Shown piece after piece: positions 1 to 21,010 of a DNA stretch of 21,010 nucleotides. Both the position numbers and the translations under genes were made by a program. Numbering within the stretch: the first letter of the stretch is position 1; the number at the start of each line of letters is the position of its first letter. The notes below the pieces were generated by a model. The model was not told the origin of the DNA. It saw nothing but the letters and a program-made list of their open reading frames with translations, and made no database searches. The stretch lies in the UHGV virus genome UHGV-1822439. One strand, given 5' to 3'. Origin of the DNA: a virus.

Positions 1-392
1 AGTGCCTCCATCATCAACGCATTATTTTGTAGTCTAGCCTTCTGGCCCTGTTACGCAACATCTCATCACCCCATTACCCTGAAATGATTAATAAAATTCT
101 GTCTAAATTGAATACAAAAAGCAAAATGCTTTTCCGTATACAAACCGTGTGAAGTGTTAAATAGCGTCTATCATTATCAGAATTATCTGATCATATGACG
201 TGGCTTTTTTGCGATCGGATAGCAACAAAAATTGATAAAAATAACGGGATCTCAATGATTACGCACAACTTCAATACCCTGGACTTACTCACCAGTCCTG
301 TCTGGAATGATTAACGACATGAATAATCATTTGTAAAACAGCATGTTATGTTATCTTTGTTTTGGATTTTTGATATTTGGTCACTATTTGGT

Positions 393-425
393 ACACAAAA
401 AGAAACGAGGCGTTAGCCTCGTTTC
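393..425 (-). terminator. Rho-independent terminator at the end of the tail operon
   Basis: Perfect 10-bp stem GAAACGAGGC (402-411) / GCCTCGTTTC (416-425), loop GTTA; on the minus strand it is followed by CTTTTTGTGT. Lies 44 nt downstream of the last minus-strand gene (stop at 469). Confidence 0.75.
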
Positions 426-468
426 GCGGCGATGTCTTCAACATCACCATGCTGTTACTGTCGCACCA

Positions 469-735
469 TCAAGCCCATGCGCGGACGCCGGGATCTGTGA
501 TGATGAATTTTTCCAGCGGCGACAAATCAACATCGTCGCCAGTAATGCGCATGTTGACGTAATAGCCCTTTTGCTCAATCAGTACAGGTGTCTCACTTTC
601 TGGATCATCGAATACAGGCACAAAACCAATTTCATCAACAAATACGGTTGACCAGTTGGCGTCCAGCCAGCCGCTATTAATCACAATATCGTTGTATTGC
701 TGTTTATCAGTAAATTGCAAGCTAACATCTTTCAT
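469..735 (-). CDS. Hypothetical small protein (88 aa) immediately downstream of the tail fiber gene
   Basis: ORF 469..753 trimmed to ATG at 735 (MKDVSLQF...), preceded by SD AAGGTGG with 5-nt spacing; the ORF-track start at 753 is a TTG codon. No family recognised; position suggests a fiber accessory or assembly protein. Confidence 0.45.
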   Translation of the reverse strand: MKDVSLQFTDKQQYNDIVINSGWLDANWSTVFVDEIGFVPVFDDPESETPVLIEQKGYYVNMRITGDDVDLSPLEKFIITDPGVRAWA

Positions 736-745
736 ATTCACCACC

Positions 746-2542
746 TTAAACAATCTCGCTCAATTGCGCATCGGTTAATGCTTTGTGCCATACCCTGAAA
801 TTTCTAATGTGTCCAAAAAGATGTCGCTCCCCTGATGTTGTTTGACCGCCGAAACGGAATATTGCTGCGTTAGATATATATCTCCATGTTGTTTTTGTTT
901 CGCTTGATATGCGTCCGTTACTGACACAACATGCATCATAGGTGCTTTTAACCCTCATGCCGATAATCATTTTTTGCATTGATGCGTTTTCGTTAACGCG
1001 CCTGTTTGCTCCTCCAATATCGCAATAAGGAAATCCGTCGTATTCTGTCGACGACCCAAAAGCAAGAATTATAGCCGCGCCAGTCTGATGGCCGCCTGTG
1101 TCAAAAACACGCGGCGCTGAACTCGGCGTTTTTTCCCAATTTTTATGTACCTCGCAAAGAATAGTGAATGGTGCATTATAAAGGTTGTTCTTTATCGGGG
1201 CCGTGGCTATGTCACTTGCACGCGTTGCCGCCGCCGTCCCCGTAACAATAAAAGATGATGCGCCTGTACCAGCCTCAATCTGTGGAGTGGTTACATCGAG
1301 ATAATCCCCTGATGCAACCATCTGCCCTGTATCTGGAGAATACTGGACAAAACCACCAACCGTATTTTCTGTTGTATCTGCTTTTAATGTAGCCTCAAAA
1401 AATATCCAGCCAGTTGCATCATCCTTAACAGACCTTGCTGTAACACGGCTTGTCTGACCTGTCTTGCTAATTATGCGGGTGGTAAGGTTAAGGTTTGCTG
1501 TTCCTATTGATGTCCTTACCTCCCCATCATAATGTTCAAATAAAATACGAACGGCGATATTATCAACTTCACTTTTTACCCGACAGGATATAGTTACATA
1601 CTTTTCGTCCCCTGAAGTATCAACCCCTCCGGTACTCGAATACAGTCCGATAATGGTATGCGCTTTACTTGTACCAACAATCGAATCCTGTACGACAAAC
1701 CGGCCATAATTAAACCCGAAACTATCTGTGCCTGTTTCTGTAACGTCCAGTGAAGTTGACTTATTCCACTTCGAAGGGTCTGCACTGTTCTGGAAGAAGT
1801 TCGTTCTTTGCCCCTCAATAAGCAGGCCATCACGTTCAAATCGTGGCTCGTCAATGGCAGCCTCTGTCAGCACACCAGATTTATTAATGTAAGTTGCTTT
1901 TGATGCGCGTTTAAATTTAACGATCTTGTCACCTGGTACTGTTATTTCTTCTTCACCAATAACAATTTTTTTATAGGAAGGAGAAAAACCAGTAATCATA
2001 TCGAGAGAATCGTTAAACGGTATCCATACATCCGGCAGCGGCTGCAAAACATACGCGTAAGGCTGAGCCGTCTGATTGGCGTATTCGTGGGCCTCGTCTC
2101 TGTATGCCTTAGCTGAATCGGCGGCGCTTGTTGCTGTTGTTGCTGCGTTGGTTGCAGTGGTAGCTGATTCTGATGCTAATTTTGAGGCTGAAATCACATC
2201 TTTGTTGTCGCTAAAAAATTCGACGGCGTCAGCTATTTCTGATTCCTTGCCCTGATAGTAACGTAGTGTTTCGGCAACATCCTGAGCAAGACCATCTACA
2301 GAGATCGAATCTGAAAGCAGGATGCTAAATTTAGTCCCAGCCGGAATAGCCGGACTTGCCGCCGGAGTTACCGACAAACTTGTTGCGCTTTTTACCTCTG
2401 TGATTGAAAAAATTTGCACCGGATCGCTAATGGCAATAAGAGTGCACCCAACTCTGATCAGAGATAATGCGGCGTTGAATTCAGTCCCCGTTCCGGTAAC
2501 TGTTTTTCCGCTAACGGCTATCGTGCCTGTTGTGTAAATCAT
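746..2542 (-). CDS. Tail fiber / receptor-binding protein (598 aa) with C-terminal laminin-G/concanavalin-like lectin domain
   Basis: Large ORF after J and the two small post-J genes; Thr/Ala/Ser-rich shaft-like segment (SESATTATNAATTATSAADSAKA); C-terminal ~200 aa looks like a LamG/ConA-type beta-sandwich (call from reading only). SD GGAG 8 nt before ATG. Confidence 0.7.
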   Translation of the reverse strand: MIYTTGTIAVSGKTVTGTGTEFNAALSLIRVGCTLIAISDPVQIFSITEVKSATSLSVTPAASPAIPAGTKFSILLSDSISVDGLAQDVAETLRYYQGKESEIADAVEFFSDNKDVISASKLASESATTATNAATTATSAADSAKAYRDEAHEYANQTAQPYAYVLQPLPDVWIPFNDSLDMITGFSPSYKKIVIGEEEITVPGDKIVKFKRASKATYINKSGVLTEAAIDEPRFERDGLLIEGQRTNFFQNSADPSKWNKSTSLDVTETGTDSFGFNYGRFVVQDSIVGTSKAHTIIGLYSSTGGVDTSGDEKYVTISCRVKSEVDNIAVRILFEHYDGEVRTSIGTANLNLTTRIISKTGQTSRVTARSVKDDATGWIFFEATLKADTTENTVGGFVQYSPDTGQMVASGDYLDVTTPQIEAGTGASSFIVTGTAAATRASDIATAPIKNNLYNAPFTILCEVHKNWEKTPSSAPRVFDTGGHQTGAAIILAFGSSTEYDGFPYCDIGGANRRVNENASMQKMIIGMRVKSTYDACCVSNGRISSETKTTWRYISNAAIFRFGGQTTSGERHLFGHIRNFRVWHKALTDAQLSEIV

Positions 2543-2582
2543 CGCAATGACTCCATTATGTTAATTAACCTGGTAATTTTAC

Positions 2583-2623
2583 CATTTTGTGATCTGTGTT
2601 ACATTCCTGACCTATACAAAATG
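2583..2623. promoter_or_regulatory. Junction inverted-repeat element, site A
   Basis: CATTTTGTGATCTGTGT at 2583-2599 and TATACAAAATG at 2613-2623; TTTTGTGATCTGTGT is identical to site B (14768-14782). Lies between the divergent tail fiber (-) and lipoprotein (+) genes. Confidence 0.5.
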
Positions 2624-2701
2624 TATTTATTGATTTATATCAATGTTGAGAAAACGATGTTTATGGATACTACAACCGACGGAACAATGGAGGATAAGAC
2701 A

Positions 2702-2941
2702 ATGAAAGGCTTTAAAAATATCGCTATAGCTGCAATGGTCGCTGGTATGGTTGGTTGTGCTGATATGCCGAAACGTGAATGCACGGCAATTTATCAGGCT
2801 GGCGGTAATGAATATGCGGTTGCAGTCTTCGGTGTCGCGGATGTTGGCGGTCATAAAATGGTTAAGGCCGGGTATCCGTTTAACTTCCAATGGGTAAGCG
2901 TTGACCACTTCAAGAAAACGGATTGCCCGGAACTGAATTAA
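2702..2941 (+). CDS. Small lipoprotein (79 aa), antisense moron next to the tail fiber gene
   Basis: Perfect SD GGAGGA (2689-2694), 7 nt before ATG at 2702. N-terminus MKGFKNIAIAAMVAGMVG-C is a signal peptide with lipobox (MVGC); mature part ~60 aa with three further Cys. The ORF-track N-terminal extension from 2558 has no SD. Confidence 0.6.
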   Translation: MKGFKNIAIAAMVAGMVGCADMPKRECTAIYQAGGNEYAVAVFGVADVGGHKMVKAGYPFNFQWVSVDHFKKTDCPELN

Positions 2942-3537
2942 TCATAGGCGTCGGTTTTAATGGCGGTGATAGCGTTCCCGTGATTAATGTAACCGTAAAT
3001 CTGTTGCAAGCTACCAACCATCTTCCCGCGAATTCGTGTAGTGCTGCCGTTGTAGTATGCCTCTGTATATATTGTCGCAGAACCCATACCTACAACGGCC
3101 CCTAATATCTGAGGCACTACCGCATAAGATCCTGATAATGTCTGGTCGATATAAATTCCACCACTTGATCCGGCTGTCCCCACCGTAACAATGTCTGTCA
3201 ATATTCTTGATTCGTTTGTCAATACCAGTTCACCGGAAGCGTTCCATATAGCCATACCCCACTTCGGACGCGATTGCGGGAAGATACTGAATATATACGC
3301 GTAACCGTTTCCTGGTGGAATCACTATGGTAGACGATGAATTGCGATAGGCTACACCAGTAGCGGTATCGTCTGTGTTTTTTATGAATACCATTACAGGC
3401 TTCCCATTGGGGACGGCTATTGTTTGCTGTTGGCTTGAATTGAGAGCAACCCGTGAATAAAGGCACATAGGTGTCGAATCTGGAGTTACGAAAATATTGC
3501 CATTACTTAAACGTAAATAAGCGCCGAAAGTAGCCAT
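2938..3537 (-). CDS. Tail-associated hypothetical protein (199 aa), paralog of the upstream small gene
   Basis: ATG at 3537 directly abuts the upstream stop (TAAATG, 3540-3535). N-terminus MATFGAYLRLSNGN resembles MDTFGVATWDANGN of the upstream gene. Its 3' end converges on and overlaps the lipoprotein gene stop. Confidence 0.5.
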   Translation of the reverse strand: MATFGAYLRLSNGNIFVTPDSTPMCLYSRVALNSSQQQTIAVPNGKPVMVFIKNTDDTATGVAYRNSSSTIVIPPGNGYAYIFSIFPQSRPKWGMAIWNASGELVLTNESRILTDIVTVGTAGSSGGIYIDQTLSGSYAVVPQILGAVVGMGSATIYTEAYYNGSTTRIRGKMVGSLQQIYGYINHGNAITAIKTDAYD

Positions 3538-3849
3538 TTATGCGTTCTCCGTAAAAATAACCAGTTCACATTGCGATGCGGGCCATATATTAGCGCCCAC
3601 CGTATCCCCTGCTGAGGAAATGGAAACAGTACCGCCGGAAATACTGATCTTTCTACGCGTTGATGATGTTGTGCCATAATCAAGCGTCATGGCATAAGAT
3701 AATTTACATCCTGTAGGAACGGTAAAATTATATGTGCCTGACACTTGCCCGGAAGACAAGGAAATATAGCCAACCACGACGGATGGCTTGATGCCGTAGT
3801 TATTAGCGTTGCCGTTGGCGTCCCATGTTGCCACGCCGAAAGTATCCAT
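3538..3849 (-). CDS. Tail-associated hypothetical protein (103 aa)
   Basis: ORF 3538..3906 trimmed to ATG at 3849 (MDTFGVATWDANGNANNYG...), preceded by SD GGAGGTG; the longer ORF-track form would overlap the J stop and the post-J hairpin. Confidence 0.5.
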   Translation of the reverse strand: MDTFGVATWDANGNANNYGIKPSVVVGYISLSSGQVSGTYNFTVPTGCKLSYAMTLDYGTTSSTRRKISISGGTVSISSAGDTVGANIWPASQCELVIFTENA

Positions 3850-3860
3850 AGTTACACCTC

Positions 3861-3893
3861 CATAATAAAACTGAGGCCGAACAAGTCGGCCTC
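3861..3893 (-). terminator. Hairpin/attenuator immediately after J
   Basis: Stem GAGGCCGA (3873-3880) / TCGGCCTC (3886-3893), loop ACAAG; minus strand continues AGTTTTATTATGGAGG, i.e. U-rich tract then the SD of the next gene. Confidence 0.4.
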
Positions 3894-3899
3894 TTAATT

Positions 3900-6800
3900 C
3901 TACCATGATCCGGTAATTCGCCCAATCTGGACGCGTAACACGCCATTACCATCTTTTACTGAGATAGTTGTGTTCGTCCATTTCATTGCTCCTTCACCGC
4001 TTACTGATCCGTAGTTTTCGAATGTACCGGATTTATCAAGTTTCCAGCCTGTGCTGCCGGAAACATAGTTATTTGATTGGATGTAAGAACCTATTTTCGC
4101 GTTAGTGATTGATGCGTCCTTAATAAACGCTTCACGTACATACATTGCGCCGCCAGTGACATAGAAAGGCGTTGTATATGTGCCGTTTGCGGCGGTCATT
4201 AACACGAAGCGATCAACGAGGAAAATACACTGCGATTGGACATTAGTCCCGCTACCAGTAAGGCCGAGCGACATGCCGGTAGCATATTTAACGCCTCTGC
4301 TGTCTGTCGCGATCTTAATAGAGTATGATGCATCGACATTCCCCTTAAAGTCCGTTAACGCTTTCGATGTCGTCTCTATGGCTGTTGTGTTCCCGTCAAT
4401 AGTTACTTTTAACTGGTCAATTTTGGTTGATAATGCCTCGTCAGTCGTTGTCATGGCCTGTGACCATTCCGTGATACTTGAGTTTACATCGTCGAAAGAT
4501 GCCGATATTTGAACAAATTTTTCAGCACTTGATGCCTCGTGAGTTGCGAGCGCCGTTGATATATCTGTTATTTTTGCTGAAATGTTTTCATTAATATTGG
4601 CTTCAAGTGATGCTATAGCCTCCGCGCGGGCCTGGGTTTCGTCTGCTATTGCTGTGTCGATCCTTGCTATTTCCGCTTTTGTTTTTGTCTGGCCTTTCCT
4701 GTACTTCGCCTCAATAACGGTGCTCATCTTGCTTTGCGCTATTGAGTTGTTGATAAGTGCAATCGAGGCGTTTTGCAGACTTGCTTTTGCCTGATCTATT
4801 TCGTTGCTGTTTTTATCAACCTCATTTTCAACAAGACCAAGCTCCGCACTGATTCCTGATATTGCCTGAGCGCGGGCGCTTGATTCGTCAGCGATAGCTT
4901 GATCGAGACGAGAAACGCTCGCATCAGTTTTGTTTTCCAGGCTGCTGATACTGGCGTTAACGTTGCTTATAGCTTCCGTTCTCGCCTGCGTTTCGGTTGC
5001 GATTGCTTTGTCTACGCGGGCTATTTCTCCTTTGATGTTTGAGTCTATCGTATTTATTTCGGCTGTGATGGTTTCCAGTGATTCCGCTGTCGCTTTTTTC
5101 TCCTCTGCGATAACGTTGTCGATGCGGTCAATCTGTGCCTTTGTTTCGTTGCGACCTTTCTTATATTGAGCGGTAAGAGTAACCCGCGTGTTAGTTTGAG
5201 CAAGCGAGTTATTGATCAGAGCAAGCGAAGCGTTTTGTAAACTTGCTTTTGCCTGTGCCAGTTCGTTGTTAACGTTTTCGTTTGATACCTCTAATGAGTC
5301 TATTCTTACCTCATGTTTGCCTATTTCATCGGCGTTTTCTTCGACTTTTTTATAAAGGTCTTCGGTGTCTTTTTTAAGTGTATCTGTGTCAGCTTTAAGA
5401 TCCTCTGTAGCTATTTTAAGGTCTTCGGTAGCTCCTTCTACAATATCAGTGCGCTCACCAAGATCTTTAATGTCGCTAATCATCTCCTTGAATTGCTCTG
5501 ATTCCATTACATCCTTTGTAACGTAATCAGTGATTTCGTCAAAATCCTCTGTTGGCTTACCTGATGCCTCGACGAAATCAGACACACCAAAAGCATTACG
5601 AGTGCGCACATAAACGTAATAAGTATGGCCCGTATTCATGCCGCCGAACGTCCACTGATACCCGCGCCCGGTAAACTGTGCCGACGTGGTTATTTTTGCC
5701 GGATCTGTGATCTGATTTTCCCCTGCATAGTAGAATTCATATGACGTATCGGTAGTAAGCGTGGTTTTGCTTATCGGGTACACGGTCGCCTGAAATACGC
5801 CTGGAACCCAATTTACGCCAACTGGCGCGGCTGGAGCACCAATAACAAGATCAACAATGCTTTCAGCGCCTTTCATGCCAGTATCGTTTCTTCCGCGAAC
5901 GCCTAACGAATACGCGCCAGCGTCAATACCATAAAAATCATAACTGTATTTCGTTGTTTCGTAGCTTTTAACCACCGCACCATCAGTATTGTATATGCGG
6001 ATCTCGAATGTCATGCGATGCGTGGTTGTCTGTGTTTCCCATGTAGCTCGGCATTGAACTGTTTCAGATCCGATGTTTACCACTTTCAGGTTTTCAATGT
6101 TCGGGACACGGAAGTGATTAAGCGTGTCGTTGTTGATTTCAAATATCGCGCCTTCATCGACTACCGCTTGTTTGTTCGGGTCATGTTGCGCTGCTTCGAT
6201 GGTATACACGCTATTATTTTCGGTTTCGGCTACACTGGTGATCCGGCATAAAACGGGTTTTTCCGCTTCGGTGGATACAGCAAATACAGTACCGTTCCGA
6301 ATCCATGCCGGGGCCGCCGCTAGTGTGATTTCGTTTCCGTTTACACCAGTAATCTGATGTTTTTTAAATTTGCCGTCGCTGTCGAGTAAGCTGATGGTGT
6401 CGCCTGCTGTGATATAGTCGCTGTCAACCTTATCGACCGTTATCACGTTTCCATTGTTCGCCACGATACGCCCACCTAAACGCGCACCTGCGCGGTTATT
6501 GTCGAGGATTTCGACTATATCCCCTGGCGTAAAGTGAATCGCGTCACGTGCCATTTTAAACGTGAATTTTGACGGCTCGCGTTTTGCTGTTTCTATCAGC
6601 CATTTGCCCGCGCGGTACGCTTGCCCGCGTGACGTACAGCCGAACGCCTCCATCGTGGTTTCGTTGTAACCATCGCGGGCGATTAGCTCATCATCTGCTA
6701 CATACTCTTTTGACTGCTCCCACCCGTTTTCCGGGTCAGTCCAGGATACGATCACGGCGTTGTAGCATTCCGCACGGGCGATACTCGAACGAGTGAACGC

Positions 6801-7952
6801 GCCATCAACGACGTTTGCATTCGTAATGGTGGCGATTGGATCTTGCGGTGCATCAATCATTACGGTAAGACGTTGCCCGTCCCATAACGCGATGCCACGG
6901 AACATCCCGGCGATATTGTCCAGCAAATCGCGGGCGCTCATTTGCTCTGTTATGTACGCATTAAGCGTCACGCGAGGCTCAAGGCCACCGTAACCATCAT
7001 CGACCAACTGGTCGCAGTATTGGGAAAGTGTGTATAATGCGCCGTCGTCAACGTCGATATAACCAGCATGGCGGGCAAGGCCGAAACGCTCGTTTTTAAC
7101 CAGGTAACGAAAGATCCACGCAGGGTTATTAGTGTAAGCCTGTTTAAAGCCGCCAAGCCATAAACCGGAATAAGTGCGCGTTTCCGGGTCGTAGTTATCA
7201 GGCACGTCAACAATAAGCCCACGCAGGTGATAAGTGCGTGTAGGTGTGTCAGTATACTGATCGTGATCAATTACCGCGCCTGCTACAGCAGTGTGAGGAT
7301 AAGACAAATTATCGTCGATTATTTCGCTGTAGCTACTCCACCGCGTATCATTCTGCAATAGATCACCTGTGCTATCAGCGGTTACGCGGCGAACGCGAAT
7401 ATCAAACGGCTTTTCATCTGGCGCATCAATAATATGCGCTTCAAGGTATTCTCCGCTGATTTTACCTGGACCTATTTGCACGGCCTTAATAGACGACCAT
7501 GTTGAGGATGAGGACGGTTTAACGTCGATCGCCATAATGACAGATGTTTCTTTCTGGTTTGATTGGCTATCGCTTTCCACCAGTGAATCCACACCAATAT
7601 TTAACCGGACTCGCGTCACGTTCGGATCTGATACGGTCCTTACCAGCGGCGTGTCGTGTTTCACCTGTGCGTTAACCATTACCGTGGATTCGATGGCATT
7701 AAAACCGTTAATCGGTGATTGATCTAACGTACCATTACGCCACGCCACGCTAACGCCTGGGATGCTGGTATTACCGTTCGCGTCAGTTACAGGCGTGTCA
7801 TTAAGCATTACGCTATTTAATGGCGCACTGGTATTGACAGGGCCATAAATCGGGCCTTCCGAAATAATATCCAGCACACGATAAAACTGTTTGTGATAAA
7901 GGTTATCATTTATTAATGTTGGTGTTTTTGCTTTGCCGCCGCCGCTACTCAT
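3900..7952 (-). CDS. J: Host specificity protein J (tail tip / central tail fiber), 1350 aa
   Basis: Shares N-terminal motifs with lambda J as I recall it (ISEGPI.GPV, YHLRG, NAY.T, FGCTSRGQA.RAG.WLI); SD AGGAG before ATG at 7952. C-terminal third is a long repetitive coiled-coil unlike lambda J. Confidence 0.9.
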   Translation of the reverse strand: MSSGGGKAKTPTLINDNLYHKQFYRVLDIISEGPIYGPVNTSAPLNSVMLNDTPVTDANGNTSIPGVSVAWRNGTLDQSPINGFNAIESTVMVNAQVKHDTPLVRTVSDPNVTRVRLNIGVDSLVESDSQSNQKETSVIMAIDVKPSSSSTWSSIKAVQIGPGKISGEYLEAHIIDAPDEKPFDIRVRRVTADSTGDLLQNDTRWSSYSEIIDDNLSYPHTAVAGAVIDHDQYTDTPTRTYHLRGLIVDVPDNYDPETRTYSGLWLGGFKQAYTNNPAWIFRYLVKNERFGLARHAGYIDVDDGALYTLSQYCDQLVDDGYGGLEPRVTLNAYITEQMSARDLLDNIAGMFRGIALWDGQRLTVMIDAPQDPIATITNANVVDGAFTRSSIARAECYNAVIVSWTDPENGWEQSKEYVADDELIARDGYNETTMEAFGCTSRGQAYRAGKWLIETAKREPSKFTFKMARDAIHFTPGDIVEILDNNRAGARLGGRIVANNGNVITVDKVDSDYITAGDTISLLDSDGKFKKHQITGVNGNEITLAAAPAWIRNGTVFAVSTEAEKPVLCRITSVAETENNSVYTIEAAQHDPNKQAVVDEGAIFEINNDTLNHFRVPNIENLKVVNIGSETVQCRATWETQTTTHRMTFEIRIYNTDGAVVKSYETTKYSYDFYGIDAGAYSLGVRGRNDTGMKGAESIVDLVIGAPAAPVGVNWVPGVFQATVYPISKTTLTTDTSYEFYYAGENQITDPAKITTSAQFTGRGYQWTFGGMNTGHTYYVYVRTRNAFGVSDFVEASGKPTEDFDEITDYVTKDVMESEQFKEMISDIKDLGERTDIVEGATEDLKIATEDLKADTDTLKKDTEDLYKKVEENADEIGKHEVRIDSLEVSNENVNNELAQAKASLQNASLALINNSLAQTNTRVTLTAQYKKGRNETKAQIDRIDNVIAEEKKATAESLETITAEINTIDSNIKGEIARVDKAIATETQARTEAISNVNASISSLENKTDASVSRLDQAIADESSARAQAISGISAELGLVENEVDKNSNEIDQAKASLQNASIALINNSIAQSKMSTVIEAKYRKGQTKTKAEIARIDTAIADETQARAEAIASLEANINENISAKITDISTALATHEASSAEKFVQISASFDDVNSSITEWSQAMTTTDEALSTKIDQLKVTIDGNTTAIETTSKALTDFKGNVDASYSIKIATDSRGVKYATGMSLGLTGSGTNVQSQCIFLVDRFVLMTAANGTYTTPFYVTGGAMYVREAFIKDASITNAKIGSYIQSNNYVSGSTGWKLDKSGTFENYGSVSGEGAMKWTNTTISVKDGNGVLRVQIGRITGSW
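4616..5300 (-). repeat. Internal duplicated coiled-coil units within J
   Basis: About 165-nt units at ~4681-4850 and ~5140-5300 (protein ELAQAKASLQNASLALINNSLAQ... vs EIDQAKASLQNASIALINNSIAQ...), plus ~60-nt related units at ~4616-4670, ~4858-4915, ~4970-5030 (R.D.AIA.E..AR..AI). Confidence 0.7.
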
Positions 7953-7966
7953 GGTTAATTCTCCTG

Positions 7967-8497
7967 TTAACTTACAACGTCTAAAGCGTCTTTATTGTTG
8001 GTTGTGTCTATGCCTAACGATCCGACGTTTGAACCTACTTTCATTTCGCCAAGTAGAATAGGCACTGGTCTACCCTGTCCTACCTTGTTTTCTACGCTGG
8101 TATAAGTGTTATTTGTGATGGTATTGTCCTGTGCGCTTTCTGATGATGTTTTTACCTTCATGTTGCGAGACATAAAAATAGAAAAAGCGACACTAACAAC
8201 TGATATTCCAATCATAATCCAGCCGACAACGCCGATCCCTGCTATACCACCTTCCACTATTGGCGCAATAATTACTGTAGTTCCATCTGGATATTTGCTA
8301 TTAACCGCCGCTGGCGCGGTCTTTTCGTCGTAATCTTTCCCGGCAATTCGTAAGCGCAAAGGAGTATTTAAAAACGCCTTCTTGAATTCCTGATTCTGCG
8401 CGGTCAATAAGCGAAGCCCTTGCGCTGGCGTTTCAACGTTTAAACACACTTTGCTGTAATATCTTCGAAGATTGCCCGTAAATCTAAATTTGAGCAT
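7967..8497 (-). CDS. I: Tail assembly protein I (176 aa)
   Basis: Position between K and J; N-terminal resemblance to lambda I and a Gly/Ile-rich hydrophobic segment (GIAGIGVVGWIMIGISVV). Overlaps the 3' end of K by 58 nt. Confidence 0.7.
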   Translation of the reverse strand: MLKFRFTGNLRRYYSKVCLNVETPAQGLRLLTAQNQEFKKAFLNTPLRLRIAGKDYDEKTAPAAVNSKYPDGTTVIIAPIVEGGIAGIGVVGWIMIGISVVSVAFSIFMSRNMKVKTSSESAQDNTITNNTYTSVENKVGQGRPVPILLGEMKVGSNVGSLGIDTTNNKDALDVVS

Positions 8498-9171
8498 TTA
8501 TCAGATCTCCATATTGAATGCGTTTGTCGAACATAAGCAGGCCGCATTTGCTCGCGGCGGCTTAATAGTCCGGCATGGTCATGATGCAAAACCGTGTTAT
8601 CACCCAGGTAAATCATTGCGTGGCATGGATCCGCACCTTTAAACGGCTGTCTGATGATTACGTCACCTGGCTGGATGCTTTGCGCATCAACCTGATAAAA
8701 CCCGTTTTGCGGCAAGTTTTTTAAATACAGGTTTTCACCGCGCAGCCACCAGCCATCAAGGCGCTCGAAGTCCGGCAGGTCTACACCACAAAGGTGATAG
8801 GCGTCACGGAAAAGCGCGTAGCAGTCAGTTACCCCGTGCACAAACTTACGGCCTAGCAGGTGCGCCACCGGGCGAAATTTTCTTATCTTGCCGCCGGAAT
8901 ATAAAAACCACGGCAGACCGGAAATAACCTGCTGTTGTCGATCCCGCGCAGACAATACCGAAATATCATCAACGTGGGAGTGGAAAACGGCGGTTATAAC
9001 GCCCAATTCGTCCGCTTTGATGTAATCGTCCGGCGAAATCTTGAAGCTGTTGTAAGGTGTTTCAGACACGTTAGCGCACGGGTAAAAATACTCGTTATCT
9101 ATTACAAGTCCGCAAACTTCCTCAAACGGATGCGCGGCGGCATAACGCGACATTTTGTCTTCCATCCCCAT
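8440..9171 (-). CDS. K: Tail assembly protein K (NlpC/P60 peptidase plus MPN/JAB-like region)
   Basis: Motifs matching lambda K as recalled: FHSHVDD (lambda VHSHPGG) and HGVTDCYALFRDAYHL (NlpC/P60 Cys). Start set to ATG at 9171, 3 nt after the L stop; the ORF-track extension to 9246 overlaps L. Confidence 0.85.
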   Translation of the reverse strand: MGMEDKMSRYAAAHPFEEVCGLVIDNEYFYPCANVSETPYNSFKISPDDYIKADELGVITAVFHSHVDDISVLSARDRQQQVISGLPWFLYSGGKIRKFRPVAHLLGRKFVHGVTDCYALFRDAYHLCGVDLPDFERLDGWWLRGENLYLKNLPQNGFYQVDAQSIQPGDVIIRQPFKGADPCHAMIYLGDNTVLHHDHAGLLSRREQMRPAYVRQTHSIWRSDKCSNLDLRAIFEDITAKCV

Positions 9172-9173
9172 GA

Positions 9174-9878
9174 TTAACCTACCTTGCTGGAACCAGGAAA
9201 ACAGGAGATCGGCAGTGCTGCCGGACGCGGAAAACGCAAACGGCAACCGCTAAGGCGGTGGCTGCATTTGTCTAACGTTGGGTCACTTGTTGGTGTATCT
9301 TTATCAGTTGCGACCGGGCCGCCAGAATACATGCACCCGTCGCCTCTGTATTGCCACTGACAAACGTCAGCAAGGATGGTGCGCCCTGGGATAACGGCTT
9401 TATCTGCATCAATTGGCGTTGACAATTCATATTGCACCTGATCCGCTGTTTCTTCGCTCATTGCTTCAACGACGTAAAAAGATACAGCCTCAATAGATGG
9501 ATCTGCGTCTGGATTGCCGTTAGGGAAGTTAACGGCGTCCAGGTATTTAACCTCCACCTGGCGGCGCGTAACCTTCATTCCTCGCAGGTCGTTGAAATCG
9601 TTATTCATCCCTGTGATTAGCCCGCCGATATTGGCTACAACCATTTGAGGCCGCGAATAAACGCCCTCGTTTTTCATTTCGAAGCCCGTCGTCTCGATCG
9701 GGTAGCTGTTGTAAGCTACTCCCTTCCAGATAACCTGGCCGTAATAGCCGTTCGCGCCGGAATGGAAGCGGATAACCTCGCCTCCCAGGGGAGTAAGGTC
9801 CAGTTCAAATAAGTCAATGACCGCGCCAACTCCGGCATCGACGGAATCAATAATCATCTCTCTCGGAATATTGCGCAT
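9174..9878 (-). CDS. L: Minor tail protein L (234 aa)
   Basis: Similarity to lambda L (RRQVEVKYLDAVNF vs RRKVYARFLDAVNF; C-terminal Cys cluster C..GCMY..KCSHRLSGC). SD AAGGTGAG 5 nt before ATG at 9878. Confidence 0.85.
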   Translation of the reverse strand: MRNIPREMIIDSVDAGVGAVIDLFELDLTPLGGEVIRFHSGANGYYGQVIWKGVAYNSYPIETTGFEMKNEGVYSRPQMVVANIGGLITGMNNDFNDLRGMKVTRRQVEVKYLDAVNFPNGNPDADPSIEAVSFYVVEAMSEETADQVQYELSTPIDADKAVIPGRTILADVCQWQYRGDGCMYSGGPVATDKDTPTSDPTLDKCSHRLSGCRLRFPRPAALPISCFPGSSKVG

Positions 9879-9891
9879 TTTCTCACCTTGT

Positions 9892-9930
9892 CATTTTGTG
9901 ATATGCGTCACGCTAAATCACACCAAAATG
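9892..9930. promoter_or_regulatory. Junction inverted-repeat element, site C
   Basis: CATTTTGTGAT (9892-9902) and ATCACAccAAAATG (9917-9930) form an imperfect inverted repeat, 14 nt upstream of the L start on the minus strand and just before the plus-strand cassette. Confidence 0.5.
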
Positions 9931-9932
9931 GA

Positions 9933-9961
9933 TTGTTCATGGTTTTTACAATATGTATATT
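9933..9961 (+). promoter_or_regulatory. Candidate sigma70 promoter for the L/M-junction cassette
   Basis: TTGTTC (9933-9938), 17-nt spacer, TATATT (9956-9961). Weak -35; by eye only. Confidence 0.3.
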
Positions 9962-10007
9962 TTACTCAAACGAAGGGGAAGTTAACAAAATGGCGCGGAG
10001 GTGCGTT

Positions 10008-10196
10008 ATGACTGAAAAGCCATGGAAGTTGACGGTATTCATGACAGACGGTAGGGAAAAGGTTATCGCCCTGTATGACGACGAGGGGGAAGCATTGGTT
10101 GACGCGCTTTTACTTGCTGAGGATGACCGCCTTTTGGGATACCAGATCGAACCTGTCAAATATGAGGCTAACAAAAATGAAAAAATACAGTCTTGA
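10008..10196 (+). CDS. Small acidic protein (62 aa), first gene of the L/M-junction cassette
   Basis: SD GGAGG (9997-10001) 6 nt before ATG 10008. MTEKPWKLTVFMTDGREKVIALYDDEGEALVDALLLAEDD...PVKYEAN; paralogous to the N-terminus of the next gene. An alternative start at ATG 9990 is possible. Confidence 0.55.
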   Translation: MTEKPWKLTVFMTDGREKVIALYDDEGEALVDALLLAEDDRLLGYQIEPVKYEANKNEKIQS

Positions 10197-10524
10197 TGTG
10201 TGGTTAAGTGGTAGCAAGGAGTGTTTCGGATTATTTGATAGCGAAGAAGTAGCCCTGGAAGAAGGCAGGATTCTTGAATGTAGTTTAGGCCATCCAGTGA
10301 AATATGCTGCTAATCCGGTACAGATAGTTGATGAGGTGGAAGATATGAACCCGAAAGATATTAATGTTAACTTCAATGTTAATTTTGCAGACTCTATGGA
10401 TCAGTCTTGCCCTGGTGAAATACACGCAAAAGGTTTCCCGGCTGACGATCCAGAAGCAAAACGCGAATACGAAAAAGCTGCGAAAGACTTCTGCATGGAT
10501 AATCTTGCAGCATTCGATAAATAA
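10177..10524 (+). CDS. Acidic protein (115 aa), tandem paralog of the preceding gene with a C-terminal extension
   Basis: ATG 10177 overlaps the preceding gene by 20 nt. N-terminus SLDVWLSGSKECFGLFDSEEVAL...GHPVKYAAN aligns with ...LTVFMTDGREKVIALYDDEGEAL...GYQIEPVKYEAN; strongly acidic. A GTG at 10198 is an alternative start. Confidence 0.55.
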   Translation: MKKYSLDVWLSGSKECFGLFDSEEVALEEGRILECSLGHPVKYAANPVQIVDEVEDMNPKDINVNFNVNFADSMDQSCPGEIHAKGFPADDPEAKREYEKAAKDFCMDNLAAFDK

Positions 10525-10533
10525 GGGGGATAC

Positions 10534-10782
10534 ATGGGGCGGCGCAATCACGGCGATTATGTGTACACGCTGAAACAGGCCGCCCGCCTCGTTGGTTATC
10601 ATGAACACGAATTTATTGATTTGCTGATTGAGCGCGGGATACTGTACCAGGTCTGTTTAACGCTGTACCCGAAAGCTAAATACCTACAGGAAAAGTTATT
10701 TATCATCATGACGGATGAAAACCAGGTTAACCATTCATTCGTCACTGATAAGGGCGTTAATTATCTGCGTGATAACTTATAG
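10534..10782 (+). CDS. Small protein (82 aa), possible helix-turn-helix DNA-binding protein
   Basis: SD AAGGGGGA (10524-10530) before ATG 10534, 9 nt after the preceding stop. Segment TLKQAARLVGYHEHEFIDLLIERGIL has a helix-turn-helix-like pattern (by inspection only). Confidence 0.5.
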   Translation: MGRRNHGDYVYTLKQAARLVGYHEHEFIDLLIERGILYQVCLTLYPKAKYLQEKLFIIMTDENQVNHSFVTDKGVNYLRDNL

Positions 10783-10792
10783 GTGACAGATT

Positions 10793-10909
10793 ATGAAAAT
10801 AGAAGTTTTGGCGCTAATAATAATGGGATTGATAGTATTTGGCGTTCATGCTGTAGATCTGGACTGGAAAACGATAGCGGAAAATATAGCATTAATGGAA
10901 ATGGAATAA
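10793..10909 (+). CDS. 38-aa hydrophobic peptide (single TM or signal-peptide-like N-terminus)
   Basis: SD AGGTGA (10781-10786) before ATG 10793. MKIEVLALIIMGLIVFGVHAVDLDWKTIAENIALMEME, stop TAA followed by two more in-frame stops and a terminator. Below the ORF-track length cutoff. Confidence 0.45.
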   Translation: MKIEVLALIIMGLIVFGVHAVDLDWKTIAENIALMEME

Positions 10910-10914
10910 TAATA

Positions 10915-10940
10915 ACCCCGCTTCGCGCGGGGTCGTGTTT
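10915..10940. terminator. Intrinsic terminator closing the L/M-junction cassette (possibly bidirectional)
   Basis: Stem ACCCCGC (10915-10921) / GCGGGGT (10927-10933), loop TTCGC, then CGTGTTTAT; on the minus strand the hairpin is followed by TATTATTATT. Confidence 0.6.
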
Positions 10941-10987
10941 ATACGCCATCAACCAAAAATAAAACCCCCTTCCCTTCCCGGGATCTA

Positions 10988-11125
10988 CACCCCCACGTAC
11001 CCATCGCCAACGTCGTGAAGATACCATATATCGCCGTTGTCAGCTTTTACAGTAAGGTCGTTGATCTCATAGTCGTCAAACAATGTAAAAGCGTAAGTTT
11101 TGTCAACCACACAAGTCCCGTACAT
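10988..11125 (-). CDS. Possible small ORF (46 aa) just downstream of M
   Basis: ATG at 11125, 12 nt after the M stop, preceded by GGGGGG with about 6-nt spacing; MYGTCVVDKTYAFTLFDDYEINDLTVKADNGDIWYLHDVGDGYVGV. No family recognised. Confidence 0.3.
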
Positions 11126-11137
11126 AACAACCCCCCA

Positions 11138-11491
11138 TTAGCCAACAACTTGTTCAAACGTTGCGTTTAGCGTGTACACAGGCCCGTCTTTGGTCATGCT
11201 CCAGCTACGGCAAACGAAAAGCCTTTGCACCCCGTCGATCGATGGAGTCCAGTAAAACGCCTCGACAGCGCCGCGCGCCCTCAAAAATGCTTCGGCCTGG
11301 ATCGCCACGTTTCCACCATCACCACATCCCGCGCTACTGCCTTTGAAAACCAGGGTATAACTATCAAGCAACGTGTTAATCCCTTTCGCCTGGCGCTGTT
11401 CATAACCATCACCAAGTTTAACGACAGACACATTTGGTTCCCTGGTCACGCTGTAGCTTCTTTGCGGCGTCCATCTGAAAACTTCTGGCAT
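11138..11491 (-). CDS. M: Minor tail protein M (117 aa)
   Basis: Similarity to lambda M as recalled (FRW near N-terminus, GDGYEQR vs GDGYSQR, C-terminal FEQVVG vs FEQVVN). SD AGGGGGA before ATG 11491. Confidence 0.85.
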   Translation of the reverse strand: MPEVFRWTPQRSYSVTREPNVSVVKLGDGYEQRQAKGINTLLDSYTLVFKGSSAGCGDGGNVAIQAEAFLRARGAVEAFYWTPSIDGVQRLFVCRSWSMTKDGPVYTLNATFEQVVG

Positions 11492-11557
11492 GATTCCCCC
11501 TATAAGTTACATATTGCATACATCTTTACGCGCTTCTACGCGAAAAATGAGAAATTC

Positions 11558-11589
11558 ATCACAAGAATTATAACCAGTTTACAAAATGG
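11558..11589. promoter_or_regulatory. Junction repeat element, site D
   Basis: ATCACAAgAA (11558-11567) and TTTACAAAATGG (11578-11589): same half-site family as sites A-C, immediately upstream of the candidate promoter. Confidence 0.4.
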
Positions 11590-11590
11590 C

Positions 11591-11619
11591 TTCACATAAG
11601 GCGTGACAAGATGTATATA
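11591..11619 (+). promoter_or_regulatory. Candidate sigma70 promoter for the M/tape-measure-junction cassette
   Basis: TTCACA (11591-11596), 17-nt spacer, TATATA (11614-11619); about 40 nt upstream of the first SD. Confidence 0.45.
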
Positions 11620-11660
11620 GTAAGCAAGAAGAAAAAGCAGTACCGACAAAGGAGGCCAAT

Positions 11661-11816
11661 ATGAAGCGTTATGTAGTGGTAATGCTGAACAACGCATTCG
11701 AACAGGTGGAAGTGGCGATAGTCAAAGGCTTTGATGACGCATTCAAATACGGTCAATTCATGATGAATGCGAAGGAAAACGAGTACCGTGATTTCTTCCT
11801 GAAAGTGGTCAACTAA
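11661..11816 (+). CDS. Small protein (51 aa), first gene of the M/tape-measure-junction cassette
   Basis: Strong SD AAAGGAGG (11648-11655), 5 nt before ATG 11661; MKRYVVVMLNNAFEQVEVAIVKGFDDAFKYGQFMMNAKENEYRDFFLKVVN. Below the ORF-track cutoff. Could be the partner (antitoxin-like) of the next gene. Confidence 0.5.
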   Translation: MKRYVVVMLNNAFEQVEVAIVKGFDDAFKYGQFMMNAKENEYRDFFLKVVN

Positions 11817-11834
11817 TGGATTGTGGGGTGTGTT

Positions 11835-12089
11835 ATGAAATTGGTGGCGATTGGTAAAAACCTGAAAGCACAGAAAAACGCACAGGACCGGATCATCAAG
11901 AAAGGAAAGCAATTGCTTGATGCTTTTCTTAAAAAAGAGGCCAACCCCAAAAAATTACGCGATGGCTACGGTTATAAATTTGACATCAACCCCGATTGGC
12001 GGTTATTCAGCGAAGATTTAAAGATGTGGTTAATTATTGACCACCTGGAATATAACAGGCACTGTGGGGTGAAAGGCGCTCACAAGTGA
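11835..12089 (+). CDS. Small basic protein (84 aa), candidate RelE/ParE-superfamily-like toxin
   Basis: ATG 11835, 18 nt after the upstream stop. MKLVAIGKNLKAQKNAQDRIIKKGKQLLDAFLKKEANPKKLRDGYGYKFDINPDWRLFSEDLKMWLIIDHLEYNRH. Pattern (basic N-terminal helix, NP..KL..G, D.R, C-terminal H/Y) loosely resembles RelE/YafQ/YoeB toxins; weak, from memory. Confidence 0.3.
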   Translation: MKLVAIGKNLKAQKNAQDRIIKKGKQLLDAFLKKEANPKKLRDGYGYKFDINPDWRLFSEDLKMWLIIDHLEYNRHCGVKGAHK

Positions 12090-12120
12090 CACGGATTTGA
12101 ATGTTGCGGAGGAAAACAAA

Positions 12121-12291
12121 ATGAAAAATCCGGCAAATAAAAGCAACGTAAAACGCATGGCATGGGTGCTAAAATATATGGATAGTAAAGGGGATACATA
12201 TACATGCCCATTTTTTAGGTGTACTGACGCGGTATTTGCCAGAAGTGTACACGGAGGGAAAATTGAGAGAGGATATACAAGATTTGAGTAA
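12121..12291 (+). CDS. Small basic protein (56 aa), hypothetical
   Basis: SD GGAGG (12108-12112) 8 nt before ATG 12121; MKNPANKSNVKRMAWVLKYMDSKGDTYTCPFFRCTDAVFARSVHGGKIERGYTRFE. Confidence 0.45.
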   Translation: MKNPANKSNVKRMAWVLKYMDSKGDTYTCPFFRCTDAVFARSVHGGKIERGYTRFE

Positions 12292-12329
12292 ATTTATTCA
12301 CGAAATCAATAACATGATGAAGGTTTATA

Positions 12330-12509
12330 ATGATTATTCATGATACTGAAGAATGCAGAAGGATTGATCTTAGTATTGAAGATGACGGAAGATTATGGAT
12401 CGTTAGCGACTGCGAGATGATTGTAATAGACAAAAAGCAAGCTGACGAACTGATAAGAGCATTGCAGCTTTATGCAAACGGCGAATTTAAAAATGATGAA
12501 ATTGAATAA
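12330..12509 (+). CDS. Small acidic protein (59 aa), hypothetical
   Basis: SD GAAGG 8 nt before ATG 12330; MIIHDTEECRRIDLSIEDDGRLWIVSDCEMIVIDKKQADELIRALQLYANGEFKNDEIE; stop 12507-12509, immediately followed by a terminator. Confidence 0.45.
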   Translation: MIIHDTEECRRIDLSIEDDGRLWIVSDCEMIVIDKKQADELIRALQLYANGEFKNDEIE

Positions 12510-12513
12510 AATA

Positions 12514-12540
12514 GCCCCGGCATTGTGCCGGGGTTTTGTT
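12514..12540. terminator. Intrinsic terminator, bidirectional (closes the cassette; also follows the tape measure gene on the minus strand)
   Basis: Stem CCCCGGCA (12515-12522) / TGCCGGGG (12526-12533), loop TTG, then TTTTGTTTATTT on plus; on minus the hairpin is followed by CTATTTTATTC. Confidence 0.75.
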
Positions 12541-14753
12541 TATTTCCTGCGAGGTTGCAGCATTCCGCCTGGTCTGGATGATTCGCGGTGCATCAGGCCC
12601 ATGCAGATCCTTTCCATGTCCTGTTGCAGCTTTTTGGCATCCTCATCGCTCCATCCATTTTGTGGGTAAACACTAATCGGCGCGTTTATGCTAACGCTAC
12701 CACCACCAGCACCACCAATGTCGCGATTTGGTATTACCCTGCCGTTGTCACCCGGGATCATGTACTGACTCCCATTGCTCGCCTGAAAGATCTCCGGTTT
12801 ACCGTGTTCGCCGACCTTATAGAGGCTGCCCGCAGCCACCGCACCGCCGTTATAACGAGCGCCAGCCAGGCCAAGCGCTTTTGCTCCAGCCACACCAGTG
12901 GCAAGACTCGTACCCCCCACGGTCGCCGCGCCGCCCATCGTGGCTACGTTTGCCAGGTATGCAGGAGTAGCCCACGCAGATCCCAAAGCGGTAGCCTCTG
13001 CCAATGCTTTAGCTGTTGCGGCTGCGCTGGCGGCCTCGCCTATCAATTGCTGCTTGACCCATTCAGCCCCCATTTGAACAAGCGTACCGATAACGGAGGA
13101 AAGGATTGTATTGCCAATGTTAGCCAGCGCCTGCTGCCAGCTTTGAGTGCCGTTAACCAGGCCCACAAGCGCATTTGTTGCAGATCCGCCCATTGCATCA
13201 ACGGTATCGCCCAACAGTTTGTAGCTCATTGACTGTGCTTTATATCGCTCCCACTCAAGGGTGAGCATTTCCTGTGCGTGCGCTCTTTCTTGTTCCCTCA
13301 TATATTGCTCAGTAGCGCCAAGATCTTCCAGCATTTGCTTACGAACGGTCCATTCATTTTGCGCCTGCTGTATTGGGTCTAGTTCACCGCGCTTCTGATC
13401 CAGTGATGGAATCATTTTGTCCCATTTTTCTTGCAGCCTATTGATCGGGTCGTTAATTTCCGCCAGAGTTTCGCGCAATTCATCACCAATTCCCTTCATT
13501 GCGCCTTTGTATTCAAGCATGGTTATTTTCCCGGCTTTAAAGGCTGCATCTATGGCTTTTTGTGATTCAAGCGCTTTGCGCATTGCTGCCGAATCTTCGT
13601 TATATGCATCTGAAATGCGCACACCCTGTTCCGCAAGGCGCTCGGCTTCTGATTTGCCGGTTTTTTTACCTTTGCCTTTCTTACCCTTACCACCAGGTTG
13701 AGGCTTAAACGTTATGCGACTTACACCAGCTTGCCCCGTGGGGAGAGTGGAAACAAATGGCTGTTCTCCGCCATCAAACCATCCAACCTGTTTCGCTTGA
13801 GCGCGGAACAAACTAAGCCCAGGCACTATACCCTCAAACGCCCCAGCCAATAGCCACAATTTATCAGTTAATGACGTGCTATCGCTCGCCAGGGACTTAA
13901 ACCAACCAGATAACATCTGGACTTCACTAGAAACAGCCTGTATACCAGTAACTACCAAATCAGACACTCCAAGCGTTTGGTTTAGCGTGTCAATTAACAG
14001 ATCGAAGTTGTTTTTTAGCTCGTTAAATGCCTGATCTGTTGTTGTTGGCAGTTTTGCGAAGTCCTTCTCTATGTCTTCTGCGCCAGCAAGAATTGAATTG
14101 GTAACATCCTCGGCGGTGAGCTTACCATCAAGCATTCTTGCGCGAAGTTCACCCATCGAGATCCCCATTTGTTTGGCGACGCGTCGCCATACTTCGGGCA
14201 TGTTTTCAAGCACAGAGTTGTATTCTTCCGCGCGAACAATGCCACCCGTCAGGGACTGCCCTAACTGGCGAAGTGCGTTTGACATTTCATCTGATGAGCT
14301 ACCTCCGATACGGCCTATTTTCTGAAGCGAGTCGGTAAGCTGCAATACCTGCTGACTGGTCGCGCTGGTATCCTGTAGGCTGGCTTTTAGGCTTTCCCAC
14401 AGCTTCCCGGTGCTTTGAACACTCATCCCTGTGCGATTCGATATCTGAACAATCCCGTCAAAATTCGATTTTGCGTCAGCAATGCCGCTTGATAGTCGTG
14501 TTACCCTGGCGCGTAGCAGATTTACGTTATCTGCGATCTCCAGGAATTTTTTTGCAGCCATGACCATCATTCCAATGTTCACGGCTTTGGATAAATTACT
14601 TATCGTGGTATTAAGTGACTGCACTGATTTATCGGTGCGTTTAGCGCCTTGCTCGATTTTATCAAACGAGTCCTCCGCCTTGCGTTGAGCTACTAGTAAC
14701 CGCTCGGTTTTTGCGTCAACGGTATACTCAATCGTGCCCACATTTGTTGTCAT
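12540..14753 (-). CDS. Tail length tape measure protein (737 aa)
   Basis: Large ORF between the chaperone and M; alpha-helical, Ala/Gln/Leu-rich with Gly-rich and Lys-rich segments (KGKKGKGKK); SD GGAG before ATG 14753. Confidence 0.85.
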   Translation of the reverse strand: MTTNVGTIEYTVDAKTERLLVAQRKAEDSFDKIEQGAKRTDKSVQSLNTTISNLSKAVNIGMMVMAAKKFLEIADNVNLLRARVTRLSSGIADAKSNFDGIVQISNRTGMSVQSTGKLWESLKASLQDTSATSQQVLQLTDSLQKIGRIGGSSSDEMSNALRQLGQSLTGGIVRAEEYNSVLENMPEVWRRVAKQMGISMGELRARMLDGKLTAEDVTNSILAGAEDIEKDFAKLPTTTDQAFNELKNNFDLLIDTLNQTLGVSDLVVTGIQAVSSEVQMLSGWFKSLASDSTSLTDKLWLLAGAFEGIVPGLSLFRAQAKQVGWFDGGEQPFVSTLPTGQAGVSRITFKPQPGGKGKKGKGKKTGKSEAERLAEQGVRISDAYNEDSAAMRKALESQKAIDAAFKAGKITMLEYKGAMKGIGDELRETLAEINDPINRLQEKWDKMIPSLDQKRGELDPIQQAQNEWTVRKQMLEDLGATEQYMREQERAHAQEMLTLEWERYKAQSMSYKLLGDTVDAMGGSATNALVGLVNGTQSWQQALANIGNTILSSVIGTLVQMGAEWVKQQLIGEAASAAATAKALAEATALGSAWATPAYLANVATMGGAATVGGTSLATGVAGAKALGLAGARYNGGAVAAGSLYKVGEHGKPEIFQASNGSQYMIPGDNGRVIPNRDIGGAGGGSVSINAPISVYPQNGWSDEDAKKLQQDMERICMGLMHRESSRPGGMLQPRRK

Positions 14754-14766
14754 GATTGTTACTCCA

Positions 14767-14830
14767 CTTTTGTGATCTGTGTATCTATTTTATACAAAAT
14801 GTCTTTACTATAACGACTCCATTTTGTATA
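14767..14830. promoter_or_regulatory. Junction inverted-repeat element, site B
   Basis: CTTTTGTGATCTGTGT (14767-14782), TATACAAAATG (14791-14801), and its exact inverted copy CATTTTGTATA (14820-14830). Starts 14 nt upstream of the tape measure start and overlaps the candidate plus-strand promoter. Confidence 0.55.
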
Positions 14831-14832
14831 AA
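14804..14832 (+). promoter_or_regulatory. Candidate sigma70 promoter for the secreted-protein moron
   Basis: TTTACT (14804-14809), 17-nt spacer, TATAAA (14827-14832); followed by a purine-rich leader (14833-14909). Confidence 0.4.
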
Positions 14833-14909
14833 GAGACTAAAGGAAAGGGATAGAGCAAAGGGGTTTGAAAGGACCGGATAAACCGGAGGAAGCAAAAGAG
14901 GATAAGAAA

Positions 14910-14999
14910 ATGAAAAACGTAAACTATCGTCCCAACGAACATGAACGCTATGCGGACTTCATAGAAGAAATGTTAAAAGCACTTAAAAACAAAAATTAA
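14910..14999 (+). CDS. Tiny ORF (29 aa), possible leader peptide or small protein
   Basis: SD AAGAGGA about 7 nt before ATG 14910; MKNVNYRPNEHERYADFIEEMLKALKNKN; stop 12 nt before the next start. Confidence 0.3.
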   Translation: MKNVNYRPNEHERYADFIEEMLKALKNKN

Positions 15000-15011
15000 T
15001 CGAGGCGGGTT

Positions 15012-15509
15012 ATGAAACGGCTAGTAAAAGTCGCGGTAGCTGCGGTCATGGCAATATTCGCGGTCAATGCAAATGCAAGTAATGAAGTCAGCAAGATGTG
15101 CGACGCTATTTATCCAGCCTACGAAAAAGCATATACAATGGCAAATGTAAACTTTTTTTCAATTGGTAGGCACGGCGTTAACTGGGAGTATTTCATCTTA
15201 AATAAAGATAGCAGGACCAAAAAAGGTGACGCTGAAATGATAAAAGCGCACGGTGAAAGTTTCGCTTTCGTGATGGCTGCTGCTGAAAACAAACAAAATG
15301 ATAATGAATTTAAAAACTTTGTCGCTGGACTTGCCATCATGGCTGCTGAACGGGCGATAAAAGATCACGACAATAACGCTTATGCCGCTGCCGACGGGAT
15401 GGCATTAGATAGGGTAAGAATTGACTTCAAAAACATGTGCGTCAAAGAAGGCGCTAACATGTATAAAAAAGTAATAGATAAACACCACGAATATTATATA
15501 GGTTATTAA
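15012..15509 (+). CDS. Secreted/periplasmic protein of unknown function (165 aa), moron
   Basis: SD GAGG 6 nt before ATG 15012; signal peptide MKRLVKVAVAAVMAIFAVNANA with Ala-x-Ala cleavage site; two Cys in the mature part; Ala/Lys/Asn-rich, likely helical. Confidence 0.6.
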   Translation: MKRLVKVAVAAVMAIFAVNANASNEVSKMCDAIYPAYEKAYTMANVNFFSIGRHGVNWEYFILNKDSRTKKGDAEMIKAHGESFAFVMAAAENKQNDNEFKNFVAGLAIMAAERAIKDHDNNAYAAADGMALDRVRIDFKNMCVKEGANMYKKVIDKHHEYYIGY

Positions 15510-15514
15510 AAAAA

Positions 15515-15539
15515 GCCCGGATCTACCGGGCTTTTTCTT
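15515..15539. terminator. Intrinsic terminator, bidirectional
   Basis: Stem GCCCGG (15515-15520) / CCGGGC (15526-15531), loop ATCTA, flanked by AAAAAA and TTTTTCTT. The chaperone stop codon (15523-15525) lies in the loop. Confidence 0.8.
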
Positions 15540-16200
15540 GCTCGCGATTTTTCATTCTTTCCAGTACCTCCATAGCCTCCCTCATTCCATCGTCATAAGC
15601 CTTTTTGTCAAGCAATACATTTGGTCGTTTTTGTTTGTTTCTTGCTTCTTGCGGCATTTTGGCGCGTACTGCGGCCCTATATCCGGTCATTGTCATGCCC
15701 CATGCTTCTGATTCAGATAACCCCAGGTGGGCAACGGCAGAATAAACGAAATCAAGTACATCAAATGTCGGCTTGTACTCACCTTCCTGGATCTCGCTTG
15801 TATTTTCTTCCGGCCCGTCACCGATTAAACCGTGGTACATGCAATGCTGCGCCAGCGTGATAACGTCACTGGTAGGCATCAGTCCTGGTCTTAGTCGTAA
15901 CTTGCCGGAAGGAGTAAACCTACATTCGCCTAATAGCGTGCCTATTTCGTCGTCTGAGCAACATTTCAGGATGTGCATGGACGTTTGCACCATTTCACCA
16001 TAACACCGCGCCATAATGCGATTGCGAAGGTCTGGATCCGCTGGCAATCGTGATGGATATTTGCCACCGTGTATGGTTGCGAAGTATTCGACCAGTTCGC
16101 TGTCACTGCCGATTTTAGCCATTGCAGCGAAGCAGGGATTAAACACGTACCGCCTGCCGTCTACCACCGCCGCAAATTGTCCCGTTCGAACATGGATCAT
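15523..16200 (-). CDS. Tail assembly chaperone (G/T-like), 225 aa
   Basis: Assigned by position between tail tube and tape measure. ORF-track start 16209 is a GTG inside the SD AAGGTGA; ATG at 16200 (MIHVRTGQ...) is better placed. Single continuous ORF, no second-frame product seen. Confidence 0.45.
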   Translation of the reverse strand: MIHVRTGQFAAVVDGRRYVFNPCFAAMAKIGSDSELVEYFATIHGGKYPSRLPADPDLRNRIMARCYGEMVQTSMHILKCCSDDEIGTLLGECRFTPSGKLRLRPGLMPTSDVITLAQHCMYHGLIGDGPEENTSEIQEGEYKPTFDVLDFVYSAVAHLGLSESEAWGMTMTGYRAAVRAKMPQEARNKQKRPNVLLDKKAYDDGMREAMEVLERMKNREQEKAR

Positions 16201-16212
16201 AGCTGTCACCTT

Positions 16213-16236
16213 AAAAGAAAGGGGCCAGATGGCCCC
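16213..16236 (-). terminator. Hairpin/partial terminator after the major tail gene
   Basis: Palindrome GGGGCCA-GA-TGGCCCC (16221-16236); on the minus strand it is followed by TTTCTTTT (16220-16213), then the chaperone SD. Confidence 0.5.
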
Positions 16237-16254
16237 GATTGTTAATATTGATTA

Positions 16255-16731
16255 TTATGCTGCTGGGATGTCGCCAACCGTCACCTTGCCAGCACTTGAA
16301 CACTCAATGGACCAGGTGGAAACGTCGTCGTTAGGGTCTTCTTCTTTAAAGGAAGTGCAAAGAAACGGACCTTCAGTCACATCAGCCGGGGAAACAATTT
16401 TAAGCCAAACATATGGTTGCGATCCGGTTGTTTCGCCTGGGTTAATAACGTGGCGTTTAAGTGCCTTCTGATTATGAATTTCTTCAGTACGGGATACGCC
16501 GTCACCTGAGAAAGAAACAGATTTGTAAGTGACAAGTGATTCTTTGGTGTAGTCTGCTGATTTATCAGCGGTGGCGTCTGCGGTTTCCCATTCTACGGAA
16601 AGCGTTTTGCCGCGCATCATGCCTAACGCTTTATAAGAGCCGTCTTCAGGTTTCGCGTTAGGACAAGCGATAGCGTAGAATACAGCAACGTCGCGGCCTA
16701 AAAACGCGCCTTTTTCGCAAGTCTGAGACAT
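16255..16731 (-). CDS. Major tail (tube) protein (158 aa)
   Basis: Position upstream of chaperone and tape measure; size and beta-rich composition typical of small siphovirus tube proteins; followed by attenuator hairpin. Confidence 0.6.
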   Translation of the reverse strand: MSQTCEKGAFLGRDVAVFYAIACPNAKPEDGSYKALGMMRGKTLSVEWETADATADKSADYTKESLVTYKSVSFSGDGVSRTEEIHNQKALKRHVINPGETTGSQPYVWLKIVSPADVTEGPFLCTSFKEEDPNDDVSTWSIECSSAGKVTVGDIPAA

Positions 16732-16744
16732 GTTTAATTACCTC

Positions 16745-17131
16745 TTATCTGGATATGATGGTTTGAAAAGCTACGGTAAAAATAAAGCGCCCTTCTCTTG
16801 TCTGCATCGCAGGAATAGCGCCAACTGGCTTCATGTGTGTAATTTTATCAGTTTTATATTCTGTTAACATACTTTGACGGATGGCGTCAGCCAGGTCTTC
16901 CACTTCACTGATATTTGCATCATTACGCGCAGAAATAACCAGGATGCGGAAATAGTCGCGGGTTATTGCTTCCTCGCCAGCCGCGCCGCCGTTTTGCTGG
17001 ATAACAATATATCGGTCGTTATTCGAATTGGATTTTTCATTCCAGAAACGGGCCTGCAAAATATAGCCTTCATCGTATCCGTGGGATTTAATCCAATCCC
17101 TTATATTGTCGTACACTTCGCTGCGTTTCAT
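16745..17131 (-). CDS. Tail completion / terminator-like protein (128 aa)
   Basis: Position immediately upstream of the major tail gene; 4-nt overlap with the preceding gene. Family not verified. Confidence 0.4.
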   Translation of the reverse strand: MKRSEVYDNIRDWIKSHGYDEGYILQARFWNEKSNSNNDRYIVIQQNGGAAGEEAITRDYFRILVISARNDANISEVEDLADAIRQSMLTEYKTDKITHMKPVGAIPAMQTREGRFIFTVAFQTIISR

Positions 17132-17592
17132 ACCTTGTAACCTTCTACAATTTCTTTGTAAATATCATCAGCGTGGTTAGGGTCTTCGAATGCCTTGCGC
17201 AAGAATTCCGGCTCCGCGTTTGGATCCCAGTATTTACCCTTACCAGTACCGCCGCCGAATTCTATTACCTGTTTGGGTCCGAAATCTGAAAGGTTATTTG
17301 TTTTTCCGAAATGCTCGCGCGGCTGTCCTTTTAATGTACCTGGCATGTTGTGCACCCATTCAGCGTAGCGTGCCGTATATCCCAGGCGTAATTGCATACC
17401 GTCAGCCGTGTTCCCTATATACTGAAACTGGCTGTTAATTAAAAAGCCCGTATCAACCGGGGTCATGTTTGCAGCGAAGCCACCAGCCAGCATACCAACG
17501 CGCCATAAAACTTCGTGCGTCTTTTTATCTGTGATTTCCTTCAACTCCTGCCTTAATCGCTCCCTTACGCGTTTAACGCCCTTAATAGGCAT
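17128..17592 (-). CDS. HK97 gp10-like tail component (154 aa)
   Basis: N-terminal pattern MPIKGVKRVRERL... and the PVDTGFLINS motif resemble the HK97 gp10 family (from memory). Confidence 0.5.
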   Translation of the reverse strand: MPIKGVKRVRERLRQELKEITDKKTHEVLWRVGMLAGGFAANMTPVDTGFLINSQFQYIGNTADGMQLRLGYTARYAEWVHNMPGTLKGQPREHFGKTNNLSDFGPKQVIEFGGGTGKGKYWDPNAEPEFLRKAFEDPNHADDIYKEIVEGYKV

Positions 17593-17594
17593 AA

Positions 17595-17963
17595 TTAACC
17601 CCCTGTCACGATCTTATAATCCGGCGTATCGTAAAATAGACCCATATCCCATTTAACGATCCCAGTTATAACGTTCGCGCCTGCCGCCAGCGGGTCGGAA
17701 ATATCAGTGGTGTCACCAGTTGCGACCATCCAGCCAATTTCCGGGCGCTGTACTGGCTGCAAATTATGAAGCAGTTCGGTATATACGGTTATTGTGTTGC
17801 TAACCTCATTCCCGTTTGCGTCTGTTGCAGTGCCGTCCGTGCGTTCCCATGCGCAATCAACCAGGTATGGTGCGCCGTATACATCGGAGTTTGTCCAGTC
17901 GTCACGCGTTACGGGGTAAATGGTGGCTAATGCCTTGTAACTGAATCGCGCAATCTTACTCAT
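17595..17963 (-). CDS. Head-tail adaptor / head closure protein (122 aa)
   Basis: Position between connector-like and gp10-like genes; start ATG 17963 overlaps the upstream stop (TATGAGTAA). Confidence 0.45.
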   Translation of the reverse strand: MSKIARFSYKALATIYPVTRDDWTNSDVYGAPYLVDCAWERTDGTATDANGNEVSNTITVYTELLHNLQPVQRPEIGWMVATGDTTDISDPLAAGANVITGIVKWDMGLFYDTPDYKIVTGG

Positions 17964-18129
17964 AGCTAATGACCTTTGGATGAGTTTTCGCCACGCGCGG
18001 GCAAAGAATTACCCATAAGCCAGCATCATTGAGGTAGGCCGCCACCTGGCGTCCGCTATCCGTTTTAACCCACACGCGGGTAAATGGTTTCGGCAATACT
18101 GGATCCGGTAATGTCAGGTCGTTCCACAT
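17956..18129 (-). CDS. Small hypothetical protein (57 aa) in the head-tail joining cluster
   Basis: ATG at 18129 preceded by SD GGAGG; stop overlaps the next start codon (translational coupling). Below the ORF-track cutoff. Confidence 0.4.
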   Translation of the reverse strand: MWNDLTLPDPVLPKPFTRVWVKTDSGRQVAAYLNDAGLWVILCPRVAKTHPKVISYE

Positions 18130-18131
18130 TG

Positions 18132-18518
18132 TTACATCCTCCCACTTTTACCTATCCAAAGCCCTGCGTGCGCGGTGTTTTCTGGATCTGGTGGAATCAG
18201 TTCGGCTGTACAGTGATGTTTATCAAGGGAGTAAAGCAACGAGTAGGCTGCCTTCCATTTTTTATTGAAATCGACATAGCGGTATGACTGGCTTGCACCG
18301 TTCGTACCAGTATGCGAGGAAACGTATTTGTTAGCCTGGGTGAGTCCTAACAGGCCAATCAGGTAAAGTTGAATCAATGTTGCAGTGGAGGCCGGATAGT
18401 TGGCATCAAGGCATTCGTTAACGCTGTTTGCCTGCTCCACCAGCAAAGATAAGATAACGTCTGGCAGGTCAATACCCTGGCTTTCAAGATATTCCCGCGC
18501 CTGTTCTGTAGTGACCAT
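18132..18518 (-). CDS. Head-tail connector (gp6-like) protein
   Basis: Position just downstream of the major capsid gene; start moved to ATG 18518 (MVTTEQAREYLESQG...) which has SD GGAG; the ORF-track ATG at 18533 abuts the terminator U-tract and has no SD. Confidence 0.45.
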   Translation of the reverse strand: MVTTEQAREYLESQGIDLPDVILSLLVEQANSVNECLDANYPASTATLIQLYLIGLLGLTQANKYVSSHTGTNGASQSYRYVDFNKKWKAAYSLLYSLDKHHCTAELIPPDPENTAHAGLWIGKSGRM

Positions 18519-18535
18519 TTGTTTGCTCCACATAC

Positions 18536-18564
18536 AAAAAAAATCCCCGGCATCGCGCCGGGGA
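18536..18564 (-). terminator. Intrinsic terminator/attenuator after the major capsid gene
   Basis: Stem CCCCGGC (18545-18551) / GCCGGGG (18557-18563), loop ATCGC; minus strand shows an 8-nt U-tract (plus AAAAAAAA 18536-18543). Confidence 0.75.
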
Positions 18565-18583
18565 GTTACAGAGAAGATGCTAA

Positions 18584-19645
18584 TTACTCACCGCTACCAA
18601 AGACAACACCTGAACGACCAGCCATGTCAGCAGTGATCTGTAGACCCTCGGCAGACATGATGCGGAAGTTGTAGTTATCAGTCGGCATCTGGCGCGGCAG
18701 CGGAACAACACCAGTGGTCATACCGATCAGCGGGCTAATTACTGATTTCTGGCGCTGGTAGGCAATAAATTCGTTACCTGTCAGCGCGAAGGTCTGGCGA
18801 ACTTCACCAACCGGGAGGTATGGCTTGATAACATCCAGAACACGACCAACAACAGCGCCATTAACGATGTGAGGCGCAGCCAGGTTAGCCATGATTTCAG
18901 GGGATACCCACATGACATCGTACTTAGCTACGAAGTTAGCGCGGGCCAGAGCACCGAAAGCACCAGTAGTGAAGAATTTAATCAGCACGTCAAAGGTGGC
19001 GGTAGTCAGGTCGATTTTCGCGGTTTTCAGGCTCAATTTCTGTGTATTCTTGTGGGTTTTCAGGCCCATCGCCTTATGACCATCAACGACCATCGCGTCA
19101 TTCCCTTCAAGGTAGAATTTAACGCGGCGTTTGTTGAACTGGCGCAATTTAAGGCGCTGGCTATCCAGGGCGAGGTCAATACCAACGGTATTTAACCCAG
19201 CAGCGTGACGCCAGTTAACACCGTAACCTGCGGTGAACATTGGAATCGGGTCGCCATCGCTACCGTATTCGGTGTGATCAAAGCCGTGTGGCGCTTGACC
19301 ATCCATAGACATAACGACTTCATCGTTGATATCGCCTGCTACGCTGTACATTTTCAGCGTTTTACCGATAGGCAGTACGGTTTGCACAGCCATCAGGTCG
19401 TTGACGATCTCAATACCGATTTCTTCCTGGCTCAGTTCGATAATCTGATTATCGATTTCTTTCCAGAATTCTTTTTCGAAGCCGCCAACAGCGTTACAGG
19501 CCAGCATTTCAGCGGTCATATTCGCGCGGTTAGCTGCAATCATCGCGTTATGCTGCGCATTAAAGATATTGCGCTGCGCCCACAGTTCGCTCCAGTGCGC
19601 TTGCATACGGGCGTTTGTGGCTAAATTTTCTCTAGTAAAATACAT
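18584..19645 (-). CDS. Major capsid protein (353 aa)
   Basis: Size and position (after scaffold and decoration genes, before connector genes); SD AGAGG before ATG 19645; strong terminator downstream. Family (lambda E-like) is my recollection, unverified. Confidence 0.7.
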   Translation of the reverse strand: MYFTRENLATNARMQAHWSELWAQRNIFNAQHNAMIAANRANMTAEMLACNAVGGFEKEFWKEIDNQIIELSQEEIGIEIVNDLMAVQTVLPIGKTLKMYSVAGDINDEVVMSMDGQAPHGFDHTEYGSDGDPIPMFTAGYGVNWRHAAGLNTVGIDLALDSQRLKLRQFNKRRVKFYLEGNDAMVVDGHKAMGLKTHKNTQKLSLKTAKIDLTTATFDVLIKFFTTGAFGALARANFVAKYDVMWVSPEIMANLAAPHIVNGAVVGRVLDVIKPYLPVGEVRQTFALTGNEFIAYQRQKSVISPLIGMTTGVVPLPRQMPTDNYNFRIMSAEGLQITADMAGRSGVVFGSGE

Positions 19646-19660
19646 TATGTATACCTCTTT

Positions 19661-20074
19661 TTATGCGACGCGAACACGGACGAAATCAACCGCTTCCAGG
19701 GTTACGTCTTCCTGGCAATAAGCGACAGTGACCTCACCAAGTTTAATGGCCTGGTCTTTTTTATATGCACCAGTATTAAGGCGCATGGCGAACTCTCGGC
19801 CCTGCTCTACATAATCTGCAACTACTGTGTTACCTACTGCGATGGCATCACCAATACCTTTACCTTCATGATAAGCAGGATTAACGATATACAAGCGAGC
19901 ACCAGCGGTATAATCACTGGCAGCAGTGGCACTCTCGCCAGCCTCACCATCGACAGCGTTCACAAACTTACCGTCTTTCAACACCACCAGCGTCCCCGGT
20001 TTTAATTCAGCACCTGCTGCGCGTGTTTCGGTAATGGATTTACCATCAATATTTACACGACGAAAACGAAACAT
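19661..20074 (-). CDS. Head decoration protein (137 aa)
   Basis: Small gene directly upstream of the major capsid gene (the lambda D position); SD AAGGGGA before ATG 20074; Gly/Ala-rich beta-type composition. Confidence 0.5.
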   Translation of the reverse strand: MFRFRRVNIDGKSITETRAAGAELKPGTLVVLKDGKFVNAVDGEAGESATAASDYTAGARLYIVNPAYHEGKGIGDAIAVGNTVVADYVEQGREFAMRLNTGAYKKDQAIKLGEVTVAYCQEDVTLEAVDFVRVRVA

Positions 20075-20090
20075 TGTGATCCCCTTTTAA

Positions 20091-20915
20091 TTAGAAATAA
20101 GTGTTAAAGTCTGGTACTTCGCCTTTTTTACCTTCGCTTGCTGCGTTGGTTGCCATCGGCGTTGCGTTGCCCAGGGATTTAAACATTGCTTCTAACGCTT
20201 CCCCATTTAATGCGTTAGCAACAATTTCGCCGTGCACTTTTGCTACTGCGGCGCGTTTTTCTGCTACTTCTTTATTTGCGTTTGCTGCGATCTCTTCTTT
20301 AATCGCTTTCTGGTTGATCTGTAATTCTTCAACGCTTGCCTGTACTGGTTTAAGTGCTTCAGCGATTGCATTAGCCATATTTGCAGTGATGCTTTCGTTA
20401 ATTTCTTTTACCAGTTCGGCGCGTTCTTCTTTGGTCAAAGGCATGGGATCGTCCTCCGATTTATTGGCCTTAATTTTTTCATTCAGTGAGAAAAGATTGG
20501 ATAGGTGTTCAGCGAACTGAGCGAACCAGGATTTACCTTCCTCATTGGTTGCAAGCTCGCCATTATTGAGAATTATTTTATCAGCCTGTTTTTCATACGT
20601 GCAAACTTGAGCATTTTCAGCGTTAGTGGCAATAGTCACTTCTTTATCAGTGAAGTCCACAACATAGACATAATCTGCATCGGGGAACAGTTTACGCGCC
20701 GCTTCCTCAAGTTGTCTTTCAAGCGTGCGATAGCTGTTTTCTTTCATTGCCACCGCCATTAACGGCTTCGCCTGGTCAGTGTTAACCATCAGGCCAACGC
20801 CCTGTTCAGGCGATGCGGCAGGCGGTTCGTGCAATAAGATAGCGTCATGGTCAATCGACATAATTTTGACAACGCTGTCAGCACCCTGGGCTTTCATTTC
20901 TTCGGTGGCTGGCAT
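20091..20915 (-). CDS. Scaffolding protein (274 aa)
   Basis: Ala/Glu/Lys-rich, strongly helical sequence upstream of decoration and capsid genes. Start ATG 20915 lacks a clear SD; it lies 18 nt after the stop of the upstream gene. Confidence 0.55.
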   Translation of the reverse strand: MPATEEMKAQGADSVVKIMSIDHDAILLHEPPAASPEQGVGLMVNTDQAKPLMAVAMKENSYRTLERQLEEAARKLFPDADYVYVVDFTDKEVTIATNAENAQVCTYEKQADKIILNNGELATNEEGKSWFAQFAEHLSNLFSLNEKIKANKSEDDPMPLTKEERAELVKEINESITANMANAIAEALKPVQASVEELQINQKAIKEEIAANANKEVAEKRAAVAKVHGEIVANALNGEALEAMFKSLGNATPMATNAASEGKKGEVPDFNTYF

Positions 20916-20932
20916 ACGCTGACGATATACGG

Positions 20933-21010
20933 CTACGGATGACCAGATCGGATCTTTGCTTTCACCTTTTTCCAGCGCTTCCAGTCGGCTTCATAATTCG
21001 CGGCCTTGTT
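20933..21010 (-). CDS. 3' end of an upstream head gene (possibly prohead protease), partial
   Basis: Open minus-strand frame entering from the right edge (...NKAANYEADWKRWKKVKAKIRSGHP, stop 20933-20935). Only 25 codons visible; identity is positional guess. Confidence 0.3.
   Translation of the reverse strand, partial: NKAANYEADWKRWKKVKAKIRSGHP

Follow-up and report, generated by a model that had tools for sequence, protein, structure and literature searches.

A cor-family exclusion lipoprotein gene beside the tail tip module of an mEp021-like Escherichia coli prophage

Background

The cor cassette is a textbook example of superinfection exclusion at the level of the receptor. It was described as a set of three genes, for an outer membrane protein, a membrane-associated protein, and Cor, located downstream of the tail tip gene J in phages T1, HK022, N15, ES18, and phi80 (PMC13164509, after Wietzorrek et al. 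2006). The full cassette was reported only from FhuA-dependent phages, namely these five and 10 BASEL phages, with Cor-like proteins also known from BtuB-dependent Markadamsvirinae phages and from a single Tempevirinae species (PMC13164509). Loci downstream of gpJ have been proposed to encode receptor-binding proteins together with their cognate exclusion proteins (PMC8594841).

The molecular mechanism of Cor itself has been described as not yet elucidated (bioRxiv 10.64898/2026.03.26.714494). According to the same preprint and PMC13164509, Cor and Llp of phage T5 share a fold, and the side of FhuA on which Cor docks is the periplasmic one. The preprint cites Cor of mEp167 as abolishing the functions of FhuA, and Cor of KanT1 has been modelled with an FhuA from which the first ~70 residues were removed. 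In the crystal structure of T5 Llp, the lipoprotein binds FhuA at its periplasmic face and plug, and binding folds the FhuA loops EL7 and EL8 inward, so that the phage receptor-binding protein cannot bind; the authors expected Cor to act like Llp and noted the disulphide shared by the two proteins (PMC9586334). A further small lipoprotein, the periplasmic Rtp45 of phage Rtp, is encoded in the receptor-binding locus downstream of gpJ and blocks the phage's own receptor, but this receptor is LptD and the mechanism is steric rather than allosteric (PMC12685063, PMC8594841).

Lipoprotein genes have also been studied in the mEpimmI group, with a prophage set that included Ecol_244 and UMNK88. They were placed within the structural gene cluster and divided into four sequence types, of which type A (mEp021) excludes OmpA-dependent phages and type C (mEp010) excludes LamB-dependent phages and lambda; no Cor type is named among them (PMC11893012). 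Here, we describe a cor gene in a prophage of this group.

Source Prophage and Gene Neighbourhood

The window, i.e., the whole stretch of 21,010 nucleotides of virus genome UHGV-1822439 that was analysed, is, as judged by sequence comparison, the tail region of an mEp021-like (mEpimmI) temperate siphophage prophage beside zntB. It shows ~85% nucleotide identity to the structural region of mEp013, mEp515, mEp044, mEp554, mEp010, mEp021, and MagusPhagus. Prophages of E. coli M15 and of strain Ecol_244, both of which adjoin zntB/ynaN, share 99.8-100% and 92-96% identity with it, respectively. Homology to free phage genomes begins only at about window position 305-330, so the first ~300 bases are bacterial flank.

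The surrounding large genes are all located on the minus strand, and cor is a single antisense gene among them, on the plus strand. Head to head with it lies the gene of the 598-aa side (lateral) tail fibre (746..2542, minus strand; PHROG 1419, E=3.5e-222; NCBIfam GTA_spike_fiber domain), which agrees with an earlier note on this DNA that had placed a lipoprotein gene antisense and directly beside the fibre gene. In the M15 prophage, this fibre gene is interrupted by IS903B.

On its other side, the stop codon of cor overlaps the stop codon of a convergent gene (2938..3537, minus strand) encoding a 199-aa cor-cassette protein (PHROG 425, E=1.3e-49), a homologue of the "membrane associated protein" T1 gp31, N15 gp23, and HK022 p25. 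A tblastn search with this protein returned 347 phage records, led by SLUR29 with 63% identity, and its homologue adjoins cor in SLUR29, T1, phi80, and HK542. The next gene (3538..3849, minus strand) encodes the 103-aa cor-cassette "outer membrane protein", a PHROG 557 member homologous to T1 gp32, N15 gp22, and HK022 p24. This 312-nt version was called by PGAP in the identical prophage; the longest ORF form extends to 3906 (122 aa), and PHROG 557 matches residues 23-120 of it (E=2.3e-28). The tail tip protein J (1350 aa; 3900..7952, minus strand) follows, with NCBIfam lambda_TipJ matching residues 1-998. It has no lambda-like C-terminal receptor-binding extension and ends where the phi80/HK022-type J ends.

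The cor Gene and Its Signal Peptide

According to the ORF, its translation, and family profiles, cor (2702..2941, plus strand) encodes a 79-aa prelipoprotein, MKGFKNIAIAAMVAGMVGCADMPKRECTAIYQAGGNEYAVAVFGVADVGGHKMVKAGYPFNFQWVSVDHFKKTDCPELN, with a mature form of 61 aa from Cys19. The start codon ATG is located at 2702 and the stop codon TAA at 2939-2941 of the plus strand, and a Shine-Dalgarno sequence GGAGG (2689..2693, plus strand), as read from the sequence, lies 8 nt 5' of the ATG. The earlier note had given the lipoprotein the span 2543-2941; the gene does lie within it, but starts only at 2702, and 2543-2701 is intergenic. An alternative in-frame ATG at 2558 would give a 127-aa reading, which was chosen by PGAP in strain M15. 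Because Cor family members are all 71-80 aa long and align from Met1-Lys2, the 79-aa start is regarded as correct.

The signal peptide (2702..2758, plus strand) begins with the basic n-region MKGFK, has a hydrophobic core, and ends in the lipobox M16-V17-G18-C19 (codons 2747-2758). The N-terminus of the precursor reads MKGFKNIAIAAMVAGMVGC and continues as ADMPK.... The predicted lipidation residue is Cys19, in the context MKGFKNIAIAAMVAGMVG-C19-A. The +2 residue, which by the Lol sorting rule sets the membrane destination of lipoproteins, is Ala, not Asp, so outer-membrane sorting is predicted.

The 79-aa lipoprotein with signal peptide, lipobox, and good Shine-Dalgarno sequence was thus present as previously noted, with the correction that the residue at lipobox position -3 is an atypical Met. 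Leu is near-invariant at this position across the Cor family alignment and is also found in the three closest prophage copies. The PROSITE lipoprotein pattern allows Met at -3, and this Met could affect processing of Cor. Among four prophage cor copies, dN/dS is 0.06-0.32, with mainly synonymous differences; the ORF is intact and under purifying selection. Together with the matches to curated family profiles, this selection places the ORF beyond chance.

Assignment to the Cor Family

Profile and sequence comparisons clearly assign the lipoprotein gene to cor, as an intact and genuine member of the family. The NCBIfam equivalog NF047972 (lamb_exclu_cor, "phage exclusion lipoprotein Cor") scored 54.1 bits, above its cut-off of 31, with E=1.1e-14 and a match spanning positions 8-76 of the 78 in the profile; the match to PHROG 1119 ("Cor superinfection exclusion protein") had E=1.2e-22. 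The RefSeq/PGAP name of the gene is likewise "phage exclusion lipoprotein Cor", given in E. coli prophages that are 100% and 96% nucleotide-identical. An exclusion lipoprotein of the Llp/Cor type had been proposed before, along with a comparison to family profiles. That comparison has now been run and put the protein above the cut-off of the Cor profile; NF047972, PHROG 1119, and the RefSeq name all identify it as a Cor family member. The gene is therefore of an already known kind, annotated as cor in public E. coli genomes.

A tblastn search with the window Cor matched 175 phage records at identities reaching ~67%; most of them come from T1-like Drexlerviridae and Dhillonvirus. Identity is 59% to SLUR29 Cor, 49% to T1 Cor, and 34-35% to phi80/HK542 Cor (34% to phi80). 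In a family alignment of 20 sequences, including the Cor proteins of T1, phi80, HK542, and SLUR29, the invariant residues M1, C19, C27, G57, and C75 are all kept in the window protein, as are the near-invariant G18, A56, P59, F60, and F70. The (K/R)AGYPF core of the family reads KAGYPF here. The window Cor is therefore like the Cor proteins of T1, phi80, N15, HK022, and mEp167 in length, lipobox Cys, Cys pair, and KAGYPF core, and differs from them in the Met at -3 and in its host, which is a non-lambdoid mEpimmI prophage rather than a lambdoid or T1-like phage.

Among protein collections, a word-indexed search with Cor found eight near-identical proteins only, and an exhaustive search of representative proteins gave 21 matches, 13 of them Cor-sized. 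Long matches in multiple stretches (at least 410 aa) are probably spurious and fall on the Ala/Gly-rich signal-peptide part. Neither Pfam nor PADLOC assigned the lipoprotein to a family or system, and Rfam gave nothing at E<=1 within 2000-4200. Homology to a housekeeping lipoprotein was looked for and not found; all homologues are phage or prophage Cor, with no match to a bacterial family.

Predicted Fold and Proposed Mechanism

The AF2 model of the window Cor, built from an input alignment without the T1, phi80, HK542, and SLUR29 sequences, is all-beta, with a mean pLDDT of 81.6 and values >86 across the mature domain. Among 350,542 PDB chains, the top Foldseek match was 8a60_B, i.e., Llp with FhuA (prob 1.00, TM 0.46/0.57, rmsd 2.8 Å over 51 columns, 25% identity); its E value of 0.054 is weak for a small domain, and Tudor/chromo-like small barrels score near it. 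The Cys9-Cys57 spacing of mature Cor matches the Cys11-Cys58 disulphide of Llp (PMC9586334), so that the disulphides are equivalently placed.

T5 Llp is also comparable in being a small outer-membrane lipoprotein encoded beside receptor-recognition genes. There are also differences. First, there is no sequence similarity between the two proteins by phmmer, which gave no hit for the window Cor at E<=10 against all PDB chain sequences, including 8A60 chain B. Second, family scans found no match to a pb5-type gene among the genes flanking cor in the window, where cor is neighboured by genes of PHROG 425 and PHROG 557 and by J.

The best explanation of these data, and in our estimate a very probable one, is that cor is the superinfection-exclusion lipoprotein of a cor cassette carried by an mEp021-like (mEpimmI) temperate siphophage beside zntB in E. 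coli. The mechanism proposed below draws on homology to Cor of T1, phi80, N15, HK022, and mEp167 and on the fold likeness to T5 Llp. Its starting point, the 79-aa precursor with a lipoprotein signal peptide and lipobox Cys, is read from the sequence. Following established lipoprotein biogenesis, Sec would export the precursor, which would receive its lipid at Cys19 and be cut by Lsp; the lipoprotein would then be transferred by Lol to the outer membrane. There, by analogy with Llp, the 61-aa mature domain with its putative Cys27-Cys75 disulphide may bind the periplasmic face/plug of the TonB-dependent transporter FhuA. FhuA with Cor bound would be locked, its surface loops refusing phage receptor-binding proteins, and a lysogen, or an infected cell together with its debris, would no longer adsorb, or no longer be infected by, the phage itself and other FhuA-dependent phages. 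Masking of the receptor at the cell surface, as had been suggested earlier, is not what the Llp analogy points to; the block would be allosteric and exerted from the periplasmic face (PMC9586334).

The cor Cassette and the Predicted Receptor

The exchanged receptor/exclusion cassette (2645..4107) contains the 3' end of J, two small genes, and cor. When compared with mEp021, mEp013, and MagusPhagus, the DNA is homologous over the fibre N-terminus and the intergenic stretch as far as 2630-2644; the homology is then lost until 4091-4108, inside J. What is replaced relative to these LamB- and OmpA-type relatives is cor together with the two small genes and ~70 codons at the end of J.

The corresponding region was found in T1-like phages. 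Window positions 2752-4112 align in one stretch to the cor-gp58-gp59-J end of SLUR29 (63.6% over 1405 nt), a T1-like phage in which J is likewise followed by gp59, gp58, and a convergent cor. SLUR29, T1, phi80, and HK542 have in common the series J, ~100-aa gene, ~200-aa gene, and cor, and in the window J and cor are separated by the PHROG 557 and PHROG 425 genes. The cor gene is convergent in T1, SLUR29, and the window, and co-directional in phi80 and HK542. Compared with the known Cor systems, the locus shares the series of J end, ~100-aa gene, and ~200-aa gene, convergent with cor as in T1; unlike in these systems, cor lies antisense between the J-distal genes and the side fibre, downstream of a junction element specific to the group. 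The last 300 aa of J align end-to-end with J of HK140, HK542, phi80, and mEp234, whereas J of mEp013 and mEp021 matches to about residue 260-277 of these 300 and then continues into an extension of its own.

The set of J, two small genes, and cor is also present in the UMNK88, MFDS1019527, and Ecol_244 prophages beside three different side fibres; the fibres found next to the same cor are a 598-aa head-spike-type, an 841-aa S74-peptidase, and a 790-aa protein. In both T1 and SLUR29, kilobases separate cor from the lateral fibre gene, whereas the J-distal pair is directly beside it. The homology breakpoints, the SLUR29 block, the J C-terminus, and the fibre swaps show that cor travels with the J-tip module; it was inherited as one block with the J end and the two small genes, and not with the side fibre. 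The side fibre, to which the earlier note had coupled the lipoprotein, is thus replaced as its partner by the J tip and the two small genes on the convergent side.

Lipoprotein genes of types A (mEp021 gp81) and C (mEp010 gp116, mEp013_104, and MagusPhagus CDS0021) occupy the same antisense slot between J and fibre in their phages, and the ~105 nt upstream are nearly identical to those of the window. Their sequences are unrelated (PHROGs 4281 and 12984 versus 1119 for the window Cor); the match of type A to the window Cor is weak and confined to the signal-peptide region, and no nucleotide homology of type A/C relatives was found across the cor ORF. Unlike the window prophage, the type A and C phages have a long J with its own C-terminal extension and are without the two small J-distal genes. 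The suggestion that the phage lipoprotein blocks the phage's own receptor gains support from the Cor homology, and from the exclusion of phages with the matching receptor by the lipoproteins in this slot of sister phages (PMC11893012).

Because cor was inherited with the J-tip module, and because the cassette marks FhuA-dependent phages, we predict that the prophage uses FhuA as its terminal receptor. Both the exclusion function of Cor and its FhuA specificity are what we infer from homology and context. The window Cor matched the Cor proteins of the BASEL phages PeterMerian, JakobBernoulli, and LeonhardEuler at 49-61% identity by tblastn, and FhuA is listed as the terminal receptor of all three (PMC8594841 supplementary table).

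It is also conceivable, though in our judgement unlikely, that this Cor-family lipoprotein is aimed at another outer-membrane transporter, such as BtuB or another TonB-dependent receptor, which would then be the prophage's own receptor. The closest cassette comes from the Tempevirinae phage SLUR29, whose subfamily includes BtuB users; however, the BtuB-linked Tempevirinae are without the ~100-aa "outer membrane protein" gene, and the window has both small genes. Cor-like proteins do occur in BtuB-dependent Markadamsvirinae and one Tempevirinae species (PMC13164509), but the matched BASEL homologues with known receptors all use FhuA. Likewise, the window protein has only 49% and 34% identity to the experimentally studied Cor of T1 and phi80, respectively, but the C-terminus of J is aligned end-to-end with that of FhuA-dependent phi80/HK022-type phages. 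FhuA is accordingly kept as the predicted receptor.

Upstream Region and Junction Element

The divergent intergenic region (2543..2701) comprises 159 nt from the side-fibre start to the cor start. Positions 2540-2645 (~105 nt) are almost invariant in seven relatives with three different lipoprotein types. This stretch contains a bipartite junction element with box 1, TTTTGTGATCTGTGT (2585-2599, plus strand), and box 2, TATACAAAATGT (2613-2624, plus strand). Three copies of TTTTGTGATNTGNGT are present in the window, all on the plus strand, at 2585, 9894, and 14768, versus 0.10 expected; the shared junction element of the earlier note is therefore real. Each copy has the start codon of a structural gene on the minus strand (side fibre, L-like protein, or tape measure) at a distance of 14-40 nt and heads an antisense gene island on the plus strand. 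Matching junctions in mEp013 and mEp021 also carry copies of the element. In mEp021 bases 1-50000, box 1 had no copy at <=1 mismatch, and with two mismatches allowed only the L-junction copy was found. The left boundary of the cassette falls just after the junction element.

A consensus scan of 2200-3300 gave no promoter-like and no terminator-like sites at the threshold of the tool, which at that threshold agrees with the earlier statement that no sigma-70 promoter is evident upstream of cor. By eye only, a sub-threshold extended -10 candidate (TTTACC-16 nt-TGtTACATT) was seen at ~2578-2605. No -35/-10 pair conserved in position across the three element copies was seen by eye on either strand, since the spacing between box 1 and box 2 varies (8, 13, and 36 nt). 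A simple phase-dependent activator site is also disfavoured by this variable spacing. Within box 1 there is a CRP-like TGTGA-N6-TTACA, but this is a resemblance only. The overlap of the cor stop with the convergent stop leaves no room for a terminator, and cor does not have, in the scan of 2200-3300, the flanking promoter and terminator of its own by which a moron, a transcription unit inserted as an autonomous element into a late operon, is recognized.

Two other identities of the element were considered and rejected. An RNA hairpin is not indicated, as folding is weak (-7.7 and -8.5 kcal/mol, with z values of -1.4 and -2.3), and a phage repressor operator at box 1 is not indicated either, the sole look-alike in the mEp021 immunity region having two mismatches and no repeats. 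Candidate roles for the element are those of a promoter or activator site serving the antisense islands, a signal of the late operon, and an anchor for recombination.

These observations bear on the possibility that cor is a silent or decaying passenger, unexpressed or unprocessed and without phenotype, which we consider quite improbable. Such a state might be read from the scan of 2200-3300, with neither consensus promoter nor terminator, but the ORF is intact, has a strong Shine-Dalgarno sequence and a dN/dS of 0.06-0.32, and the DNA upstream of it shows strong conservation throughout the phage group. The Leu-to-Met change at -3 is specific to the window copy and the identical M15 copy, yet it is a residue that the PROSITE pattern accepts. 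IS903B in the M15 fibre gene suggests a decaying prophage; on the other hand, the lipoproteins of sister phages are functional when expressed, though from a plasmid promoter (PMC11893012).

A role of the lipoprotein in protection against the divergent side tail fibre, or in blocking the receptor of this fibre, is very improbable, as the head-to-head arrangement around a common, highly conserved 159-nt control region is outweighed by the presence of this region and the fibre N-terminus in relatives with unrelated lipoproteins, by the break of nucleotide homology just upstream of cor and its return inside J, by the three fibres (598, 841, and 790 aa) beside the same cor, and by the position of T1 and SLUR29 cor far from the lateral fibre gene and next to the J-distal pair.

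A broader interpretation can also be offered, which we hold as tentative and rather doubtful. The gap between J and fibre in mEpimmI phages would swap a receptor module and its matched lipoprotein as one cassette, and the conserved element would be a regulatory or recombination signal. The pairs may be Cor/FhuA (here), type A/OmpA, and type C/LamB, all behind an invariant control region. The bipartite element TTTTGTGATNTGNGT ... TNTACAANATGT may represent a previously undescribed regulatory or recombination signal, and it may govern genes that are antisense in the late operon, perhaps including lysogenic-conversion genes such as cor. Should this interpretation be true, the mEpimmI group would gain its first FhuA-type member in this prophage.

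Implications

As the gene is already named in RefSeq and the exclusion system is well described, the discovery value of the locus is small; it represents a known kind of gene in a slightly new genomic home. What is added is an in silico prediction of FhuA for an mEpimmI prophage, a group for which the receptors tested are OmpA and LamB (PMC11893012). Lysogens carrying this cor would be expected to resist T1, T5, and phi80-type phages, and possibly albomycin and colicin M. The comparison also clearly illustrates that a receptor module travels with the exclusion lipoprotein matched to it from one unrelated siphophage lineage to another (T1-like, lambdoid, and mEpimmI), which is useful for predicting receptors and cross-exclusion when therapeutic phages are chosen.

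The lipoprotein gene and its slot

The 79-aa exclusion lipoprotein gene cor (2702-2941, + strand) lies head-to-head with the side-fibre gene. An ATG at 2558 is in frame with cor and the stretch 2558-2701 is free of stops, which gives the 127-aa reading annotated by PGAP in the prophage of E. coli M15; gene calls from metagenomes include versions of 106 aa. These longer readings were rejected as annotation artefacts, because members of the Cor family range from 71 to 80 aa. Codon 16 (2747-2749), at lipobox position -3, encodes Met in the window and Leu in the Ecol_244, UMNK88, and MFDS1019527 prophage copies; Leu is nearly invariant at this position across the Cor family. The Met could alter lipoprotein processing of the window Cor. 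At its 3' end, the stop of cor overlaps that of the convergent 199-aa gene by 4 nt (2938-2941), no terminator was predicted on either strand at this overlap, and transcription of the two genes must either collide or read through mutually.

In phage mEp021, a free relative, the slot held by cor in the window has gp80 (1980-2915 of the mEp021 region L001) as its second gene, which is co-directional with and follows the lipoprotein gene. The 311-aa product belongs to PHROG 1265 ("membrane protein") and is annotated as a virion structural protein. Unlike mEp021, the window and the type-C phages, which carry another, unrelated lipoprotein, lack a gp80 gene.

Side fibre, tail tip protein, and prophage end

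The side-fibre gene (746-2542, - strand) is a mosaic. Its N-terminal ~110 codons (2214-2542) are common to mEpimmI relatives. Elsewhere in the gene, the parts 746-1230 and 1793-2086 resemble fibres of SLUR29, a T1-like phage, and 768-2086 includes further matches to phages of the ev243/2G7b type. In the M15 prophage, which is otherwise identical to the window, IS903B is inserted in the 5' end of this gene (2479-2487), where the two aligned M15 pieces overlap by 9 bp; the window side fibre is without IS903B.

The tail tip protein gene J contains internal direct repeats of a 74-nt and a 34-nt family (4733-5451), and residues ~817-1180 of J give weak SMC-like coiled-coil matches. Across this phage group, J includes a repetitive coiled-coil segment whose length varies, as was likewise remarked in PMC11893012.

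Positions 1-~330 are bacterial flank on the ynaN side of zntB, the same as in M15 and Ecol_244. The match to the genome ends of free mEp phages begins at ~305-329, and a prophage end therefore lies within 1-~330.

Junction elements and antisense islands

A bipartite conserved element on the + strand, consisting of box 1 (TTTTGTGATNTGNGT) and box 2 (TNTACAANATGT), occurs three times in the window (2585-2624, 9894-9956, and 14768-14802; 0.1 copies expected), with 13, 36, and 8 nt between the boxes, respectively. Each copy marks a junction between the start of a minus-strand tail gene and the beginning of an antisense gene island on the + strand, and mEp013 and mEp021 keep the element at their equivalent junctions. 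A CRP-like TGTGA-N6-TTACA lies within box 1, and the two boxes are partially complementary to each other.

The stretch 2671-2707, which covers the cor 5'UTR, SD, and start, shares 76% identity over 37 nt with 14879-14915, the upstream region of a 29-aa ORF (14910-14999, + strand) at the tape-measure junction. A start context of similar form, GAGGA(T/A)AA..AAAATGAAA, recurs at 10164 and 12109; this likeness and these repeats thus indicate translation-start contexts common to the antisense islands. Four more antisense ORFs were located on the + strand within the tail gene cluster (10178-10524, 12121-12291, 15012-15509, and 16016-16471), one of which matched PHROG 38567 (unknown function), while the remaining ones had no family match. 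These further ORFs could be extra accessory or lysogenic-conversion genes.

Follow-up and report, generated by a model that had tools for sequence, protein, structure and literature searches.

In phage lambda, OR1 and OR2 at PR correspond to positions of about -16 and -41, and the -41 position activates PRM besides repressing PR. In P1 (C1) and mycobacteriophage L5 (gp71, 'stoperators'), one immunity repressor serves many sites, mostly in short intergenic spaces. P22 carries immI, or the 'ant moron', an antirepressor-type regulatory cassette that lies in the late operon near the tail genes and is repressor-controlled and variable (PMC2629481). For epsilon34, whose repressor has an N-terminal domain closest to that of phage L, the genome paper proposed WTACRAWWTGTAT as the repressor operator (PMC2629481).

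In this study, we analyzed a window of 21,010 nucleotides that forms the tail end of an E. coli prophage of the mEp021-like (mEpimmI) type; the whole prophage comprises 54 kb (6.6 kb of intergenic and 47 kb of coding DNA). A sequence-only reading had described a repeat shared by four junctions between plus-strand cassettes and minus-strand tail genes, namely A (fibre gene/cor), C (gene L), D (minor tail gene M) and B (tape-measure gene). The junction repeat is real. We consider it probable (about 0.7), from the match to operators of homologous repressors, that the junction boxes serve as operators for the lambda-CI-like repressor of the prophage itself (named Rep021 in mEp021), and the candidate operator set is most likely phage-wide and the repressor's own, not moron-specific. 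If this is true, the opposite-strand cassettes of the tail operon would share a switch with the phage early genes and would not be free-running "morons".

The arrangement resembles several known systems in part. First, as with OR and OL of lambda CI, pseudo-dyad sites lie over divergent promoters beside the repressor gene, and, as at lambda PR, the sites are centred near -16 and -41, with a separation of roughly 25 bp here. It differs from lambda in that the site spans 13 bp instead of 17 bp and has another sequence, the putative operators are spread among about a dozen regions, including four in the tail operon, and the prophage has no recognisable cro and a repressor gene that is co-directional with the rightward early operon. 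Second, many dispersed sites for one repressor are also found with P1 C1 and L5 gp71, whereas the protein families are unrelated; moreover, stoperators are asymmetric and have one orientation to transcription, whereas the prophage boxes occur in both orientations and most of the strong ones are tied to promoters. Finally, as in P22 immI, the late operon harbours, close to the tail genes, a regulatory cassette with an antirepressor-type gene that differs between relatives and would be under repressor control; however, P22 uses dedicated repressors (Mnt, Arc) and antisense RNA, whereas in this prophage four cassettes transcribed against the late operon appear to be directly connected to the main immunity repressor.

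All strings quoted in the sequence-only reading were found where it had placed them, and it had correctly given how far they lie from the start codons of the fibre gene (41 nt), L (14 nt) and the tape-measure gene (13 nt). The core YACAAAATG was enriched in the window (7 copies versus 0.88 expected; none of 100 shuffles reached 7), as was TACAAAATG with at most one mismatch (20 versus 9.0), and the 11-mer as originally written showed no enrichment with up to two mismatches (15 versus 10.3). The repeat was, however, not confined to the junctions but phage-wide and intergenic. The remaining 37-kb stretch (including ~4 kb of host flank) contained 8 further exact YACAAAATG copies versus 1.26 expected, nearly all intergenic and some on both sides of the repressor gene, and ACAAAATG was the most frequent intergenic 8-mer of the 54-kb prophage, with 15 intergenic versus 7 coding copies; mEp021 had 14 copies versus 3.45 expected, at matching places. 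Because ACAAAATG was at background in a 50-kb host control (4 copies versus 2.5 expected), the motif is phage-specific, not host-wide.

The box is a complete 13-bp pseudo-dyad, ATACA-N3-TG(T/G)AT, with the site consensus ATACA-N3-TGTAT; its usual form in this phage group is (T/A)TACAAAATG(G/T)(A/C)T, the right half-site being usually TGG(A/C)T. Each box being self-contained, ATCACAAAATG and CATTTTGTGAT should not be taken as half-sites as had been proposed. Nor do they form the halves of a long inverted repeat: the spacing of paired copies varies (25 bp for the junction B boxes, ~31-33 bp for the originally noted copies at C and A, 35 bp for the two boxes beside the repressor gene), and the junction D core is single-copy. 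What had been seen as one motif family contains the 13-bp box (A2, D, B2 and B3, plus a weak C2) mixed with a second element, CRP-like dyads, to which most CATTTTGTGAT copies belong. Features of the four junctions are listed in the table.

Table. Sequence elements at the four tail-operon junctions (window coordinates; promoters and binding sites are predicted)
Junction	Element	Position	Strand	Remarks
A, C	CATTTTGTGAT	2583-2593 (A); 9892-9902 (C)
A, B	TATACAAAATG	2613-2623; 14791-14801		exact inverse at 14820-14830
A, B	TTTTGTGATCTGTGT	2586-2600 (A); 14768-14782 (B)		identical
A	CRP-like dyad TGTGATCTGTGTTACA	2588..2603	+	9/10 CRP core positions; overlaps CATTTTGTGAT 2583-2593
A	Box A2 ATACAAAATGTAT	2614..2626	.	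perfect fit to operator dyad, 0 mismatches to ATACANNNTGTAT
A	FNR-type box TTGATTTATATCAA	2630..2643	.	perfect; upstream of cor
C	CRP-like dyad TGTGATATGCGTCACG	9897..9912	+	9/10 positions; contains CATTTTGTGAT 9892-9902
C	Upstream box C2 CACCAAAATGGAT	9921..9933	+	degenerate; centre -41; adjoins -35
C	Sigma-70 promoter C(+)	9933..9961	+	-35 TTGTTC 9933-9938, 17-nt spacer, -10 TATATT 9956-9961
C	Core operator TTACAATATGTAT	9946..9958	.	centre -16; last bases TAT open -10 element
D	Operator-like TTACATATTGCAT	11507..11519	.	11.4 bits; 16 nt upstream of M start codon
D	CRP-like dyad TGAGAAATTCATCACA	11548..11563	+	9/10 positions; includes originally noted CATCACAAG
D	TTTACAAAATG	11578-11588
D	Promoter D(+) with two weak boxes	11579..11619	+	-35 TTCACA 11591-11596, -10 TATATA 11614-11619
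D	Upstream box TTACAAAATGGCT	11579-11591		centre -41
D	Core box TGACAAGATGTAT	11604-11616		centre -16
B	TTTTGTGATCTGTGT module	14768..14786	+	CRP-like; conservation limited to TGTGAT half
B	Operator pair	14789..14832	.	ATACAAAATGTCT 14792-14804 and CTCCATTTTGTAT 14817-14829, 25 bp apart
B	Promoter B(+)		+	-35 14804-14809; -10 TATAAA 14827-14832
B	Promoter B(-), facing tape-measure gene		-	-35 14812-14817; -10 TATAAA 14789-14794

In the prophage repressor, Pfam recognises a Cro/C1-type HTH and an S24 self-cleavage domain; the best match of this protein among solved structures is phage lambda CI (E = 1.4e-20). The repressor shares 45% identity with the CI of Erwinia phage Midgardsormr38, whose recognition helix is ITKGAVSHWLN compared with ITKGGLSHWLN in the prophage. 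A scan of 32.6 kb of the Midgardsormr38 genome for ATACANNNTGTAT with at most one mismatch gave 5 matches versus 0.64 expected, all at lambda-type operator positions (three between cI and cro, two at PL). Short stretches of phage L, Klebsiella phage KPP5665-2 and Enterobacter phage ENT1, whose HTH domains are related (55-57% identity over the first 70 residues), showed three such sites each between cI and cro. A CI recognition helix nearly the same as that of the prophage was found in four unrelated lambdoid or P22-like phages; operators in the four reference phages were assigned by position, the lambda paradigm and the published proposal. The putative operator published for epsilon34 has the same form as the box. 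Sites of this type (epsilon34, L, Midgardsormr38, KPP5665-2 and ENT1) share the 13-bp dyad, and their repressors are 55-61% identical in the N-terminal 70 residues with the motif HWLN(G/A)RREP, whereas the sites found there cluster beside the repressor gene and those of this prophage are dispersed. The earlier suggestion that the junctions share an operator bound by a dimeric regulator is essentially upheld in that the box fits the operator type of the repressor's CI family, but not as a device specific to morons.

A matrix was built from 16 foreign sites alone (lowest training score 11.3; threshold 11). It gave 15 matches in the prophage, 12 of them intergenic, compared with 4.9 on average and at most 10 in block shuffles, and none in the 50-kb host control or an 8-kb host flank. 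All four junctions (2614, 9946, 11507, 14792 and 14817) were among the matches, as were the early promoter beside cI and about ten other intergenic sites, and corresponding positions were matched in mEp021, mEp013 and M15. Three strong matches were awkwardly placed: in coding sequence (23445), at the capsid start codon (19640; composite-prophage coordinates) and in the host flank (138). From these data we infer that the repressor binds the sites.

It is unlikely that the box serves a different binder, either the first leftward early product, an 81-aa small winged-helix (MarR-like) protein encoded where Cro would sit and without a recognisable Cro family, or some host factor. Cro-type proteins normally share CI operators, so both proteins may use the sites, which are strongly asymmetric in this phage group; however, such sharing would add to the repressor explanation and not displace it. 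For a host factor, enrichment in the host control was lacking, and the box, judged by eye, presumably fits none of the IHF, Fis, OmpR, TyrR and DnaA consensus sequences, which also counts against it. Box and CI helix type go together in five phage groups, which favours the repressor.

The sites also stand in register with promoter elements. A strong early promoter (TTGACT-17-TATATT) lies downstream of cI with one box adjoining its -35; two boxes are located between cI and the first leftward gene, and another at the cI start. At this early promoter, the only strong box is at -41, the -16 candidate TTACGGGGCGTAT scoring 5.9. Next to the repressor gene on its leftward-promoter side, where the box reads ACAGAATGG in most relatives, the boxes reached 9-10 bits compared with 16-19 bits for several dispersed sites. 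Of eight promoter candidates, seven have an operator-like match exactly at -16 and five have one at -41 or -40. Since several of these promoters had been picked because of the motif, the -41 register is in part circular, whereas the -16 matches at C, D and the early-region antisense promoter played no part in promoter choice. At junctions C, D and B, sites occupy -16 and/or -41 of sigma-70-like promoters. Moreover, C, D, B and the early promoter showed a footprint-like pattern, with no variation in the core box, which is the 3' half of the spacer, and a variable 5' half.

Part of this register would also be seen if the box were only a shared promoter feature, its A-tract being the proximal UP-element subsite for RNA polymerase alpha in a promoter module copied round the genome, with no specific regulator. 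The A-tract at -43 to -40 is in the place of that subsite, for which the consensus of Estrem et al. 1999 is said to be AAAAAARNR at -46 to -38; the box keeps a fixed register at six promoters, and the promoter C(+) region is clearly paralogous to the early promoter beside cI (local alignment 27.5 versus a shuffle maximum of 17). Nevertheless, we regard this explanation as improbable: invariant C and G positions would not be expected, many boxes are off -41 (over the -10 region or between co-directional genes, e.g. upstream of the helicase gene) and both orientations are present, and it leaves unexplained why four unrelated phages have the same 13-mer type exactly at their cI-cro operator positions.

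At junction C, the core operator (1 mismatch to the dyad; 16.4 bits) is invariant in seven genomes and has the same place in mEp021, mEp013 and M15, and box C2, with a matrix score of 2.5, shares its register with the early-promoter box beside cI. The -10 and the 3' half of the spacer of promoter C(+) are invariant in the seven genomes, and the 5' half is variable; a strict consensus promoter scan missed this promoter, whose -35 matches at 3/6 positions. It would drive the cassette at 10008-10782, which includes a KilAC fragment. The CRP-like dyad, centred at -63.5 of C(+), has half-sites TTTGTGAT and TCACGC that are invariant in seven genomes around a variable spacer. At junction D, the two boxes scored 6.5 and 7.4 bits with a five-site matrix (9.1 for the core box with the 16-site matrix), ACAAGATGTATA and GTTTAC..A.ATGG are kept with a variable 5' half of the spacer, and promoter D(+) would drive the cassette at 11661-12509, including a ParE-like toxin domain. 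The operator-like site before M is kept in relatives. The CRP-like dyad of this junction is centred at -70.5 of D(+), with TGAGA and TCACA kept in the six relatives retaining the region and a variable spacer.

At junction B, two back-to-back promoters are reciprocal, each operator (14.2 and 11.4 bits) lying at -41 of one and -16 of the other; the B(-) -35, GTCGTT, is poor. The chance of a partner scoring at least 11 at 24-26 bp from a random position was 0.002, and TCTATTTTATACAAAATG and TTTTGTATA are invariant in seven genomes. This inverted pair could form a 13-bp stem (z-scores -1.8 and -2.7), and the elements lie 13-41 nt ahead of start codons, as they might if they acted as late-mRNA hairpins in processing, stability or translation of the fibre, L and tape-measure messages. 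Such an RNA-level role is extremely unlikely, since folding at junctions A and C was no better than that of shuffled sequence (z-scores -0.3 and -0.5), the junction C changes in mEp021-type genomes break pairing without compensation, junction D and most other sites are single-copy, and no Rfam family matches.

At junction A, box A2 reaches 19.1 bits on the foreign matrix, equal to the best training site, is kept in six relatives carrying a lipoprotein cassette and has the same place in mEp021; no convincing sigma-70 promoter was found in register with this perfect box. The CATTTTGTGAT copy here is a weak box at most (TCACAAAATGGTA on the minus strand). The minus-strand ATGGTAAAAT (ATGGTAGAAT in relatives) can be read as an extended -10 that faces the fibre gene. 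In the CRP-like dyad, TGTGATCT is kept in six relatives, and the second half varies (TTACA or TTGCA). A local alignment revealed the module common to junctions A and B, whose CRP core at B matches at 7/10 positions in the window and 7-8/10 in relatives.

CRP-like TGTGA-N6-TCACA with at most one mismatch occurred three times in the window versus 0.55 expected, all at junctions A, C and D, and every such dyad overlaps a weak repressor box. The perfect FNR-type box (1 match versus 0.06 expected) is centred at -41.5, 22 nt ahead of a -10-like GATACT (2666-2671), and both box and distance are kept in five of six relatives. These dyads resemble E. coli class I CRP sites (9-10/10 positions, -59.5 to -70.5 of predicted promoters), and the FNR-type box resembles class II FNR sites (TTGAT-N4-ATCAA at -41.5); they differ from the E. 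coli sites in that the start sites are predicted, the dyads overlap weak repressor boxes and junction B has a half-site alone. The CRP-like dyads 60-70 bp upstream and the FNR-type box before cor suggest that host signals may also feed in.

We propose that operators in this phage group would occupy about a dozen intergenic regulatory regions, not two clusters beside the repressor gene, four of these regions being the tail-operon junctions. Each junction would be a divergent control region with a sigma-70-type promoter for the plus-strand cassette and an operator over the spacer and -10 (centre -16), beside the -35 (centre -41), or both. In the lysogen, repressor on these sites would control the C, D and B cassette promoters, most likely keeping them shut, and would hold the minus-strand promoter-like elements before the tape-measure and fibre genes likewise; upon induction or infection, they would fire together with the early promoters.

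Junction sequences were kept in seven related phages or prophages even where cargo genes differ. Behind junction A, cor or one of two lipoprotein types was found, depending on the relative, and gene sets also differ at C, D and B. Cargo varying behind a conserved junction is what would be seen if the repeats were recombination linkers or scars of cassette insertion or exchange, as had also been suggested. That origin appears very unlikely, as many boxes, including those on both sides of the repressor gene, have no cassette nearby, the fixed register with -35 and -10 indicates a regulatory role, and the PAR prophage, which has no cor cassette, retains an operator-like box and a -10 element before the fibre gene. 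Conserved promoters could, at the same time, double as crossover points.

The window corresponds to the tail-gene end of an mEp021-group (mEpimmI) prophage, with about 85% identity to mEp013, mEp021 and related phages, and a near-identical prophage was found in E. coli strain M15 at a site between dgcM and ynaN/zntB. The whole prophage was rebuilt from the window and locus L004, and composite-prophage coordinates refer to this rebuilt sequence. The mEpimmI phages form a family-level group that was newly defined in 2025 and is as frequent as lambdoid phages in human stool isolates; their repressor Rep021, also present on plasmid pRep021, confers immunity, and its operators, touched on only in passing, were left unidentified in that study, which contains no treatment of morons or intergenic motifs (PMC11893012). 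Here, we propose, with a probability of roughly 0.7, that a recurrent 13-bp box represents the operator of the prophage repressor, and that the four junctions at which a plus-strand cassette meets a minus-strand tail gene (A, fibre/cor; B, tape measure; C and D) are repressor-wired divergent control regions.

Features of the window and operator-like boxes at the four junctions
Feature	Position	Strand	Remarks
Host DNA	1 to ~320		
Late genes		minus	capsid, tail tube, tape measure, M, L, K, I, J, fibre
Box, junction A	2614-2626		perfect match to WTACRAWWTGTAT / ATACA-N3-TGTAT; 19.1 bits
Box, junction C	9946-9958		1 mismatch; 16.4 bits
KilAC antirepressor domain, C cassette	10534-10782		82-aa fragment
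Two-way terminator	10914-10934		
Box, junction D	from 11507		11.4 bits
ParE-like toxin domain, D cassette	11835-12089		Pfam E = 5.9e-12
Two-way terminator	12513-12535		
Box, junction B	14792-14804		1 mismatch; 14.2 bits
Box, junction B	14817-14829		2 mismatches; 11.4 bits
Unannotated 29-codon ORF MKNVNYRPNEHERYADFIEEMLKALKNKN	14910-14999	plus	own Shine-Dalgarno; between junction B promoter and 165-aa gene
Weak two-way terminator	15527-15544		

The sequence-only reading had proposed paired half-sites at the four junctions, forming either a common operator or a signature of moron insertion. All strings that it quoted were found where it had placed them. Its 11-mer showed no enrichment in the window when up to two mismatches were allowed (15 vs 10.3 expected), and the core YACAAAATG occurred seven times (0.88 expected). 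Eight more exact copies of this core were found in the other 37 kb, of which ~4 kb are host flank (1.26 expected). An unbiased k-mer count revealed that ACAAAATG was the top intergenic 8-mer of the prophage, with 15 copies in 6.6 kb of intergenic sequence vs 7 in 47 kb of coding sequence. In mEp021, 14 copies of the motif were present at corresponding places (3.45 expected), and a 50-kb chromosome stretch used as host control contained four (2.5 expected), which is background. Compared for density in this way, as that reading had suggested, the motif proved to be specific to the prophage and not to the morons, copies being present beyond the junctions. The picture of two distant half-sites that are always paired at a fixed spacing had to be abandoned: spacings vary (25 bp between the junction B boxes, ~31-33 bp for the originally quoted pairs at C and A, and 35 bp for the two boxes next to the repressor gene), and single copies occur at D and many other loci. 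A stoperator-like orientation bias was also rejected, both orientations being present in every operon. A literature search for the TACAAAATGG and CCATTTTGTA strings returned unrelated primer sequences only.

Because repressors within the mEpimmI group are ~96% identical (PMC11893012), covariation of repressor variant with motif was not feasible inside the group, and distant CI homologues were compared instead. First, the CI of Erwinia phage Midgardsormr38, a true lambdoid phage with cI/cro/cII layout, had 45% identity to the prophage repressor (recognition helix ITKGAVSHWLN vs ITKGGLSHWLN). Its cI-cro spacer holds ATACATTTCGTAT, ATACAAAATGTGT and ATACAGATTGTAT and its PL region ATACAAAACGTAT and ATACATTTTGTAT; these five were the only matches to ATACANNNTGTAT with at most one mismatch in 32.6 kb of this phage, compared with 0.64 expected. 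Second, residues 1-70 of the prophage repressor were 55-61% identical to the repressors of Enterobacter phage ENT1, Klebsiella phage KPP5665-2 and phage L, each of which carries three such sites between cI and cro. Third, WTACRAWWTGTAT was independently proposed as an operator in the epsilon34 genome paper, the repressor DNA-binding domain being closest to that of phage L (PMC2629481). The foreign cI-cro and PL sites, together with the epsilon34 proposal, indicate from sequence comparison that TATACAAAATGTAT of the window is a full 13-bp pseudo-dyad of the epsilon34/L operator type rather than a half-site. The assignment agrees with the site sequence, with the homologous DNA-binding domain of the repressor encoded in the same genome and with the sites at early promoters; the right half of the box in the mEp group is usually TGGAT or TGGCT, not TGTAT.

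A weight matrix was then built from 16 foreign operators only and applied at a threshold of 11 bits (weakest training site, 11.3). It gave 15 matches in the prophage, four fifths of which (12) were intergenic, vs 4.9 on average and at most 10 on block shuffles, and no match in the 50-kb host control or an 8-kb host flank. All four junctions were matched with scores inside the training-site range (Table), as were the corresponding positions in mEp021, mEp013 and M15. The two boxes of the D promoter and C2, a degenerate upstream box at junction C centred at -41, were weak.

In lambda-type phages, the sequences common to the regions flanking the repressor gene are the operators. In the present prophage, boxes flank this gene on either side, and the only substantial sequence common to both control regions is the box TCCATTTTGTA(T/A)ACTT. 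One box (15.1 bits) adjoins the -35 of the rightward early promoter, a strong one (TTGACT-17-TATATT) situated ahead of nutR1 and the N-like gene; its only strong site is at -41. Two boxes in inverted orientation lie in the interval that separates the repressor gene from the first leftward gene, and another at the repressor start codon. Boxes are seen over the -10 of the leftward promoter and beside the -35 of the presumed cI promoter; these leftward-side boxes scored 9-10 bits only and were weaker matches than several dispersed sites. Further copies are found, among other places, upstream of nutR2 (the second rightward nut site) and of the helicase gene, and in the interval from erf to the N-like gene. 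A palindrome, ATTTTAAG/CTTAAAAT, between two boxes beside cI was considered as the true operator and rejected, being unconserved in relatives. A recognisable Cro was not detected in this phage group. The first leftward early gene, at the cro position (L004 23937-24182), encodes an 81-aa protein without Pfam match that is labelled MarR-like or helix-turn-helix by RefSeq in relatives.

Eight predicted sigma-70 promoters were aligned by their -10 elements: rightward early, C(+), D(+), B(+), B(-), leftward early, pre-nutR2 and one antisense in the early region. Operator-like sites were located at -16 in seven of the eight, those at C, D and the antisense promoter being found after promoter choice, and at -41 or -40 in five, a register that is partly circular because some promoters were picked for the motif. 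On lambda PR, these two positions are occupied by OR1 and OR2. The -16 site shares its final three bases with the start of the -10 hexamer, hence the recurrent TGTATAnn. Alignments of seven or eight genomes showed that the 3' half of each spacer, i.e., the -16 box, is invariant and the 5' half variable, which is the pattern that a protein-binding footprint would leave. At junction B, two operators 25 bp apart would serve two back-to-back promoters reciprocally, and the probability of a 25-bp partner at a random position was 0.002. A universal two-operator arrangement could be rejected, since an unbiased partner test supported 25-bp pairs only at B, at the early-region pair and, marginally, at the early promoter beside cI. 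Junction A has a perfect box without a sigma-70 promoter in register. A strict sigma-70 scan did not list the junction promoters because it demands T at the last -10 position and at least 4/6 matches per hexamer; thus, the promoter calls rest on register and conservation. In the antisense promoter (L004 ~18713-18755, plus strand; TATACA-16-TATATT, consensus-like), a perfect operator occupies -16 and another box -40; this promoter runs antisense into the rightward early operon and might yield an antisense RNA or a small ORF.

The junction C promoter, together with ~35 nt of leader, is paralogous to the rightward early promoter (score 27.5 vs a shuffle maximum of 17). The two stretches (window 9921-10000 and L004 22790-22865) have in common TCAAA.GAAGGG..AG.TAACAAAA. 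Such paralogy, or a plain UP element, might by itself account for a recurrent promoter-proximal sequence, and fits fewer facts than repressor operators do; a pure UP element was rejected on account of the invariant C and G and of the many copies outside promoters. The box as a -10 element on the opposite strand was also dismissed, the base at -7 being unconserved across copies as judged by eye. Binding by another protein fits the data less well too, and none of the host factors IHF, Fis, OmpR, TyrR, DnaA and NarL fits the box when consensus sequences are compared. With regard to RNA hairpins, junction B alone folds better than shuffles and no Rfam family matches; this explanation, too, covers fewer of the observations.

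The four cassettes interrupt the late genes at the same four places in the relatives examined, with varying content; only the PAR prophage departs from this, having no fibre/cor cassette. In PAR (L009 2501-2611), ATACATATCGTAA joined to TAAACT comes immediately after the J terminator and is followed by the fibre gene, the same arrangement of box and -10 as in the leftward early promoter. On this evidence, the boxes are part of backbone regulation and are not scars of cassette insertion, as had been suggested; recombination scars in general also leave more of the facts aside than repressor operators. As expected for morons, the cassettes have terminators and predicted promoters of their own (the latter at C, D and B), and their presence and content vary between relatives. 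Because operator-like sites lie at -16 and/or -41 of the cassette promoters, repressor control is predicted for them rather than moron autonomy. Constitutive expression of the ParE-like and KilAC genes in a lysogen would be surprising. The net effect could be that the C, D and B cassettes are silenced in lysogens and released on induction, for which we consider the odds about even. No box covers the core of the cor promoter, and this promoter may escape repressor control. In strain M15, IS903B is inserted inside junction A between the fibre gene and the upstream boxes (L001 3044-4012, equivalent to window ~2545-2580), an insertion absent from the window. The 29-codon ORF is conserved in six of seven relatives.

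A second class of elements was detected at the junctions. The CATTTTGTGAT copies, which the sequence-only reading had assigned to the common half-site, scored poorly as operators and are instead part of CRP-like dyads (TGTGA-N6-TCACA). With at most one mismatch, three such dyads occur in the window, all at junctions A, C and D (9/10 positions), compared with 0.55 expected; junction B has a half-site only. A perfect dyad (10/10) precedes nutR2, and another with one mismatch lies in the leftward control region. The half-sites at C and D are invariant across relatives with variable spacers, and at A the first half alone is invariant. The dyads are centred at -59.5, -60.5, -63.5 and -70.5 of start sites predicted from sequence, positions that are compatible with class I CRP activation (about -61.5 or -71.5). 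In addition, a perfect FNR-type box, TTGATTTATATCAA, was found within 2630-2671 (one vs 0.06 expected), 22 nt before a -10-like GATACT and at -41.5 of cor. The phages mEp013, mEp010, MagusPhagus and Ecol_244 retain both box and distance, in front of two different lipoprotein types; the box is absent in mEp021. This suggests a possible anaerobic control of superinfection exclusion.

A lambda-CI-type repressor was already known, as was the operator type proposed for epsilon34; what appears to be new is the predicted operator for the mEpimmI family and its dispersal over about a dozen control regions, four of them inside the tail operon. A more inclusive scenario, which we regard as tentative and rather unlikely in its entirety, is that a RecA-cleavable repressor of this type controls, as one regulon, a dozen or so operators dispersed over the genome, much as P1 C1 does. 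Through four of these operators it would silence the cassettes that face the tail operon head-on, with their exclusion lipoproteins, KilAC antirepressor fragment and ParE-like toxin domain; on this proposal the cassettes would not be lysogenic-conversion morons but immediate-early functions that induction releases, and their CRP/FNR-tuned convergent transcription could gate or time downstream tail-gene expression. The dispersed layout resembles that of P1 C1 and L5 stoperators, and the location that of the P22 immI cassette. For a gut-prevalent phage family, our results provide a concrete predicted operator sequence and a predicted set of repressor-controlled genes. If they hold, this lambda-type repressor would be unusual in having many operators at scattered sites, and the opposite-strand cassettes of the tail operon would be coupled to the lysis-lysogeny switch, perhaps also to carbon and oxygen signals of the host, with a bearing on when exclusion, toxin and antirepressor-like genes are expressed.

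Two additional sites were observed in the window. An operator-like sequence, ATACAAACCGTGT (138-150; 12.5 bits), lies in the host flank beyond the prophage end and could be due to chance. A perfect operator-like palindrome, ATACATTATGTAT (19640-19652; 18.8 bits), not found at the equivalent place in mEp021, overlaps the major capsid start codon and is also present in M15.

What the first reader, a model, noticed from the sequence alone, without database searches (positions are those of the whole stretch)
9879..11137. Four-gene antisense cassette inserted between tail genes L and M
In lambda, M and L are adjacent. Here about 1.26 kb separates them and carries four plus-strand genes (10008-10196, 10177-10524, 10534-10782, 10793-10909), each with a well-spaced SD, a candidate promoter (9933-9961) and a terminator (10915-10940). 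The products are two paralogous acidic proteins, a possible HTH protein and a 38-aa hydrophobic peptide; none matches a family I recognise. The region looks AT-richer than the flanking tail genes. Morons at tail-gene junctions often carry defence, anti-defence or exclusion functions, so this is a candidate for an undescribed prophage accessory system.
Basis: partly seen in the sequence, partly recalled or inferred. Interest (0 to 1): 0.8.

Follow-up and report, generated by a model that had tools for sequence, protein, structure and literature searches.

The report
Antisense accessory operon between tail genes
Between two tail genes of an E. coli prophage of the mEp021 ("mEpimmI") group lies a real four-gene operon on the opposite strand with its own conserved promoter and terminator; nearly every phage of the group has it, it is not a recent insertion, and its function is untested.

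Summary
L (9174-9878, -) and M (11138-11491, -) are 1,259 bp apart. The interval carries four plus-strand genes at the stated coordinates, a hairpin terminator and a conserved promoter region.

The window is a prophage of the mEpimmI group; the cassette corresponds to mEp021 genes 74-71. It is present in 41 of 42 related viral contigs. The one exception is a clean deletion that keeps the promoter.

All four ORFs evolve as proteins:
- o1 and the N-terminal half of o2 are acidic paralogues with a small beta-beta-alpha-beta fold. They come in divergent alleles that reassort freely.
- o3 is a stand-alone KilAC/ANT domain with a MerR/excisionase-like winged helix. It is highly conserved.
- o4 is an optional small hydrophobic peptide.

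No known defence, toxin or RNA family matches. The promoter carries an invariant CRP-like site. It shares a sequence module with the promoters of cor and of another antisense island in the same tail module.

Best reading: a self-transcribed accessory (moron-type) operon expressed when late genes are silent, encoding small protein-binding effectors plus a KilAC protein. Its target is unknown. It is a candidate worth testing, not a demonstrated new system.

The parts
9897..9912 (+). CRP-like site TGTGATATGCGTCACG (TGTGA-N6-TCAC core)
   Evidence: The core is the only exact match in the window (expected 0.07). The half-sites are invariant in 38 distinct related cassettes, in mEp021 and in RefSeq prophages, while the spacer varies. 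Its centre lies 50.5-51.5 bp upstream of the -10 hexamer, roughly the class I position. Binding by CRP is inferred, not tested.
9933..9961 (+). Candidate sigma-70 promoter: -35 TTGTTC (TTGATC in most relatives), 17-nt spacer, -10 TATATT
   Evidence: It matches 8 of 12 consensus positions in the window, below the scan's threshold. It lies in the most conserved stretch of the interval (pi 0.06). The deletion variant L016 retains it.
9947..9964 (+). Operator-like palindrome TACAATAT-GT-ATATTTTA overlapping the -10
   Evidence: It has one mismatch to a perfect 8+2+8 palindrome, which is perfect in mEp021 and many relatives. A 2-mismatch copy lies upstream of the mEp021 Lpp/Cor exclusion gene. The binding factor is unknown.
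10008..10196 (+). o1: 62-aa acidic protein (pI 4.4); equivalent to mEp021_74; phrog_29559
   Evidence: There are three allele classes in relatives. dN/dS is 0.20-0.23. It is a paralogue of the o2 N-domain. The start at 10008 is supported by the conserved GGAGG and by frame-breaking indels upstream in some relatives.
10177..10524 (+). o2: 115-aa acidic protein; equivalent to mEp021_73; phrog_38567. Variable N-domain (residues 1-56) plus conserved C-terminal part (73-115)
   Evidence: The AF2 model has a beta-beta-alpha-beta N-domain with pLDDT about 90, and the rest is of low confidence. dN/dS is 0.23 for the N-domain and 0.09 for the C-terminal part. The family is tiny and E. coli-restricted: 57 clusters, and 9 representatives among 1.84 billion proteins.
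10534..10782 (+). o3: 82-aa stand-alone KilAC/ANT domain protein; equivalent to mEp021_71
10793..10909 (+). o4: 38-aa peptide with a hydrophobic N-terminal segment (LALIIMGLIVFGVHA) and an acidic tail; optional
   Evidence: It is present in 28 of 41 related cassettes, with two alternative C-terminal tails. Codon-position diversity is .27/.12/.38. It has no family hit. RefSeq does not annotate it.
10914..10934 (.). Bidirectional hairpin terminator
   Evidence: It scores on both strands. The fold has z = -3.0. mEp021 annotates the equivalent as TERM_11 and TERM_12. The T-tracts are short on both sides.
   Evidence: phrog_3249, E 1e-15. It is equivalent to mEp021_70. Diversity is .12/.10/.35 and dN/dS 0.10. 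A GGGGGG Shine-Dalgarno lies 5 nt before the ATG.
9174..9878 (-). Minor tail protein L (flank)
   Evidence: Pfam Phage_tail_L, E 7e-70.
11138..11491 (-). Minor tail protein M (flank)
   Evidence: Pfam Phage_min_tail, E 2e-29.

Best explanation
The interval holds an autonomous accessory (moron-type) operon of the mEpimmI (mEp021-like) phage group, transcribed convergently to the late tail operon.

Shown:
- Four real protein-coding genes sit on the plus strand.
- They are flanked by a strongly conserved upstream region and a bidirectional hairpin.
- The unit is present in almost all group members.
- Its content is mosaic: o1 and o2 alleles reassort, and small optional genes (c17, c16, o4, c23) come and go.
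- A phage genome exists without it.

Inferred:
1. Transcription starts near 9968 from TTGTTC-N17-TATATT. It is helped by cAMP-CRP bound at 9897-9912 and limited by a factor bound to the palindrome over the -10.
2. The unit points against the late operon. Its promoter shares an exact 12-nt motif with the promoters of cor (a prophage exclusion lipoprotein) and island 3. It therefore most likely runs when late genes are silent, that is in the lysogen and perhaps early in infection, and late read-through silences it.
3. o1 and o2 are small acidic binding proteins. Their variable beta-beta-alpha-beta domain picks the target and the conserved C-terminal part of o2 carries the common activity.
4. o3, a KilAC winged-helix protein with an acidic 'recognition' helix, acts on a host or phage protein or regulates the operon.
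5. o4 is a small membrane or exported peptide.

My best guess for the role is protein-level interference with a host process or a rival phage that benefits the lysogen. The target is unknown.
For: - Gene reality and purifying selection.
- Distribution: 41 of 42 contigs, seven phages and 35 E. coli genomes.
- Deletion variant L016 keeps the promoter.
- Mosaic content and independently reassorting alleles.
- Lower GC than the flanks, 43% against 52%.
- Terminator.
- Promoter region most conserved, with invariant TGTGA-N6-TCAC half-sites and a variable spacer.
- Shared promoter module. TTTTGTGATNTG occurs three times, expected 0.00, always on the plus strand upstream of plus-strand islands. The palindrome is repeated upstream of the mEp021 Lpp/Cor gene and is absent from the early half of the genome.
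- The neighbouring antisense islands carry typical prophage-expressed cargo: cor and a ParE-like toxin, E 6e-12.
- The o2 N-domain fold resembles many ~55-aa phage proteins, including DUF7336 (Foldseek prob 1.0, target-normalised TM 0.67-0.80).
- A stand-alone copy of the o2 C-terminal part lies in an array of small genes in an unrelated phage.
- KilAC domains have host-directed activities in experiments: SOS inhibition by the AriS KilAC domain alone (PMC9043618), and growth inhibition with filamentation in E. coli by phi11 Gp07, with the KilA-C domain retaining the growth-inhibitory effect (PMC5944126, abstract).
Against: - No transcript, protein or phenotype data exist for any of the four genes. 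The group's describing paper does not discuss them.
- The promoter is a weak consensus match, and the CRP centre is 1-2 bp off the ideal -61.5 phasing.
- Near-universal presence, very low synonymous divergence of o3 (dS 0.31 against 0.76-0.95 in neighbours) and its 'core' status suggest a function in the phage's own life cycle rather than a dispensable lysogen benefit.
- The o3 fold class is usually DNA-binding, so 'protein-binding' rests only on its acidic helix and on work with distant KilAC domains.
Confidence: 0.6

Rival explanations
1. Induction or immunity-control module, a functional analogue of the P22 and P1 immI antirepressor operons. o3, with or without o1 and o2, inactivates the non-cleavable CI-like repressor Rep021 or damps RecA/SOS. 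A signal other than DNA damage, for example cAMP-CRP, would then decide induction. Late transcription running antisense across the cassette would lock the switch.
For: - o3 is a KilAC/ANT domain, the domain found in P1 and P7 Ant proteins and in AriS.
- The gene is near-core and very conserved.
- mEpimmI lysogens are not UV-inducible and Rep021 lacks the Ala-Gly cleavage site (PMC11893012), so another induction route is needed.
- The promoter has an invariant CRP-like site and an operator-like palindrome.
- The cassette lies outside the immunity region, as in 186, N15 and Gifsy (PMC3121763).
Against: - o3 lacks the N-terminal AntA/B, Bro-N or Rha domain. In AriS that domain carries the phage-regulating activity, whereas KilAC alone only inhibited SOS.
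- The promoter module is shared with the cor/lpp exclusion gene, which has to be on in lysogens. An antirepressor should be off there.
- There is no LexA box (sequence).
- No similar operator occurs in the mEp021 immunity region.
- One phage genome lacks the whole cassette.
Confidence: 0.17
2. Anti-defence locus built like an acr-aca operon. Variable small acidic inhibitors (o1, o2 and the optional c17, c16, c23) are followed by a conserved HTH protein (o3) that represses the operon's own promoter through the palindrome over the -10.
For: - The architecture fits: conserved promoter with an inverted repeat over the -10, then variable and optional small acidic genes, then a conserved winged-HTH gene.
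- The o2 fold class is common among small proteins of lytic phages.
- The stand-alone o2 C-terminal part sits in an array of small genes.
Against: - There is no match to any known anti-defence or Aca family with the libraries at hand, and no Acr library was available.
- Variation is mostly allelic divergence of the same two genes, not replacement by unrelated genes.
- The o3 putative recognition helix is acidic (HEHEFIDLLIERG), which is atypical for DNA binding (sequence).
- There is no co-variation between o3 and the palindrome.
- A CRP-type promoter and antisense placement in the late operon fit prophage expression better than immediate-early expression.
Confidence: 0.12
3. Prophage-encoded defence, superinfection-exclusion or toxin-antitoxin module that protects the lysogen from other phages. 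This is.
For: - The junction is an accessory-gene hotspot. One distant relative carries a PD-DExK/NucC-like nuclease there (PADLOC E 3e-26).
- The adjacent island has a ParE-like toxin, and cor lies in the same module.
- o4 is a small membrane-type peptide.
- o1 and o2 overlap by 20 nt, like many two-gene modules.
Against: - None of the cassette proteins matches a PADLOC, Pfam or NCBIfam defence or toxin model.
- No enzymatic domain is present.
- The membrane peptide o4 is optional, present in 28 of 41 cassettes.
- o1 and o2 alleles reassort freely, which argues against a tightly matched toxin-antitoxin pair.
Confidence: 0.1
4. The ORFs are not genes. The interval is a non-coding spacer or an antisense RNA regulator of the tail operon, or the genes really lie on the minus strand.
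For: - Long minus-strand ORFs exist, for example 10285-10608 (107 aa).
- Transcription across the interval is necessarily antisense to the late transcript.
Against: - Codon-position diversity and dN/dS fit the plus-strand frames. The minus-strand ORFs only mirror that pattern.
- Shine-Dalgarno sites are well placed.
- There are PHROG and Pfam matches and no Rfam match.
Confidence: 0.01

Closest known systems
Morons / lysogenic-conversion cassettes of lambdoid phages (the Hendrix-Juhala concept; examples are lambda lom and bor, and cor of phi80, N15 and HK022)
   Same: - It lies between two genes that are adjacent in relatives.
- It has its own promoter region and terminator.
- Its GC is lower than that of the flanks.
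- Its gene content is mosaic.
- It can be deleted.
- It sits in the tail region next to other such units, and its promoter module is shared with cor.
   Different: - It is near-universal in its phage group rather than sporadic.
- It has four genes rather than one.
- It points against the late operon.
- Expression in the lysogen has not been shown.
Antirepressor operons outside the immunity region (P22 immI arc-ant; P1/P7 immI icd-ant; 186 tum; N15 antC; Gifsy gfoA and gfhA)
   Same: - It has a KilAC/ANT domain, as in the P1 and P7 Ant proteins.
- It is a small operon with its own regulated promoter, far from the repressor gene.
- The host phage has a non-cleavable repressor.
   Different: - o3 is the KilAC domain alone (82 aa), without the AntA/B, Bro-N or Rha domain.
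- There is no LexA box, no Arc- or Mnt-type gene and no c4-like RNA.
- Binding to a repressor is untested.
AriS of Listeria phage phi10403S and Gp07 of phage phi11 (experimentally studied KilAC-domain proteins)
   Same: They share Pfam domain PF03374. In those proteins the KilAC domain alone has a host-directed effect: SOS inhibition for AriS and growth inhibition for Gp07.
   Different: - Outside the group, the nearest annotated phage relatives of o3 are the C-terminal domains of larger Rha/Ant proteins, at only 30-38% identity; similarity to AriS or Gp07 themselves was not measured.
- Those proteins are two-domain proteins of Gram-positive phages.
- No activity is known for o3.
acr-aca anti-CRISPR operons
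   Same: Variable small acidic genes are followed by a conserved HTH gene. An inverted repeat overlaps the promoter. The locus is embedded among late genes.
   Different: - There is no homology to known Acr or Aca proteins.
- Variation is allelic rather than by gene replacement.
- The orientation is antisense.
- The o3 helix is acidic.
DUF7336 and similar ~55-aa phage proteins (BFVD models)
   Same: They share the beta-beta-alpha-beta fold of o1 and the o2 N-domain at fold level (Foldseek prob 1.0, target-normalised TM 0.67-0.80).
   Different: There is no sequence-level match: no Pfam hit at E up to 1 for any of the 38 family members. DUF7336 itself has no known function and no literature.

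Membership tests
Moron (autonomous accessory transcription unit in a phage late region) | Lies between two genes that are adjacent in related phages | tested here: met
   L and M are 45 bp apart in 14 of 36 more distant relatives (L about 71% identical). They are 128 bp apart in the deletion variant L016.
Moron (autonomous accessory transcription unit in a phage late region) | Own promoter | tested here: inconclusive
   The consensus match is 8 of 12 (9 of 12 in most relatives) and the scan did not list it. The region is nevertheless the most conserved of the interval, and a related module recurs upstream of the other antisense islands. No transcript data exist.
Moron (autonomous accessory transcription unit in a phage late region) | Own terminator | tested here: met
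   The hairpin at 10914-10934 scores on both strands, with fold z = -3.0.
Moron (autonomous accessory transcription unit in a phage late region) | Base composition differs from the flanks | tested here: met
   GC is 43.0%, against 51.6% for L and 52.0% for M.
Moron (autonomous accessory transcription unit in a phage late region) | Expressed from the repressed prophage | not testable with these tools
   This needs RNA-seq or reporter fusions in a lysogen.
Pfam PF03374 ANT / KilAC domain (o3) | Score above the curated gathering threshold over most of the profile | tested here: met
   29.1 bits against 25.3, profile positions 23-105 of 108. Homologues carry the same precomputed domain.
Two-domain phage antirepressors (P1/P7 Ant, AriS-like) | N-terminal AntA/AntB, Bro-N or Rha domain joined to KilAC | tested here: not met
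   o3 is 82 aa and consists of the KilAC domain only. The upstream genes o1 and o2 have no such domain.
Two-domain phage antirepressors (P1/P7 Ant, AriS-like) | Binds and inactivates the phage repressor | not testable with these tools
   No interaction assay or multimer modelling was available.
acr-aca operon | Conserved HTH gene downstream of variable small genes, with an inverted repeat in the promoter | tested here: met
   This is true of the architecture only.
acr-aca operon | Homology to a known Acr or Aca family, or shown inhibition of a defence system | not tested
   No Acr/Aca library was at hand. The Pfam, NCBIfam and PHROG searches gave no such name.
Known anti-phage defence systems (PADLOC-DB v2) | Match of any cassette protein to a defence model | tested here: not met
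   There were no hits at E up to 1 for o1-o4 and o5m, and none at E up to 0.01 for c16, c17 and c23.
Type II toxin-antitoxin pair | Recognisable toxin or antitoxin domain | tested here: not met
   The cassette has none. By contrast the neighbouring island has ParE_like, E 6e-12.
Pfam DUF7336 (o1 and the o2 N-domain) | Sequence match to the family model | tested here: not met
   There is no hit at E up to 1 for o1, for o2 or for any of the 38 o2 homologues. Only fold-level resemblance was found.
Class I CRP-dependent promoter | TGTGA-N6-TCACA site | tested here: met
   It matches 9 of 10 core positions in the window and 10 of 10 in one relative. The half-sites are invariant and the spacer is variable.
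Class I CRP-dependent promoter | Site centred near -61.5 (or one or two further helical turns upstream) | tested here: inconclusive
   The centre lies 50.5-51.5 bp upstream of the -10 hexamer, against 49.5 bp in lac. That corresponds to about -62.5 to -63.5 if the start is 7 nt after the -10. The transcription start is unknown.
Class I CRP-dependent promoter | Dependence on cAMP-CRP | not testable with these tools
   This needs fusions in crp or cya backgrounds.

The most novel reading that the evidence does not exclude
The cassette is the missing induction or lysogeny-control input of a phage family whose repressor cannot be cleaved and whose lysogens ignore UV. A CRP-gated operon embedded antisense in the tail operon would encode a KilAC protein, with two variable-specificity partners, that acts on Rep021 or on RecA/SOS. 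Late transcription would shut it off by collision. Alternatively, o1 and o2 are founding members of a new family of small inhibitor proteins, directed against a defence system or a host factor, under a KilAC autoregulator.
Probability: 0.2. Interest if true: 0.7.

Novelty: new member of a known kind. Interest (0 to 1): 0.4.

Why it matters
mEpimmI phages are reported to be as common as lambdoid phages in human gut E. coli (PMC11893012), yet this near-universal four-gene unit has no assigned role.

If it is expressed in lysogens it is a conserved lysogenic-conversion or life-cycle control module, with two protein families found almost only in this phage group. A stand-alone KilAC protein would be a simple handle on what this widespread 'antirepressor' domain actually does in E. 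coli.

The shared promoter motifs also suggest that the antisense islands of this tail module (cor, this cassette, the ParE-like pair and a secreted-type protein) may be co-regulated. For three of them a CRP-like element is a candidate input. This can be tested directly with reporter fusions.

If none of this holds, it is simply one more uncharacterised accessory cassette at a tail-gene junction.

Tried and rejected
- Known RNA families and tRNAs in 9700-12700 and in the whole window: none.
- Mobile-element signature: no flanking direct or inverted repeats and no integrase or transposase in the interval.
- Defence and toxin libraries: PADLOC and NCBIfam gave nothing for o1-o4 and o5m. Pfam gave nothing for any of the 38 o2 homologues.
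- Solved-structure relatives by sequence: none for o3 or the o2 profile.
- Exhaustive HMMER search of 1.84 billion representatives with o2: nine hits, no annotated relative.
- Operators of the phage repressor. The mEp021 immunity region has no copy of the cassette palindrome and no convincing repeat of the TGTGAT motif; there is one partial match, TTTTGTGACTTG, upstream of the repressor gene. I could not link the cassette to Rep021.
- LexA box in the promoter: none by eye.
- Positive selection: pairwise dN/dS is below 1 everywhere. o1 and the o2 N-domain are only relaxed, at about 0.2 against 0.04-0.06 in L and M. The 'arms-race' signature is therefore not shown.
- Idea that the 51-aa first gene of island 2 is a third paralogue of o1 and o2: no similarity by BLASTP or profile comparison.
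- Wider context for stand-alone o3. The IMG/VR scan with the o3 alignment found only the same phage group. tblastn against isolated phages found only C-terminal domains of Rha/Ant proteins at 30-38% identity.
- Literature: the mEpimmI paper and its supplements do not treat these genes. There are no papers on DUF7336.
Full report
**What is there.** The window is the tail and head module of a prophage, read on the minus strand. Over 9700-11300 it is 100% identical to the E. coli M15 chromosome. It is 83-88% identical to phages mEp021, mEp010, mEp013, mEp044, mEp515, mEp554 and MagusPhagus. These form the mEpimmI group, Nus-dependent non-lambdoid temperate coliphages (PMC11893012).

L is 9174-9878 (-) and M is 11138-11491 (-); Pfam confirms both. 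They are 1,259 bp apart. They correspond to mEp021 genes 74, 73 and 71, plus an unannotated small ORF. Each has a plausible Shine-Dalgarno site 4-9 nt upstream.

It follows M directly and belongs to the late operon.

**Are these genes real?** I fetched 80 viral contigs encoding relatives of L. I then aligned the 38 distinct versions of the interval.
- Nucleotide diversity peaks at third codon positions in the stated frames: o2 .19/.13/.33, o3 .05/.03/.15, o4 .27/.12/.38, o5m .12/.10/.35. The peak is weaker in o1, at .24/.21/.32.
- The long minus-strand ORFs only mirror this pattern.
- Pairwise dN/dS is 0.20-0.23 for o1, 0.23 for o2 residues 1-56, 0.09 for o2 residues 73-115 and 0.11 for o3. 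L gives 0.04 and M 0.06.

All four are therefore protein-coding and under purifying selection. o1 and the first half of o2 are several-fold more relaxed than the tail genes. Nothing reaches dN/dS above 1.

**Distribution.**
- Of 42 contigs with an mEpimmI-type L (84% identity or more) and an M gene, 41 carry the cassette, in a gap of 1,199-1,894 bp.
- o3 is 89-100% identical across them. o2 is 56-97% identical. o1 is 43-100% identical in the 40 cassettes where it is detected, and falls into three allele classes.
- o1 and o2 alleles reassort independently.
- Optional small genes come and go: c17 (79-81 aa, between o2 and o3, 4 loci), c16 (67 aa, after o3, 9 loci), c23 (58 aa, 2 loci) and o4 (28 of 41 cassettes).
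- The single cassette-free contig (L016) lacks the equivalent of window positions about 9992-11123. It keeps the whole upstream region, so it is a deletion derivative and not an empty site.
- In a more distant group (L about 71% identical), L and M are 45 bp apart in 14 of 36 loci. Elsewhere they are separated by 178-1,301 bp of unrelated, mostly antisense genes. These include a PD-DExK/NucC-like nuclease and an aspartyl-protease-like protein.

The junction is thus a hotspot for accessory genes, but in the mEpimmI group the cassette is a fixed feature. The group's describers list the 'KilAC-like antirepressor' among the genes their manual analysis found in all 48 genomes. They do not discuss the cassette.

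**The proteins.**
- *o1 and o2.* o1 is 62 aa with pI 4.4. It is a paralogue of o2 residues 2-46: 35% identity over 52 aa, E 5e-5. The o2 family has a variable N-terminal domain and a conserved C-terminal part with the motif ADSMDQxCPGEIHxxGFPADDP...EYEKAAKDFCIDNL.
- *o2 family size.* It is very small: 57 clusters, all from E. coli or unnamed, and nine representatives among 1.84 billion proteins. Two of those are 56-aa stand-alone copies of the C-terminal part. One of these sits in an array of small same-strand genes in an unrelated phage with a Mu-type portal.
- *What KilAC domains do.* The KilAC domain of Listeria AriS alone inhibits the SOS response, probably through RecA (PMC9043618). [quoted passage not shown] Outside the group, o3's nearest relatives are the C-terminal domains of larger Rha/Ant proteins, at 30-38% identity.
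- *o4.* It has a hydrophobic segment ending in VHA and two alternative acidic or aromatic tails. It could be a small membrane protein or an exported peptide.
- *Libraries.* PADLOC and NCBIfam give nothing for any of these proteins.

**Regulatory anatomy.** The stretch 9910-9969 is the most conserved of the interval, with pi 0.06. The alignment shows three elements:
1. TGTGAT-N4-(A/G)TCAC(G/A) at 9897-9912. The half-sites are invariant and the spacer is variable, as expected for the site of a dimeric factor. It matches the CRP core, and it is the only TGTGA-N6-TCAC in the window (expected 0.07).
2. A -35 of TTGATC or TTGTTC at 9933-9938 and a -10 of TATATT at 9956-9961, 17 bp apart. This is too weak for the consensus scan.
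3. A palindrome TACAATAT-NN-ATATTGTA over the -10. It has one mismatch here and is perfect in mEp021.

The CRP-like centre lies 50.5-51.5 bp upstream of the -10, against 49.5 bp in lac. This is near, but not exactly at, class I phasing. The hairpin at 10914-10934 is terminator-like on both strands. Late transcripts must read through it, presumably under Q-type antitermination; that step is an inference.

**Context that bears on function.** The cassette is one of at least four plus-strand islands in this minus-strand module:
- cor, the exclusion lipoprotein.
- This cassette.
- An island between M and the tape-measure gene, with a 51-aa gene followed by a ParE-like toxin (Pfam E 6e-12) and its own bidirectional terminator.
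- An island after the tape-measure gene, encoding a 165-aa protein with a signal-peptide-like N-terminus.

All three islands I measured are AT-richer than their flanks: 39-43% GC against 50-52%.

Their upstream regions share sequence:
- TTTTGTGATNTG occurs three times in the window (expected 0.00). All three copies are on the plus strand, upstream of cor, the cassette and the third island.
- ACAAAATGNNTT occurs upstream of cor and of the second and third islands. The cassette has a one-mismatch version (alignment).
- In mEp021 the palindrome recurs, with two mismatches, upstream of the Lpp/Cor-type exclusion gene. It is absent from the early half of the genome.

An exclusion lipoprotein is useful only if it is made in the lysogen. 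This shared promoter design is my main reason to expect prophage expression of the cassette.

**Reading.**
- *Shown:* a conserved, mosaic, dispensable, independently delimited four-gene unit, convergent with the late operon.
- *Inferred:* it is transcribed from its own promoter when late genes are silent. The promoter is possibly CRP-assisted and possibly operator-limited. The unit is silenced by late read-through. Its products act by binding other proteins: o1 and o2 through a variable domain, o3 through a KilAC winged helix.

I put 0.6 on this general reading. The specific role is open. The alternatives I weigh are:
- Induction or SOS control. This is attractive because these lysogens are not UV-inducible and the repressor lacks a cleavage site. 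It is weakened by the missing N-terminal antirepressor domain and by the promoter shared with cor.
- An acr-aca-like anti-defence locus. The architecture fits, but there is no homology.
- Defence, exclusion or toxin-antitoxin. There is no supporting domain.

**Unexplained.** o3 has a synonymous divergence of only 0.31, against 0.76-0.95 for L, M and o2. This could reflect a recent recombinational sweep, use of o3 and the promoter as conserved homology arms for allele exchange, or constraint on the DNA or RNA itself.

**Verdict.** The interpretation as an accessory cassette is reasonable. However, this is a fixed, already annotated (though uncharacterised) feature of a described phage group, one of several antisense units there, with no evidence yet for defence or anti-defence. 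It is a sound experimental candidate of moderate interest.

Noticed in passing
window 11580-12535 (+): A second antisense island lies between M and the tape-measure gene. It has a promoter-like TTCACA-N17-TATATA, then a 51-aa gene (11661-11816) followed by an 84-aa ParE-like toxin (11835-12089; Pfam PF24732, E 6e-12, above threshold). Two more small genes follow (12121-12291 and 12330-12509), then a bidirectional terminator at 12513-12535. This is probably a toxin-antitoxin pair embedded in the tail module.
   Followed up: partly
window 14754-15535 (+): A third antisense island lies after the tape-measure gene. It has a 29-aa ORF (14910-14999) and a 165-aa protein (15012-15509) with a signal-peptide-like N-terminus (MKRLVKVAVAAVMAIFAVNANA). 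There is no Pfam, PHROG or PADLOC hit. GC is 39%.
   Followed up: partly
window 2585-2596, 9894-9905, 14768-14779 (and 2616, 11581, 14794): The plus-strand islands share a promoter module. TTTTGTGATNTG occurs three times (expected 0.00) and ACAAAATGNNTT three times (expected 0.14), always upstream of plus-strand genes. This suggests common regulation of the antisense cargo, possibly by CRP.
   Followed up: partly
window 2558-2941 (+): The cor gene as annotated in RefSeq (127 aa) probably starts too early. The shared promoter motifs lie inside its 5' end. A lipoprotein signal with lipobox (MKGFKNIAIAAMVAGMVGC) begins at codon 49 (about 2702), preceded by GGAGG.
   Followed up: partly
window 10534-10782: o3 has unusually low synonymous divergence: dS 0.31, against 0.76 for L, 0.88 for M and 0.95 for o2. 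Together with the conserved promoter it brackets the variable o1 and o2 region. The cause is unexplained; candidates are a recombinational sweep, a role as homology arms, or nucleotide-level constraint.
   Followed up: no
L016 (IMGVR_UViG_3300045988_076424), equivalent to window about 9992-11123: One related 53.9-kb viral contig has a clean deletion, with an AT microhomology at the junction. It removes o1-o4, the terminator and almost all of o5m, but keeps the promoter and leader.
   Followed up: yes
L061, L075, L077 (L-M gap of more distant relatives): In phages with an L protein about 71% identical, the same junction carries unrelated antisense cargo. Examples are a 268-aa DUF6602 / PD-DExK NucC-like nuclease (PADLOC E 3e-26), a Cys-rich 177-aa protein and an aspartyl-protease-like 154-aa protein. 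In 14 of 36 loci the gap is only 45 bp.
   Followed up: partly
window about 1478 (relative to NZ_CP185789.1): E. coli M15 matches the whole window at 99.9%, but in two pieces spanning about 1.08 kb more than the window, and M15 has an IS903B annotated within that stretch. It is evidently inserted in the head-fibre gene, which is intact in the window as the 598-aa ORF 746-2542.
   Followed up: partly
L003, L004, L005 (RefSeq prophages): RefSeq names some o1 homologues 'transporter' (for example WP_086611599.1, 51 aa). Nothing in the sequence supports this for a 51-62-aa acidic soluble protein.
   Followed up: no
L127 11123-11142 (mEp021 immunity region): TTTTGTGACTTGCATCAAAA, a partial match to the cassette's TGTGA motif, lies about 95 nt upstream of the annotated repressor gene mEp021_15. 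It was not examined in other group members.
   Followed up: no

Follow-up and report, generated by a model that had tools for sequence, protein, structure and literature searches.

On the surface of DNA-mimic proteins, carboxylates follow the arrangement of the phosphates in B-form DNA, typically across an elongated dimer. In phage phi80, the reverse-oriented defense gene taiEcA lies within the late operon, is expressed in the lysogen and is silenced during lytic growth (PMC11364771). The mEpimmI phages, described as a group in PMC11893012, have one immunity group common to all of them, and Cor-type lipoproteins of the mEp phage group exclude superinfecting phages (PMC11893012). The stretch of DNA analyzed here (21,010 nucleotides; hereafter the window) is, by its matches, an mEpimmI (mEp021-like) prophage of E. 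coli. It is 81.5-86.9% identical to five mEp phages and matches two more in part, and an E. coli M15 prophage shows 99.9% identity to it over 18.5 kb. The two genes examined here, g1 and g2, lead a small-gene cassette of this prophage, and the analysis indicates that they are real genes, probably involved in phage-host or phage-phage conflict. The M15 prophage is 100% identical over the 1.3-kb cassette query, and its RefSeq annotation presents g1 and g2 as the same two CDSs.

The cassette is located between tail genes L and M (homologs of the tail-tip genes gpL and gpM), which are encoded on the opposite strand, so that it is reverse-oriented with respect to the tail genes. It comprises four genes:

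10008..10196, plus strand: g1, 62 aa, a single domain with predicted strand-strand-helix-strand order, pI 4.43, net charge -6
10177..10524, plus strand: g2, 115 aa, a two-part protein, pI 4.41, net charge -12
10534..10782, plus strand: g3, 82 aa, a stand-alone KilAC (ANT C-terminal) domain protein
10793..10909, plus strand: g4, a 38-aa hydrophobic peptide, MKIEVLALIIMGLIVFGVHA and VDLDWKTIAENIALMEME on the two sides of a putative cleavage point

The original prediction had placed g1 and g2 at these coordinates on the plus strand with a 20-nt overlap, and both reading frames and the overlap (10177-10196) were confirmed in the window. In related loci the overlap varies or becomes a gap: the g1-g2 junction presents overlaps of 19-20 or 31-32 nt, or else gaps, mostly of 1-15 nt but reaching 32 nt and, in one locus, 166 nt. 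The gene order L, g1, g2, an optional insert, g3, g4 (not always present), g5 and M, with L, g5 and M facing the cassette genes on the other strand, is maintained in about 50 related phage and prophage loci. Genes g1, g2 and g3 were found in nearly all of these loci (g1 in 49 of 51), while allele content and optional inserts vary. The cassette behaves as an insertion hot spot, with extra small genes and a homing endonuclease detected among the related loci. Its G+C content is 0.37-0.46 over most of its length, with a fall to 0.40-0.45 across the cassette in the composition profile, compared to 0.50-0.56 in L and M, and the sign of the GC skew is reversed across the cassette relative to its flanks. 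Besides cor, the window has two more cassettes of reverse orientation in its tail region. One of these units, cassette B, consists of a small gene (51 aa) followed by a ParE-like toxin gene.

The downstream genes of the cassette differ in their conservation. The g3 product matches the Pfam model PF03374 above its curated cut-off (E=1.3e-6), is 89-100% identical across loci and evolves with a dN/dS of 0.11; the g2-to-g3 spacing is 8-9 nt in 42 of 51 loci. The g4 peptide, detected in about 37 of the 51 related loci with two C-terminal variants, would be either signal-peptide-like or a single transmembrane segment, cleavage being a reading of its residues.

The region upstream of g1 and the 3' end of the cassette contain the following elements:

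9897..9912, plus strand: CRP-type palindrome TGTGAtatgcgTCACg, upstream of the cassette promoter, matching 9 of 10 positions of TGTGA-N6-TCACA
9933..9961, plus strand: predicted sigma-70-like promoter, read from sequence, with -35 TTGTTC, a 17-nt spacer and -10 TATATT
10914..10934, both strands: bidirectional intrinsic terminator, found by a scan on both strands, closing the cassette

The window contains three CRP-type sites with at most one mismatch to TGTGA-N6-TCACA (0.55 expected), two of which are upstream of plus-strand cassettes. When 35 distinct intergenic sequences, taken from 46 loci, are compared, the spacer varies and the two half-sites, TGTGA and TCAC(G), hardly change. Few stretches of the L-g1 intergenic region are as well conserved as the promoter block, whose -35 hexamer is TTGATC in most relatives and TTGTTC in the window; a generic promoter scan missed this block because it falls below the 9/12 threshold. 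At class I CRP-dependent promoters, the CRP site is centered near -61.5 or at least one helical turn further upstream. From the coordinates, some 61.5-63.5 nt separate the center of the palindrome from the predicted transcription start downstream of it, a distance that would correspond to class I geometry, and on the basis of consensus, conservation and spacing the palindrome can be assigned as a putative CRP site. A motif similar to the cassette promoter, ACAAnATGTATAT, is present upstream of cassette B, and a common promoter architecture precedes cor and cassettes A, B and C. Terminators are annotated at the place equivalent to 10914-10934 in the mEp044 and mEp021 records.

Translation of g1 is preceded by a strong Shine-Dalgarno sequence (GGAGGTG, 4 nt upstream of the start). 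Its product matches PHROG 29559, and g2 matches PHROG 38567, both of function unknown; these were the only matches for the two proteins in family searches with Pfam, NCBIfam, PHROGs and PADLOC. Homologs of g1 form 20 clusters, all from E. coli where a name is given, and those of g2 form 57 clusters. The AlphaFold models predict a compact beta-beta-alpha-beta mini-domain in each protein (pLDDT of about 70-84 for g1 and about 90 for the g2 N-domain), followed in g2 by a disordered linker and one helix, so that g2 can be divided as follows:

10177..10326, plus strand: g2 N-domain, residues 1-50, predicted g1-like beta-beta-alpha-beta fold, a variable and exchangeable module
10333..10347, plus strand: internal Shine-Dalgarno-like GAGGTGG, 5 nt and an in-frame ATG (Met57), within g2
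10345..10524, plus strand: g2 C-module, residues 57-115, with the conserved core ADSMDQxCPGEIHxxGFPADDPxAKREYEKAAKDFCIDNL

The claim in the original prediction that g1 and g2 are diverged duplicates holds for part of their length. The quoted strings PVKYEAN and PVKYAAN are correct, and the similarity of the pair is significant both by BLASTP (18/52 identities, 35%, E=5e-5) and by Smith-Waterman alignment (score 53 against 24 +/- 4 for shuffled sequences; z=6.8, up to 7.5, with 0 of 5000 shuffles as high). The two AlphaFold models present the same element order, strand-strand-helix-strand, and g1 and the g2 N-domain thus combine the significant similarity and shared predicted fold that define tandem paralogs. 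The g1-like part is limited to g2 residues 1-50, the linker and C-module having no counterpart in g1. Furthermore, the strong likeness to g1, including the PVKYEAN/PVKYAAN strings, is a special feature of the g2 allele class that the window carries; most other g2 alleles score z values of 0-3 against g1, and the profile-profile comparison of the two families yields E=0.008 with a probability of 4.9%. Given this weak similarity in most alleles and the weak profile match, the resemblance looks like the product of an old duplication or of a shared fold, and not of a recent duplication.

Several related possibilities were considered and rejected. Recent gene conversion between g1 and g2 is contradicted by the PVKY(E/A)AN motif, which differs at synonymous positions, and a programmed frameshift from g1 into g2 by the +1 frame of g2, the lack of a suitable slippery site and the variable junction. 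P0002, a 171-aa protein with the look of a fusion, is an artefact of an indel: its reading runs into the g2 frame at a point where that frame is still upstream of the gene and non-coding. The allele classes of g1 and g2 reassort, which contradicts an obligate cognate pairing of the two, and the 51-aa first gene of cassette B, considered as a third paralog, shows no sequence similarity to them (z at most 1.6).

The comparison among loci divided the beta-beta-alpha-beta domains into several allele classes of old origin, which recombination has reshuffled between flanks that are very conserved. Their amino-acid divergence is 34-42%, against 5-10% in the neighboring genes. For the g2 N-domain, the mean amino-acid distance between loci is 0.42 and pS is 0.64, deeper than in the flanking genes, and this domain reassorts independently of both g1 and the g2 C-module. 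Each allele class is under purifying selection (pN/pS of 0.21 within g2 N-domain classes), and the gene-wide dN/dS is 0.23 for both g1 and g2, compared to 0.05-0.11 for L, M and g3. No segment showed pervasive positive selection, dN/dS staying below 1 in all of them; the linker of g2, which is acidic and unconstrained, is alone in approaching 1, in agreement with its predicted disorder. With gene-wide dN/dS below 1, the locus does not carry a direct arms-race signature, and what is seen is deep allelic diversity alone.

The C-module of g2 presents the opposite pattern. The last 45 residues of the protein have a mean amino-acid distance of 0.09, and residues 71-115 a dN/dS of 0.09; both the C-module and g3 are very conserved, and their mutual distance correlation is the best observed, though weak (0.26). 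The model contains a single helix (residues 92-113), other residues being of low confidence. A HMMER search of 1.84 billion representative proteins with g2 returned 15 hits, including fragments and long proteins with several short matches, and identified no distant relatives in another context other than free-standing C-modules. These are proteins of 56-62 aa (positions 2971-3153 of contig L052, P0079 in L053, and L007) on contigs of unrelated phages, among which L052 (rV5-like) and the 58-kb L053 resemble virulent phages. In the virulent-like contigs the C-module is set among arrays of small genes, and in L052 a g4-homologous peptide lies directly 3' of it. A purely lysogen-specific role makes less sense in such contigs. 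The free-standing genes start at a methionine equivalent to Met57 of g2, which is itself nearly invariant, and of 40 distinct g2 coding sequences, 33 contain A or G followed by AGGTGGAA, 3 nt and ATG, and five more a one-base variant. The Met57 site is possibly an internal start of translation, or else what a gene fusion left behind.

Searches beyond the two PHROGs did not associate g1 or g2 with any known family, by sequence or by fold. Neither protein matched Pfam or NCBIfam at E values up to 1, and 44 members of the g2 family did not match Pfam at E up to 10; both family profiles returned nothing below E=0.01 in a PDB sequence search. The PADLOC defense models did not match g1, g2, g3, g4 or g5 at E up to 1, and no toxin-antitoxin or defense model was detected for g1-g4 in Pfam, PADLOC or NCBIfam. 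Foldseek searches of BFVD with the g1 and g2 N-domain models recovered uncharacterised small phage proteins only. The best neighbors of the g2 N-domain are phage proteins of 50-60 aa, several of them labelled DUF7336, with near-full target coverage and a TM-score on target of 0.67-0.80, at E values of 0.008 or worse; the Pfam model of DUF7336 had no sequence match to g1, g2 or 44 g2 homologs. Homology to Tai/Ati of phi80 (TaiEcA, AtiEcA) was rejected, tblastn and profile searches returning matches at chance level only. No homology to known anti-defense proteins was found either, the match to AcrIC8 being at noise level and ranking below ClpS and PurS. Literature searches on the accessions, the PHROG numbers and DUF7336 did not return anything.

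The properties of the locus suggest, if tentatively, that g1 and g2 lead a self-contained, reverse-oriented moron with a likely role in prophage-expressed conflict by protein binding and not by DNA mimicry, a reading that we regard as possible more than probable. The cassette has its own predicted promoter and a terminator, lies within an unrelated module (tail genes L and M) and differs from the flanking genes in G+C content and GC skew. Its antisense place in the late operon and a promoter architecture like that of cor and the ParE-like cassette are the signature of prophage-expressed morons; its presence in nearly all of the approximately 50 related loci departs from their sporadic distribution. 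In the proposed mechanism, the host RNA polymerase would transcribe the cassette independently of, and antisense to, late transcription, and the cassette would consequently be expressed in the lysogen, and possibly also right after the DNA has entered the cell. Convergent late transcription might switch it off, by analogy with taiEcA of phi80. The variable beta-beta-alpha-beta domains would act as specificity-determining protein-binding modules, and the conserved C-module would cooperate with its conserved partners encoded downstream, g3 and/or g4. Such a system would most likely serve for exclusion of, or abortive defense against, other phages via stoichiometric protein binding. Observations that go against this moron and conflict reading are the lack of PADLOC matches and of Tai/Ati homology, the failure of the generic scan to call the promoter, the C-modules of the virulent-like contigs, the lack of a direct arms-race signature, and the layout itself, in which small genes that vary precede a conserved one and which fits anti-defense loci equally well.

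The original prediction had described both proteins as strongly acidic and proposed them as possible DNA mimics of the Ocr/ArdA type, in which an acidic surface resembling the DNA backbone would titrate out restriction enzymes or other DNA-binding defense proteins. Both proteins are indeed net acidic, and acidity is general in the two families (median net charge of homologs -4.5 for g1 and -10 for g2), but the description is overstated. Net charge per residue is -0.10 for g1 and g2, less than half the charge density of T7 Ocr (-0.24), and their basic content is normal (23% Asp+Glu and 13% Lys+Arg in g1, 21% and 10% in g2, against 29% and 5% in Ocr); neither shows the very dense acidic and sparse basic residues expected of a mimic. 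The charge is spread over three segments, some homologs have a net charge of only -2, which is also the median for the g2 N-domain alone, and two further small ORFs of the window exceed both proteins in acidity per residue. Moreover, neither protein belongs to the Ocr/ArdA family by sequence, no Pfam, NCBIfam or PDB sequence match was obtained, and the predicted structure combines a globular mini-domain of 50 residues with a disordered linker and does not have the form of an elongated charged rod. Such acidity is common among small phage proteins and does not constitute evidence of DNA mimicry, which is disfavored here as very improbable; the present result mainly corrects an over-reading of acidity. 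Scarcely credible is the suggestion that g1 and g2 are chance ORFs or decaying, functionless genes. They are short, restricted to one phage group and devoid of known domains, but their position is kept in about 50 loci with dN/dS of 0.2-0.4, the g1 ribosome-binding site is strong, the genes are tightly packed and the g2 N-domain is predicted with confidence.

Anti-defense inhibitors that are not DNA mimics, produced from a host-recognized promoter upon DNA entry with g3 as an associated regulator, are a rather unlikely explanation. They would account for the acr-aca-like arrangement of variable small acidic proteins between a conserved promoter with a palindrome at the 5' side and a very conserved small protein at the 3' side, for the insertion hot spot and for the small-gene arrays around the C-module in virulent-like contigs. 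Weighing against them are the lack of homology to known anti-defense proteins (with AcrIC8 at noise level), the antisense position in the late operon, the promoter architecture common to cor and the ParE-like cassette, and the nature of g3, by its Pfam match a KilAC protein and not a member of a known Aca family, a stand-alone KilAC having been reported as a growth-arresting toxin (bioRxiv 10.1101/2024.01.05.574328). Of the two halves of the interpretation advanced in the original prediction, DNA mimicry is disfavored, and the broader anti-defense idea may or may not hold. That same toxin, CreP (103 aa), is bacteriostatic and toxic in E. coli (bioRxiv 10.1101/2024.01.05.574328), and lends some weight to a toxin-antitoxin or abortive infection system in which g3 or g4 would be the toxin, the C-module would neutralize it and the beta-beta-alpha-beta domains would sense proteins of an invading phage. 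The constant g2-g3 spacing, the conservation and weakly correlated distances of C-module and g3, the small gene preceding the ParE-like toxin in cassette B, and the g4 homolog that travels with the C-module in L052 are in line with this system. It is nonetheless distinctly unlikely: g3 is absent beside the free-standing C-modules of L052 and L053, about 14 of 51 loci yielded no g4, no toxin-antitoxin or defense model matches g1-g4, and two antitoxin-like genes per toxin would be unusual. Finally, g3 could act as an antirepressor on the immunity-I repressor, with g1 and g2 modulating it and CRP linking induction to carbon status. The ANT/KilAC domain of g3 and the CRP-type site upstream of the cassette point in this direction, and the shared immunity group (PMC11893012) would explain the extreme conservation of g3. 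A role in lysis-lysogeny regulation is nevertheless quite improbable, for the KilAC domain stands alone, without the N-terminal part of characterized antirepressors, variable g1 and g2 are hard to square with a conserved regulatory circuit, and an antirepressor under CRP alone would induce the prophage at every glucose exhaustion.

A more specific version of the conflict proposal, which we consider distinctly doubtful, envisages a new modular system. In such a system, the C-module would control g4 (as a membrane or secreted peptide) and/or the KilAC growth inhibitor g3, and swappable heads (g1 and the g2 N-terminus) would recognize competing-phage or host immune proteins. A cAMP-CRP switch would turn on this cassette, cor and the two further cassettes in the lysogen, and the internal start at Met57 would allow g2 to yield two products. 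If the reading of the variable domains as specificity heads is true, the locus would provide a compact and tractable exclusion, abortive-defense or anti-defense module; mEp021 grows on E. coli K-12. It could also show how temperate phages vary their conflict genes, old alleles being exchanged between flanks that stay conserved, with such genes tied to host physiology through CRP, and it would supply a first function for two orphan PHROGs and for a portable 45-residue module found in unrelated coliphages.

Comparison with described systems places the cassette near several of them. Like T7 Ocr and ArdA, g1 and g2 are small, phage-encoded and net negative, but they differ in charge density (below half that of Ocr), in their normal basic content and in a globular predicted fold with a linker. 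The likeness to DUF7336 is weak, confined to the fold level and to the modelled g2 N-domain; the g1 model does not recover the DUF7336-labelled set, and no sequence match exists. To our knowledge, DUF7336 itself has no known function. With CreP (bioRxiv 10.1101/2024.01.05.574328), g3 shares by description a single KilAC domain in a protein of about 80-100 aa, whereas CreP is controlled by a CRISPR effector and not by upstream protein genes. The acr-aca layout is present, with variable small acidic proteins 5' of a conserved small protein, a conserved promoter with a palindrome and a unit embedded among structural genes; here, however, the conserved gene encodes, by its Pfam match, a KilAC domain instead of a recognized Aca helix-turn-helix, the palindrome resembles a host CRP site, and the unit and the structural genes lie on different strands. 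The morons or noncontiguous operons represented by taiEcA of phi80 (PMC11364771) and lambda bor also have their own promoter-like region and terminator, occupy the opposite strand between late structural genes and have a G+C content below that of their flanks, and expression in the lysogen with silencing by convergent late transcription would, by analogy, be expected for the cassette. The cassette is distinguished from them by its four small genes instead of one, by the lack of homology to Tai/Ati and by a distribution that is not sporadic.

The window corresponds to the structural-gene region of a temperate siphovirus of Escherichia coli belonging to the mEpimmI (mEp021-like) group, and mEp021 is able to grow on E. 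coli K-12. The group was described in 2025, in a report that makes no mention of g1 or g2, the two tandem small acidic ORFs under study (PMC11893012). The region around these ORFs shares 81.5-86.9% identity with mEp013, mEp554, mEp010, mEp515 and mEp044, with mEp021 and MagusPhagus giving partial matches. Of 5426 complete E. coli genomes, 35 carry the cassette. A prophage of strain M15 (NZ_CP185789.1) is identical to the window throughout the cassette, with 99.9% identity along 18.5 kb, and the RefSeq CDSs in it are the same two ORFs. This prophage carries an IS903B insertion beside the fibre gene (window ~2479-2487) that the window lacks. Tail genes, including I and K, run on the minus strand, and between L and M they are interrupted by a plus-strand block (cassette A), across which G+C drops and the GC skew flips sign:

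3900-7952, minus strand, tail gene J
9174-9878, minus strand, tail gene L
10008-10196, plus strand, g1, 62 aa, MTEKPWKLTVFMTDGREKVIALYDDEGEAL...
10177-10524, plus strand, g2, 115 aa, MKKYSLDVWLSGSKECFGLFDSEEVAL...
10534-10782, plus strand, g3, stand-alone KilAC/ANT domain (Pfam, E=1.3e-6)
10793-10909, plus strand, g4, 38-aa hydrophobic peptide
10914-10934, bidirectional intrinsic terminator, end of the cassette A block
11138-11491, minus strand, tail gene M
12540-14753, minus strand, tape measure gene

Both g1 and g2 are genes. A strong ribosome-binding site (GGAGGTG) lies 4 nt upstream of the g1 ATG, and the order L<-|g1>g2>(optional insert)g3>(g4)|<-g5<-M is kept across related loci (45 IMG/VR loci and six annotated records). 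Nei-Gojobori dN/dS is 0.23 for each of the two genes, against 0.05, 0.08 and 0.11 for their neighbours L, M and g3. The cassette is also an insertion hot spot, with insertions between g2 and g3 (L028, L002, L006, L011 and L044; in some loci a 77-81 aa protein, MKMIGIIKLVVTSNK...) or between g3 and g4 (L005, L009, L020, L034, L043, L045 and L051; in some a 67-aa protein, MLKYDGQ...), and one locus has acquired an HNH-type homing-endonuclease-like gene.

The original prediction described g1 and g2 as diverged duplicates overlapping by 20 nt. The ORF coordinates bear out the overlap in the window; it is no conserved feature of the pair, since in related loci the two genes overlap by 19-20 or 31-32 nt, or are separated, mostly by 1-15 nt. 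The similarity is genuine for the window's pair, where it covers the first 50 residues of g2 (BLASTP E=5e-5, 35% identity over 52 residues; Smith-Waterman score 53 versus 24 +/- 4 in shuffles, with 0 of 5000 shuffles as high), but it is much weaker at the family level: a profile-profile comparison gave E 0.008 with a probability of 4.9%, and g1 reaches no more than z=0-3 with the majority of other g2 alleles. In AlphaFold2 models built from family alignments, both proteins have a predicted strand-strand-helix-strand arrangement (pLDDT of about 90 for g2 residues 1-50 and 70-84 for g1). With a real pairwise signal and a weak family-level one, we interpret the two genes as products of an old duplication or as sharing a common small fold; the g2 allele class in the window happens to keep the most resemblance to g1. 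The g2 family is extremely narrow, its profile finding only 15 representatives in 1.84 billion proteins, and these include fragments and long proteins with multiple short matches. A seeming g1-g2 fusion in a metagenome record (P0002, 171 aa, 'Bacteriophage sp.') was rejected as an indel artefact, in which the reading shifts from the g1 frame to the g2 frame upstream of g2, where that frame is non-coding. Several g1 homologues (P0060-P0062, P0066, P0070; L004 1358-1513) are called 'transporter' by NCBI, a label that looks spurious because these are soluble, acidic proteins of 51-67 aa lacking a hydrophobic segment.

The g2 protein itself falls into three parts:

residues 1-50, N-domain, variable
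residues 51-70, linker, predicted disordered
residues 71-115, C-module, conserved

Between loci, the N-domain differs by a mean amino-acid distance of 0.42, with a pS of 0.64 that is deeper than in flanking genes, and within allele classes its pN/pS is only 0.21. Evolution of the linker is nearly neutral (within-class pN/pS 0.93), the C-module is constrained (mean distance 0.09, dN/dS 0.09) and g1 resembles the N-domain in its behaviour (mean distance 0.34). Pairwise distances among g1, the N-domain and the C-module are poorly correlated (Spearman 0.21, 0.11 and 0.17). The allele classes of the three reassort almost freely, so their variability reflects recombination, which has shuffled several old allele classes between very conserved flanks. 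Ongoing positive selection was rejected as its source in favour of this shuffling.

The C-module is found on its own as well, as a gene encoding 56-62 aa. It occurs in L052, a 121-kb contig in which the surrounding genes are similar to those of rV5-like myoviruses, with a g4 homologue directly downstream (about 3164-3301); in small-gene arrays of L053 and similar contigs of ~58 kb (P0079); and in a prophage of strain MFDS1019527 (L007). Each of these stand-alone genes begins at a methionine that corresponds to the near-invariant Met57 of g2. In the window, a Shine-Dalgarno-like GAGGTGG and the in-frame ATG of Met57 lie 5 nt apart (10333-10347), and of 40 distinct g2 sequences, 33 have [AG]AGGTGGAA plus 3 nt, well suited as a Shine-Dalgarno sequence, directly before Met57, while five more have a one-base variant of it. 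Because free C-modules start at this position and the Shine-Dalgarno is kept before it, g2 is best seen as a g1-like gene fused to a C-module gene. The motif may be a relic of that fusion or mark an internal start, possibly giving a free C-module. The N-terminus of g4 resembles a Sec signal peptide (MKIEVLALIIMGLIVFGVHA|VD...), with two C-terminal variants among relatives, and g4 could be a secreted or membrane peptide.

The 129-nt spacer between L and g1 is more conserved than the genes it precedes. It holds a palindrome with near-invariant half-sites and a variable 6-nt spacer (35 distinct sequences). The consensus of CRP sites is TGTGA-N6-TCACA, and a CRP-type site would be expected to leave this conservation pattern. 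Measured from the predicted start, the centre of the palindrome is 61.5-63.5 nt upstream, a position that would correspond to class-I geometry. The window contains three CRP-core sites (at most one mismatch) versus 0.55 expected; of the two besides the palindrome, one falls in the region preceding cor, which encodes the Cor exclusion lipoprotein, and one ahead of the second plus-strand cassette. Furthermore, all four plus-strand units of the tail region share an upstream element, TTTTGTGA...CAAAATG (in fuller form (CA)TTTTGTGAnnTG..., CAAAATG), followed by promoter-like hexamers:

2583-2623, upstream element of cor
9892-9961, upstream element of cassette A
9897-9912, palindrome TGTGAtatgcgTCACg in the L-g1 spacer
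9933-9961, predicted promoter, TTGTTC/TTGATC, 17 nt, TATATT
11543-11619, upstream element of cassette B
11661-12509, plus strand, cassette B
14766-14840, upstream element of cassette C
~14911-15509, plus strand, cassette C

The heptamer CAAAATG is enriched in the window (16 versus 6.3 expected). The shared element and this enrichment suggest that the reverse-oriented units are co-regulated by host RNA polymerase and their expression coordinated, possibly in a cAMP-CRP-dependent manner. The start that RefSeq gives cor (2558; window 2558-2941) probably lies too far upstream; at 2702 there is an ATG, preceded by GGAGG, from which MKGFKNIAIAAMVAGMVGC is read, with a lipobox, and the region from 2558 to 2702 holds the shared promoter element. 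Cassette B, between M and the tape measure gene, opens with a 51-aa gene (11661-11816) whose product has no sequence similarity to g1 or g2. It is followed by a ParE-like toxin gene (11823/11835-12089; Pfam PF24732, E=6.7e-12), whose relatives RefSeq names 'ParE family toxin-like protein', and the two could form a toxin-antitoxin pair inside the tail operon.

The g1 and g2 products had been described as paralogous and strongly acidic, an observation that is essentially right but over-stated, and had been proposed as possible DNA mimics. Both are net negative (23% D+E and 13% K+R in g1; 21% and 10% in g2), yet only moderately so: their net charge per residue of -0.10 is less than half that of T7 Ocr under the same computation (-0.24). 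Homologues have a median net charge of -10 for g2 and -4.5 for g1, with some at only -2. Two further small ORFs of the window exceed g1 and g2 in acidity per residue. The gene that closes cassette B (12330-12509) encodes 59 aa with 27% D+E and -0.15 per residue, and its product has no family match. A conserved, very acidic 46-aa product (pI 4.05, PHROG 3249) is encoded by g5 (10985-11125), on the tail-gene strand between the cassette terminator and M, in all related loci. Because of the charge density and predicted shape of g1 and g2, DNA mimicry is disfavoured and is the least supported reading.

We consider the architecture of the cassette well supported. It would represent a conserved, reverse-oriented moron operon, an independent accessory unit in the late region, probably CRP-responsive. 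In it, g1 and g2 would carry interchangeable beta-beta-alpha-beta recognition domains, fused in g2 to a portable conserved module that would act together with the conserved genes downstream, and the most likely setting is conflict with other phages. As a whole, this functional reading is tentative. Alternatively, the cassette may serve in anti-defence: the layout resembles that of acr-aca operons, and the C-module is found in virulent-phage-like contigs. A third reading, that of a toxin-antitoxin or abortive-infection module, draws on the tight and conserved g2-g3 junction and on the stand-alone KilAC protein CreP, which is reported to arrest growth (bioRxiv 10.1101/2024.01.05.574328). The novelty is modest, comprising orphan small-protein families in a familiar kind of element from a recently described phage group.

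A prophage-expressed role in conflict is favoured by the predicted small membrane or secreted peptide, g4, and by the promoter architecture that cassette A has in common with the ParE-like toxin cassette and with cor, whose type of lipoprotein excludes superinfecting phages in the mEpimmI group (PMC11893012). Tai and Ati have no homology to the cassette proteins. The orientation likewise favours a prophage-expressed role: cassette A is antisense to the late operon, as is the defence gene taiEcA of phi80, where this layout keeps taiEcA on in the lysogen and off in lytic growth (PMC11364771).

Follow-up and report, generated by a model that had tools for sequence, protein, structure and literature searches.

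The window, i.e. the whole 21,010-nt stretch of DNA that was analysed (UHGV virus genome UHGV-1822439), carries a mEpimmI-type temperate siphophage genome integrated next to zntB. Between its tail genes L and M, which are direct neighbours in lambda, lies a low-GC accessory cassette of four genes in opposite orientation, the last cistron of which is a gene for a peptide of 38 amino acids. Table 1 gives an overview of the features of this region. The GC content amounts to 0.40–0.44 in 9950–10999 compared to 0.49–0.54 in L and M, and the sign of the GC skew is reversed. Among relatives the content of the cassette differs while L and M are fixed. By its position between genes that are adjacent in relatives, its deviant base composition and its own terminator the cassette resembles a moron.

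Table 1 Features of the cassette and its flanks (positions refer to the window)
Feature	Position	Strand	Remarks
Tail gene L, left flank	9174..9878	−	annotated as phage minor tail protein L
Putative cassette promoter	9897..9961	+	TTGTTC (9933–9938), 17-nt spacer, TATATT (9956–9961)
First cassette gene, 62 aa	10008..10196	+	phrog_29559, E 1.5e-45; annotated in RefSeq
Gene for the 115-aa protein	10177..10524	+	phrog_38567; conserved C-terminal module at ~10372–10521, FADSMDQxCPGEI...FCxDNLxAFDK
KilAC-domain gene, 82 aa	10534..10782	+	same operon, directly upstream of the peptide gene; Pfam PF03374, E 1.3e-6; annotated in RefSeq in strain M15
Shine-Dalgarno sequence (SD) AGGTG	10781..10785	+	7 nt before the peptide ATG
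Peptide gene	10793..10909	+	ATG 10793, TAA 10907–10909; 38 codons plus TAA; product MKIEVLALIIMGLIVFGVHAVDLDWKTIAENIALMEME
Three consecutive in-frame TAA codons, TAATAATAA	10907..10915	+	peptide stop and two extra stops
Bidirectional intrinsic-terminator hairpin	10914..10934	both	stem CCCCGC/GCGGGG, loop TTCGC; terminator scan positive on both strands
Frameshifted copy of a conserved 61–65-aa gene downstream of M	10939..11125	−	phrog_3249, E 1.9e-22
Tail gene M, right flank	11138..11491	−	annotated as phage tail protein or minor tail protein

The putative promoter region starts with a CRP-consensus-like palindrome (TGTGA-N6-TCAC, 9897–9911), which is located about 61–63 nt upstream of the inferred start near 9966–9968 and is unique in the window (expected number 0.07). 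An intergenic alignment of 35 distinct relatives revealed that the half-sites of the palindrome are invariant and its spacer is variable, and that TTGATC-17-TATATT is conserved. In the window the −35 element TTGTTC is degraded to three of six consensus positions, and the promoter on the plus strand stayed below the threshold of the consensus scan. We propose that the cassette is transcribed from this weak, possibly CRP-assisted promoter of its own in the repressed prophage; during lytic growth late tail transcription would cross it in antisense direction.

For the 115-aa protein structure prediction gave a confident N-terminal domain of beta-beta-alpha-beta type. A Foldseek search of the protein against the PDB found nothing significant (best E 1.3); a weak resemblance to T7 Gp2 was noted.

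The peptide sequence that had been quoted in the original prediction is the exact translation of 10793–10909. Its ATG lies 10 nt past the stop codon of the preceding cistron, and the exposed SD overlaps the TAG stop codon (10780–10782) of the KilAC-like gene, an arrangement suggestive of translational coupling. The triple TAA at its end doubles as the A/U tract of a terminator for the minus strand, with UUAUUAUUAUU after the stem; the minus-strand tail following the terminator stem reads UUAUUAUUAUUC. Since the stop codons are part of this terminator, they do not provide independent evidence of coding.

The hairpin folds with −19.5 kcal/mol on the plus strand (z −3.5) and with −16.1 kcal/mol on the minus strand (z −3.0). 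Its stem is invariant in almost all relatives and its loop is variable, and the annotations of mEp515 and mEp021 list it as a terminator. The terminator is common to the cassette on the plus strand and to a convergent minus-strand unit comprising M and the phrog_3249 gene. It does face a minus-strand transcript, as had been claimed from the sequence, but the gene ending there in relatives is the phrog_3249 gene and not M. This gene is intact in all other loci examined; in the window an extra C within the C5 run at 10990–10994 causes a frameshift, and the product is truncated to 46 aa. According to this frameshifted neighbour, the prophage of the window may be decaying.

Coding status of the 38-codon frame

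The window contains 77 ORFs of at least 60 aa in six frames, and the presence of an ORF by itself is weak evidence; 10793–10909 was accepted as a gene on the basis of comparative data. Among 45 related loci from phages or prophages, 41 keep the peptide frame open, and these represent 28 distinct nucleotide sequences. Pooled pN/pS was 0.22 in this frame (pS 0.43), four of the other frames gave values of 0.88–1.23, and one antisense frame gave 0.33. Variable sites in the peptide frame numbered 13, 10 and 25 at codon positions 1, 2 and 3, respectively. By segment, pN/pS amounted to 0.11 for the hydrophobic codons 2–20 and to about 0.31–0.34 for the tail. The 38-aa and the 45-aa form of the C-terminus differ by an in-frame indel of 21 nt, and a purine-rich GGxG SD element 6–8 nt before the ATG is retained across three distinct upstream contexts. 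In addition, independent gene-caller predictions of the peptide fall into 45 clusters at 90% identity.

An ORF that arose by chance in the A/T-rich DNA separating the KilAC-like gene from the terminator, and that is conserved as recent DNA or as RNA, would agree with some observations. The NCBI pipeline left the peptide unannotated in strain M15 and in the closest prophages examined, both antisense frames are largely open too, one of them with the low pN/pS of 0.33, and the start codon is lost in 7 of the 41 loci (ATA in one clade comprising L007, L008 and L034–L037, GTA in L012). Nevertheless, the pS of 0.43 indicates that the sequences are not merely recent, substitutions gather at third positions in the peptide frame only, and the indel between the two forms keeps the frame. 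The low-ratio antisense frame shares the wobble positions of the sense frame, and its translation would have to pass the terminator hairpin. Furthermore, the gene recurs in four unrelated genomic contexts, where it always has an SD and a stop codon just 5′ of a terminator, and the 45-aa form is annotated by NCBI in other genomes, e.g. as WP_165394118.1. A chance ORF is thus extremely improbable, and the comparative data largely refute it. Antisense ORFs of 78–81 aa were considered as genes as well and were rejected because their frame switches among relatives, they overlap the 61-aa gene out of frame and they cross the terminator.

Comparative sequence analysis establishes 10793–10909 as a genuine protein-coding gene, kept by selection, whose product is a 38-aa peptide. 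The original prediction had been made dependent on conservation of the ORF in homologous cassettes; the ORF is conserved there and is under purifying selection. The small gene, the hydrophobic N-terminal segment with the acidic tail, the good SD and the bidirectional terminator, all named in that prediction, were likewise borne out.

The peptide gene is dispensable. Inspection revealed that it is missing from L015–L017, which belong to about ten E. coli genomes from which it is apparently missing as judged by a query coverage of about 44%. In L021 the gene carries a frameshift in an A run.

Family breadth and distant contexts

Homologues were searched with an alignment as query instead of the single 38-aa sequence. 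An exhaustive profile search of 1.84 billion proteins retrieved 6 clusters at 50% identity, which contained only the peptide's own family, and a scan of species-representative genomes yielded 108 pattern matches and no relatives. Neither the 38-aa nor the 45-aa form gave anything above noise in Pfam, PHROGs, NCBIfam or PADLOC; with E values up to 1 the sole match in Pfam was DUF6814 (E 0.05, below its cut-off), and YebO was not among the matches. As far as these searches reach, the peptide is a member of a narrow orphan family confined to E. coli phages. The tail of its members starts with a conserved D-x-D-W and continues as one of three alternatives, i.e. an acidic tail ending in ...LMEME, a His/Met-rich tail (...MAHAHPM.LMH.N[YF]) or an acidic tail ending in ...EGEKDVDMEQPAVV. 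By inspection, neither tape-measure length nor the variant of the 115-aa protein was seen to covary with tail type.

Some homologues are located outside the mEpimmI cassettes. The homologue in L046 has its own promoter (TTGACA-17-TAATAT), SD and terminator, and the other cassette genes are absent; no DNA match to L046 was found in phage or plasmid collections. L047, a metagenomic contig with weak, partial similarity to rV5-like phages only, carries an operon with the order promoter, 50-aa protein, peptide, lipoprotein and terminator. The 50-aa protein is a stand-alone form of the C-terminal module of the 115-aa protein (tblastn against the window: 10372–10521, E 2.5e-11), and such a 50-aa module ORF lies directly upstream of the peptide gene in both L047 and L049. 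In L048 the module ORF has 65 aa, and a 67-aa ORF and a KilAC remnant lie between it and the peptide gene. Near-consensus constitutive promoters and short leaders precede the peptide gene in L046, L047 and L049. A 101-aa protein neighbouring the peptide homologue in a distant context gave only matches of about 32% identity. Judged from these arrangements, the peptide gene appears to be an autonomous mobile module, extending from promoter to terminator, which has been moved between unrelated phage contexts.

Membrane topology and the question of cleavage

We propose that the peptide forms a single inner-membrane helix of approximately residues 3–22, with Lys2 on the cytoplasmic side and the acidic tail (D-x-D-W plus one of the three tails) in the periplasm. 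The apolar core V5–V18 comprises 14 residues, a length that is invariant in the family, and the uncorrected Hessa sum is −1.35 kcal/mol over 17 residues. Glu4, Gly12 and His19 show little or no variation. The AlphaFold model (pLDDT 90.9) consists of helices at residues 3–22 and 25–37, the latter being a short acidic helix. As the N-terminal flank is neutral or positive and the tail has a net charge of −2 to −6 in all four variants, the charge distribution predicts an N-in orientation with the acidic tail outside.

A signal peptide with a possible cut after VHA had been suggested as well. In this case residues 1–20 would be a cleavable Sec signal, signal peptidase I would cut after V-H-A, and the active product would be a released acidic periplasmic peptide of 18 aa (25 aa in other alleles). 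A length of 20 residues is typical for signal peptides of Gram-negative bacteria. The cleavage motif does fit: Lys2 would lie in the n-region and the 14-residue apolar stretch would form the h-region, Gly17 is found at −4, Val, Ala or Ile at −3 and Ala at −1 in 26 of the 28 distinct sequences, +1 is never Pro, and the mature N-terminus would carry an acidic +2 residue and DxDW. The core of 14 residues is short, and V-H-A suits signal peptidase I equally well. On the other hand, the segment that would be discarded is the most constrained part of the peptide (pN/pS 0.11 compared to 0.31–0.34 for the “mature” part), whereas cleaved signal peptides usually show the reverse, and the “mature” part exists as three unrelated tails. 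Moreover, the invariant Glu4 within the n-region is unusual for Sec signals, and the AlphaFold helix continues across the proposed cleavage site. The stronger constraint on the hydrophobic segment than on the tail speaks for a membrane helix with a function rather than for a signal peptide that is discarded, and we regard cleavage as rather doubtful.

Candidate roles of the peptide

The original prediction had considered a small type-I-toxin-like membrane toxin. A toxin of this kind would depolarise the membrane in the style of Hok, Ldr or TisB, either for prophage maintenance or in abortive infection, with antisense transcription to restrain it. Type I toxins (Hok/Gef, Ldr, TisB, IbsC, ShoB) resemble the peptide in being small and having one hydrophobic helix, some of them are prophage-associated, and their general description also covers the peptide's size and the combination of a lone hydrophobic helix with a short polar tail (PMC12648545). 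The entire cassette is antisense to the late tail operon, a ParE-like toxin cassette adjoins in relatives, and the repeated loss of the start codon could mean counter-selection of a toxic product. Nevertheless, the gene is not an independent unit but the last, coupled cistron of a four-gene operon, starting 10 nt past the preceding stop codon with its SD exposed. A long structured 5′ UTR sequestering the SD is absent, the leaders in L046, L047 and L049 are short, and an Rfam scan of 9800–11600 at E up to 1 gave no match. Neither an antisense RNA antitoxin nor a structured leader was detected, though a novel sRNA may have escaped. No antisense promoter-like site was found over the peptide ORF; the nearest minus-strand site (10789..10760) points away, and the number of such sites is at chance level. 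Furthermore, the homologues in L046, L047 and L049 lie behind near-consensus constitutive promoters, from which an unrepressed toxin would be lethal in a lysogen, and the acidic tail is unlike that of most type I toxins. We consider a toxin quite improbable and did not retain this part of the prediction.

A membrane anchor for the cassette had also been envisaged. In this reading the peptide would be the tether by which the 115-aa protein's conserved C-terminal module reaches the membrane, the pair forming a two-component device. Indeed, the module (FADSMDQxCPGEI...FCIDNL) adjoins the peptide gene in all peptide-bearing mEpimmI cassettes and is found near it in three unrelated contexts (L047, L048, L049) as a stand-alone ORF of 50–65 aa. 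By structure prediction it is largely disordered when alone (pLDDT 45–59), as expected for a segment that folds on a partner. However, in the predicted N-in/C-out topology only about four residues would be cytoplasmic, which makes an anchor role unlikely, and the module has no signal peptide. The two partners are also separable, as the peptide gene is found without other cassette genes, though behind the same promoter and leader, in L046 and the module without the peptide gene in L015–L017, and by inspection tail type and module variant do not covary. Recruitment of the module by the peptide has accordingly little probability.

Our best guess for the membrane helix with periplasmic tail is an envelope or exclusion role, which is suggested by analogy. 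The peptide would act at the envelope through its helix and its periplasmic tail on a component of the host or of an incoming phage. The likeliest role would be to exclude superinfecting phages or block their entry, comparable to HK97 gp15, and this is the least certain step of the proposal; alternatively, the peptide may modulate a host membrane protein. An exclusion role is suggested by the co-operonic Lpp010 ortholog of L047 together with the HK97 gp15 precedent. The lipoprotein of L047 is 87.8% identical to mEp010_116 (gp116/Lpp010), the expression of which excluded mEp010, mEp044, mEp554 and lambda (PMC11893012). The link to exclusion is a thin one, since it comes from this single metagenomic contig and from analogy. 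In mEp010 itself, upstream of Lpp010, there is a call of 42 aa (mEp010_117) that might have been a parallel small peptide; it looks spurious, lying over a promoter region, and was discarded.

HK97 gp15 is a small exclusion protein of the inner membrane, and its gene is a moron in the tail operon; this YebO-like protein was the first “moron” product to be described, is expressed from the prophage and is dispensable for the phage (PMC3594210). Like gp15, the peptide is a small predicted membrane protein from an extra, separately terminated unit inside a siphophage tail operon. Unlike the gene for gp15, which is located upstream of the tape-measure gene, the peptide gene, the fourth of four, is located between L and M in an orientation opposite to the tail operon, and its product has no similarity to YebO. 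No sequence relationship of the peptide family to gp15/YebO, to Cor or to PADLOC models was found.

Exclusion lipoproteins, such as Cor of phi80, N15 and mEp167, Llp of T5 and Lpp021/Lpp010 of mEpimmI phages, share with the peptide their small size, the location of their genes as accessory genes in the tail region, their occurrence in temperate coliphages and the envelope as target. In contrast to them the peptide has no lipobox and is predicted to reside in the inner membrane rather than to act on an outer-membrane receptor; as its 38 residues do not include a cysteine, it cannot be a lipoprotein. A cor gene is present in the same window at 2558–2941.

Chromosomally encoded single-TM proteins of less than 50 aa likewise have a short periplasmic tail with conserved residues and no catalytic potential, and their action is expected to occur via helix-helix and tail contacts (PMC12648545). 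These proteins are widely conserved and have known partners, whereas the peptide family is phage-borne, occurs in E. coli phages and has three interchangeable tails.

With regard to its orientation, the cassette resembles the noncontiguous taiEcA/atiEcA operon of phi80 in being embedded against a late structural operon, here as known from sequence. The phi80 taiEcA gene lies in reverse orientation inside the late operon; the lysogen expresses it, and antiterminated late transcription passes across it (PMC11364771). TaiEcA is a soluble 26-kDa inhibitor of tail assembly and has no similarity to any protein of the cassette described here.

Taken as a whole, the explanation that a real gene for a tiny inner-membrane peptide is expressed in the lysogen from an accessory cassette and has an envelope or exclusion role is probably correct. 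A more far-reaching proposal, which we regard as unlikely, makes the peptide the first member of a hitherto undescribed class of inner-membrane factors borne by phages. Their near-invariant helix of 20 residues would dock on a host inner-membrane protein through which phage DNA enters, or on a sensor or a transporter, and one of three swappable periplasmic tails would set the specificity, for instance as to the incoming tail tip or tape-measure protein that is blocked or, in the His/Met-rich form, by binding a metal ion. Together with the FADSMDQxCPGEI module the peptide would form a portable two-gene exclusion device in temperate and other coliphages.

No concept is overturned by this gene, since moron-encoded small membrane proteins are already known. 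Small phage genes are systematically missed, and the peptide is an example: it is not annotated by NCBI in the closest genomes and is not covered by models of Pfam, PHROG, NCBIfam or PADLOC. It may thus be useful as a training example for the annotation of small ORFs in tail-region cassettes of phages. For a common group of E. coli prophages of the human gut, a frame of 38 codons under clear purifying selection provides a cheap and well-defined candidate for an inner-membrane peptide in superinfection exclusion or host modulation.

The cassette and its last gene

The window covers the tail and head region of a temperate siphophage of the mEpimmI type, a phage group described in PMC11893012. 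It is ~85-89% identical to phages mEp021, mEp515, mEp010 and others, and 99.9% identical over 21 kb to a prophage adjoining zntB in E. coli M15, aside from an IS903B copy at the 3′ end of the distal tail/spike fibre gene that is present in M15 (L003 2723-3779) and missing from the window (~2479-2487). Between the minus-strand tail genes L and M, a plus-strand cassette of lower GC content (0.40-0.44 vs. 0.49-0.54 in the flanks) and inverted GC skew ends with the peptide gene. Its frame, Shine-Dalgarno (SD) element, three TAA codons and terminator are all present as described in the original prediction. The SD overlaps the TAG stop of the 82-aa gene, and the two genes are therefore probably translationally coupled. 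Two extra TAA codons directly follow the stop; because the minus-strand terminator uses the TAATAATAA run as its U/A tract, this run gives no separate coding evidence. Fold energies of the hairpin are -19.5 kcal/mol (+) and -16.1 kcal/mol (-), with z values against shuffles of -3.5 and -3.0. Relatives carry either TTCGC or its reverse complement GCGAA as the loop, with no change to the palindromic stem, as though the hairpin had flipped between lineages.

Features in and around the cassette
Feature	Position	Strand	Remarks
Tail gene L	9174-9878	-	left flank
62-aa gene	10008-10196	+	first of cassette
115-aa gene	10177-10524	+	second of cassette
82-aa KilAC-like gene	10534-10782	+	third of cassette
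SD AGGTG	10781-10785	+	7 nt 5′ of ATG
Peptide gene	10793 (ATG) to 10907-10909 (TAA)	+	last of cassette; 38 codons, MKIEVLALIIMGLIVFGVHAVDLDWKTIAENIALMEME
Hairpin CCCCGC-TTCGC-GCGGGG	10914-10934	both	terminator-like in consensus scan on each strand
phrog_3249 gene	10939-11125	-	downstream of M
Tail gene M	11138-11491	-	right flank
Second-cassette small genes	~11661-11816, 11835-12089, 12330-12509	+	

The phrog_3249 gene, conserved at 61-65 aa, is frameshifted to a 46-aa remnant by an extra C in the run 10990-10994. The same change is found in E. coli M15 and the gene is intact in every other locus examined, which suggests a prophage gathering defects or a homopolymer sequencing error. A second low-GC (0.36-0.43) plus-strand cassette lies at 11592-12540 between M and the tape-measure gene. 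Its middle gene is annotated in relatives as a ParE-family toxin-like protein, so the tail operon may harbour a toxin-antitoxin pair here.

Coding capacity and distribution of the peptide gene

A short ORF alone means little, since the six-frame listing of the window contains 77 ORFs of at least 60 aa. The comparison covered 45 related loci, drawn from phages in GenBank, E. coli genomes in RefSeq and contigs in IMG/VR; the frame is open in 41 of them. Among 28 distinct nucleotide versions, 13, 10 and 25 sites vary at codon positions 1, 2 and 3, and pooled Nei-Gojobori pN/pS is 0.22 (pS 0.43), compared to 0.88-1.23 in four other frames and 0.33 in the antisense frame with the same wobble positions. 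An in-frame 21-nt indel separates two allelic forms of 38 aa (...NIALMEME) and 45 aa (...NMAHAHPMSLMHINY), and a GGxG ribosome-binding element persists 6-8 nt 5′ of the ATG across three different upstream contexts. The predicted small gene is thus borne out: it very probably encodes a protein and, judged from these substitution patterns, is under purifying selection. In NCBI annotation the 38-aa form is missing in the closest genomes examined and the 45-aa form is annotated elsewhere; gene-caller predictions of the family form 45 clusters at 90% identity.

The gene is dispensable. It is absent in three loci (L015-L017), frameshifted within an A-run in one (L021), and its start is changed to ATA in one clade (L007, L008, L034-L037) and to GTA in L012. 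About 10 E. coli prophages lack it according to partial query coverage, three of them inspected directly.

Other tiny hydrophobic ORFs, none annotated, occur nearby. In L015 and L016 the place of the peptide gene, 3′ of the KilAC-like gene and ahead of the terminator, is taken by MCDHYILEVIIIIIGLFFILLSTM (24 aa). M(NRV)DEVIENVLVVAGAIAIVYAFLN (23-26 aa) lies just 5′ of the peptide gene in L011, L013, L039, L040 and L045; L010 and L011 show seven differences here, every one synonymous. In L013 the minus strand has MLIDGLVMVFIIAVGMAIFYEIDSRNDK (28 aa, with SD) after the terminator.

The peptide has no match among Pfam, PHROG, NCBIfam or PADLOC models. Profile searching against 1.84 billion representative proteins recovered only six clusters of its family, and a search of one genome per species yielded no relatives. 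Distant homologs occur in L046-L049. In L046 (1468-1730) the peptide gene stands alone between a promoter (TTGACA-17-TAATAT) with a ~50-nt leader including an SD, and a terminator. In L047 and L049 a similar promoter drives a 50-aa ORF directly followed by the peptide gene, which in L048 is preceded by a 65-aa version of this ORF, a KilAC remnant and a 67-aa ORF. These 50-65-aa ORFs correspond to the C-terminal module of the 115-aa protein (FADSMDQxCPGEI...FCIDNLxAFDK), so that module and peptide gene travel together. Nevertheless each is also found alone, the peptide in L046 and the module in L015-L017. In the 115-aa protein the N-terminal beta-beta-alpha-beta domain is variable and confidently predicted, and the C-terminal ~50 residues are nearly invariant, with two conserved Cys and low pLDDT; where this module forms an ORF of its own, it starts from an internal Met. 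Likeness by eye suggests that the 62-aa gene and the N-terminal domain may be paralogous. In L048 and L049 the module is bordered by T5orf172-domain genes, an indication that it is mobilised together with homing-endonuclease-like elements. L047 (2437-3120), L049 (681-1053) and L046 (1468-1730), uncultured E. coli-associated phage contigs no more than weakly similar to rV5-like phages, have very small genes flanked by near-consensus sigma-70 promoters and terminators.

Membrane helix or signal peptide

In every variant, Glu4 and His19 enclose an apolar core (V5-V18) of exactly 14 residues. Charge is neutral to positive on its N-terminal side (MKIE, MRLE, MKMRIE) and net negative in each of the tails (-2 to -6); by the positive-inside rule an N-in, C-out orientation is therefore predicted. 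AlphaFold (26-sequence alignment, pLDDT 90.9) modelled two helices, 3-22 and 25-37, interrupted at the conserved D-x-D. Insertion in the membrane with this topology is likely. The originally proposed signal-peptide cleavage is possible, as the V-H-A motif with Gly at -4 conforms to the signal-peptidase I rule. Constraint is nonetheless strongest in the hydrophobic segment (pN/pS 0.11 in codons 2-20, 0.31 in codons 21-33, 0.34 in the 45-aa tail), and the tails occur in three unrelated versions. A functional helix would fit this pattern better than a disposable targeting signal. Anchoring of the cassette, also proposed, is improbable because the peptide would have almost no portion on the cytoplasmic side.

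Expression and possible role

The intergenic region between L and the cassette is strongly conserved in 35 distinct relatives, including a promoter-like element TTGATC-17-TATATT (TTGTTC in the window, 9933-9938). A CRP-consensus-like palindrome TGTGA-N6-TCAC (TGTGATATGCGTCAC, 9897-9911), unique in the window with 0.07 expected, has invariant half-sites and a variable 6-nt spacer across these relatives. Its centre lies ~61-63 nt 5′ of the transcription start inferred from the promoter-like element, the spacing of class I CRP-dependent promoters. As a lead from sequence, the cassette may depend on cAMP-CRP. In phi80, taiEcA lies against the late operon, is expressed in the lysogen and is crossed by antiterminated late transcripts (PMC11364771), an arrangement that would be the obvious model for the cassette. 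A type-I-like toxin, as first suggested, is unlikely for the last cistron of an operon with exposed SD and with homologs behind constitutive consensus promoters. Furthermore, a promoter consensus scan of the window and an Rfam scan of 9800-11600 gave no signal of an antisense RNA at the gene.

The product would rather be a peptide that spans the inner membrane once, is expressed from the prophage and acts at the envelope. Within this structural reading, the main alternative is modulation of a host membrane protein, as by MgrB-type small proteins (PMC12648545). The likeliest role would be superinfection exclusion or entry blocking, because HK97 gp15, the product of a tail-operon moron (an autonomous extra transcription unit), is a small inner-membrane exclusion protein (PMC3594210), because the next gene in the L047 operon encodes a lipoprotein with 87.8% identity to mEp010_116 (gp116/Lpp010), which excluded mEp010, mEp044, mEp554 and lambda when expressed (PMC11893012), and because these phages generally use tail-region accessory slots for exclusion genes. 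Indeed, cor is located at 2558-2941 in the window, and Lpp genes adjoin J in relatives. By these analogies, that the peptide itself excludes phages is a tentative and rather doubtful proposal. The peptide gene is a real small gene, not characterised before, of a kind already known, the moron-encoded small membrane proteins.

Follow-up and report, generated by a model that had tools for sequence, protein, structure and literature searches.

A modular cassette of small genes, one encoding a ParE-like PF24732 protein, lies antisense between the tape measure and M genes of mEp021-type prophages

The gap between the tape measure gene and the M-like minor tail protein gene of an Escherichia coli prophage holds four small protein-coding genes (g1 to g4), and we favour, with some reservation, the reading that they form a phage 'moron' operon which occupies the tape measure/M junction and runs antisense to the late tail operon. 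The window analysed, a stretch of 21,010 nucleotides (UHGV-1822439), is identical to E. coli M15 and is an mEp021-type (mEp-immI) prophage of E. coli, a group present in 33 of 5426 complete E. coli genomes. It had been taken for a lambdoid phage in the preliminary description, which is not borne out, as the describers of mEp021-type phages term them non-lambdoid (PMC11893012); the cassette genes are not discussed in the mEp-immI genome paper. The gap covers 1048 nt (11492-12539), confirming the interval of about 1 kb with four plus-strand genes that had been reported, and its GC content (39.4%) deviates from that of the flanking tail genes (50-52%). Since a similar cassette is also present between L and M, its earlier designation as the 'second' antisense cassette is correct. 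The locus comprises the following features:

11138-11491, minus strand: M-like minor tail protein gene, left flank (117 aa; 'phage tail protein' in the PGAP annotation of M15)
11591-11619, plus strand: candidate sigma-70 promoter TTCACA-N17-TATATA, read directly from the sequence
11661-11816, plus strand: g1, orphan protein of 51 aa, pI 6.1, strong Shine-Dalgarno site
11835-12089, plus strand: g2, basic protein of 84 aa counted from the ATG, pI 9.8, Pfam PF24732 ParE_like
12121-12291, plus strand: g3, basic orphan protein of 56 aa counted from the ATG, pI 9.8
12330-12509, plus strand: g4, acidic orphan protein of 59 aa, pI 4.3
12513-12545, both strands: bidirectional intrinsic terminator, G+C-rich stem of 9-10 bp with T-runs on both strands
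12540-14753, minus strand: tape measure protein gene, right flank (737 aa; 'tape measure protein' in the PGAP annotation of M15)

Judged by their substitution patterns, g1, g2, g3 and g4 are real protein-coding genes under purifying selection, as had been supposed. The dN/dS values (0.050, 0.086, 0.130 and 0.183 for g1 to g4) compare with 0.076 for the tail gene M, while the shifted frames of the same ORFs behave neutrally (pN/pS about 1-2.8). The ATG and the length of every ORF are kept in 17-48 related loci, each ORF being judged over 12-34 distinct nucleotide versions; the end of g3 shifts by 1-2 codons in some of them. That the ORFs are open by chance, within non-coding spacer DNA or antisense to something else, might be suggested by their shortness (51-84 aa) and by the lack of a PGAP call for g3 in M15, but the substitution pattern refutes it, matches in Pfam and PHROG and the absence of any Rfam family match in the window argue in the same direction, and we give this explanation practically no credence. 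The earlier expectation that gene callers would miss some of these genes holds for g3, whereas g1, g2 and g4 are annotated by PGAP in the M15 record.

The four genes are separated by spacers of 18, 31 and 38 nt and give a plus-strand coding density of 73% in the cassette; with one candidate promoter, one terminator and no internal terminators, this layout agrees with the single operon proposed initially. Strong Shine-Dalgarno sites, which had been ascribed to all four genes, precede g1 (AAGGAGG) and g3 (GGAGG), whereas those of g2 (GGGG) and g4 (GAAGG) are moderate. The candidate promoter described at 11591-11619 is found exactly there, and its hexamers are conserved: TTCACA-17-TATA(T/C)A occurs in 39 of the 41 distinct upstream sequences of relatives, always with a spacing of 17 nt, although within the intergenic region no stretch varies more than the spacer itself. 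It is, however, an imperfect site. A T at position -7 of the -10 element is near-universal, and its lack at the end of the second hexamer explains why a consensus promoter scan does not list 11591-11619; promoter-like sites in that scan were no more numerous than in shuffled sequence. Both points count against the moron-operon reading, but, given the conserved hexamers, 11591-11619 remains plausible as a promoter.

At the downstream end of the cassette the bidirectional terminator was detected on both strands, as previously noted; its hairpin (12513-12535) with the T-tract adjoins the tape measure stop codon, and folding gave minimum free energies of -21.2 and -16.8 kcal/mol (z-scores -4.8 and -3.7). 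The position of the hairpin is kept in nearly all relatives, built from three unrelated stem sequences. Internal terminators were found neither in the cassette of the window nor in nearly all relatives, and 'moron stacking', with terminator copies between modules, was encountered in a single locus, which carries an additional insert.

The junction itself is a hotspot for morons, as shown by a sister phage group whose M homologues (about 70% identity) adjoin the tape measure gene. Of 48 loci of this sister group, 18 have the tape measure stop only -4 to +2 nt from the M start, so the statement that in related phages M directly follows the tape measure gene is true of these loci; the remaining ones carry unrelated inserts of 165-491 nt and, in one case, of 1620 nt. 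In the mEp-immI group the gap measures 681-1393 nt in all 28 measurable loci. The cassette is not the fixed four-gene unit that had been envisaged, but a g1-g2 core with an exchangeable 3' part. Among 48 related loci, each unit having one candidate promoter and one terminator, 26 architectures are present: g2 occurs in all of them and g1 in all but one lineage, while g3 and g4 are each found in about half, and other inserts include an HNH endonuclease. The cassette is thus modular, its promoter region and g2 being constant, g1 nearly so, and the 3' cargo swapped by recombination.

g2 matches Pfam PF24732 ParE_like over residues 19-75 with 45.9 bits (gathering threshold 24.4; E 5.9e-12), and the same match is present in the precomputed Pfam results of all full-length g2 homologues. 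AlphaFold predicts for g2 the characteristic alpha/beta fold of the RelE/ParE toxin superfamily; with an alignment of 23 close homologues the pLDDT was 58, and adding relatives only 23-34% identical raised it to 89.8. Throughout these distant members K40, R56 and N74 are invariant and H70 is near-invariant, and we infer from this conservation that the four are candidate active-site residues. Residues 1-16 and the helix are constant across g2 alleles. Sequence and profile searches of g2 against the PDB yielded nothing meaningful and an hhalign comparison with E. coli YoeB did not reach significance (E 0.07), so the link of g2 to toxins comes down to its fold and its Pfam family. The PADLOC defence models gave no significant match for g2, only a partial one to the candidate PDC-M02A (13.9 bits, E 0.0099), and nothing for g1, g3 and g4. 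In the literature we found no mention of PF24732 and no member with a tested function. In several otherwise similar prophages g2 is truncated, which implies that it is dispensable.

Of the 50 group loci, 48 carry g1; it is precisely missing from the other two, the metagenomic locus L086 and L087 of E. coli UMNK88. It matches PHROG 29810, of unknown function, and has no match in Pfam, NCBIfam or PADLOC at E<=1, antitoxin families included. In a profile search of 1.84 billion proteins its family comprised only six representatives, and relatives beyond the mEp021-type group amounted to one marginal repeat protein. The possibility that g1 and the small proteins encoded in the L-M cassette are paralogues, raised by a similar beta-beta-alpha-beta pattern seen by eye, was discarded, as BLAST and hhalign detected no relation. 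The two 3' genes are optional cargo: g3 (56-58 aa in 23 loci) is confined to the mEp021-type group, and g4, which is represented in about half of the loci by alleles including some only 44-48% identical, matches PHROG 13627, of unknown function (E 7.8e-8), and outside the group only, weakly, an Acinetobacter phage protein.

We propose that in the lysogen a weak constitutive sigma-70 promoter at 11591-11619 would transcribe g1 to g4 and that the terminator at 12513-12545 would end this transcript. Late transcription would meet the same terminator in its path and would have to pass it by antitermination; continuing antisense through the cassette, it would dampen cassette expression in the lytic phase. 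We would expect g2 to be the working part, most likely a small effector of the RelE/YoeB/YafQ type that acts on RNA or on translation and serves against competing phages or in prophage stabilisation. g1 may be a lineage-specific partner that tunes or restrains g2 and is not strictly needed for g2 to be tolerated, and g3 and g4 may be independent, exchangeable small effectors. Antisense reading, a terminator of its own and low GC mark a moron expressed in lysogens and not a gene integrated into the phage cycle (PMC3594210).

The gene order would also fit a type II toxin-antitoxin module of the classical kind, serving addiction or abortive infection, in which g1 is a labile antitoxin that binds the toxin g2, neutralises it and autoregulates the promoter, with g3 and g4 as passengers. 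Order and sizes are typical, with a small gene 18 nt upstream of an 84-aa basic RelE/ParE-fold protein under one promoter; PGAP names relatives 'ParE family toxin-like protein', the constant residues 1-16 and helix of g2 could be a g1-binding surface, the two genes stand together in 48 of the 50 loci, and truncated g2 next to an intact g1, as in Ecol_244, is what decaying toxin-antitoxin loci look like. The converse arrangement, however, is also found. In L086 and UMNK88/L087 g2 is intact and keeps its invariant residues, having been joined by the deletion of g1 to the same promoter and Shine-Dalgarno site, and the two copies have diverged from each other since that deletion. Moreover, one identical g1 sequence is combined with g2 alleles of class A (4 loci), class B (11 loci) and class C (6 loci). 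The three classes span 62% to at least 90% identity to the g2 of the window, class C being about 62% identical, and this pairing of one g1 protein with all of them means that g1 and g2 do not co-vary. g1 is near-neutral (pI 6.1) and not acidic, it lacks both an antitoxin-family match and relatives outside the phage group, and no palindromic operator is conserved at the promoter, whose spacer is its most variable part. Thus, neither obligate co-occurrence nor a recognised antitoxin family nor co-evolution of g1 and g2 was found, the case for a classical toxin-antitoxin pair is weakened, and we regard such a module as possible but doubtful.

PF24732 relatives occur in virulent phages and in regulatory operons of integrative and conjugative elements (ICEs) with no recognisable antitoxin, which implies that the fold may be non-toxic. 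g2 could then be a domesticated, non-toxic RelE/ParE-fold protein that takes a regulatory or accessory part in the cycle of the phage itself, the cassette serving the phage and not the lysogen. This agrees with the placement of PF24732 members among early-type small genes of virulent Sortsnevirus and jumbo Alcyoneusvirus phages, with ICE-like members overlapping a DUF2857 gene (BisC-type transfer activator) at its 3' end, with the lack of a partner gene common to these three settings, and with the tolerance of g2 to the loss of g1. The lysogen-type signature of the cassette described above argues against it, the truncations of g2 in several similar prophages indicate that the phage is not in need of the protein, and the invariant charged and polar residues are more suggestive of an active site than of a scaffold; we consider a domesticated g2 unlikely. 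Quite unlikely, too, is a toxin switch coupled to the life cycle, in which the antisense placement would be functional and g2 would have RelE-type RNase activity, restrained in the lysogen either by g1 or by weak expression. Convergent transcription or antisense RNA would shift the ratio of g1 to g2 once late tail-operon transcription passes the terminator in the lytic cycle, or once a superinfecting phage supplies a trigger, and the outcome would be abortive infection against rivals or a late shut-off of the host in the phage's own cycle. Were it true, the switch would be built on PF24732, a previously unstudied toxin family, with an orphan partner.

The cassette shows the tape measure/M junction of a common group of gut coliphages to be a cargo bay for small accessory genes. 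PF24732 gains a tractable setting with natural variants with and without g1, three allele classes and truncations. If g2 is active, structural operons join the places in which to look for defence or conflict genes, such as prophage-borne toxin-like effectors; if it is inert, the cassette cautions against reading a 'ParE-like' annotation as a toxin-antitoxin system.

The phage moron is an already well-known kind of element, to which the cassette belongs. HK97 gene 15 is a moron with its own promoter and terminator inside the tail operon (PMC3594210), and it and the lambda genes lom and bor are likewise additional DNA separating late genes that lie side by side in related phages. They have their own promoter, to which the candidate at 11591-11619 would correspond, and share with the cassette an own terminator, deviant GC and small genes that are not needed for virion formation (PMC3594210). 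The differences are that each of the three is a single gene, whereas the cassette has four genes with a swappable 3' part, that the cassette is antisense to the tail operon, unlike the others, and that its products are unrelated to gp15, Lom and Bor. The junctions also differ: gene 15 was considered as an occupant of the same site and rejected, for its neighbours are the tail chaperone and tape measure genes, whereas those of the cassette are tape measure and M.

Known RelE/ParE-type pairs (YefM-YoeB, DinJ-YafQ, RelBE, HigBA, ParDE and the prophage-borne PaaA2-ParE2) have no sequence similarity to g2. The usual RelE/ParE toxins have a strand and two helices, whereas the model of g2 predicts an N-terminal beta-hairpin and one long helix; and g1, compared with the partners in such pairs, is unlike any antitoxin, naturally dispensable and without co-variation with g2. 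Closer to g2 are the PF24732 members of virulent phages and ICEs, which belong to the same family by HMM and have in common with it the signature P-[KR]-K-L, W-R-L and H-x-x-Y-N; its predicted structure resembles those of proteins of Yersinia phage fHe-Yen9-04 and Klebsiella phage RaK2 (TM 0.71-0.78). These other genes stand in co-directional arrays or overlap a DUF2857/BisC-type gene, with neighbours that differ per lineage. A partner gene common to the family was sought in Sortsnevirus, Alcyoneusvirus and ICEs and not found, and none of the neighbours there resembles g1, g3 or g4; g2, unlike its relatives, sits inside an antisense moron next to the orphan g1.

Antisense genes nested in phage operons and tied to the life cycle by convergent transcription have been described (PMC11087260). 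Tha/Ith of Staphylococcus aureus phage 80alpha, a noncontiguous operon of prophage defence genes, is also a unit with its own promoter nested antisense in a long phage operon (PMC11087260), although its proteins are unrelated to those of the cassette. Tha/Ith is located in the lysogeny (cI) operon and was demonstrated experimentally, whereas the cassette lies in the late tail operon. By analogy, antisense nesting and convergent transcription could make expression of the cassette and that of its host operon mutually exclusive (PMC11087260).

The tail gene cluster of the window lies on the minus strand and has a 100%-identical record in the chromosome of E. coli M15 (NZ_CP185789), where the gene order annotated by PGAP is J (tail tip fibre), I, K, L, M-like, tape measure, DUF6246 protein, tube, terminator and major capsid. 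Two groups of antisense genes interrupt this order, one between L and M (the first cassette) and one between M and the tape measure gene (the second cassette, g1 to g4).

9174-9878, minus strand: L, left border of the first antisense cassette
10008-10196, plus strand: first cassette gene, 62 aa
10177-10524, plus strand: first cassette gene, 115 aa
10534-10782, plus strand: first cassette gene, 82 aa, KilAC antirepressor domain (Pfam ANT, 29 bits)
10914-10934, both strands: bidirectional terminator of the first cassette, 3' of the 82-aa gene
11138-11491, minus strand: M-like gene (M), 'phage tail protein' in the PGAP annotation of NZ_CP185789
11492-12539: M/tape measure gap, 1048 nt, holding four plus-strand ORFs
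11661-11816, plus strand: g1, 51 aa
11835-12089, plus strand: g2, 84 aa
12121-12291, plus strand: g3, 56 aa
12330-12509, plus strand: g4, 59 aa
12540-14753, minus strand: tape measure gene (PGAP annotation in NZ_CP185789)

The spacers between g1 and g2, g2 and g3, and g3 and g4 are 18, 31 and 38 nt, coding sequence makes up 73% of the gap, and the GC content of the second cassette is 39.4%, against 50-52% for M, the tape measure gene and L. The first cassette (9879-11137) has a GC content of 43%, and the N-terminal ~45 aa of its 62-aa and 115-aa proteins form a common domain (hhalign E 2.6e-4). A 46-aa minus-strand ORF (10985-11125) lies directly downstream of M, ahead of the first-cassette terminator; in mEp010 and mEp515 a 61-aa hypothetical gene is annotated at this place. 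Towards the left end, PGAP annotates a plus-strand gene for the phage exclusion lipoprotein Cor downstream of the tail fibre region (2558-2941), and in the M15 chromosome an IS903B transposase lies just to the left of the window (locus L001, 1-47).

The four ORFs encode proteins. Among 44 viral contigs gathered via g1, together with annotated phage and E. coli loci, the ATG and the length of each ORF are constant wherever it is present (the end of g3 shifts by 1-2 codons in some). Pooled Nei-Gojobori dN/dS is 0.050 for g1, 0.086 for g2, 0.130 for g3 and 0.183 for g4 (n=24, 34, 19 and 12 distinct nucleotide versions, respectively), compared to 0.076 for the tail gene M and a pN/pS of ~1-2.8 in shifted frames of the same DNA. 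The coding assignment of the preliminary description thus survives the search for protein-level conservation, and that these are chance ORFs is extremely improbable. The same description expected two of the four to escape default gene callers; this holds for g3, which PGAP left unannotated in M15, and not for g1, g2 and g4, which are annotated. Rfam has no RNA family in the window.

The proposed TTCACA-17-TATATA promoter is present at 11591-11619. The 169 nt 5' of g1 are 91% conserved among relatives, and TTCACA and TATA(T/C)A are exactly 17 nt apart in 39 of 41 distinct upstream sequences, the first part of the spacer varying most; constant hexamers at a constant distance around a variable spacer favour a real promoter. 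Against it count the candidate -10 hexamer, which has no T at -7, and a consensus promoter scan that did not list the site and found no more sites than in shuffled sequences. The direct repeat TACGCG-N4-TACGCG, with an A-run behind it (11530-11547), is strongly conserved; it lies ~45 nt 5' of the candidate -35 and, read on the other strand, ~40 nt ahead of the start codon of M. The bidirectional terminator was likewise recovered, as a G+C-rich hairpin (12513-12535) with T-runs on both strands that abuts the tape measure stop codon. Its position is constant among relatives, with three unrelated stem sequences, and it is the single terminal hairpin: internal hairpins were absent from the relatives' cassettes, one locus excepted.

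A survey of 80 loci gathered via the M protein placed this gap in context. In 28 measurable mEp-immI loci the gap is 681-1393 nt long. In a sister group (M ~70% identical; 48 measurable loci) the tape measure gene directly adjoins M, as had been described as normal, in 18 loci (-4 to +2 nt), while 29 have gaps of 165-491 nt and one has 1620 nt; the inserts are unrelated small ORFs on either strand. Because the gaps are occupied in one group and either abutting or variously filled in the other, the junction is, judging from these loci, a recurrent insertion site with abutting genes as its ground state; a cassette recurrently inserted at an otherwise abutting junction fits the moron definition of PMC3594210. 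Sister-group cargo (loci L098-L139, gap at ~3010-3500 in each) includes a same-strand acidic ORF of 70-73 aa, an antisense ORF of 75-79 aa, an antisense membrane-anchored ORF of 132 aa and one 1.6-kb insert. Gene 15 of HK97, a classic moron, occupies the chaperone/tape measure junction, one junction upstream of that considered here. That slot is also filled in the window, by a 165-aa plus-strand ORF (15012-15509) flanked by the tape measure gene and the gene at the DUF6246/chaperone position; its N-terminus, MKRLVKVAVAAVMAIFAVNANA, resembles a Sec signal peptide and it has no Pfam match.

The nearest phages are mEp010, mEp044, mEp515, mEp013, mEp554, mEp021 and MagusPhagus, of the mEp-immI group of Nus-dependent, non-lambdoid gut coliphages (PMC11893012, where the cassette genes are not discussed); related DNA occurs in 33 of 5426 complete E. 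coli genomes. Across 48 loci there are 26 architectures. g2 adjoins g1 in all loci found via g1 (N-terminally truncated in one, L045), while g3 and g4 are each present in 23, alleles of 44-48% identity being counted for g4. Other inserts lie 3' of g2 and ahead of the terminator, among them a gene for an HNH endonuclease (168 aa), an ORF of 49 aa and a hydrophobic one of 95 aa. The HNH gene (Pfam HNH_3, 70.6 bits; mEp515, locus L006, 2743-3249, and also L011) overlaps the end of g2, which in both loci is of class C, a divergent allele class only ~62% identical to the g2 of the window, the alleles parting from ~codon 17 on. This association suggests homing-associated co-conversion; class C g2 also found without the HNH gene counts against such a link.

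g2 belongs to Pfam PF24732 (ParE_like; 45.9 bits, cut-off 24.4), and PGAP labels its relatives 'ParE family toxin-like protein'. The PDB gave no match to g2 by sequence or profile, and hhalign against YoeB was not significant. A model built from close homologues only was poor (pLDDT 58); after a profile search added relatives of 23-34% identity, pLDDT rose to 89.8 (pTM 0.80). Foldseek ranked YoeB and YafQ at the top (probability 0.96, TM ~0.49), and the best BFVD matches were proteins of two jumbo phages, fHe-Yen9-04 and RaK2, that are labelled 'ParE-like toxin domain' (TM 0.71-0.78). The model thus confidently predicts a RelE/ParE fold. K40, R56 and N74 are invariant across the family and H70 nearly so; the conserved residues lie on a strand, the next strand and the start of the C-terminal helix, a layout that would recall the catalytic arrangement of RelE-type RNases. 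g1, g3 and g4 have no family match in Pfam, NCBIfam or PADLOC and hit only PHROGs, all of unknown function. A g1 profile searched against 1.84 billion representative proteins gave six matches, all from this phage group bar one marginal repeat protein; g3 and g4 are likewise restricted to the group. The pI values are 6.1 (g1), 9.8 (g2), 9.8 (g3) and 4.3 (g4).

The g1-g2 gene layout invites reading the two as a classical toxin-antitoxin pair. In Ecol_244 g1 is intact and g2 truncated, and ~9 of 41 g2 clusters are fragments, as expected of decaying toxin genes. However, g1 is precisely missing from E. coli UMNK88 (L145, 2338-2759; identical to viral contig L087, 3078-3500) and from metagenomic contig L086 (3078-3500), three records that all retain g3. 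In these records g2 is intact, with its invariant residues, and its ATG directly follows the same promoter, leader and SD; the g1-less copies differ from one another, so that this state has lasted. Moreover, a single identical g1 protein accompanies all three g2 allele classes (4, 11 and 6 loci) without strict pairing, g1 is unlike any antitoxin, and the promoter region has no conserved palindrome. The deletion, the allele swaps and the character of g1, as read from these loci, speak against the strict version of this explanation, which we consider doubtful.

PF24732 relatives elsewhere occur in differing company. In virulent Sortsnevirus phages the downstream neighbour, of 92-98 aa, is conserved and the upstream gene varies even inside the genus; a 73-aa homologue is followed after 5 nt by this acidic protein, 45-52% identical between phages (L004, 2489-3012; L051, 1486-1991; L052, 1489-2005), and the two may form a toxin-first pair. 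In jumbo Alcyoneusvirus phages the gene lies 3' of an unrelated 116-118-aa gene. In ICE-like loci (L054, 2421-3285; L058, 2412-3294; E. coli and Providencia, with DnaB, DUF2857, AcaB and topoisomerase) a PF24732 protein of 94-97 aa is encoded with an 11-nt overlap with the end of the DUF2857 gene, a conserved context that is not toxin-antitoxin-like; BisC, one subunit of the transfer-competence activator of ICEclc, carries this DUF2857 domain (PMC7423338). Since the neighbours differ among these settings, PF24732 has no common partner gene in them and is not limited to addiction-type contexts. That g2 is a non-toxic protein with a regulatory role we regard as rather improbable.

We lean slightly towards a moron operon expressed in the lysogen, with g2 as effector, g1 as modulator and g3 and g4 as cargo. 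A modest constitutive promoter would transcribe g1 to g4, and the bidirectional terminator would close the transcript; the late tail transcript would meet the same terminator, pass it by antitermination and then run antisense across the cassette. g2, the constant gene, would be the effector, most likely an RNase of the RelE/YoeB/YafQ type rather than a gyrase poison, and could be used in conflict between phages or for retention of the prophage. g1 would be a lineage-specific modulator, and g3 and g4 swappable cargo.

Morons in tail operons are textbook knowledge, and the cassette genes have been deposited as hypothetical proteins. Three points are new: the tape measure/M junction is recognised as a modular cargo bay of a gut coliphage group that is prevalent; g2 has a confidently predicted RelE/ParE fold; and natural experiments, namely the loss of g1, swapped alleles and truncations, weigh against reading the pair simply as toxin and antitoxin. 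For Tha/Ith of S. aureus phages, coupling of a nested antisense unit to the life cycle of the phage has been demonstrated (PMC11087260); by analogy, a similar coupling may operate in the cassette described here.

Follow-up and report, generated by a model that had tools for sequence, protein, structure and literature searches.

A RelE/ParE-like protein and its dispensable upstream neighbour in a tail-region cassette of mEp021-like coliphages

The 84-aa protein B84 very likely belongs to the RelE/ParE superfamily, and A51, the 51-aa protein encoded just upstream, is probably not its obligatory antitoxin. Both genes were studied in a stretch of viral DNA of 21,010 nucleotides (the window), in which a first-pass annotation had proposed that they form an antitoxin-toxin pair. 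With a probability of roughly 0.5, we favor the reading that B84, with its toxin fold, is an accessory effector of the phage that works alone, independently of A51. Judged by comparative genomics, naming A51-B84 a toxin-antitoxin pair is not supported, and the toxin-like annotation of B84 is correct. The point of interest is that phages widely carry members of a predicted RelE/ParE-fold family with no conserved partner beside them, and that here the adjacent A51 is dispensable.

Genomic setting of the cassette

The window matches a prophage in the chromosome of E. coli M15 (NZ_CP185789.1) with 100% identity and shares 82-96% identity with the temperate, non-lambdoid mEp021/mEpimmI coliphages, a group described in the mEpimmI genome paper (PMC11893012), which contains no discussion of the A51/B84-cassette genes. 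Four small plus-strand ORFs lie antisense between two tail genes, confirming the setting in which the first-pass annotation had placed the pair, an "H-M cassette". One flank is the gene of minor tail protein M (11138-11491, minus strand; PF05939, Phage_min_tail; RefSeq "phage tail protein"), found at the identical position in related loci, and the other is the gene of tape measure protein H (12540-14753, minus strand; RefSeq "tape measure protein"), assigned to PF20155 (TMP_3) in related loci. At the front of the cassette, A51 occupies 11661-11816 (plus strand; ATG at 11661, stop codon at 11814-11816) and B84 occupies 11835-12089 (plus strand; ATG at 11835, stop codon at 12087-12089), and reading of the sequence bore out these boundaries as well as the 18-nt spacer first reported between the two ORFs. 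The Shine-Dalgarno sequence of A51 is AGGAGG, 8 nt before the ATG (about 11651-11656), and that of B84 is GGGGTG, upstream of its ATG. The two genes are thus adjacent and co-oriented, they have an upstream region and a terminator in common, and one of them is a member of a toxin family.

Two accessory ORFs follow on the plus strand, C56 (12121-12291, 56 aa), which has weak PHROG matches and is without annotation in RefSeq M15, and the acidic D59 (12330-12509, 59 aa; phrog_13627, E 7.8e-8), annotated as hypothetical in M15. The cassette is closed by a bidirectional intrinsic terminator (12513-12535, both strands) that lies directly against the 3' end of the tape-measure gene. On the plus strand it has a 10-bp stem containing 7 GC pairs, with a T-run behind it, and on the minus strand an 8-bp stem; the annotations of mEp010 and mEp021 place terminators at the corresponding position. 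C56 was found in about half and D59 in approximately 40% of related loci, and elsewhere they are replaced, for example by a 49-aa ORF in locus L003 and by a zinc-ribbon protein in mEp021. The 49-aa ORF, missing from the window and from E. coli UMNK88, overlaps the B84 stop codon by 4 nt (ATGA) in L003, L004 and L007 (6252-6401), suggesting translational coupling. A homologue of C56 with 51% identity was located at 1669-1797 of L012, a phage contig of small tandem ORFs, on which a B84 homologue (47% identity) lies at a distance of 2.2 kb, indicating that both genes come from a small-gene pool common to temperate and probably virulent phages.

The antisense orientation of the cassette to the late operon and the bidirectional terminator at its end make it probable that the cassette is transcribed from a promoter of its own, situated in the divergent intergenic region between the M start and A51 (11492-11660, plus strand), where cassette promoter and leader are presumed to lie. 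Long stretches of this region are invariant across six diverged loci, and by reading the sequence we infer a candidate sigma-70 site, TTCACA-N17-TATATA, at approximately 11590-11618; a consensus promoter scan flagged no site in 11492-11660, this candidate included. No palindromic operator or operator-like inverted repeat was detected upstream of A51, and Rfam searches returned no RNA family within 9800-12700. Late transcription must cross the cassette in antisense, in agreement with the antitermination that these Nus-dependent phages reportedly use (PMC11893012). The minus-strand late tail operon must likewise pass the terminators at 12513-12535 and 10914-10934, both functional-looking on both strands.

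The tail region holds further accessory genes. A second antisense cassette (10008-10782, plus strand) lies between tail gene L (9174-9878, minus strand) and M; its genes at 10008-10196 and 10177-10524 are mutual paralogues (BLASTP E 5e-5), its third gene (10534-10782) is a KilAC/ANT-like antirepressor fragment, and it ends at the bidirectional terminator at 10914-10934. Because of a beta-beta-alpha-beta likeness seen by eye, A51 was suspected to be a paralogue of genes in the L-M cassette, a relationship rejected by BLASTP. A third plus-strand insertion (15012-15509) separates the tape-measure gene from the upstream tail genes (DUF6246), and nearly all related loci have different content at this place (approximately 9000-10000 in L003-L008), with a VasI-domain protein in L007 and ORFs of 100, 138 or 59 plus 124 aa elsewhere. 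Together with the L-M and M-H cassettes, the third insertion means that the tail operon of this group is broken by three antisense accessory-gene hot spots. Some relatives also carry an HNH endonuclease gene (PF13392) among their tail genes (L007 1781-2347; mEp515 (H3)), and in L005 (E. coli GCA_029359995.1) a cI-like HTH/Peptidase_S24 repressor region (9600-12255) replaces the genes upstream of the tape-measure gene, suggesting a rearranged or chimeric prophage.

Family and predicted fold of B84

The first-pass annotation had described B84 as basic and loosely reminiscent of RelE/YafQ/YoeB mRNA interferases. The basic character was verified (pI 9.8), and the motifs on which the likeness rested are present, NPKKLRDGYGYKF at residues 37-49, DWRLF at 54-58 and HLEYNRH at 70-76. 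In profile searches, B84 matched Pfam PF24732 (ParE_like, "ParE-like toxin domain") with an E-value of 5.9e-12 and 45.9 bits over profile positions 2-67 of 67, above the curated gathering cut-off of 24.4 bits, and all 25 aligned B84 relatives match PF24732 as well. B84 further matches phrog_1525 (E 3e-19), and its homologues in E. coli prophages carry the RefSeq product name "ParE family toxin-like protein". No match was obtained to PF05016, to the YafQ, YoeB or HigB models, or to NCBIfam, and PDB sequence searches with B84 and with a B84 profile gave nothing meaningful. The proposed likeness is supported in part, for a RelE/ParE-type family and fold. B84 is a member of a known protein family, already covered by Pfam and by RefSeq product names, in an ordinary moron-like cassette.

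Structure prediction agreed with the family assignment. An AF2 model of B84 built from 14 close homologues reached a pLDDT of 52.9, and when redone with 25 diverse sequences, down to 23% identity, the pLDDT was 89.9 and the pTM 0.79. The model has the topology beta-beta-alpha-beta-beta-beta-beta-alpha and agrees with the RelE/ParE fold, which is characterized by one or more N-terminal helices packed on a 3-4-stranded antiparallel sheet and by a C-terminal helix. As modelled, B84 has a trimmed form of this fold, with one N-terminal helix and not two.

Among the 25 sequences, K40, L41, R56 and N74 are invariant, V4, K23, G44 and H70 are nearly so, and Y73 is tyrosine in all but three sequences, which have phenylalanine. 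When aligned by eye, with the RelE and YoeB sequences checked against the PDB, the conserved residues resemble NKLR, R61, R81 and Y87 of RelE and R65, H83 and Y84 of YoeB. A global hhalign alignment of B84 with YoeB pairs R56 with R65, H70 with H83 and Y73 with Y84 at a probability below 1%, and no significance was reached when the B84 family profile was compared by hhalign with small alignments of RelE and YoeB. ParE toxins have a C-terminal motif, "LHxxMD". The H-x-x-Y-N of B84 resembles this non-catalytic motif too, so that B84 may be either of the RNase type or of the gyrase-poison type. The C-terminal tail GV(K/R)G(A/C)HK (residues 78-84; 12066-12086) is predicted to be disordered (pLDDT approximately 51), is conserved even in the 48-52% identical proteins P0042 and P0051 and is missing in farther PF24732 members; it could be an interaction motif.

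The family reaches far beyond the mEp021-like phages. By tblastn, matches to it were found in at least 70 phage records, mostly virulent phages of 320-380 kb, among them 121Q, PBECO4, RaK2, K64-1, CBB, GAP32 and fHe-Yen9-04, several of these large phages carrying the gene inside their annotated direct terminal repeats. Other members lie in small-ORF arrays close to T7 gp0.4-like or gp1.1-like genes, and further ones on a ParA/ParB-bearing contig and in phages Kc237 and SaltyDalty. An exhaustive HMMER search recovered only nine representatives at E<=1e-3, owing to the short protein and the huge library. The neighbours of PF24732 genes are not homologous between these settings and carry no antitoxin domain. 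In the jumbo phages, the gene directly upstream of the PF24732 gene encodes a conserved protein of 116-118 aa (L009 3607-3957, L065 1066-1422, L066 1095-1451), which has no Pfam match, has the N-terminal motif F(Y/F)ATRxLAR...FKDxGKxxPxGxRW and shows synteny within the jumbo-phage group only. A literature search found no experimentally characterised PF24732 member and no paper mentioning PF24732.

Conservation and loss of the upstream gene A51

The first-pass annotation had remarked that the upstream protein does not look like a classical RHH/Phd antitoxin, and indeed A51 matched no antitoxin family. Neither A51 nor its 13-member alignment had a match in Pfam, NCBIfam, PADLOC or the PDB, nor was any resemblance to antitoxin-like or DNA-binding families seen there; a PADLOC match to PDC-M02A (E 0.0099, 13.9 bits) was regarded as noise. 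A51 has a pI of 6.1, near neutral and not acidic, and matches phrog_29810 (E 1.8e-36). Its homologues are all at least 76% identical, except for one (55%) with a different C-terminus, and those with a name are proteins of E. coli or of mEp phages. In a tblastn search of the phage collection, A51 was seen only in mEp021-like phages, and no A51 homologue stands beside any PF24732 gene outside this group.

A51 and B84 are conserved in about 57 related phage and prophage loci. Both genes are under strong purifying selection, with pairwise Nei-Gojobori dN/dS values, taken over hundreds of sequence pairs, of 0.04 for A51 (29 distinct DNA versions) and 0.07 for B84 (40 distinct DNA versions). The two occur together in 53 of 57 mEp021-like loci, and in E. 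coli O157:H7 LSU61 the cassette is reduced to A51 and B84 only, its minimal two-gene form. In the other four loci, L007 (an E. coli chromosome), L015 (E. coli UMNK88) and the 53-57-kb viral contigs L027 and L033, A51 is precisely deleted and B84 is full-length. All four have one common junction, at which the ATGAAAC of A51 is joined to ATGAAACTGG of B84, so that B84 now stands directly behind the ribosome binding site of A51. These loci differ from each other by 28-52 mismatches in 425 nt (7-12%) and encode three distinct full-length B84 proteins. The deletion of A51 was hence one clean event, after which the loci diverged, and A51 is dispensable. That an intact B84 was kept after A51 was lost is contrary to what an obligate toxin-antitoxin pair predicts. 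Conversely, B84 is frameshifted and A51 intact in L017 and L041, and taken together with the A51-less loci this indicates that either gene can be lost.

The two genes also differ in their evolution. Across loci, A51 is 86-100% identical, and B84 is 61-100% identical and falls into classes of approximately 96, 80 and 61%; the divergences of the two proteins are weakly correlated (r = 0.38). Antitoxins are usually fast-evolving and co-vary with their toxins. The slow A51, which does not track the B84 classes, is the opposite, and the pair has no signature of co-evolution. The antitoxin-toxin pairing proposed by the first-pass annotation is accordingly weak, given the four loci that retain B84 after deletion of A51 and the lack of any antitoxin match for A51.

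Readings of the pair and comparison with known systems

In our preferred reading, B84 would lie at the promoter-proximal end of a mosaic, moron-like cassette that runs antisense to the late tail genes, and would most likely bind a core host machine and slow gene expression in the host or in a competitor. By analogy with its fold relatives, its candidate targets would be the ribosomal A site, where mRNA would be cleaved as by RelE, YoeB and HigB, or DNA gyrase, as for ParE. A51 would be a separate, conserved, lineage-specific accessory protein that at most modulates B84. Virulent jumbo and T7-like phages would use their PF24732 proteins without a recognisable antitoxin, as host toxicity would cost such phages nothing. 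A genuine type II toxin-antitoxin system is in our judgement unlikely; A51 would in that case be a minimal antitoxin of a new kind, binding and neutralising B84, and the module would serve to stabilise the prophage or to abort infections by other phages. Such a module would account for the canonical order and spacing with a small gene 18 nt upstream, the predicted RelE/ParE fold of B84, the co-occurrence of the genes in 53 of 57 loci with the two-gene cassette of LSU61, the strong purifying selection on both and a prophage location typical for such modules. However, a lineage whose members have since diverged by 7-12% has precisely lost A51, leaving B84 intact behind a stronger ribosome binding site, and A51 has neither an antitoxin or DNA-binding signature nor an acidic pI, evolves slower than B84 without following its allele classes, accompanies no other PF24732 member and has no operator-like palindrome upstream.

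It is decidedly improbable that B84 is a catalytically inert toxin mimic, not itself toxic, which serves in counter-defence or competition and might, for example, block the site at which host RelE/ParE-type abortive-infection toxins act or sequester the partners of these toxins. Such a role would agree with the tolerance of B84 without a conserved partner in many phages, A51-less prophages included, and with the presence of the family among small uncharacterised genes of virulent phages beside T7 early-gene homologues, near which counter-defence genes are often located. The B84 classes of 96, 80 and 61% beside a conserved A51 also suggest an arms race. On the other hand, the invariant K40, R56 and N74 and the nearly invariant H70 match by eye active-site or C-terminal residues of RelE, YoeB and ParE, and these conserved polar residues argue for retained activity and against an inert mimic. 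Almost no weight can be given to the view that A51 and B84 are chance or decaying frames without function. Short ORFs are plentiful in this AT-rich stretch and C56 was not called by RefSeq, but dN/dS values of 0.04 and 0.07, matches to PHROG and Pfam, good ribosome binding sites on both genes and a confident predicted fold for B84 speak against it; the family matches, the conservation in about 57 loci and the dN/dS values show both genes to be more than chance ORFs.

Returning to B84 as a stand-alone effector, we tentatively extend this reading, though with considerable doubt, to PF24732 at large. The family may consist of RelE/ParE-fold effectors deployed without an antitoxin, early in jumbo and T7-like phages and as a moron in mEp021-like phages, with A51 either a new modulator or the first of a minimal antitoxin family. 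If this were true, phages would have taken over the fold of a bacterial toxin-antitoxin toxin as a weapon, to shut off the host or to compete with other phages. Should B84 prove active, a classic bacterial toxin fold would be widely phage-borne without a dedicated antidote, which would bear on how phages shut down hosts or exclude rivals and on the reliability of predicting a toxin-antitoxin system from a small gene that precedes a toxin-like one.

Among known proteins, B84 is closest in kind to the PF24732 proteins of RaK2 and fHe-Yen9-04, as it passes the same cut-off and the predicted structures superpose at TM 0.74-0.80. It differs from other PF24732 proteins in the extra conserved C-terminal tail of the mEp021-type members, which are found in the tail region of temperate phages, whereas RaK2-like members are found among small genes of virulent phages. 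To the mRNA interferases RelE, YoeB, YafQ and HigB, B84 has no significant sequence or profile match; these toxins have two N-terminal helices, the first of which is replaced by a short beta-hairpin in the B84 model, and none of their partners RelB, YefM, DinJ and HigA is recognisable beside B84. Matches to the ParE gyrase poisons rank below those to RNase-type toxins. Compared with the prophage-borne PaaR2-PaaA2-ParE2 system of E. coli O157:H7, the B84 cassette is missing a PaaR2-like regulator, and A51 is without similarity to PaaA2 or ParD and is dispensable. Siphophage tail regions are known to carry morons, such as HK97 gp15 and lambda lom and bor. Like these, the cassette described here is autonomous, has its own terminator, lies between conserved tail genes and varies in content among close phages. 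Unlike them, it runs antisense to the tail operon and is led by a protein with a predicted toxin fold and an orphan 51-aa protein.

Follow-up and report, generated by a model that had tools for sequence, protein, structure and literature searches.

The window analyzed here, a stretch of 21,010 nucleotides (UHGV virus genome UHGV-1822439), is a prophage of the mEpimmI type with E. coli M15 as host. Phages of this group are reported to match the lambdoid phages in frequency in a collection from human faecal samples (PMC11893012). We focused on the gap at positions 14754 to 15540, between the tape measure gene and a DUF6246 gene, which holds a real, self-contained extra gene running antisense to the tail genes. 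We refer to the gap as the slot and to the gene as ORF165. The features of the locus, in window coordinates, are as follows.

12540-14753, minus strand: tape measure protein gene (Pfam TMP_3, E = 6.6e-52; also matched by PHROG tape measure families), bordering the slot on its left
14769-14782, plus strand: TTTGTGATCTGTGT box, similar to a CRP half-site (TGTGA)
14789-14832, no strand assigned: perfect inverted repeat with 13-nt arms and an 18-nt spacer, enclosing the promoter candidate
14804-14832, plus strand: putative sigma-70 promoter as read from the sequence, TTTACT (14804-14809), 17 nt, TATAAA (14827-14832)
14833-14909, plus strand: purine-rich leader
14910-14999, plus strand: small ORF of 29 aa (MKNVNYRPNEHERYADFIEEMLKALKNKN) with the Shine-Dalgarno sequence AGAGGA and a conserved frame
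15012-15509, plus strand: ORF165, a predicted exported protein of 165 aa, with the signal peptide at 15012-15077 and a mature part of 143 aa
15510-15539, no strand assigned: intrinsic terminator hairpin with the stem AAAAAGCCCGG / CCGGGCTTTTT (15510-15536), the loop ATCTA, and a flanking A-tract and T-tract
15523-16209, minus strand: DUF6246 gene (Pfam PF19759, E = 2.7e-56), in the position of a tail assembly chaperone

The DUF6246 gene was called a tail chaperone in the original prediction. It does lie in the expected place, between the tube and tape measure genes, but its Pfam match to the tail-assembly-chaperone family is weak (E = 0.11), which makes “chaperone” a purely positional label. 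Coding on the minus strand within the gap, e.g., as a frameshift extension of this gene, was considered and rejected, since the position of the DUF6246 stop within the terminator loop does not vary and the sequence downstream of it is cargo specific.

We compared the locus with morons in the Juhala/Hendrix sense, as summarised in PMC3594210. The composition of the cassette is unlike that of its neighbors, with a GC content of 0.389 for the gap and 0.402 for ORF165, versus 0.504 for the tape measure gene, 0.493 for the DUF6246 gene, and 0.478 for the tube gene, and with a GC3 of 0.40 versus 0.49. It is also extra DNA between genes that are adjacent in a relative: in the distant relative L061, a DUF6246-like ORF (2995-3618) adjoins an 842-aa tape-measure-like ORF (3618-6146) with no gap. 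Finally, the cassette has its own terminator, formed by the hairpin at 15510-15536 and the T-tract. As far as the sequence can tell, these features support the assignment as a moron, with a candidate promoter and predicted expression from the prophage. The locus is a self-contained moron with a predicted export product, ordinary in kind but instructive in its layout. All sequence features of the secreted-protein moron originally proposed between the chaperone and tape measure genes were found.

The predicted signal peptide of ORF165 consists of the n-region MKRLVK, the h-region VAVAAVMAIFAV (GRAVY 2.9), and the c-region NANA followed by S. Under the rules applied (positive n-region, hydrophobic h-region of 10 to 15 residues, small residues at -3/-1), this is a Sec/signal peptidase I pattern, and it is kept in relatives, in line with the earlier claim of a canonical signal peptide cleaved after ANA. 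The mature part (143 aa, 16.3 kDa, pI 6.5) is hydrophilic, with a GRAVY of -0.48. AlphaFold2 modeled the protein as an all-helical bundle with a pLDDT of 73; confidence was low for residues 1 to 20 and below 50 for residues 48 to 62. Two cysteines, Cys30 and Cys143, are invariant in the family, as part of 68 invariant alignment columns in total.

Judged by sequence searches, ORF165 is a genuine orphan family. Neither Pfam, PHROGs, NCBIfam, nor PADLOC contained anything for it, its profile retrieved nothing from the PDB sequences at E <= 10, and a fold search with the model gave no match. The PADLOC defence profiles also failed to match the 29-aa ORF and seven other slot cargos. A tblastn search against 50,697 phage records and 72,556 plasmids found no match, and only 1 of 5,426 complete E. 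coli genomes carries ORF165 at a query coverage of at least 80%. Relatives amount to only 8 clusters among billions of proteins, all from E. coli, and only two were returned when 1.84 billion representative proteins were searched exhaustively with a profile. In the three contexts examined (P0006, P0007, and L005), all relatives sit in the same slot. The original prediction had named lack of conservation of the reading frame in related prophages as evidence against it; the frame is kept in relatives at 93 to 98%, at about 50%, and in a more distant one, and overall down to an identity of ∼35 to 50%. Between ORF165 and the 94.5%-identical copy in L005, dN/dS is 0.42.

Most related phages carry a different protein in the slot, behind the same candidate promoter and signal peptide, which the original prediction from the single sequence could not show. 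Across the 48 related loci surveyed, the slot gap measures 646 to 1,278 bp, and conservation extends to the candidate promoter and its inverted repeat as well as to the terminator, the ribosome site, and the signal peptide. The mature parts, by contrast, belong to at least six unrelated families. The cargo families are C1, C2, C3, C4, C5, C6, C7, and C13, of which C1, a VasI-like lipoprotein, is the commonest alternative (PF11319, VasI, type VI secretion accessory, E = 1.4e-15; RefSeq label TagO). Between families, identity is 59 to 98% from -20 to +21 around the start codon and up to 96% over the rest of the signal peptide, while it falls to 20 to 43% in the mature region. That the families are diverged homologues was rejected on the basis of hhalign profile-profile probabilities below 1%. 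A signal peptide, a lipobox, or transmembrane helices are predicted in six of the seven multimember families and in the single-member family C13, and in the loci surveyed the slot always holds an intact ORF of a predicted exported type. Three described phages illustrate this arrangement: mEp021 gp63, mEp515 gp83, and MagusPhagus CDS0039 share with ORF165 the slot, leader, small ORF, and terminator, but their mature proteins are unrelated to it (families C2 and C6). All three are annotated as hypothetical, with no discussion in the description paper of the group. The slot gene was also considered as the exclusion lipoprotein Lpp or as Ipe of mEp021, which was rejected because both lie elsewhere, Lpp being gp81, located after J, and Ipe being gp29, within the early region. 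Taken together, the sequence comparisons indicate that the slot is allelic, with a conserved 5' module and terminator around unrelated mature domains, and this is the new point of our analysis.

The conserved 5' module starts with the TTTGTGATCTGTGT box, a 14-mer that recurs upstream of two other plus-strand morons in the window (positions 2586 and 9895). Within it, TGTGAT is invariant in 26 distinct related sequences, and the 6 nt that follow are variable. This TTTGTGATCTGTGT/TGTGAT box may have a regulatory role. We compared it with a CRP class I site, i.e., TGTGA-N6-TCACA centered near -61.5 or -71.5, positions that depend on inferred start sites. The slot sequence TGTGA-TCTGTG-TATCT has three mismatches in the second half, where relatives mostly have TCTCT, and three other moron control regions have CRP-like sites with one mismatch.

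Downstream of the box, the arms of the inverted repeat (14789-14801 and 14820-14832) are 13 nt long and 100% complementary. The entire 21 kb contains only two other inverted repeats with arms of 11 nt or more lying within 40 nt. Across 40 loci, the arms of the slot repeat are nearly invariant and its spacer is variable. Each arm contains the 8-mer ACAAAATG, which occurs 12 times in the window versus 1.6 times expected. As originally predicted, a candidate promoter, TTTACT-17-TATAAA, is embedded in this repeat, and it is kept in 40 related loci as TTTACT or TTCACT with TATAAA or TATAAG. A simple consensus scan for promoters did not call it, because the -10 element lacks the final T. The arrangement of box, -35, and -10 recurs in the window at 11581-11619 and is also seen at the putative early promoter of mEp021. 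A repressor might bind the conserved repeat that covers the promoter candidate, in which case the gene would not be constitutively on in lysogens. Read by eye as a leftward sigma-70 promoter, the repeat offers a good -10 but a poor -35. Mobility of the promoter module to other phage types was considered as well and rejected, as the inspected matches in E. coli genomes were the same slot.

The leader that follows is 82% purine (A+G) and ranks 11th among 20,934 windows of the same size. It contains a small hairpin, CCGG-ATAAA-CCGG, at 14874-14886, with conserved stems and a varying loop. Compared with shuffled sequences, the leader showed no significant overall fold (z +0.9), and an Rfam search of the leader and terminator gave no family, only subthreshold terminator look-alikes. 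Control by CsrA through the seven GGA motifs of the leader was rejected, since base composition alone predicts about four by our estimate. Behind the leader, the 29-aa ORF ends with its stop codon 12 nt ahead of the ORF165 start codon. The ORF was found in 32 of the 51 gaps scanned, independent of cargo type and only in mEpimmI phages, and the mEp515 record annotates it. Its variable sites number 5, 2, and 16 at the first, second, and third codon positions, i.e., they are mainly third positions, and it tolerates one in-frame 3-nt indel. Both the purine-rich leader and the upstream ORF of the original prediction thus hold up, the latter with a conserved frame.

At the other end of the cassette, the terminator folds well on both strands, with -17 kcal/mol (z -2.9) on the plus strand and -19.7 kcal/mol (z -4.1) on the minus strand. 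Given its flanking A-tract and T-tract, the hairpin would be bidirectional in this phage. The DUF6246 stop codon TAG (15523-15525) lies inside the ATCTA loop, as it does across the phage group, so that the final codons of DUF6246 (K-A-R-stop) supply the terminator with its loop and one of its two arms. This agrees with the symmetric terminator and enclosed stop codon described earlier. Whatever the cargo type, the GCCCGG stem behind it is conserved, and the mEp515 and mEp021 records annotate the corresponding hairpin as a terminator.

Three known systems resemble the slot. The closest in position is HK97 gene 15, the first element to be called a moron, which is flanked by the tail chaperone and tape measure genes and encodes a superinfection exclusion protein (PMC3594210). 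It has its own promoter, where the slot has a candidate one, and like the slot it has its own terminator, a deviant composition, and an envelope product (PMC3594210), which for ORF165 is a prediction. The proteins, however, differ: gp15 belongs to the YebO family and is small and located in the inner membrane, whereas ORF165 is predicted to be soluble, Sec exported, and helical, with 143 aa, shows no sequence relation to gp15, and is encoded on the opposite strand. ORF165 does not belong to the gp15/YebO type, as shown by the lack of a Pfam or PHROG match and by its hydrophilic mature part, and has only the genome position in common with it.

The allelic organization itself resembles the erp loci of the Borrelia cp32 prophages, which are allelic on related prophages and combine conserved promoter/operator DNA and a conserved leader peptide with ORF remainders of many independent origins that are shuffled by recombination (PMC10016077). 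The slot has the same position in related phages, a conserved upstream region and signal peptide, and unrelated mature parts. The likeness is one of the way of working and not of homology. The erp products are surface lipoproteins of spirochaetes that bind host factors, whereas the slot lies inside a tail operon in an E. coli host, its cargos are predicted to be periplasmic, lipid anchored, or embedded in a membrane, and the 29-aa ORF is an addition seen at many loci. From the same phage group as the slot come the Cor/Lpp exclusion lipoproteins of lambdoid and mEpimmI phages, and superinfection exclusion was shown experimentally for Lpp021 and Lpp010 of mEpimmI phages (PMC11893012). These are likewise envelope-targeted morons of the tail region, but they occupy another moron island, after the J gene (gp81 in mEp021), are lipoproteins of about 70 to 80 aa, and have no sequence similarity to ORF165.

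On balance, we favor the view that the locus is an independently transcribed moron cassette in an allelic cargo slot of an mEpimmI-type temperate coliphage. Host RNA polymerase with sigma-70 would transcribe the cassette in the lysogen, and the terminator would prevent antisense transcription from reaching the tail and head genes. During lytic growth, convergent Q-antiterminated late transcription would override the cassette; a late-gene regulator Q is annotated in the related phage mEp021 and would explain why terminators are tolerated inside the late operon. The ORF165 precursor would be exported by Sec and cleaved after ANA, and the mature protein would fold as a soluble periplasmic helical bundle of ∼16 kDa, probably locked by a Cys30-Cys143 disulfide. 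Homologous recombination between the conserved flanks would bring in new cargo, the left junction falling within the sequence that encodes the signal peptide. The rarity of the family, the moderate quality of the model, and the uncalled promoter count against this explanation.

As to function, we tentatively propose that ORF165 is a protective factor in the cell envelope of the lysogen, with superinfection exclusion as the leading candidate. This proposal draws on the parallel with HK97 gp15, in the same position, and with the Cor/Lpp lipoproteins, and exclusion would act while the tail tip and tape measure protein of an incoming phage pass through the periplasm. That gp15 is an inner-membrane protein and ORF165 a predicted soluble periplasmic one counts against the parallel.

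Protection could also be directed not at phages but at toxins with a periplasmic mode of action, e.g., colicins or type VI secretion effectors. A small, periplasmic protein with two cysteines at a hypervariable locus would suit such an immunity function, as would the VasI relationship of the commonest alternative cargo. We nevertheless regard it as unlikely, as searches by sequence and by fold gave no match of ORF165 to an immunity family, no effector gene lies nearby, and the family has turned up nowhere but in this phage slot. Much the same doubt attaches to a role of ORF165 in host fitness or colonisation, e.g., in buffering envelope stress or in binding a periplasmic ligand or metal. Morons do encode diverse fitness functions (PMC3594210), and the candidate CRP-like box and common promoter architecture hint at control by host physiology; however, there is no family or fold evidence for such a role, and a hypervariable slot with unrelated cargos suits an arms race better than housekeeping physiology. 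We consider it improbable that ORF165 serves the lytic cycle, as a periplasmic helper of lysis or DNA injection, rather than lysogenic conversion. The gene is embedded in the tail module, and the inverted repeat over its candidate promoter could act as an operator and silence it in lysogens, but it is antisense to the late operon, and the viable relatives mEp021, mEp515, and MagusPhagus carry unrelated replacements, so that ORF165 is not needed for growth.

Two further explanations appear very improbable to us. A periplasmic lysozyme inhibitor, the type of fold suggested in the original prediction, would agree with a prophage-encoded, predicted periplasmic protein, and the T4 protein Spackle is a helical periplasmic inhibitor of the phage tail lysozyme. 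The suggested fold was not borne out, as the model is all-helical and neither sequence nor fold search gave a match, and ORF165 does not belong to the known inhibitor families and folds (Ivy, PliC/MliC, PliG). The other explanation is that ORF165 is a chance or decaying ORF with no functional product, for which the rarity of the family and the moderately high dN/dS (0.42) could be cited. Against this, relatives with about 50% identity retain the frame, 68 alignment columns are invariant, the ribosome site has the correct placement, 165 open codons in DNA of 39% GC are very unlikely by chance, and the slot never lacks an intact exported-type ORF in the loci surveyed.

Whatever its function, ORF165 represents an orphan family confined to one slot of a common phage group. 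If it does exclude phages or block toxins, this would be a new, soluble periplasmic mechanism of prophage-encoded protection, and a protective role would make the slot a source of at least six further candidates behind one control region; with no phenotype at all, the ORF165 cassette stays an ordinary moron. Owing to its conserved flanks, the locus is easily found in genomes and could be used as a natural cassette for expression and export. A more speculative reading, which we hold to be possible but doubtful, is that selection has made the slot an “export adaptor” locus, in which a fixed control/signal module and terminator would allow mEpimmI phages to exchange arbitrary periplasmic or lipoprotein domains through homologous recombination within the signal-peptide codons, resulting in a hypervariable envelope shield with ORF165 as the founding member of a new family of periplasmic anti-injection proteins. 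As such, it may be the coliphage counterpart of Borrelia erp, and the ACAAAATG and TGTGAT boxes may tie the tail-region morons into one regulon. The region upstream of cor in the window has the TTTGTGATCTGTGT and TATACAAAATG boxes in common with the slot.

The gap between the DUF6246 gene and the tape measure gene (referred to as the slot here) measures 772 bp in the window and contains a plus-strand unit, and all the elements that the original prediction had described there (repeat, leader, small ORF, 165-aa ORF and hairpin) are present.

Features of the slot and its flanking genes in the window
12540-14753, minus strand: tape measure gene
14769-14782, plus-strand unit: TTTGTGATCTGTGT box
14789-14801 and 14820-14832: arms of a 13-nt perfect inverted repeat
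14804-14832, plus strand: promoter candidate TTTACT-17-TATAAA, within the inverted repeat
14910-14999, plus strand: 29-aa ORF, with an AGAGGA ribosome site in front
15012-15509, plus strand: 165-aa ORF, beginning 12 bases past the 29-aa ORF
15510-15536: terminator hairpin AAAAAGCCCGG-ATCTA-CCGGGCTTTTT, one base past the 165-aa ORF stop codon
15523-16209, minus strand: DUF6246 gene
16255-16731, minus strand: tube gene

The GC content of the gap is 39%, versus 49-50% in the neighboring genes; together with a terminator of its own and its orientation against the tail genes, this contrast makes a textbook moron signature. The moron interpretation put forward earlier is supported. The unit occupies the position of HK97 gene 15, the first moron ever named, which is flanked by the tail chaperone and tape measure genes and keeps the DNA of superinfecting phages from entering the cell (PMC3594210); the two genes share genome position and moron kind without kinship. 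The window is 100% identical to a prophage adjoining zntB in E. coli M15, and its relatives include the mEp phages mEp515, mEp010, mEp021 and others, as well as MagusPhagus. These form the mEpimmI group, Nus-dependent and non-lambdoid phages described in 2025 in a paper whose discussion does not include the slot (PMC11893012). RefSeq places an IS903B transposase gene (window 1478-2446) within the tail-fiber region, which could mean that the prophage is defective.

To survey the slot, we collected 59 viral contigs encoding a DUF6246 relative and determined the distance from this gene to the tape measure gene. The 48 close loci all have gaps of 646-1278 bp that contain intact ORFs on the plus strand, and in one distant relative (L061) the DUF6246-like and tape measure genes abut. 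Cargo families, defined on the first ORF in each gap, included the following.

Cargo families found in the slot
C1, 17 loci: lipoprotein of 203-219 aa carrying a VasI domain (PF11319), in most cases with another small gene after it
C2, 15 loci: 137-139-aa protein
C4, 7 loci: membrane protein of ~100 aa
C6, 6 loci: protein of ~117 aa
C7, 2 loci: 165-aa protein
C13, 1 locus: 245-aa lipoprotein

In a profile-profile comparison, the mature parts of every family pair scored a probability below 1%. Between families, identity is 59-98% over the ribosome site and first codons (ATGAAACGGTTAGCAAAAG.., MKRLAK..) and up to 96% over the remainder of the signal peptide, but only 20-43% in the mature region; the clearest case is L028 (C6) versus L021 (C2), with 98%, 87% and 43% in these three regions. 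This drop past the signal peptide places the predicted left recombination junction within the codons of the signal peptide. Of the seven families with more than one member, six are envelope directed, as is the single-member C13. By sequence comparison, then, the slot is allelic, with common flanks and unrelated cargo families, and what makes the element most interesting is this cassette layout with a common signal peptide.

The 165-aa ORF itself is a real gene on four grounds. Among 5.8 billion clustered proteins, six clusters were hit, each of them from E. coli, and one more came from an exhaustive profile search of 1.84 billion representatives. Cys30, Cys143 and the motifs GLAIMAAER and DRVRIDFK are among the 68 columns of the family alignment that do not vary, and the relatives with examined context all occupy the same slot, antisense between the DUF6246 and tape measure genes. 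The reading frame is kept at identities from 98% down to ~50%, plus one more distant member, so the lack of frame conservation that was to refute the prediction is not seen. The tape measure genes adjoining these relatives are of three types (737, 782 and 1051 aa). Comparison with the 94.5%-identical copy in L005 gives a dN/dS of 0.42, and eight of the nine amino acid changes fall within residues 72-95 (window 15225-15296), in one predicted helix; this cluster could be a recombination tract or reflect local diversifying selection. At the N terminus, all three parts of a Sec signal peptide can be recognized and A-N-A precedes the predicted cut, in agreement with the cleavage site first proposed, leaving a predicted mature protein of 143 aa that is hydrophilic, with a pI of 6.5. 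Structure prediction, suggested at the outset, was done with AlphaFold2 and a seven-sequence alignment and gave a bundle of four long helices and one short helix (mean pLDDT 73, pTM 0.72), with low confidence at the signal peptide and residues 48-62.

The inverted repeat of the slot is one of only three such repeats across the whole 21 kb. The one weak point of the original prediction is the candidate promoter placed in this repeat: TTTACT-17-TATAAA is present, but a consensus promoter scan passed over it owing to the missing final T of its -10. Across 26 distinct related sequences there is almost no variation in the repeat arms, the TGTGAT box or the -10; the 18-nt repeat spacer and the downstream leader are variable. 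In the window this leader is 77 nt long and 82% purine, near the window's maximum for that size, and the leaders of L018, L036 and L051 carry an extra purine-rich insertion of ~93 nt before the small ORF. A 50%-identical relative (L063, slot at ~3910-3950) has a symmetric double change in both repeat arms (ACAAAACG / CGTTTTGT), and the L019-type lineage has only the right-arm one of these. The arm changes would suit a hairpin as well as a pair of protein half-sites.

Of 51 gaps, 32 contain the 29-aa ORF, regardless of cargo type. It tolerates an in-frame 3-nt indel among relatives, and the sites that vary in it fall 5, 2 and 16 times on codon positions 1, 2 and 3, respectively, so it behaves as a translated, conserved small gene. 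It is annotated in mEp515 and was found in mEpimmI phages only, with no family match. Loci that lack it have their cargo ~128 nt from the tape measure start, which makes it an optional, cargo-independent module.

The folding energy of the terminator hairpin is -17 kcal/mol for the plus strand and -19.7 kcal/mol for the minus strand. As first described, it overlaps the chaperone stop: the DUF6246 TAG lies in the loop and the gene's last codons form one arm. The GCCCGG stem and this stop in the loop are found behind every cargo. The A-tract to the left accompanies only the C7 cargo (window and L005) and is missing in most relatives compared (L002, L004, L006 and others), so the hairpin would be bidirectional only in the window phage and L005; other cargos carry a different left flank, and most relatives' hairpin should therefore terminate the moron strand only. 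On the late (minus) strand, seven U residues follow the same hairpin, which would make it a mid-operon terminator. A Q-type late regulator, as annotated in mEp021, would read through it.

The 8-mer ACAAAATG occurs 12 times in the window versus 1.6 expected, with 8 of the 12 copies within plus-strand moron control regions. The sites (2583-2623, 9892-9992, 11581-11588, 12116-12123 and 14794-14827) are mostly in divergent control regions upstream of plus-strand morons, and some copies are start-codon contexts only. Wherever a -35 was assignable by eye, the box ends 2 bases 5' of it. In mEp021 there are 17 copies versus 4.7 expected, one of which immediately precedes the -35 in a near-consensus early promoter that neighbors the repressor gene. 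Copies of the CATTTTGTGAT form can also be read as CRP half-sites, and CRP-like TGTGA-N6-TCACA with one mismatch lies upstream of three other morons (2588-2603, 9897-9912 and 11548-11563); the slot's copy (14771-14786) has a weak second half. Measured from inferred start sites, the centers would lie at ~-61.5 (slot) and ~-71.5 (moron at 11661), both of them positions used in class I activation. These boxes may be UP-like elements, or they may be bound by CRP, by the phage repressor or by some other factor.

In the lysogen, host RNA polymerase would transcribe the cassette, the precursor would be exported by Sec and then cleaved, and the periplasmic protein would probably be disulfide bonded; the terminator would keep antisense transcripts out of the tail and head genes. 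That the allelic locus is hypervariable and envelope directed suggests an arms race, and the envelope morons so far tested in the mEpimmI group exclude phages (PMC11893012), so our leading reading is that the 165-aa protein may be a superinfection exclusion factor acting in the periplasm. The exclusion lipoproteins tested in that work come from a different moron island, after gene J (mEp021 gp81). The main rivals are that the protein protects against periplasmic toxins or has a fitness role unrelated to defense. The closest described layout, which works the same way, is that of the erp loci of Borrelia cp32 prophages, where promoter/operator DNA and leader peptide are conserved at an allelic position and the remaining coding sequence has many independent origins (PMC10016077), although host, genome position and cargo differ. 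The element is an uncharacterized addition to the well-known moron class.

Two more antisense moron islands lie among the tail genes (10008-10782 and 11661-12509), the former with a short KilAC antirepressor fragment (10534-10782) and the latter with a ParE-like toxin domain (11835-12089, E = 5.9e-12). The annotated cor gene (127 aa, 2558-2941) starts upstream of the promoter-like boxes TTTGTGATCTGTGT and TATACAAAATG, which thus fall inside its annotated coding region; the gene itself probably begins further 3', near 2657.
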